Shown: positions 1 through 24,402 of the stretch, one piece after another
How the letters are laid out: each line of letters opens with the position of its first letter
How positions within the stretch are numbered: position 1 is the first letter of the stretch
Assembly (NCBI GenBank): GCA_013152275.1
Contig: JAADGS010000063.1
Coordinates: 62,001-86,402, forward strand
DNA length: 24,402 nt
Direction of reading: 5' to 3'
Origin: Actinomycetota bacterium
Lineage (GTDB): Bacteria > Actinomycetota > Acidimicrobiia > Spongiisociales > UBA4744
Notes under the pieces: model-generated
Database searches by the model: none
Seen by the model: the letters and a program-made list of their open reading frames with translations, nothing else
What the model was told of the DNA's origin: nothing
Program-made: the position numbers and the translations under genes

Positions 1-271
1 TCGGGCTGTACAGGTACCACGAGAAGGAGATCCCCCGTTGGCACCCTCTCGGCTCGTACGGTGGAAGGCCGTCTTCGAGACGCGGATAATCGGTGGCCTG
101 CAACTCCCAGGTCACGATGCCGTCCTTGACGAACACCTCCCAGGAACAACTCCCCGTGCAGTTCACCCCGTGGGTGGTGCGCACCCGCTTGTCGTGCTGG
201 AAGCGGTTTCGGTAGAACTCCTCCCACTTGCGCTCCGCCGGAGCGACTTTCTCTTGCGTCCAATCCTTCAT
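1..271 (-). CDS. narG: Respiratory nitrate reductase / nitrite oxidoreductase alpha subunit (Mo-bisPGD), N-terminal 90 codons; continues beyond the left edge
   Basis: Manual translation from ATG at 271 (ATGA overlap with the cytochrome c stop) gives [90 protein letters not shown]. It has the FS0 motif HGVNCTGSC...PRGC and no twin-arginine signal. Confidence 0.95.
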
Positions 272-1074
272 CGCCCGCTCCTCAGTCGTTCCACATAACT
301 CGTCCGTGATCTCCTGAATATCAACATCACCCCGAACAACACCACTGCACCGATCACACCCAGGACCAACAGCAGATCGACCCCGCCCGACGAAGGCTGT
401 GTCGTCGCGAAGTATGCGGCGAGGTCGGCCCGCTCCGCGTCCGTGAAGGGGCTCGCCCCGAACACCGGTTGCATCGTCGGGGACGGCGGGTTGGCCAGGA
501 CGGCGAAGACACCGTCGGTGCCTCCGAATCGAGCAGACAGGTCGGTGAGGTCCGGTCCCAGCGTGCTGCCACCGAGGTTGGTGTGGCTGCCTGCACTGTG
601 ACATGCGATGCAGGCCGGTCCGCCTCCGTCCAGCCGCTGCACACCGACGAAGATCGCCTCGCCACGCTCGGCGGAGCCGGTCACGGCCGCCGCGGTCGGC
701 ACGGTTACACCCGCGGTAGTAGTGGTCCCGGCCGGCGACCCTTGCAGATCACCCTGCACGTGACCGATCAGCGCGGCGATGTCTGCGTCGCTCAGTGAGG
801 AGAACGGAGGCATGACGCCGTCGTATTGGACTCCGAGCACCTCGATCGGCCCCGAAAGCCCCCCGGTGATCACGGTGCGCACGAACTCGGCATCCTGAAC
901 TGCCGGGTTGCCGGCGAGAGGGGGGAACGATCCTGCAACGCCTTCGCCGGTGGGACCGTGGCACGCCGCACAATTCGTCTGGTAGATGGTGGCGCCGTCG
1001 GGTTCGGCGGCCGAGGCCGCAGGCACGACGGCCATCGTCATGAACAGCGTCGCCGCGACGAGGTAGCGGATCAT
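268..1074 (-). CDS. Membrane-anchored di-heme c-type cytochrome (NarC-like)
   Basis: Sec signal peptide, two CxxCH motifs (CAACH, CIACH) each with a downstream Met candidate ligand (GVMPP, PTMQP), a Thr/Ala-rich linker, and a C-terminal TM helix followed by a basic tail. Directly coupled to narG. Confidence 0.9.
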
Positions 1075-1481
1075 GGATGGACTCCTTCCTCGATGTCCGA
1101 GATCTTGGTGTTCGCGAGTTCGGCCAAGAGGGCGTCACGGGCCCGACTCCATGCATCGTGCAAGGCGCAATGCTCGGTCACCGGACAGGGGGTTCCTCTC
1201 AGCACGCAGCTGCCGTCGACGGTCGGGCCCTCGACCGCCTCGATGAGATTCAGCAACGAAATCTCCGACGTGTTCGTATCCAGCCGGTAGCCCCCTGTAG
1301 GGCCCGGCTCGGAGACCACCCAGCCCTTCACTACCAGCGGCTTCATCACCTGGGCGATGAATGGAGCCGTGGTCCCGATGATCCCGGCCAGGTCTGCGCC
1401 CTTGACGAGACCATCGGTGTGATCGAGCTCGAGTACTGCCTTCAATGCGAGATCGGCTTTCTTCGTGATCTCGAGCCGCAT
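1071..1481 (-). CDS. Rrf2-family Fe-S transcriptional regulator (NsrR/IscR-like), 136 aa
   Basis: Likely start is MRLEITKKADLALKA at 1481 (TGATG overlap with the narK stop); the ORF-track extension to 1988 overlaps narK. Contains the wHTH wing GPTGGYRL, the ISLLNLIEAVEG segment and C-X6-C-X5-C-X2-H. Confidence 0.9.
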   Translation of the reverse strand: MRLEITKKADLALKAVLELDHTDGLVKGADLAGIIGTTAPFIAQVMKPLVVKGWVVSEPGPTGGYRLDTNTSEISLLNLIEAVEGPTVDGSCVLRGTPCPVTEHCALHDAWSRARDALLAELANTKISDIEEGVHP

Positions 1482-2779
1482 CACACCACCTGGGCCACCG
1501 GGTGTTGCGCGGCCCTCTTCAGCCCATAGGCTACGCCGAGTGACAGCACGGCGAGGATCACGAATACGACAAACCCCGTCGCGTATCCCGAGAGATCCGT
1601 GCCTTTGACGAAGAGACCCATCAACGGGGGAACGGCGAAGCCTCCGAAAGCGCCCAGGCCTCCGACCCACCCGGCTGCACCGCCGACCGCCTCGGGGACT
1701 TCCTGTGGTACCAGTTTGAAGACGGCGGCGTTGTTCACGCCCATGCCGATCGCCATGAGGATCTCTGCAAACAGCGAAAGCCCGACACTCGTCGAGAGCG
1801 TCATCAGCACGGCACCTGCCAGCAGCGAGGCAAGCGACAAGATGGCCGTCAGCTCTCCGCCGATTCGGTCCGCGACCGAGCCACCGACGATGCGAATCAA
1901 CGAAGCGAGGATCGAGAACGTCGCGGTGAACGCTCCCGCCGCGACAAGGGAGACCCCCAGGTACTCTTTCCAGTAGGTGGGAAGCCACGCGGTCAGGGCT
2001 ATGAACCCGCCGAAGGTCGTGAAGTAGAGCACCACCATCGCCCAGGTCTTCCAGTTGCGTGCCGAGATCTGGAGCGTTTGGAGCGCCGTCCCTGCAGGGA
2101 ACAGTTCCTCGCCGAGTTCCTGTGCACGCGTCTTGGACTCCTCGACGGAGAGCCCGTGGTCACGGAACTGGAAGAATGGGGCGTTCTGGCCCATGCGCCA
2201 GTAGAGGAATGTGCCGACGACGAGCAGCCCGAGCCATGCAATATAGGCGGTGGAGAGGCCCGCGGCACTCAGGATCAACGGCAGCAGGAACGAGAACATA
2301 CCCGGAGCAAGGTTTCCGGCACCTGCGAACGTGCCGAGCGCCCAGCCCTGGCGTGACTGCGGATACCAGTACGACACCTGGCTGATCCCCACGGAGAACG
2401 TGGCGATCCCCGCCCCGCTCAGCACTCCGAGCAGCAACAGGAGCGGATACATTCCCGGTGTCAGATTATCCGGATAGAGGGTTGTGACGATGACGGCAAG
2501 ACCCGTCATACCCACCACCGACGACAGGAGCAACACGATGAACGGCTTACGTCCCCCTGTCGTGTCGACCCACGCAGAGAACGGAATCCTCAGCAGCGAT
2601 CCCGAGAGTGCCGGCGCAGCCACCAACAAACCGACCTGTCCCGGGGACAGGTCCATGATCTCCTTGAACTTGTGAGCGGTAGGTCCGAAGAGCGCCACCG
2701 CAGCGAACCCGAAGAAGAAACCGAGAGTGGCGGCAAGGAGGCCGGAGCTCGGTGTCCCCTTCGTCCGAAGGTCAGCCAT
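1481..2779 (-). CDS. narK: NarK/NNP-family nitrate/nitrite MFS transporter
   Basis: About 12 hydrophobic helices, nitrate-signature arginines in GSLLRIPF and SLIRIVGG, GAGNL and GWVGGLGAFGGF motifs, and a GGAGG RBS upstream. Confidence 0.92.
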   Translation of the reverse strand: MADLRTKGTPSSGLLAATLGFFFGFAAVALFGPTAHKFKEIMDLSPGQVGLLVAAPALSGSLLRIPFSAWVDTTGGRKPFIVLLLSSVVGMTGLAVIVTTLYPDNLTPGMYPLLLLLGVLSGAGIATFSVGISQVSYWYPQSRQGWALGTFAGAGNLAPGMFSFLLPLILSAAGLSTAYIAWLGLLVVGTFLYWRMGQNAPFFQFRDHGLSVEESKTRAQELGEELFPAGTALQTLQISARNWKTWAMVVLYFTTFGGFIALTAWLPTYWKEYLGVSLVAAGAFTATFSILASLIRIVGGSVADRIGGELTAILSLASLLAGAVLMTLSTSVGLSLFAEILMAIGMGVNNAAVFKLVPQEVPEAVGGAAGWVGGLGAFGGFAVPPLMGLFVKGTDLSGYATGFVVFVILAVLSLGVAYGLKRAAQHPVAQVV

Positions 2780-2790
2780 GTTTCCTCCAA

Positions 2791-2811
2791 GACTCTCTTA
2801 GTCCATGACTA
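2791..2811. promoter_or_regulatory. Candidate Rrf2 operator: GACT-N5-AGTC (2791-2803) overlapping TAGTC-N3-GACTA (2799-2811)
   Basis: Inverted repeats lie between the promoter and the narK RBS. The GACT-N5-AGTC core resembles the IscR type-1 site core. Confidence 0.45.
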
Positions 2812-2823
2812 TACGACTCCGCG

Positions 2824-2853
2824 ACCATACCGCCCCGTCGACTCGCTTGTCAA
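2824..2853 (-). promoter_or_regulatory. Housekeeping sigma70-type promoter for the narK operon
   Basis: Minus strand reads TTGACA (2853-2848) - 18 nt - TATGGT (2829-2824), about 45 nt upstream of the narK ATG. Confidence 0.65.
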
Positions 2854-2870
2854 CCTCTGCGGTTGGGGGA

Positions 2871-4223
2871 TCAGCCCTCTGGTTCTCCGTCCGTGGATTC
2901 TCCGGCGATTGGGCCGTTTCCCGCGATCGGCGGGAGCGGAAACTGGTCGGGTTGGTGCCATTCGGGTCGGGCCCGGGCAGGCGGTTCGGTCACACTCCCC
3001 TGTTGGAAACCCGAGGCGGACGGTACCCCGACCGGTGGTCCGGTCGCGCTCCCCTGTTGACGACTCGAGGCCAAGCCGACCGTCCACGCACCCAGACCGA
3101 GGACTGCCATGATCAGGGCAACGACGGTGCCGAAGACAGGGATCAACAACGAGATCACCCACAGCAGCGAGCCGACGAGGAAACCGGCCTGGCCACTGCG
3201 CCGCCATCCCAGGAGCCGACCTCCTACCGCCGTCAACACGGGGATCGGAGCCAGGAGCACCCCGAGCATGATCATCCCAAGCACCGCGAGCGCGATCGGC
3301 CCTCCGACGACGACCACCGGCAGTGCCATCTCCGGGGAAGCGGCAAGTGCCAGCCCGGCGGCGAAACTGATGAGCAGGATCGGCACCGTCATTGCTGCCA
3401 GCCCGACGAAGAACGTACGCACCGGGGACTGCCGAACCGCAGCCACCGAGCGTTGCAGCATACGCGGTGCAGCCCAGAACATCAGGAATCCGAAGATCAT
3501 GACCGTGAGCACGGTCACCAGTTGCGTCAGCGCGAACATCGCCTGCACGGCCACATTGGGACGGACGGGTTCCCGATGCACGATCTGCCGTCCGACATCC
3601 ACACCCTTCCCGATGACCGCATCGGCCGAAGACCGATAACCGAGCGTCCCCCCGATCCGCGTCCCTGCAGCGACCTCCAACCGGCCGACCGTCATGTCGA
3701 CATCACCGTCGATGGAACCGCCGATCCGTGCACGGTCGATCGTCTGCCCACCGATGTCCCGTCCAACGGTGCCGGACGCGTCGAGGTTGAAGGTCCATGC
3801 GAGCAGATCCCGACCGATGTCGCCGGTAACGGTCACCTGCGACGCTCCGGCGAGAAGGTCACCTCCGATCTTCCCGTCGACCCGCACCGTGGCCGCCCCG
3901 ACCCTGACGGACCCGTCGACGGTTCCGGTGATCACGACACTCGACGCCACACCGGTCACGCTGCCCAGCACGTGGCCGCTGATCAGGACTTCCCCGGTGG
4001 CGGCAAGGAGCACATCTCCCTCCACGGTCCCTTCGATGACGATCCGGTTCCCGGCCGCATAGAGGTCCTCGCTCACGACATCGCCCTTCTGTACCAGAAC
4101 GAGGTCTGCTCCGGCCCGATCGGCCGTGACGAACGGGGCGTGTGCCGCAGCAGGTGCGGCAGAGATGAAAAGCAGCAGCCCGGAAGCCATGAGAAGTGTG
4201 GCGAGTCGAAGTGAGGTCTTCAT
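2871..4223 (-). CDS. Secreted/membrane protein with a bactofilin-like (polymer-forming cytoskeletal) beta-helix repeat region and a C-terminal multi-TM domain
   Basis: Signal peptide ending APAAA-HA, repeated (V/I)xIxGxVxG(D/S)V units, about 5 C-terminal TM helices and a Pro-rich tail. Start is ATG at 4223 or 4235. Confidence 0.75.
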   Translation of the reverse strand: MKTSLRLATLLMASGLLLFISAAPAAAHAPFVTADRAGADLVLVQKGDVVSEDLYAAGNRIVIEGTVEGDVLLAATGEVLISGHVLGSVTGVASSVVITGTVDGSVRVGAATVRVDGKIGGDLLAGASQVTVTGDIGRDLLAWTFNLDASGTVGRDIGGQTIDRARIGGSIDGDVDMTVGRLEVAAGTRIGGTLGYRSSADAVIGKGVDVGRQIVHREPVRPNVAVQAMFALTQLVTVLTVMIFGFLMFWAAPRMLQRSVAAVRQSPVRTFFVGLAAMTVPILLISFAAGLALAASPEMALPVVVVGGPIALAVLGMIMLGVLLAPIPVLTAVGGRLLGWRRSGQAGFLVGSLLWVISLLIPVFGTVVALIMAVLGLGAWTVGLASSRQQGSATGPPVGVPSASGFQQGSVTEPPARARPEWHQPDQFPLPPIAGNGPIAGESTDGEPEG

Positions 4224-4261
4224 GTCTGGCACCATTCTGGCCGAATCGTGACCACAGCGGC

Positions 4262-4309
4262 GAACCCAGGGCTCAGGGGGGTCGCCAGACCCCCCTGAGC
4301 CCTGGGTTC
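4262..4309 (-). terminator. Perfect 22-bp inverted repeat with a 4-nt loop downstream of nuoN; probable terminator/mRNA stabiliser
   Basis: GAACCCAGGGCTCAGGGGGGTC-gcca-GACCCCCCTGAGCCCTGGGTTC, 7 nt after the nuoN stop, with no U-tract. Confidence 0.7.
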
Positions 4310-4316
4310 AACGGTT

Positions 4317-5775
4317 TCAGAAGGGGAACGCTTGTCGGGCGACGTCGAGAAGTGGGCCGGGAATGATTCCGAACACCAGCGTGATCGCGACGGCGATGAT
4401 CAGCACCCATCGCGTTCCGCCGACGGCCTCGAAGCGCCTCGGGGCGGCGCCGGGCGCTTCGGCAAGCGCAGGCGACTGCATGTACATCAGCACGATGACC
4501 CGCAGGTAGAAGAAGAATCCGGCCACCGAGGCGAGCACGGCGAGGATCACGAGCCACTCGAAACCCGCGCTCCACGCCGCCGTGAACGCCGCGAATTTCG
4601 CAATGAATCCCGAGGTGAGCGGCATGCCCGACATGGCAATCATGAACAGTGCCAGCGAGCCCGCGAGCAGCGGCGAACGCTCGGCAAGTCCGGTGTAGTC
4701 GCTGAGCGGCGATTCGGCTCCGGTCGGCCCCGCCACCGCGGCGACCACGCCAAATGCGCCCAGGAGTTGCACGGTGTACACCGCCAGGTAGAACCAGACC
4801 GCGGGCATGCCGACGCCGCCTGCCGTGAGGGCAGTCAGGATGAATCCCGCATGCGCCACCGACGAGTAGGCGAGCATCCGGCGAATGTCCGTCTGCGCGA
4901 TCGCCAACAACACCCCGACGACGATCGAGATGGCGGCGAGAAGAGCGAGACCGGATGACCACTCGTCGATGAACTTCGGAAACGCGAAGATCAGGATCCT
5001 GCCGAGAGCGGCAAAAGCACCGATCTTGGCCGCAGCGACCATGAAACCGACGATGCCGGCCGGGGATCCCTGATATGCATCCGGCGCCCACACGTGGAAC
5101 GGTGCGGCGGATACCTTGAAGGCAACTCCGACGATCAGCAGGGCCATGCCGACCTGCACGACTCCCGGACGCAACAACACGTGTGTGGAGAAGAACTGGC
5201 CGATGCCGATGACGGAGAGGGATCCCGTCCCCGCGAACACCAGCGCGGCGCCGTAGATGAACACCGCCGAAGCGAACGATCCGAGGAGGAAGTACTTGAG
5301 TGCAGCCTCGTCGGCCTGCAACGTCTTTCTCGTTATCCCCGCGAGCACATACAGCGACATCGACGCCACCTCGAGACCCAGGAAGATCAGAACCAGGTTC
5401 GCCGCGGTCGCCATGAACATGAAACCGGCCGCTGCCATGAACACGAGCACGATGCCTTCGGCGCCTCGCCGGCCCAGTTCTTTCACCATCCCCCAGCCTG
5501 CGGCGAGGCCGAGCCCTGCGACACCGACGAGAAGGAAACTCGCGAACGCCCCGAACGTATCGGTGATGAGCATCCCGGAGAATGATGAGCTCGGCGCTTC
5601 TGACGCGGATGCCCACTGGAACCCGACGGCCACCCCCGCCAGCACGAGGGTCGTCGCCGCCAGCCACGCGTGCACTCTCGGGGAGGGCTTGCGGAAGACA
5701 TCCACCATCAGCACGACGACTGCCCCCAGCGTGAGGATGATCTCGGGTCCGACGGCCAGGTAGGAGATGTTCACG

Positions 5776-5783
<8 letters not shown>
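4317..5783 (-). CDS. nuoN: NADH-quinone oxidoreductase subunit N
   Basis: EAALKYFLLG, FKVSAAPFHVWAPDAYQG and RMLAYSSVAHAG motifs; last gene of the operon. The exact GTG start (5786/5783/5774) is uncertain. Confidence 0.96.
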
Positions 5784-7329
<1,546 letters not shown>

Positions 7330-7331
7330 CG

Positions 7332-9236
7332 CTACAGCCCTCCCGTGCTCAGGAACCAGATGACGAAGCCGACCACGCCCGCTGCGATCGTCAGCGCATA
7401 GTTACGTACGTAGCCGCTCTGCAGAGGTCGCAGCGCGGCTCCGATCCGACGAACGACGTTGCCGATGCCGTTCACGGCACCGTCGATGAACTTCTGATCC
7501 AAGACGAATGCCGACCAGGCGGAGGCGAGCTTGCCCGGAGCTACGACGAGGGTGCCGTACACGTCGTCCATGTAGTAGGCGTTCCCCATGCGACGCCACA
7601 GTGAGGGGATGTTCGTCGTCCATGATTCTTCCGCTCCGTCCGGACGGGTATAGAGCCGCCATGCGATGACCATCCCAGCCAGGGCGACGAGCACCGAGAG
7701 CGCTGCCAGGAGCCACAGGAGCAGTCCCCCCGGTTCGCCGGCCAGCTTGATCCCTTCGAACGACGGTTCCAGGAAATGCTCGAGACCGGCCCTGAACGGT
7801 GTGTTGATGAGTCCTCCCACGGTCGCCAGGACGGCAAGAACCATCAACGGGATCGTCATGACCTTGGGCGCCTCGTGCGGATGCACTCCCTCATCCCACC
7901 TCGGTTCGCCAAGGAAGGTCAGAACGAACCACCGGGTCATATAGAAGGCGGTGATTCCCGCCGTGATCAATCCGATTGCCCACAGGACGATCCACCAGCC
8001 ACCGCGGTTGAATGCCGTCCCCAGGATCTCGTCCTTCGACCAGAAGCCGGCGAATGGTGGGATACCGGAGATCGCGAGCGTCGCGATCGCCATCGTGAAG
8101 CCTGTGGTCTTCATCTTCGACCACAGGCCTCCCATCTTGAAGATGTTTTGCTCTTCGGACATTCCGTGGATAACGGCACCGGCGCCAAGGAACAACAAGG
8201 CTTTGAAGAACGCATGCGTCATGAGGTGAAAGACACCGGCAACGTAGGCTGCAGACCCGACGCCGAGGAACATGTATCCGAGCTGGCTGATCGTCGAATA
8301 GGCGAGCACTCGCTTGATGTCGGTCTGTGCCATCGCGATCGTCGCGGCGAAGAACGCCGTCAGGGCGCCGATGGTCGCCACCACGATCGAAGCCGTATCG
8401 GACAGCGCGTAGATCGCAGACGTCCTGGCGATCATGAACACGCCTGCGGTAACCATCGTCGCGGCATGGATCAAAGCCGAGACCGGCGTGGGACCTTCCA
8501 TGGCGTCCGGCAGCCACACATACAAGGGCAGCTGTGCGGACTTGCCGGTGGCGCCCACGAGAAGCAACAGCCCGACGGCGGTGGCCGCCCCCGCACCCAG
8601 CAGCTTTCCAGGATCGTCGAGCACGGTCGTGTACGAAAGCGTCCCGAAGGTCGCGAAGATGACCATCAGGCCGATGAGGAAGCCGAAGTCGCCGATCCGG
8701 TTGACGATGAACGCCTTCTTGCCGGCGGCTGCAGCACTCGGGCGGACATACCAGAACGAGATCAGCAGGTACGAGCACAAGCCGACCAATTCCCAACCTA
8801 CGAAGAGAATCGCAAAGTTGTTCGCCAGCACGAGGGTGAGCATCGACGTGGCAAACAGGTTCAGATAGACGAAGAAGCGCGCGTAGCGATCATCCCCATG
8901 CATGTACCCGATGGCGTACACATGGATCACGGCTCCGACACCTGCCACGATGAGCACCATGAGTGCCGCGAGGGGATCCCACAGCAGCTCGGCAGTGGCA
9001 CCGAGGGCGGGAATCCAGTCGAACAGGCGCACGACATGCGCCTCGGCATTACCTTGGAAGAGAGGGATCGCGGCGATCAGGCCGATCAGGAACGACCCCC
9101 CGATCGTGGTCGAAGCGATCCATCCTGCGAGGGGTTCGCCGATCCTACGACCGAAGAAGTGCAGGAACACGGTCCCGAGTGCCGGCAGCAGAATGACCAG
9201 CCAGATGTTGCGAATGAAGAACTCGGTCATCCTCAT
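7332..9236 (-). CDS. nuoL: NADH-quinone oxidoreductase subunit L
   Basis: [42 protein letters not shown] and the C-terminal QSGYVRNY. Start is 9236 or 9230. Confidence 0.97.
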
Positions 9237-9538
9237 CCCCTCAACTCATGGAACTCGTCGACAGATGTTGTCTGTCGATTACGGAACACGGCGACAATGA
9301 TCGCCAACCCGACCACGACTTCCGCGGCGGCAACGACGAGGACGAAGAACACCGCGAGTTGGCCGGTGAGATCCCGCAATTGACGGCCGGCCGCGATGAA
9401 CGTCAGGTTGACGGCGTTGAGCATCAACTCGATGCACATGAACATCACGATCGCGTTCCGGCGAACCATGAGCCCGAGCGCTCCGATCGCGAACAGGGCC
9501 GCTGCGAGCGTCATGTACCAGCCTGCGGTAACGATCAT
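9233..9538 (-). CDS. nuoK: NADH-quinone oxidoreductase subunit K
   Basis: Start at MIVTAGWY (ATGA overlap with the nuoJ stop); [20 protein letters not shown] and [11 protein letters not shown] motifs. Confidence 0.95.
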
Positions 9539-10062
9539 GGCCGCTCCCTCTTCCGAGATGGAAAGTAGGCGAGGGCGATCGCTCCGACCGCCGCAACGAT
9601 GAGCAAGAGCGAGGTCACCTCGAACGGCAGCACCCACTCGCCGAACAGGCCGGCGCCGATCGCTTCTGCGGTCCCGATGGGAGCCTCTCCAGGCTTGGGA
9701 ACCCCGGTGACCCACGACCAGTTGTTTCCGGCAACCACCGCAATGACGACCCCGAGCGTCACCAGGCCGAGCAGAAACACGAGCAGCCGCTGCGTGGGAA
9801 GATGCTCGGTGAGGTCTTCGGAACGGTCGACACCGATGAGCATGATGACGAACAGAAACAGCGTCATGACCGCACCGGCATACACCATCACCTGCACGGC
9901 GGCGACGAAGTGGGCAAGGTGCACGACGTAGAAGACGGCGAGCGACAGCAGCGTGAGGATCAAGCCCATCGCAGACTTGACCGGATTCCTCGCGAACACC
10001 ACCGACAGCGCACCGACCAAGGCGAGGGAACCGAACAAGAAGAACAGAATCAGCTCGGTCAT
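9535..10062 (-). CDS. nuoJ: NADH-quinone oxidoreductase subunit J
   Basis: Start at MTELILFF with a [29 protein letters not shown] and PFEVTSLLL motifs. Confidence 0.95.
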
Positions 10063-10685
10063 GTCTCCTCCCCCGATTGCCCTTTCTCGGGTTCGCGGGC
10101 CTTGCCGGCTCTGGGCGTCCATCCGACGACACCTTCATACGCCGCCCTTCCGGCAGGAGCCGTCGCCCGCATCCACCCGTCACCTTCGGTGAGCTCCTCG
10201 TAGTTGGCGAGGGGATCGTCGTCGAACATGTGATTCGGTGAGCCGTCCTCGTTGACGAGGAGCTCTTTCTTCGTGTAGATCGCGTCCTGACGGTCCGTCA
10301 CCGACATCTCGAACAGGTGTGTCATCGTGATGGCCCCGGTCGGGCATGCCTCGACGCAGAGCCCGCAGAAGATGCATCGCAGCATGTTGATGTCGTAGAC
10401 GAACCCGTAGCGCTCCCCCGGGCTGACCGGAGCGTCCGGCGGATTGTCGGCACCTCGCACATAGATGCAATGCGCGGGACATACACCTGCGCACAATTCG
10501 CAACCGATGCACTTTTCGGTGCCGTCCGGATAGCGGTTCAACTGATGTCTGCCGTGGAATCTCTGTGGCTTGACACGGAACTCCTTCGGGTACTGCTCGG
10601 TCACGAGACCGTCTTTGAACACGGTCCTCATTCCGATCCCGAAGGTGACTTTGAGGCCTTTGGCGAACTCGGAGATCATGCCCAT
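10059..10685 (-). CDS. nuoI: NADH-quinone oxidoreductase subunit I
   Basis: Two CxxCxxCxxxCP motifs ([24 protein letters not shown]) plus TEQYP and RFHGRH. Start is 10685 or 10679. Confidence 0.95.
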
Positions 10686-11770
10686 GGCAATCCAAACTGT
10701 CGGATTCCGACGACGATGGTGACGAAGACGAGCCAGGCGAGCGCGGCAGGAATCAAACCCTTCCAACCAAGAACCATGAGCCGGTCGTAGCGGATCCGAG
10801 GCAATGTGGCACGAATCCACATGAACGCGAACAGGACGACGAGCGTCTTGAGGAAGAAGTAGGCGATGGGAAGCAGTGCCGAGATCCACACGGGAATGCG
10901 CCCATCGAAGGTCGGACCGTTCCACCCGCCCAGGAAGAGTGTCGCCGTAATCGCCGACATGTTGAACATGTTGATGTACTCGGCGAGGAAGAAGAACGCG
11001 AACCGGATGCTCGAATACTCGGTATGGAATCCGCCGACGAGTTCCTGCTCGGCCTCCACCATGTCGAACGGCGCCCTGTTGGTCTCGGCCACGCCGGCGA
11101 TGAAGAAGATCACGAACGAGATGAACATGGGGATGATGTTCCACCTGGGAATGACCATCAGGATCGGCCAGCCGAACAGGTCGGCGAACGAGCCGGACTG
11201 CGATGCAACGATCTTCTGGATGGAGAGACTGCCCGAGTAGAACACGACGGGGACGAGGGCGAGTCCCATTGCAGCCTCGTACGAGATTGCCTGTGCGGTA
11301 GCCCGCACACTGCCAAGCAACGGGTATTTCGACCCGGAGGACCATCCTGCCATCACGATCGCGTACACGGCGAGCGAGGAAAACGCGAGGATGTACAGCA
11401 GGCCGATGTTCAGATCGGTTCCCTGGAGACTGATCGTTCGTTCAACGCCACCGAGGGTCACGGTAAACGACCGCCCGATCGGGATCACCAGGAAGATGAG
11501 GAAGGCGGGCACCAACGCGATGACCGGAGCAAGGATGTACATGCCGAACTCGGCTTTGCGCGGAGTGATCGGCTCCTTGAAAAACAGTTTCAATCCGTCG
11601 GCGAGCGTCTGCAGCATTCCCCACGGGCCTGCACGATTCGGTCCGATCCGATTCTGCATGTCGGCAACGACCTTGCGCTCGGCCCAGACGAGCAGCAGAA
11701 CGACCACCAGCAACAGACCGAAGATCACGAGGACCTTGACTGCGGCAATACCCACATCCCACCAATCCAT
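10676..11770 (-). CDS. nuoH: NADH-quinone oxidoreductase subunit H
   Basis: [26 protein letters not shown] and [26 protein letters not shown] motifs. Confidence 0.97.
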
Positions 11771-14202
11771 CAGGCGCTCACCTCCTTGCGAACCGTGATG
11801 GCGAGTCGGTCACCGAGAGACGGTATCCCCGGTTGGTTGAACGGGATGTAGACGACTCCTTGGACGAGCGAAGGATCGAGCACCGCGGGCATCACCGCCG
11901 TGCTCGCAGATGTCTCGACCGTGACCTTGTCTCCCGAAACGATCCCAAGCGTTGCGGCGTCGAGCGGATGCAGATATGCGAACGCTCCCGGCGCGAGGTG
12001 CTGCAGCGACAGTGACCTGCGCATCTCGACACCGTCGTCGTACAGTGTCCTGGCCAGGTGCAGGACCAGAGGCGCGGACGCCGATTCGAGTGCATGATCC
12101 ACAGGCGTGTAGTGCAGTGGCTGATCTGCGTCGGGGCCAGGGATGACGACACCCTCACCGAAGGCAAGTGAGCTCCAGGTGACCCCGGCGTAGGCGGGTG
12201 CCACCTCGGCGATCTCCGCAGCGATCGTCTCTGGACAGTCGAAACCCATCGGAGCGTCGAGCCGACGCGCGATCTCTTCGAGGATGGACCAGTCCGGCTG
12301 CGTCTGGCCGGGGCCTGCGACGACGCGGGTGACCTTTTGCACCCTTCCCTCGAGGTTCGTCGAAGTGCCCTGTTTCTCGGCGAACGCTTCCGCCGGCAAC
12401 ACGACGTCCGCACGTGCCGAGGAGTCCGTGAGAAACAGGTCCAGGGCGACCACGAACTCGGCCTTGTCGAGGGCTTCGGCTGCGAGCGCGCCATCGGGGA
12501 CGTCGCGCACCGGGTCGGCTCCCACCATCACCAACGCCTTCAGGTCGCCGGCAACAAGTCCCTCGAGAACCCCTCGGGTGTCGCGTCCCTCATGGTCGGG
12601 TACCGCTCCGAAATCCGCTTCGAAGGAGGCCACCTGGTCTGCATCGTCGAGCGACACCCTCCCCGGCAACAGCCCGGGCGCAAGTCCCATATCGAGCGCT
12701 CCATAGGTATTCGATCGCCGGACGAGCGGCATGATCTTGGCATCAGGCAGTGTCAGAGCGAAAGCTGCGACCGATTCTGCGAGTCGCGGATCCTCGGTGA
12801 GGCCTGTCCGACCGACGATTGCCACCACCGGACCTTCGCCGAGCACGGCGCGCGCGACCGCGTACTCTCCCTCACCTGCAGCGAGGGCACGCAGCACTTC
12901 AGGTCCCTGGCCGGGACGGTAGGTGATCTTGTGTTTCGTCCGGTCGTCGAGCCCCGTTCTTCGCGGATGTACGACGACCAGTTTCGCGCCGTGTTTCTGC
13001 GCCGCCTGCCGCACCCGCAGGTATAACGAACCGAGCTCTTCCTTCAGGTCCGGCGCCCACAGGAGAATGGAGTTTGCGGCATCGAGATCGGAGATCCGTG
13101 CCCTGCGAACCGCCGCAGCGAGGAGCCTCGGATCGAGGCCGTCGTCCATCTGGGCGTCGACGTGGTTCGAGCCGACGACGGTCCGCATGAACTTGGAGAA
13201 CGCGTAGGCGTCCTCGTTGGTGCCCCGTGCTCCACCAAGGCCCGCGACCGCGGCCCCACCCTCTGCATCGATGATGTCTCTGAGGCGTGCTGCAGTCAGA
13301 TCCAGGGCTTCGGTCCACGAGGCCTCACGGTAGCTGCCGTCTTCGTTCCTGATGAGCGGAACTTCGAGCCGGTCTTCCGAGGCGATGAACTCGAAGCCGA
13401 ACCGGCACTTGTCGCTCAACCAGCCTTGGTTCGTGGCGTCGTTGTCGACACCGTTGAACCGCAGAACCTTGTTCCGACTCGTGTCGATCTCGATGCGGTC
13501 ACCCACGGTGCAGTGATGACACGTCGACTCGGCCCTCTGCAGATCCCATGGCCGTGCCTTGAATCGGTACGGCACCGCGGTGAGCGCGCCAACGGGGCAG
13601 ATCTGGACCGTGTTGCCGGAGAAGTAGGAAGAGAACGGCTCGTTCGGGAATGTGGAGATGTGGGTGTTGTTGCCCCTGGCGGTGAACTCCAGGAGCGCGT
13701 CGCCGGCGACCTCGTCTGCGAAGCGCACACATCGCGAGCACAGAATGCAGCGCTCTCGATCCAAGAGCACGAGATCCGAGACCGGGATGGGCTTTTCATA
13801 GTGGCGCTTCTCCTCGACGAACCGGCTCTCCCCGGGCCCATAGCCGAGGGTCTGGTCCTGGAGGGGACATTCGCCGCCCTTGTCACAGACAGGACAGTCG
13901 AGGGGATGGTTGATGAGGAGGAACTCGAGCACACCTTCTTGCGCCTTCTTGACGACAGGCGTGGTCGTGTGGATCACCTGTCCCTCCGTCGCAGGCAGGA
14001 CGCACGCCGGCGTCAGCACCTTGCCCCGCGGGGTCTCCAACTCGACGAGGCACATCCGGCATATGCCCACGGCGGAGAGCCGCGGGTGGTAGCAGAAATG
14101 GGGAATGTAGATGCCGCCGTCACGCGCTGCATCGATGACCGGCCGGCCCTTCGGGACTTCCAGTTCCCGACCGTCGACAGTGATCTTCACCAGATCAGTC
14201 AA
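11770..14202 (-). CDS. nuoG: NADH-quinone oxidoreductase subunit G
   Basis: N1b (CYH...CRMC...C), N5 (HPLDCPVCDKGGEC) and N4 (CILCSRC...C) motifs. TTG start overlaps the end of nuoF. Confidence 0.96.
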   Translation of the reverse strand: MTDLVKITVDGRELEVPKGRPVIDAARDGGIYIPHFCYHPRLSAVGICRMCLVELETPRGKVLTPACVLPATEGQVIHTTTPVVKKAQEGVLEFLLINHPLDCPVCDKGGECPLQDQTLGYGPGESRFVEEKRHYEKPIPVSDLVLLDRERCILCSRCVRFADEVAGDALLEFTARGNNTHISTFPNEPFSSYFSGNTVQICPVGALTAVPYRFKARPWDLQRAESTCHHCTVGDRIEIDTSRNKVLRFNGVDNDATNQGWLSDKCRFGFEFIASEDRLEVPLIRNEDGSYREASWTEALDLTAARLRDIIDAEGGAAVAGLGGARGTNEDAYAFSKFMRTVVGSNHVDAQMDDGLDPRLLAAAVRRARISDLDAANSILLWAPDLKEELGSLYLRVRQAAQKHGAKLVVVHPRRTGLDDRTKHKITYRPGQGPEVLRALAAGEGEYAVARAVLGEGPVVAIVGRTGLTEDPRLAESVAAFALTLPDAKIMPLVRRSNTYGALDMGLAPGLLPGRVSLDDADQVASFEADFGAVPDHEGRDTRGVLEGLVAGDLKALVMVGADPVRDVPDGALAAEALDKAEFVVALDLFLTDSSARADVVLPAEAFAEKQGTSTNLEGRVQKVTRVVAGPGQTQPDWSILEEIARRLDAPMGFDCPETIAAEIAEVAPAYAGVTWSSLAFGEGVVIPGPDADQPLHYTPVDHALESASAPLVLHLARTLYDDGVEMRRSLSLQHLAPGAFAYLHPLDAATLGIVSGDKVTVETSASTAVMPAVLDPSLVQGVVYIPFNQPGIPSLGDRLAITVRKEVSA

Positions 14203-15493
14203 AAGGGCACCCCCCGCCGTGGATGTGTGCCATCACTTCGTCCTTGAAGTAGCGCGTGATCGACGTGATCGGCGACACCGAGGATGGCCCCAACGGGCAG
14301 ATGGTGGTCATCTTCGGAGGCCACAGGAGGCCCGGGCTGATGTTGTCGGCGACATCCAGAAGAAGGTCCGTGTCGACCTCCCGGCCGGCCCCTTCTTCGA
14401 TGCGGCGCAGGATCATCTCCTCCCAGGTCGTTCCCTCCCGGCAAGGAGTGCACTGGCCGCACGATTCGTGGGCGAAGAACCGCACGACTCGCTCGGCGGC
14501 ACGGACCACACATGTGGTGTCGTCCATGACGATGACCGCGCCCGATCCCAACATCGATCCGGCTTTGCCGCACGCATCCTTGGTGATCTCATCATCGAGG
14601 TGCTGCGACGGCACGAACCAGGGTGCACTGGCACCCCCGGGAATCCAGGTCTTGAGTTCGTTCCCCGCCCGGATCCCGCCGGCGACGTCGAAGATGAGAT
14701 CTCTCCAGGTGATGCCGTGCGGAAGCTCGTAGTTGCCGGGTCGATTCACATGGCCGGACACGGAGAACAGGAACGTGCCCGTGTCGACGTCGTGGCCGAG
14801 CGCTCGATAGGCGTCCGCGCCGTGCTCGAGGATGTAGGGCAGGTTGGAGACCGTCTCGACGTTGTTGACGATCGTCGGCATCATGTAGAGACCCTTGGCG
14901 GCCGGGAAGTAGGGCGGCTTGATGCGGGGTTCGCCGCGCCGGCCTTCGAGGCTGTTGATGAGAGCGGTCTCTTCACCACAGATGTAGGCACCGCCTCCGA
15001 GGTGAACGGTCACTTCCAGTTCGTAATCGGTCCCGAAGATCCCCTTGCCGAGATAGCCCTTGGCATAGGCCTCGGCGAGCGCGCGCTGGACCCGGCGTGC
15101 CGGAAGCGGGTATTCGCCCCGGATATAGATGAACGCCTCGTGAACCTCATTGGCGACCGCCGTGATGACGATGCCCTCGATCATCTGATGGGGATCCCGT
15201 TCGAGAAGTTGGCGGTCTTTGAAGGTTCCCGGCTCCGACTCGTCGCCGTTGACAATCAGGTACGCGGGGCGGGCCGGAGCGAGGAAGCTCCATTTCAGGC
15301 CTGCAGAGAACCCTGCGCCACCGCGTCCGATCAGCCCAGAGGATTTCACCAGTTCGACGAGTTCATCCCTGGTCATATCCATTGCCTTGCGCGCTCCGGC
15401 GTAACCGCCGGTCGCCTCGTACGTCTCCAACGTGTGACTGTCGGATGGGTGCTCGATCATCCGTTTCGTCAACACGAGTGGGTAGGTGCTCAC
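14195..15493 (-). CDS. nuoF: NADH-quinone oxidoreductase subunit F
   Basis: GRGGAGF, DESEPGTFKDR, YICGEETAL and the N3 motif CGQCTPCREG...CPLG. Confidence 0.97.
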   Translation of the reverse strand: MSTYPLVLTKRMIEHPSDSHTLETYEATGGYAGARKAMDMTRDELVELVKSSGLIGRGGAGFSAGLKWSFLAPARPAYLIVNGDESEPGTFKDRQLLERDPHQMIEGIVITAVANEVHEAFIYIRGEYPLPARRVQRALAEAYAKGYLGKGIFGTDYELEVTVHLGGGAYICGEETALINSLEGRRGEPRIKPPYFPAAKGLYMMPTIVNNVETVSNLPYILEHGADAYRALGHDVDTGTFLFSVSGHVNRPGNYELPHGITWRDLIFDVAGGIRAGNELKTWIPGGASAPWFVPSQHLDDEITKDACGKAGSMLGSGAVIVMDDTTCVVRAAERVVRFFAHESCGQCTPCREGTTWEEMILRRIEEGAGREVDTDLLLDVADNISPGLLWPPKMTTICPLGPSSVSPITSITRYFKDEVMAHIHGGGCPFD

Positions 15494-16104
15494 GAGGCAC
15501 CTCCTGCCGTCCTGTAAGGGTCGAACGCGGGGAAGGGGCCGATGGCACCTTGTGGCTCGGAGATCGCCGGATCGAACGAACGTGCGCCGCCGAAGCGCTC
15601 CTGGAGTTCGGCCGCCGTGATGGTCTCCGGCCTGTTCTCACGAAGCCACCTGATCATTGCCGCGACGGCTTCGGACGTGACTCCTTCGACCAGTTCATAG
15701 TTGACCTGGACGGCCGGTGCGCCACCGCAGGCTCCGATGCACTCGACGTGTTCGACGGTGACGACCCCGTCCGCGGCGGTTTCGCCTGCCGGGACACCGG
15801 CTTGCTCCTCGGCCGAACTCATGACATCGTCGGCGCCATTGAGCATGCAGGCGATCGACGTGCAGACCGACACGAGGTACTCGCCTTGTGGAATGAGCTT
15901 GAACATCCCGTAGAAGCTCGCCACCGATTCCACCTGTACCGGTGTCAACCCCGTCAATTCTGCGACCACGCGCATACCGTCTTCGGTCACGTAACCGTCT
16001 TCGCGCATGGCCATGTAGAGCAAGGGCATGATGGCGGATCGCTTTTGTGGGTACCGGTCGGCGAGAGACCGGGCCCGGGCGAGAGTCTCGACGCTCCAGC
16101 TCAT
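15490..16104 (-). CDS. nuoE: NADH-quinone oxidoreductase subunit E
   Basis: [2Fe-2S] motif CTSIAC...ECIGAC and VASFY. Confidence 0.95.
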   Translation of the reverse strand: MSWSVETLARARSLADRYPQKRSAIMPLLYMAMREDGYVTEDGMRVVAELTGLTPVQVESVASFYGMFKLIPQGEYLVSVCTSIACMLNGADDVMSSAEEQAGVPAGETAADGVVTVEHVECIGACGGAPAVQVNYELVEGVTSEAVAAMIRWLRENRPETITAAELQERFGGARSFDPAISEPQGAIGPFPAFDPYRTAGGAS

Positions 16105-16109
16105 GATCC

Positions 16110-16223
16110 GATTCCTGTCAATGCCGGCGTCGAATACCGACGCTCATAGTGACGAGAATCTGGCCTCTGGATTCCTGTCAATGCCGGCGTCGAATACCGA
16201 CGCTCATAGTGACGAGAATCTGG
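16110..16223. repeat. Two identical 54-bp imperfect-palindromic units in tandem (period 60 bp), REP-like
   Basis: GATTCCTGTCAATGCCGGCGTCGAATACCGACGCTCATAGTGACGAGAATCTGG at 16110-16163 and 16170-16223. Confidence 0.95.
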
Positions 16224-16228
16224 TCTTT

Positions 16229-17575
16229 TCATCGGTCCACGTCTCCGATCACCGGGTCAAGCGACGAGATGGTCGCAACCGTGTCTGCGATGAGCGAATC
16301 GGACATGGCGATGGGCAGTGCCTGGAGGTTGCAGAACGATGGCGTCCGCATGTGCATCCGCAACGGATGTGTGCCTCCGTCGGAGACCAGGTATGCGCCC
16401 AGTTCGCCCCTCGGAGATTCGATCGCCACGTACGCTTCGCCTTCGGGCACCTTGAACCCCGCAGTGAAGATCTTGAAATGATGGATCAGTGCTTCCATCG
16501 ACTGGTCGATACGTGCACGGGGCGGCGGGGTCACCTTGCGATCCTCCGTGCGGTAGTCACCTTTGGGCATCGACTCTGCGACCTGGCGCACGATGCCCAG
16601 CGACTGAGTGATCTCCTGCACTCGCACACGGTACCGGTCGTACACATCGCCGTTCTCCCCGACCGGAACCTCGAACTCGTACTGCTCGATCCCGCTGTAG
16701 GGCTGGGATTTGCGCAGATCCCATCCGAGCCCCGTCGCGCGCAGATTCGGGCCGGTCGTCCCGTAGGCCAGGGCCTCCTCGGCAGTGATGATCCCGACAC
16801 CGACCGTGCGCTCCTCCCAGATCGGGTTGTGCCTGAGGAGGTCCTCGTAATCTGCGACGCCGGCGAGCACCTTCTCGATGATGTCTTCGATGTCGGCTTC
16901 CCAGCCGTCAGGAAGGTCCGCGGCGACCCCGCCGGGGCGAATGTAGTTGTGGTTCATCCGCAGCCCCGTGGTCTTCTCGAAGAAGGCGAGAATGGCTTCG
17001 CGGTCGCGAAATCCGTACAGCATCATGGACAGCGCACCGATGTCCATGCCGGCAGTCGCGAGGAACACCTGATGGCTGGTGATCCGATTGAGTTCGGTCA
17101 TGAGGATCCTGATCGCCTGTGCGCGCGGTGGAATCTCGACGCCCAGGAGTTGCTCGACTGCAAGCGAGAATGCGAGCTCGTTGTGCAACGGTGCCAGGTA
17201 GTCCATTCTGGTCACGTTTGTGGGGCCTTGGAGGAAACTGAGCTGCTCGCCGGTTTTCTCCATGCCGGTGTGGAGGTACCCGATGATCGGTTTGGTCCGG
17301 CGAATGATCTCGCCTTCGAGCTCGATCTGCAGGCGCAACACTCCGTGGGTGGAAGGATGCTGCGGCCCCATGTTGATGATCATCAGCTCGTCTTCGGGGA
17401 TCTCTTCCTCCACGACGAAATCGTCATCGACTCGAATGCCCTCCTGCTCGACAAGGCGGCTTTCGGGTTCCTCGATGAACATCTCCTGGGCGCCCTCATC
17501 GGTCGAGTCCTTCACCCACTCGGGTTCTTCGGTCCCGGAGATCCAGATCTCGTGCAGTTGGCGCTCGTCACTCAT
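16229..17575 (-). CDS. nuoD: NADH-quinone oxidoreductase subunit D
   Basis: NMGPQHPSTHGVLRL, GYLHTGMEK, RMDY, ESPRGELG and the C-terminal DVDR. Confidence 0.97.
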   Translation of the reverse strand: MSDERQLHEIWISGTEEPEWVKDSTDEGAQEMFIEEPESRLVEQEGIRVDDDFVVEEEIPEDELMIINMGPQHPSTHGVLRLQIELEGEIIRRTKPIIGYLHTGMEKTGEQLSFLQGPTNVTRMDYLAPLHNELAFSLAVEQLLGVEIPPRAQAIRILMTELNRITSHQVFLATAGMDIGALSMMLYGFRDREAILAFFEKTTGLRMNHNYIRPGGVAADLPDGWEADIEDIIEKVLAGVADYEDLLRHNPIWEERTVGVGIITAEEALAYGTTGPNLRATGLGWDLRKSQPYSGIEQYEFEVPVGENGDVYDRYRVRVQEITQSLGIVRQVAESMPKGDYRTEDRKVTPPPRARIDQSMEALIHHFKIFTAGFKVPEGEAYVAIESPRGELGAYLVSDGGTHPLRMHMRTPSFCNLQALPIAMSDSLIADTVATISSLDPVIGDVDR

Positions 17576-18075
17576 GATGCCTCCGGCGACGATTTGAACT
17601 GGATGGGTACGGACCCGACCCCGTAGTCCTTACGAAGCGGGTGTCCCTCCCATTCGTCGGGGAGCAGAATCCGCGTGAGGTCGGGATGGCCCTCGAACGT
17701 CAGCCCGAACATGTCGTAGGCCTCCCGCTCGTAGAAGTTGGCGCCCGGGTACACGGGCACCAACGAATCGACGTTCATGTCGTCCTCCGGCACCGATGCC
17801 CGCAGACGGACACGAAGATTGTGCCGAAGCGAAAGCAGACCGGCAACGAGTTCGAAGCGAACAGGTCGCTTGCCGAGGTAGTCCACGACGGTCTCGTCGA
17901 CCAGCATCTCGAACCCTGCATCCCGTGCTGCCTGCGCGACTTCGCGCCATCGGTTCTTCGGCACCATGAGCACGTCCTGACCGCTCGACAGCGCCCATTC
18001 GACGTCGTCGAACAGTTCGGCGATCCCACCGATGACGGGATCCGGTGCAGCCATCGGTGTGGTCTCGTCGGCCAT
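17572..18075 (-). CDS. nuoC: NADH-quinone oxidoreductase subunit C
   Basis: EREAYDMFGLTFEGHPDLTRILLPDEWEGHPLRKDY. Start at MADETT (TGATG overlap with the nuoB stop). Confidence 0.95.
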   Translation of the reverse strand: MADETTPMAAPDPVIGGIAELFDDVEWALSSGQDVLMVPKNRWREVAQAARDAGFEMLVDETVVDYLGKRPVRFELVAGLLSLRHNLRVRLRASVPEDDMNVDSLVPVYPGANFYEREAYDMFGLTFEGHPDLTRILLPDEWEGHPLRKDYGVGSVPIQFKSSPEAS

Positions 18076-18545
18076 CAGTGAGCGATCTCTCCGGAGACGA
18101 TCTTTGCCTGGAGGGTGAGAATCCCGTGCATCAGCGACTGTGGCCCTGGTGGACATCCGGGAACATAGATGTCGATCGGCACGATCTCATCGACACCCTG
18201 CACAAGGGCGTAGTTGTTGAACATGCCTCCCGACGACGCGCACGCACCCATCGAGATCACCCACTTCGGTTCGGGCATCTGGTCATAGACCTGCCGCAGC
18301 ACGGGTGCCATCTTCTGCGATACGCGCCCGGCCACGATCATCAGGTCCGCCTGACGGGGCGAAGCGCGAAACACCTCCATACCAAAACGAGCAAGATCGT
18401 AATGTGCGGCACCCGTGGCCATCATCTCGATCGCACAACACGCCAGTCCGAACGTGACCGGCCACATCGACCGAGTCTGCGCCCAATGAGCCAGTTTCTC
18501 GACCGTCGACGTCAGGATGCCGGGAGCACCGCCGGTTGCGGCCAT
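18075..18545 (-). CDS. nuoB: NADH-quinone oxidoreductase subunit B
   Basis: [24 protein letters not shown] and PGCPP (N2 cluster ligands). Confidence 0.97.
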
Positions 18546-18946
18546 TATGCGGCCTCTTCTTCACGGACATATCGGGAACGGCGCTTGACATTCCAATCGA
18601 GCGCTCCGCGCTTCCACACATATCCGAGCGTTTCGATGACGAGGAACGTGAAGATGCCGACCGCCGCAATGCCATACCAGCCCAATTCACGGAACTGGAC
18701 CGCCCATGCGAACAGAAAGATCGTTTCGATGTCGAAGATCACGAACAGCATCGCGACGAGGTAGAACTTGACGGGGAATCGCTGGGCAGGCTCGTGCTCC
18801 GGGACGATACCGCACTCGTACGGTGCAAGCTTCTCCGGTGACGGCTTCTTCGGAGCGATGAGCCAGGAGAGTCCGATGCTGCCGAATCCAAATGCCACTA
18901 CCAGCACAAACATGATGGCGACTGGCAGGTAGTCGGCAAGATTCAC
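18545..18946 (-). CDS. nuoA: NADH-quinone oxidoreductase subunit A
   Basis: [22 protein letters not shown] and KRGALDW. GTG start with a GAAGGAAGGG RBS (alternative TTG at 18952). Confidence 0.96.
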
Positions 18947-18973
18947 GGACAAACCCTTCCTTCGGTCCCCGCA

Positions 18974-19002
18974 AGATTAGAAGTGGTGAGGGACCTGAAC
19001 AA
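18974..19002 (-). promoter_or_regulatory. Putative promoter of the nuo operon
   Basis: Minus strand reads TTGTTC - 17 nt - TAATCT, about 28 nt upstream of nuoA. Confidence 0.45.
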
Positions 19003-19031
19003 AACGCACCGATATCGGCCCGGATCAGCCG

Positions 19032-19739
19032 TCACGATTCTTCATCGCAGTCCAGCGCGGCCGCCACCGCGGCCTGCGCGTGTAATGCCGTCGTATCGAA
19101 CACAGGCACCGGACAGTGCTCTGCGCCGATCAGCATGGCGATCTCGGTACAGCCGAGTATCACACCCTCGGCACCGTCCGAGACGAGTCCATCGACGATC
19201 CTCAAATACTGCGCTCTCGAATCCTCGTTCGTCACGCCGAGACAGAGCTCGTCGAAGATGACGCCGTTGATCAGCGCTCGATCCTCCGGCTTCGGGATGG
19301 CGACGGCGATTCCGTAGTTGCTCTCGAGCCGGCCTCGGTAGAAATCCTGCTCCATCGTGTACCGGGTACCGAGCAGACCAACCGTTCGGAGTCCGGTCGC
19401 GGCGATCGCCCTGCCCGTCGCGTCGGCGATGTGGAGCAATGGGATGGAGACGGCCCCGGCGATCACAGGGGCAACCTTGTGCATGGTGTTGGTCGCCAGG
19501 ATCAGCATCTCTGCACCCGCCGCTTCGGTTCGACGCGCGGCCTGCGCAAGTGCAGCGCCGGCAGCCTCCCAGTCTCCCCTCTGTTGCATCTGCTCGATCG
19601 GCGCGAAGTCGACGGACACAAGCACGAGGTCCGCGCTATGGAGTCCACCGAGCCTGCGGGCCACGTCCTCGTTGATGAGGCGGTAGTAGTCCTGCGTGGA
19701 CCGCCAGCTCATCCCCCCGATGATGCCGATGGTCTTCAT
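19032..19739 (-). CDS. Aspartate/glutamate racemase family protein (YgeA/RacX-like)
   Basis: MKTIGIIGGMSW...YY, ATNTMH, GLLGT and ILGCTEI motifs. Confidence 0.92.
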   Translation of the reverse strand: MKTIGIIGGMSWRSTQDYYRLINEDVARRLGGLHSADLVLVSVDFAPIEQMQQRGDWEAAGAALAQAARRTEAAGAEMLILATNTMHKVAPVIAGAVSIPLLHIADATGRAIAATGLRTVGLLGTRYTMEQDFYRGRLESNYGIAVAIPKPEDRALINGVIFDELCLGVTNEDSRAQYLRIVDGLVSDGAEGVILGCTEIAMLIGAEHCPVPVFDTTALHAQAAVAAALDCDEES

Positions 19740-19747
19740 ACAACTTC

Positions 19748-19799
19748 CGTCAGTCGTCAGTCGTCAGTCGTCAGTCGTCAGTCGTCAGTCGTCAGTCGT
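19748..19799. repeat. Perfect heptamer tandem repeat (CGTCAGT)x7 + CGT
   Basis: Read directly from the sequence; its edge is 8 nt from the racemase ATG. Confidence 0.97.
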
Positions 19800-19832
19800 A
19801 GAGTGTTCCCAACAAGAAGGCACCGCGTCAAT

Positions 19833-19874
19833 CACCGATGACCGAAAACTGAGAACCGATGACTGATAACTGAT
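19833..19874. repeat. Degenerate heptamer tract (NACYGAN x6) in inverse orientation to the CGTCAGT tract
   Basis: CACCGAT GACCGAA AACTGAG AACCGAT GACTGAT AACTGAT, compared with the reverse-complement unit GACTGAC. Confidence 0.8.
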
Positions 19875-19885
19875 CGCTTCTCGCG

Positions 19886-19891
19886 TACGCT
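19886..19891 (+). promoter_or_regulatory. -10 element (TACGCT) of a probable leaderless pncA transcript
   Basis: TANNNT hexamer 6 nt before the ATG at 19898, with no SD sequence. Confidence 0.5.
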
Positions 19892-19897
19892 ACCTGT

Positions 19898-20488
19898 ATG
19901 GAGGCGACTACGTACGATCCACAGACGGCGCTGATCGTCGTCGACGTGCAGAATGACTTCGCAGACACAAACGGCAGCCTCTCCGTCCGGGACGGAGCGA
20001 GCATCATCCCTGTGATCAACGCCGAGATCGCCAAGGCACGAGACGCAGGGGCGATCGTCGTCTACACACGGGACTGGCATCCTGCTTCGACACCTCATTT
20101 CGCCAAGGACGGGGGGATCTGGCCCGTTCACTGCGTTGCCGGCACCTGGGGCGCCGAGTTCCATCCCGGCCTCGTCGTGAACGGACCGGAGATTCGCAAG
20201 GGCAGCAACGGTGAGGATGGCTACTCGGGATTCACGATGCGAGACGCGAAAACAGGAACGGAGATTCCGACCGAGCTCGATTCCCTGCTGAGGGACCGGA
20301 ATGTCGGGCGACTGGTCGTCGTTGGTCTCGCAACCGACTACTGCGTCAAGTCCACCGCGCTGGACGGACTGCGACTCGGGTATGACGTGACCGTTCTCCG
20401 CGGGGCGGTCCGAGCGGTGGACCTGCGAGAGGGAGACGGGGAACGGGCGCTCGGAGAAATCGAGGCCGCGGGCGGAACCGTCCGGTGA
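19898..20488 (+). CDS. pncA: Nicotinamidase/pyrazinamidase (isochorismatase family)
   Basis: DVQNDF, DWHP...H, WPVHCV, KG...YSGF and GLATDYCV. Confidence 0.9.
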   Translation: MEATTYDPQTALIVVDVQNDFADTNGSLSVRDGASIIPVINAEIAKARDAGAIVVYTRDWHPASTPHFAKDGGIWPVHCVAGTWGAEFHPGLVVNGPEIRKGSNGEDGYSGFTMRDAKTGTEIPTELDSLLRDRNVGRLVVVGLATDYCVKSTALDGLRLGYDVTVLRGAVRAVDLREGDGERALGEIEAAGGTVR

Positions 20489-21348
20489 TCGGCAACTGGA
20501 TTCGGAACGTCACCGGGCATACCGTCTGCGGTCTGCGGCTGATGCCCGGCGCCACGTCGTCCTCGGTATATGCCATCACACTCGAAGACGCCGCCCCGGT
20601 CGTCCTTCGCCTGTTCACGAACGAGCGCTGGCTTGCGAGTGAACCGGATCTGGCCACACATGAAGCAGCAGCCCTGACGCAGATGGAGCACATCGACCTC
20701 CCCACACCTCAGGTCATCGCGCTCGATCCGGATGGCTCGCAAACCGACGTCCCTGCCGTGCTGATGACCCTGCTGCCGGGAACCGTCGATCTGCGGCCTC
20801 ACGACCCCGACCTGTGGCTCGCGACTCTCGCCGAGCCGCTGAACGTCCTCCACGCGAGCCCGATACCCACCTTTGCCTGGAAGTATGACCCTTGGATCGA
20901 GCATGGCCTCCTTCAGCCACCGGAGTGGGTTGGACACCGCGACCTTTGGGAGAGGGCGTTCGACCTCTTTGTCCGAGGCATGCCGGAGACGCGGCCGTGT
21001 TTTCTGCACCGCGACTACCACCCGACCAACGTGCTCTGGACCGGCGGCGCCATCAGCGGGATCGTCGACTGGGTGAACGCGTGCGTCGGGCCTCCCGGTG
21101 CGGACGTCGCCCACTGCCGGCTGAACCTTGCGCTCATGTACGGGTACGAGACTGCAGAGCGATTCCTCGGGCATGTCGACGATGCCTACGATCCGATCTG
21201 GGACCTGGTCCCGGCCCTCTCGGCACTCGAAGGCTTCAGCCTCTACACACCGTGGGCCGACTTCGGACTGCAGCATCTGTCCGAGGAGCTCGTACGCGAA
21301 CGCCTCGAAGACTTCGTCGGCAGATCGCTGGCGGCACTAGGCGCCTGA
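20485..21348 (+). CDS. Aminoglycoside-phosphotransferase-family kinase (substrate unknown)
   Basis: Brenner motif HRDYHPTNVLW, IVDW and DVAHCR; GTGA overlap with the pncA stop. Confidence 0.85.
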   Translation: MIGNWIRNVTGHTVCGLRLMPGATSSSVYAITLEDAAPVVLRLFTNERWLASEPDLATHEAAALTQMEHIDLPTPQVIALDPDGSQTDVPAVLMTLLPGTVDLRPHDPDLWLATLAEPLNVLHASPIPTFAWKYDPWIEHGLLQPPEWVGHRDLWERAFDLFVRGMPETRPCFLHRDYHPTNVLWTGGAISGIVDWVNACVGPPGADVAHCRLNLALMYGYETAERFLGHVDDAYDPIWDLVPALSALEGFSLYTPWADFGLQHLSEELVRERLEDFVGRSLAALGA

Positions 21349-21360
21349 GAGACTCCGGAT

Positions 21361-22602
21361 TCAGGCTCTTGGTACGAGGCGCACCATACGCTCCAACGCC
21401 AGGTAGGCGGCCTCGCCGATACCTCTCTCCTCAGGATCGAGCAGGTTGGCCATCACCTTCAGCACCCACTCCATCAGCGGCTTCGATCGCAGGCCGGTGT
21501 GGGTCAGTGCCCACATGACACGCGGCTTGCCGATCGCCCTGACGAACAGCCTCGCCATCCGATAGTACAGACCATACGTGTCCTGGAGCTCGCATGGGTA
21601 GCGTTGGAGCAGGGAGAGATCGTCGGCAGCCAGTGCTTCGTGAACATGGCGAGCCGCGACACGGCCCGTCTCGTAGGCGTACGCGATTCCTTCACCATTC
21701 CACGCGTTGATCATTCCCGCCGCGTCGCCTGCCACCAGCCAGTTCGGACCGGCCAGGGGCCCCACCGAGAGCCCCATCGTCAGCTTTCCCCCCATCGGCT
21801 TGGCCAGCGCGCCGTCCTTTGTGAGGTCCCAGTACCGAGGCGCAGCACGTACGTAGGTGTCCAGCATCTTGGACGTGTTGACATGTTTCCAACGGGAGAA
21901 AGTCGACAGCAGGCCGACGCCGACGTTCACCGTCCCGTCACCGAGAGGAAACACCCACCCATAGCCGGGCATCTGCGCACCCGTCTCGTCTCGGATATCG
22001 AGCTGGCTCTCCATGAACCCGTCATCGGAACGGGGACTCGGGTAATAGCCTCGAAGAGCCATCCCCATCGGGTAATCCCTGCGACGCGACGTACCCAGCG
22101 TCCTCCCGAAGCGAGAGAGCGACCCGTCTGCGACCACGATGGCTCTCGGGTGGAGCACCTCCACACCCGAGGCCGAGAGAACGGAGACGCCGCCAACTCG
22201 CCCTCGATCGAAGATCGGGGTCGCTTCACGACCTTCGAGGACGGTGGCGCCCTGTTCCCTCACGAGTTCGGCGACTTGCGCATCGAGGTGGAGCCGACGA
22301 ATCACCCCACCCCATTTGGGAAAGATCGGATGGTCCGGCCACTCCATTTCGAGCCTTAGATCATTGCCCGCGTACGACCGCAGCCCTGACACTCGGTGGA
22401 ACTGGGGAACGGAGAAATCGAAGCCCATCTCTTGGAGTTGGAAGACCGATCGTGGTGTGAGGCCGTCCCCACACGTCTTCTCCCTCGGGTATGTCTTCTT
22501 CTCGAGGAGCGTCACCGACCTGCCGGCTCGGGCCAGCCAGTAGGCGGCTGCAGAACCTGCAGGTCCTCCGCCCACGACGACGACATCGGGTTGCTGCGTC
22601 AT
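21361..22602 (-). CDS. Geranylgeranyl reductase family FAD oxidoreductase (MenJ-like menaquinone side-chain reductase candidate)
   Basis: Start at MTQQPDVVVVGGGPAGS; PREKTCGDGLTPR, GYGWVFP and GDAAG...GEGIAYA motifs. Confidence 0.85.
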   Translation of the reverse strand: MTQQPDVVVVGGGPAGSAAAYWLARAGRSVTLLEKKTYPREKTCGDGLTPRSVFQLQEMGFDFSVPQFHRVSGLRSYAGNDLRLEMEWPDHPIFPKWGGVIRRLHLDAQVAELVREQGATVLEGREATPIFDRGRVGGVSVLSASGVEVLHPRAIVVADGSLSRFGRTLGTSRRRDYPMGMALRGYYPSPRSDDGFMESQLDIRDETGAQMPGYGWVFPLGDGTVNVGVGLLSTFSRWKHVNTSKMLDTYVRAAPRYWDLTKDGALAKPMGGKLTMGLSVGPLAGPNWLVAGDAAGMINAWNGEGIAYAYETGRVAARHVHEALAADDLSLLQRYPCELQDTYGLYYRMARLFVRAIGKPRVMWALTHTGLRSKPLMEWVLKVMANLLDPEERGIGEAAYLALERMVRLVPRA

Positions 22603-22639
22603 ACGGGCGATCAGCCTACCGGGCCTGAGCGCACAGCAG

Positions 22640-23047
22640 TCAGGGAACGATCGGGAGACCCGCCTGTGCCCAGGCCACGATCCCCCCACCAATGTCCTCC
22701 ACACGGGTAAAGCCGAGTTCACGCATGATCTTCAACGTCTTGCCGCTCCTGCTCCCGGTGCGGCAGTAGATGAGGTAGCGGTCGTTCTTGTCCAGCTGGG
22801 AGAGCTTGTCGCGAAAGTCCGTTGCGTAGAAGTCGATGTTCTCGGCACCTGCGAGCTTTCCAGCCCCATATTCCTCCGGCGTCCGAACGTCGAGCAGAAC
22901 GAAACCGGCATCGCCGAGATCGGCCTGAATCTCCTTGTACGCCTCTGCGGGCGTGATCGTCCTGATTTCCTGGGTGACAGTCGCCGTACCGCCACATGCG
23001 CCGGCCAAGACGCCCAAGACGACCATCATGATGAGTAGCTTGCGCAT
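22640..23047 (-). CDS. Rhodanese-domain lipoprotein (single-domain sulfurtransferase)
   Basis: GGAGG RBS, signal/lipobox-like MRKLLIMMVVLGVLAGA-C, LDVRTPEEY, active loop CRTGSR and GGIVAW. Confidence 0.88.
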   Translation of the reverse strand: MRKLLIMMVVLGVLAGACGGTATVTQEIRTITPAEAYKEIQADLGDAGFVLLDVRTPEEYGAGKLAGAENIDFYATDFRDKLSQLDKNDRYLIYCRTGSRSGKTLKIMRELGFTRVEDIGGGIVAWAQAGLPIVP

Positions 23048-23070
23048 GGTGTCCTCCAAAAGCGAGAATG

Positions 23071-23087
23071 ATACCCTCCGGGGGTAA
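23071..23087. promoter_or_regulatory. CsoR/CstR-family type operator ATACCCTCCGGGGGTAA upstream of the rhodanese gene
   Basis: TACCC-N5-GGGTA palindrome with C/G tracts, about 24 nt upstream of the rhodanese ATG, overlapping a minus-strand TATCAT -10-like hexamer (23068-23073). Confidence 0.65.
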
Positions 23088-23171
23088 TAACACGATCTCA
23101 ACGAGACCCTGCTGCTTCACCGACACCAGCCGACGCGGTCCATCGATTTCGACCGATCGCCACGCGCGAAT

Positions 23172-23813
23172 ATGGTTGACTTGGTGTCGAACCTTCCACA
23201 GCCAACCATCCATCGCCTTCCCCGCTACCTGTTCTGGCTCGAACAGTTGCGGGCGAAGATGGAGACCGTCTCATCCTCGGAGCTGGCGCGATTGGCCGAC
23301 GAGACTGCGGCCACCGTCAGACGGGACCTCTCCCACCTTGGCTCTCATGGTGTACGAGGTGTTGGGTACGACATCGATCGACTCACTGCCGAGATTCGTA
23401 ACCAGCTCGGCCTCTCACGGACCTGGAATGTCGTGATCATCGGCGCAGGGCACCTCGGGACGGCGCTCGCGCACTACGAAGGGTTTGAAGGGGAAGGGCT
23501 CCGGGTGATCGGAATCTACGACTCGGCGCCGGCCAAGATCGGTACCCGTGTCGAAACGCTGACCGTCAAACATCCCAGTCGGATGGCAGAAGATCTCGCC
23601 GGATCCTCCAGGGCTTTTGGCATCATCACCGTTCCACCGGATGCAGCACAGGACGCCGCCGATCTCCTGGTGGATGCCGGAGTCACCGGGATCCTCTCGT
23701 TTGCACCGGCACTGCTGACGATCCCCCGTCATGTATTCGTGCGGCATGTGGACCTCGCCACAGAACTCCACATGCTCGGTTACTACGCTGCCGTGCGTCA
23801 ACGTTCCGCGTGA
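23172..23813 (+). CDS. rex: Redox-sensing transcriptional repressor Rex
   Basis: TIHRLPRY, VSSSELA, VRRDLSHLGSHGVRGVGY, Rossmann GAGHLG, IITVP and GILSFAP. A leaderless GTG start at 23184 after TATGGT is possible. Confidence 0.92.
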   Translation: MVDLVSNLPQPTIHRLPRYLFWLEQLRAKMETVSSSELARLADETAATVRRDLSHLGSHGVRGVGYDIDRLTAEIRNQLGLSRTWNVVIIGAGHLGTALAHYEGFEGEGLRVIGIYDSAPAKIGTRVETLTVKHPSRMAEDLAGSSRAFGIITVPPDAAQDAADLLVDAGVTGILSFAPALLTIPRHVFVRHVDLATELHMLGYYAAVRQRSA

Positions 23814-23818
23814 GCCGA

Positions 23819-23917
23819 TCAGCGCTTCGAACGCTCACTCACGATCGCCAATACCCCCGTCAGGGCCAGCCCTGCCACGATGAGCAGGGAGATCGCGAGA
23901 ATGTCACATCCGCTCAT
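23819..23917 (-). CDS. Small 32-aa single-TM protein (MSGCDILAISLLIVAGLALTGVLAIVSERSKR)
   Basis: ATG overlaps the upstream gene's stop (TGATG); hydrophobic core followed by a basic tail. Confidence 0.55.
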   Translation of the reverse strand: MSGCDILAISLLIVAGLALTGVLAIVSERSKR

Positions 23918-24402
23918 CAGCCGGCAATCCACGGATAACCGAATCCGGACGTTCTCGCGATGAACCCGAGAATCGTCAAGACGACCAACGCGAGTACAAA
24001 GATGCCGAACACCAAGAGCCCGACCCTGCGGTCCTCCTGGTTCGTCGTGCGATCGATGAACGGAATGGCCAACAACCCGACGAGGATGAGCATCGGGACG
24101 TAGAAGCCCGCCACCTGTGGGTGCAGCCACGCCAGCAGCTGCTGGATCCACAACAGGTACCACGGCACCTTGGACGGGTCGACCACACCGCTCGCAGGTT
24201 CGAACAGAGGCGCGGGCGCGGCAAGAGCCAGCAACACGAGAAACGCCGCCAGGACACCCGCTGCAAAGAGCTCGATCTTGAACAGAGCCGGCCAGGGGTC
24301 GACGTGGTCTGACTGGATGTCCTCGGCTGCAACAGGTGCGGCGGGAACCGCTTCCGACACCGGAGCAGACACCTCCGCAGCCGCAGGAGCCACAGCCTCA
24401 GG
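23917..24402 (-). CDS. Cytochrome b C-terminal / subunit IV (PetD-like) domain protein of a Rieske/cytochrome b complex, 5' part beyond the right edge
   Basis: Frame is open to the edge. Contains WP.L..IE, APL..PA, SKVPWYLLWIQQLL (PEWY-equivalent) and LLAIPFIDR, with three TM helices after an Ala/Pro/Glu-rich linker. Confidence 0.72.
   Translation of the reverse strand, partial: PEAVAPAAAEVSAPVSEAVPAAPVAAEDIQSDHVDPWPALFKIELFAAGVLAAFLVLLALAAPAPLFEPASGVVDPSKVPWYLLWIQQLLAWLHPQVAGFYVPMLILVGLLAIPFIDRTTNQEDRRVGLLVFGIFVLALVVLTILGFIARTSGFGYPWIAG

Follow-up and report, generated by a model that had tools for sequence, protein, structure and literature searches.

As judged from its sequence, the operon described here encodes a variant of the Thermus nitrate reductase, very probably a Thermus-type four-subunit Nar (NarC-G-H-I). 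It lies at one end of a 24,402 nt stretch of DNA (the window) from a bacterium of the Acidimicrobiia, in agreement with the actinobacterial host assumed in a preliminary description. Four genes are found here, all on the minus strand: a narO-type nitrate/nitrite MFS transporter (1481..2779, 432 aa, MFS_1 match), an Rrf2-family regulator (1071..1481, 136 aa, PF02082 and TIGR00738 above cut-off), the di-haem cytochrome c gene narC (268..1074, 268 aa) and the 5′ end of narG (1..271), which extends beyond the window. The overlaps reported between these genes read as described (TGATG, ATGA and ATGA), and retrieval of the downstream contig yielded intact narG, narH, narJ-like and narI genes after narC (G000:C10:62271-55732; G000 is the host genome, 100% complete). 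The full narG encodes 1204 aa (TIGR01580: 1500 bits, cut-off 1084) and is present in one copy in the host genome.

The operon had been placed behind a single promoter. The TTGACA-N18-TATGGT sequence (2853-2824) is present, with the −35 hexamer TTGACA at 2848..2853 and the −10 hexamer TATGGT at 2824..2829, both on the minus strand, and it is the sole promoter-like site within positions 1-3200. Shuffled sequences yield 0.5 +/- 0.8 such sites, thus the match alone is not above chance. This candidate promoter is backed by conservation in two relatives: TTGAC and the last A of the −35 box are conserved in G002 and G006, and the TAnnnT pattern of the −10 box reads TATGGT in G002 and TAGAAT in G006.

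Identity to the operon of Thermus JL-18 is 40% for NarC, 75% for NarG, 73% for NarH, 44% for NarJ, 60% for NarI and 60% for the transporter, the only one in that operon. This homology, together with the narCGHJI synteny, bears out the earlier proposal of a heterotetrameric, Thermus-like Nar. NarG is 74.6% identical to the JL-18 protein and at most 49% identical to the other plasmid NarG records among the matches listed; the Rhodococcus plasmid NarG, which belongs to an ordinary-type Nar, shows 47-49%. NarG has no Tat leader, its alignment to E. coli NarG begins at E. coli residue 27, and the N-terminal anchor segment of the E. coli protein is missing, as in Thermus; a passage of PMC10609526 describes a cytoplasm-facing NarG without this segment as a Thermus feature. 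NarI contains all four haem histidines and has Arg at the position of Lys86, both as in Thermus. The position of E. coli Gly65 is occupied by Ala in the host; it is a residue other than Gly in 17 of 42 NarI proteins and Gly in the remaining 25. The exchange G65A in E. coli NarI presumably closes the quinol site; the literature searched gave no support for an effect of Gly65 on this site. The transporter had been labelled narK. It is indeed a nitrate/nitrite MFS transporter, but its subtype is that of NarO (the name given to the Thermus nar-operon transporter in part of PMC6394727) and not NarK1/2, since its identity to the NarK1/NarK2-type transporters of relatives is 26-36%; it also scores under the TIGR00886 cut-off. 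A recent transfer from Thermus is not favoured, because NarG falls in a clade of Acidimicrobiia (support 1.0) whose sister is Chloroflexota.

The narC product has a hydrophobic N-terminal leader (residues 5-23), CxxCH motifs at 35 and 155 and, according to hydropathy, a single C-terminal helix (234-252). It is therefore predicted to be exported and C-terminally anchored, as had been proposed for the cytochrome directly before narG, with export judged from hydropathy alone. The haem-binding residues are C35/C38/H39/M88 for haem 1 and C155/C158/H159/M201 for haem 2, and the ligands of both domains are invariant in alignments of 20 and 29 sequences, the Thermus row included. Comparison with the Thermus JL-18 cytochrome encoded directly before narG gave 40-41% identity over residues 26-225 (E 2e-35). 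By these alignments the cytochrome is a true NarC homologue, in which both haem domains and all six haem ligands are kept. The nearest relative of its N-terminal, outer domain is Thermus cytochrome c552, by sequence and by fold.

Among 61 genomes sampled, all 20 that carry narG have narC before it, and the same order is found in 76 of the 80 named loci, spread over about ten phyla. A recount of further loci with DNA upstream gave 12 of 12. The layout is thus widespread, and in the host's large uncultured actinobacterial order the nitrate reductase is usually of the NarC type. The preliminary description knew of no such arrangement in this lineage; the synteny was confirmed, but the arrangement is commoner than implied. 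When the best 6-8 candidates per genome were scored, NarC was detected in 13 of 300 genomes of a class sample, all in the host's order, and in 1 of 400 other genomes of a phylum sample, which likewise belongs to this order. Named Acidimicrobiales loci with NarC exist, despite the confinement of the class sample to the host's order. A 2020 review reports, in the passages concerned with NarC, that it is absent from the nar operons of mesophiles and describes its electron-transfer role as unresolved even in Thermus (PMC7694296).

The Rrf2 protein has a predicted Fe-S site consisting of Cys92, Cys99, Cys105, His108 and Asp10. The Cys and His residues are invariant in 21 of 21 sequences; in alignment, residue 10 corresponds to Glu8 of 6hsd and, by its offset, to Asp8 of NsrR, as given in an excerpt of PMC11500311. 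An Rrf2 gene inside the operon with intact predicted ligands supports the embedded Fe-S sensor suggested earlier. The protein scores below the cut-offs of IscR (43.1 vs 207.55 bits), NsrR (27.5 vs 182 bits), RirA and CymR. A candidate Rrf2 operator without strand (2792..2818) lies between the −10 box and the ribosome-binding site; it is an AGTC/GACT half-site array with a TAGTC-ATG-GACTA inverted repeat at 2799-2811, and its core is invariant in three genomes. Paired half-sites were found upstream of 11 of 18 operons with the same Rrf2 type (shuffle mean 0.02-0.09 each), and of 8 of 15 once the three defining operons were excluded. A genome-wide regulon was rejected, as the exact 5-3-5 repeat occurs once in the host genome. 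Holo-Rrf2 would act from the array as a repressor, relieved when NO or low oxygen changes the cluster.

Approximately 4 kb past narI lies a flavoprotein-linked Rieske/cytochrome b operon. Counted among kin, the flavoprotein-type cytochrome b is present in 19 of 20 narG genomes vs 11 of 41 others; in 9 of the 20 it is at most 25 kb from nar on the same contig, and 10 of the 76 named narC-narG loci have it in their flank, including Acidimicrobiales and one Chloroflexota locus. In G043 the nar and Rieske operons are separated by 1.16 Mb and in G150 by about 0.6 Mb, and in family f6 they are on different contigs. The usual first gene of the Rieske operon encodes a paralogue of the NarC outer domain fused to a two-helix module, which is also the C-terminal tail of the host NarI; in G120 and G221 this position is taken by a NarC-like/NarI-like pair with the tail. 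In the host a deletion of about 330 bp removes the haem domain of the paralogue, and a separate 79-aa two-helix copy is retained. On intact NarI the tail is found in 2 of 42 proteins (G000 and G002). NarI with the distal haem only, as seen in a NarI-like protein of G026, was also considered as a general quinol-to-NarC wire and rejected, because three of four NarI-like paralogues have lost His66 as well; a homologue search with the G026 protein returned itself as the sole match.

When the tail was modelled in complex with cytochrome b and subunit IV, the score was 0.66, and that of the best of three controls 0.00. Between runs at least 88% of the contacts are shared, and the partner pLDDT is 79 or higher; nearly all contacts involve subunit IV, and the tail topology fits a cytoplasmic start. 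Of solved pairs, 116 of 157 reach the complex-score mark, as do 2 of 215 mismatched pairs; this calibration differs from the present model of three chains with an alignment mixing tail and stand-alone copies, and close cousins of a true partner also pass. In an atlas search with the two-helix module all scores were under 0.8. A physical tie of the enzyme to the Rieske/cytochrome b complex is slightly more probable than not; the stand-alone 79-aa copy rather than the NarI tail may be the real binder. Subunit IV carries the APWY motif, which part of PMC4122944 suggests to mark reverse-running complexes.

The predicted docking on complex III and the searches in which known NarC-fed enzymes were not found (see below) suggest that electrons likely enter through NarC. 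The enzyme would reduce nitrate in the cytoplasm while the NarI tail is docked on the neighbouring Rieske/cytochrome b complex. Electrons, either from menaquinol by way of this complex or from the outer multihaem network, would pass to a cytochrome c and on to NarC, which would carry them inward from the cytochrome c side to the NarI haems bD and bP, then to NarH and NarG; this route would supplement or replace the direct oxidation of quinol by NarI. NarO would exchange nitrate for nitrite, the latter being excreted or handled by another enzyme, and NarC would be needed for assembly, as in Thermus. Taken as a whole, this combination of Thermus-type Nar, docking and inward flow is a tentative explanation, and net inward electron flow through NarC is likewise possible rather than probable. 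From known potentials, the thermodynamics of moving electrons inward against the membrane potential are marginal, and the NarI haem histidines, Arg86 and the Gly65 present in 25 of 42 proteins count against the inward route. No description of an inward wiring from complex III to NarC was found for bacterial nitrate respiration. A single supercomplex that unites NarCGHI with the APWY NAD(P)-linked Rieske/cytochrome b complex, acting as a cytochrome c:nitrate oxidoreductase with the Nitrobacter path reversed, is rather doubtful.

For Thermus the flow through NarC is reported to be outward, bypassing the bc complex (passages of PMC7694296). A similar outward branch, with menaquinol oxidised at NarI and excess electrons leaving through NarC, for the multihaem network in the host and for a ba3 oxidase in relatives, appears less likely than the inward route but is the strongest competitor. 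The NarI histidines and Arg86 are kept, and the NarC outer domain is nearest to c552, which we take to be the electron donor of the ba3 oxidase. Haem-copper oxidases are found in 18 of 20 narG genomes, the ba3-type often between nar and the Rieske operon, and the host encodes 17 or more multihaem cytochromes, each with at least five haem motifs, as alternative outward acceptors. However, the host genome gave no match for COX1-family haem-copper oxidases/Nor, NirK, NirS or NosZ (PF00115 had no match in G000, G001 and G002, and the control matched in 9 of 14 genomes); its multihaem proteins match the NrfA model weakly, with nothing stronger, and NirK occurs in 1 of the 20 narG genomes. The host NarC is thus without its Thermus partners too, and an extracytoplasmic branch leading outward to nitrite/NO reductases, one way to read the earlier proposal, was not substantiated. 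An outward branch would also leave the NarI tail with its predicted subunit IV docking unexplained, and the operon does not include any conserved multihaem gene.

If NarC were mainly an assembly or anchoring subunit of an ordinary quinol:nitrate reductase, the proximity of the Rieske operon would reflect clustered anaerobic respiration genes. Thermus narC mutants are described as giving soluble, immature NarG (parts of PMC7694296 and PMC10609526), the host NarG is without the anchor segment like that of Thermus, and NarC accompanies the same NarG type in 76 of the 80 named loci, irrespective of lineage. The invariant haem ligands in both domains nevertheless make this improbable, and the tail fusion and the replacement of the c552-anchor gene by the NarC-like/NarI-like pair point to a functional interface.

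The direction of the enzyme in the host genome is very probably nitrate reduction, according to its gene content. Cytochrome bd was the only oxidase found, and the RuBisCO search returned a RuBisCO-like protein at 52 bits and no true RuBisCO; with no haem-copper oxidase, NirK or NirS found either, nitrite oxidation is unlikely there. A Nitrobacter-type nitrite oxidoreductase, as partly envisaged in the preliminary description, would send electrons taken from nitrite via NarI and NarC to an oxidase and also, uphill, by way of the APWY complex, to NAD(P). This reading is highly improbable in a host with these deficits, a single narG and a nitrate reductase as closest characterised enzyme (75%), even though the Nitrobacter hamburgensis cluster is called very similar to the Thermus cluster (passage in PMC7694296) and cytoplasmic NXR closely related to NAR (passage in PMC3504966). 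For oxidase-bearing relatives it is more probable than for the host, though still improbable; these combine NarC with a ba3 oxidase and the APWY complex, and full-score RuBisCO was found in 2 of 34 relatives tested, adjoined in G150 by a phosphoribulokinase-like ORF.

Since the host genome removes all known NarC partners, the question of the NarC role becomes testable. If the inward route is true, coupling of a cytoplasmic Nar to a Q-cycle is possible in bacteria, and the energy yields assigned to nitrate respiration in these lineages change. If the supercomplex exists, the Q-cycle or external donors such as reduced minerals would drive nitrate respiration in an oxidase-free, multihaem-rich genus, and relatives with ba3 oxidase and RuBisCO (G150, G318) would be the first nitrite-oxidising actinobacteria. 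Metagenome narG/nxrA calls in the host clade should be interpreted from genome context.

Compared with the Thermus thermophilus Nar (JL-18 plasmid NC_017588.1; described in parts of PMC7694296 and PMC6394727), the host system shares the order narC-G-H-J-I, the NarO transporter, the level of identity given above, the anchored di-haem NarC with the same ligands and a NarG without the N-terminal segment. It differs in that the transporter gene is first and not last, the Rrf2 gene is inside the operon whereas DnrS/DnrT and DrpAB adjoin the Thermus operon, NarI bears the two-helix tail and Ala at Gly65, and a Rieske/cytochrome b operon lies alongside whereas the Thermus NarC is reported to bypass complex III; a Nir/Nor partner was not found in the host, and such acceptors are confined to denitrifying Thermus strains. 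Compared by description, the cytoplasmic NXR of Nitrobacter and Nitrolancea (passages of PMC7694296, PMC3504966 and PMC7365893) shares the alpha, beta, NarJ-like and b-type membrane subunits, joined in Nitrobacter by an outer cytochrome c, and its electron path may be the same one reversed; the host differs in having one alpha-subunit gene and, by the searches done, no cytochrome c oxidase or Calvin cycle. The 80 loci and the 60 plasmid records listed include no named NxrA. With regard to regulation, Corynebacterium narKGHJI also has an Fe-S, NO-responsive repressor at an actinobacterial nar locus, but this repressor, ArnR, is not an Rrf2 protein and the Nar is of the ordinary type (excerpt of PMC12343034). 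Streptomyces NsrR shares three Cys and the N-terminal Asp (excerpt of PMC11500311); the host protein is far under the NsrR cut-off and has in addition the His at the IscR position. The APWY-clade and anammox NAD(P)-linked Rieske/cytochrome b complexes share the split cytochrome b, the APWY motif and an operon-encoded NAD(P)-binding flavin/Fe-S subunit (parts of PMC4122944 and PMC12954380), while the complex described here adjoins narCGHJI and, in most relatives, also a ba3 oxidase. In haloarchaea, the cluster of Rieske/cytb and Nar shares the proposed feeding of NarGH by a Rieske/cytochrome b complex, which was also suggested from gene context (part of PMC3509893).

The contig bears out the layout proposed in the preliminary description: four minus-strand genes overlap at TGATG, ATGA and ATGA junctions behind a putative TTGACA-N18-TATGGT promoter. 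This promoter motif on its own occurs at chance level (shuffle mean 0.5 sites), but both hexamers are conserved in the relatives G002 and G006. Past the left end of the window the operon continues with narG (full length, 1204 aa), narH, a narJ-like gene that has no NCBIfam match (44% identity to Thermus NarJ) and narI (299 aa). Immediately upstream of the promoter, a minus-strand gene (2871-4235) with a counterpart in G002 encodes a membrane protein that weakly matches a bactofilin domain.

The cytochrome encoded before narG is homologous to Thermus NarC. Among plasmid proteins it best matches c-type cytochromes of Thermus (40-41% identity, residues 26-225), and the matching gene of Thermus strain JL-18 directly precedes narG, which is the position of narC in Thermus (PMC7694296). 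Alignments of 20 and of 29 sequences show no variation in the two CxxCH motifs or the two Met ligands. In both sequence and fold (model pLDDT 77.8), the N-terminal (outer) domain most resembles cytochrome c552 of Thermus. NarG is 74-75% identical to 14 Thermus plasmid records and less than 60% to the remaining 295 of 309 (top value among the matches listed: 49%); it lacks an N-terminal segment that is also absent from Thermus NarG (PMC10609526). The transporter is 60% identical to that of the JL-18 nar operon, a type named NarO (PMC6394727).

The nearest named cytochromes (87% identical) are labeled Actinobacteria bacterium, BMS3Bbin01 and BMS3Abin02. Within the host order, which we take to be UBA5794, narG is present in 20 of the 61 sampled genomes (G034 is counted only in the denominators of these tallies), and narC directly precedes it in all 20. 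Twelve more genomes whose loci include upstream DNA all show the same pairing. In 18 of the 19 relatives among those 20 genomes narC is preceded by an Rrf2 gene; the remaining locus begins just 340 bases upstream. Among the best 80 of 511 named loci the closest are from Acidimicrobiia, and narG follows the cytochrome immediately in 76; of the four exceptions, two are cut off by the end of the contig and two represent an oxidase-linked paralogue. Labels among these 80 include Deinococcota, Bacteroidota, Chloroflexota, Gemmatimonadota, Acidobacteriota and Planctomycetota as well as proteobacterial and clostridial ones and one archaeon. A FastTree phylogeny of 62 NarG sequences (53 of the 76 named loci, omitting mostly partial or broken ones, five of our sampled loci including the window, Thermus, and three ordinary NarG as root) places the window inside an Acidimicrobiia clade (support 1.0), with two Chloroflexota as sister and Deinococcota next. 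This position would fit an old acquisition, with no particular donor claimed. In another order of the class, G798 (L204) has an ordinary NarG (48%) without narC and with an Rrf2 gene nearby. G077 (L203) carries a more distant narC-narG (61%). In G262 (L111:5726-6646) the outer haem domain of NarC is tandemly duplicated before narG, in a stretch with no rrf2 match.

The embedded Fe-S sensor suggested earlier is supported by the predicted ligands of the Rrf2 protein: Cys92, Cys99, Cys105 and His108 are invariant (21/21). Residue 10 is Asp in 17 sequences, Glu in one and His or Asn in three, and its counterparts are Glu8 of 6hsd by alignment and Asp8 of NsrR by offset (PMC11500311). None of the cut-offs of the named subfamily models was reached. 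The stretch from the -10 box to the ribosome-binding site holds an AGTC/GACT array, the core of which is invariant in three genomes; the array is unique in the source genome, and similar sites lie ahead of 8 of 15 further operons. We infer that Rrf2 may repress its own operon through this candidate operator; ArnR, encoded at the nar locus of another actinobacterium, is a precedent for an Fe-S repressor in this setting (PMC12343034). A second Rrf2 type (168 aa, 33-38% identity, shared Cys/His pattern) precedes narC in the genera g3 and g10 (L026, L027, L028, L029, L033-L036, L038), with a different upstream motif (AACGTCAAG...AACGTTAAG). The position before narC is held by two Rrf2 types. A GGGAC(C/T)TT(C/T)GNCCCTA-like motif, which resembles what we take to be the mycobacterial DosR box, lies upstream of the nar operons at L112, L037, L107, L115, L116, L114 and L043; none was seen upstream in the window.

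Some 4 kb beyond narI, a Rieske/cytochrome b operon on the same strand encodes a two-helix protein (79 aa, the first gene, L001:7708-7944 on the same contig outside the window), an NAD(P)-binding flavin/Fe-S protein, a split cytochrome b, a subunit IV with an APWY motif, a Rieske protein and a cytochrome c. The flavoprotein-type cytochrome b is found in 19/20 narG genomes, with a fragment in the remaining one, versus 11/41 others; among these 11, G016 carries a truncated nar on the contig that holds this cytochrome b gene. It lies within 25 kb of narG in 9/20 genomes and in the flank of 10 of the 76 named narC-narG loci (best 80 of 511), two counts that are not additive because they may share some genomes; in G043 and G150 the Rieske operon is far from narG. 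In relatives its first gene encodes a leader, a c552-like domain (about 50% identity to the NarC outer domain), one helix and the two-helix module, and usually adjoins a ba3-type oxidase. A deletion of ~330 bp removed this haem domain in the source genome, and G002 keeps it.

The two-helix module also forms the NarI tail in the source genome and G002 (2 of 42 intact NarI). G120 (L100:6743-14610) and G221 (L101:3140-10970) have the order ba3 II, ba3 I, NarC-like, tailed NarI-like, flavoprotein, cytochrome b, subunit IV, Rieske, cytochrome c; G026 (L042:7960-11763) has the first four genes, and in G157 (L098) a tailed NarI-like gene precedes the flavoprotein. In G120 this operon stands back to back with the nar operon. 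These NarI-like paralogues have lost His56 and His205 (4/4) and His66 (3/4). In a complex model the NarI tail scored 0.66 with cytochrome b and subunit IV (top control 0.00), with a contact agreement of at least 88% and a partner pLDDT of at least 79. The mark applied is passed by 116/157 solved and 2/215 mismatched pairs, in a calibration unlike the present job. The model, which does not tell the tail from the stand-alone copy, supports the prediction that the NarI tail docks on cytochrome b and subunit IV. Just 3′ of narI in four genomes (L001:8294-9781; L024, L031, L102) lies the gene for an internally duplicated, lipoprotein-like cytochrome with four haems, possibly a further NarC partner.

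With E. coli NarI as the alignment reference for numbering, the four histidines, whose haem assignments we assume, are present in every one of the 42 intact NarI. The Lys86 position is Arg in 39, as in Thermus, and Gln in three; the Gly65 position is Gly in 25, Ala in 11 including the source genome, Met in five and Leu in one. A Gly65-to-Ala exchange would close the quinol site; a literature search on the Gly65 effect found no paper.

We tentatively favor a nitrate reductase in which NarC is a port on the cytochrome c side of the source genome's enzyme, where it would receive electrons and pass them inward. Such inward flow is energetically marginal. Two reports also count against it: flow through NarC is outward in Thermus (PMC7694296), and APWY complexes have been suggested to run in reverse (PMC4122944). 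An outward branch, the direction reported in Thermus, is somewhat less probable here since the Thermus partners of NarC are missing: a search of the source genome (100% complete, 0.89% contamination) gave no match to haem-copper oxidases/Nor, NirK, NirS or NosZ. NrfA gave weak hits only, to one multihaem protein. The genome has cytochrome bd, NiFe hydrogenase, CooS-type CO dehydrogenase, several Rieske/cytochrome b loci and a RuBisCO-like protein as its only RuBisCO match. It is also rich in multihaem cytochromes: no fewer than 17 ORFs contain at least five haem motifs. Haem-copper oxidases are matched in none of the three genomes of the genus (the source genome G000, G001 and G002, all that were sampled) versus 56/58 others, including 18/18 narG genomes outside the genus; NirK is found in 1/20 narG genomes versus 10/41 others. 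That NarC is mainly structural is a reading to which we give little weight. Nitrite oxidation seems improbable, though less so than in the source genome, in the oxidase-bearing relatives, where it is favored by full-score RuBisCO in two of 34 genomes tested, G150 (L205:7189-9345) and G318 (G318:C222). Both also carry NarC-type Nar, aa3- and ba3-score oxidases and the flavoprotein complex, and G150 has a phosphoribulokinase-like ORF with the RuBisCO (read by eye); judged by gene content they are candidates for nitrite-driven autotrophy. For the source genome the NXR-like reading of the preliminary description was not borne out and is most improbable, because with no haem-copper oxidase matched aerobic nitrite oxidation has no outlet.

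The rest of the window contains an apparently complete nuoA-N complex I operon (4317-18952, minus strand, read from translations). The stretch 21361-24402 (minus strand) encodes a geranylgeranyl-reductase-like flavoprotein, a rhodanese-like protein, a Rex-like regulator (by eye) and the end of a subunit-IV-like gene (40% to APWY subunit IV).

Among the literature hits listed, we found no description of a NarC-type Nar in Acidimicrobiia, nor of a cytoplasmic Nar fed by a Rieske/cytochrome b complex (related literature: PMC3504966, PMC7365893, PMC11604079, PMC3509893, PMC10989939, PMC12954380). The supplements of PMC12008989 and PMC11604079 may contain relevant trees or gene tables; PMC12008989 reports that 14-17% of UBA5794 genomes carry narGHI, and the passages concerned do not mention a cytochrome. 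The operon is real and well conserved, and its core is an enzyme of known type that now appears in a new lineage. What the analysis adds is the absence of matches to the NarC partners, a predicted tie to a Rieske/cytochrome b complex, the pairing of Rrf2 with a candidate operator and the wide spread over phyla.
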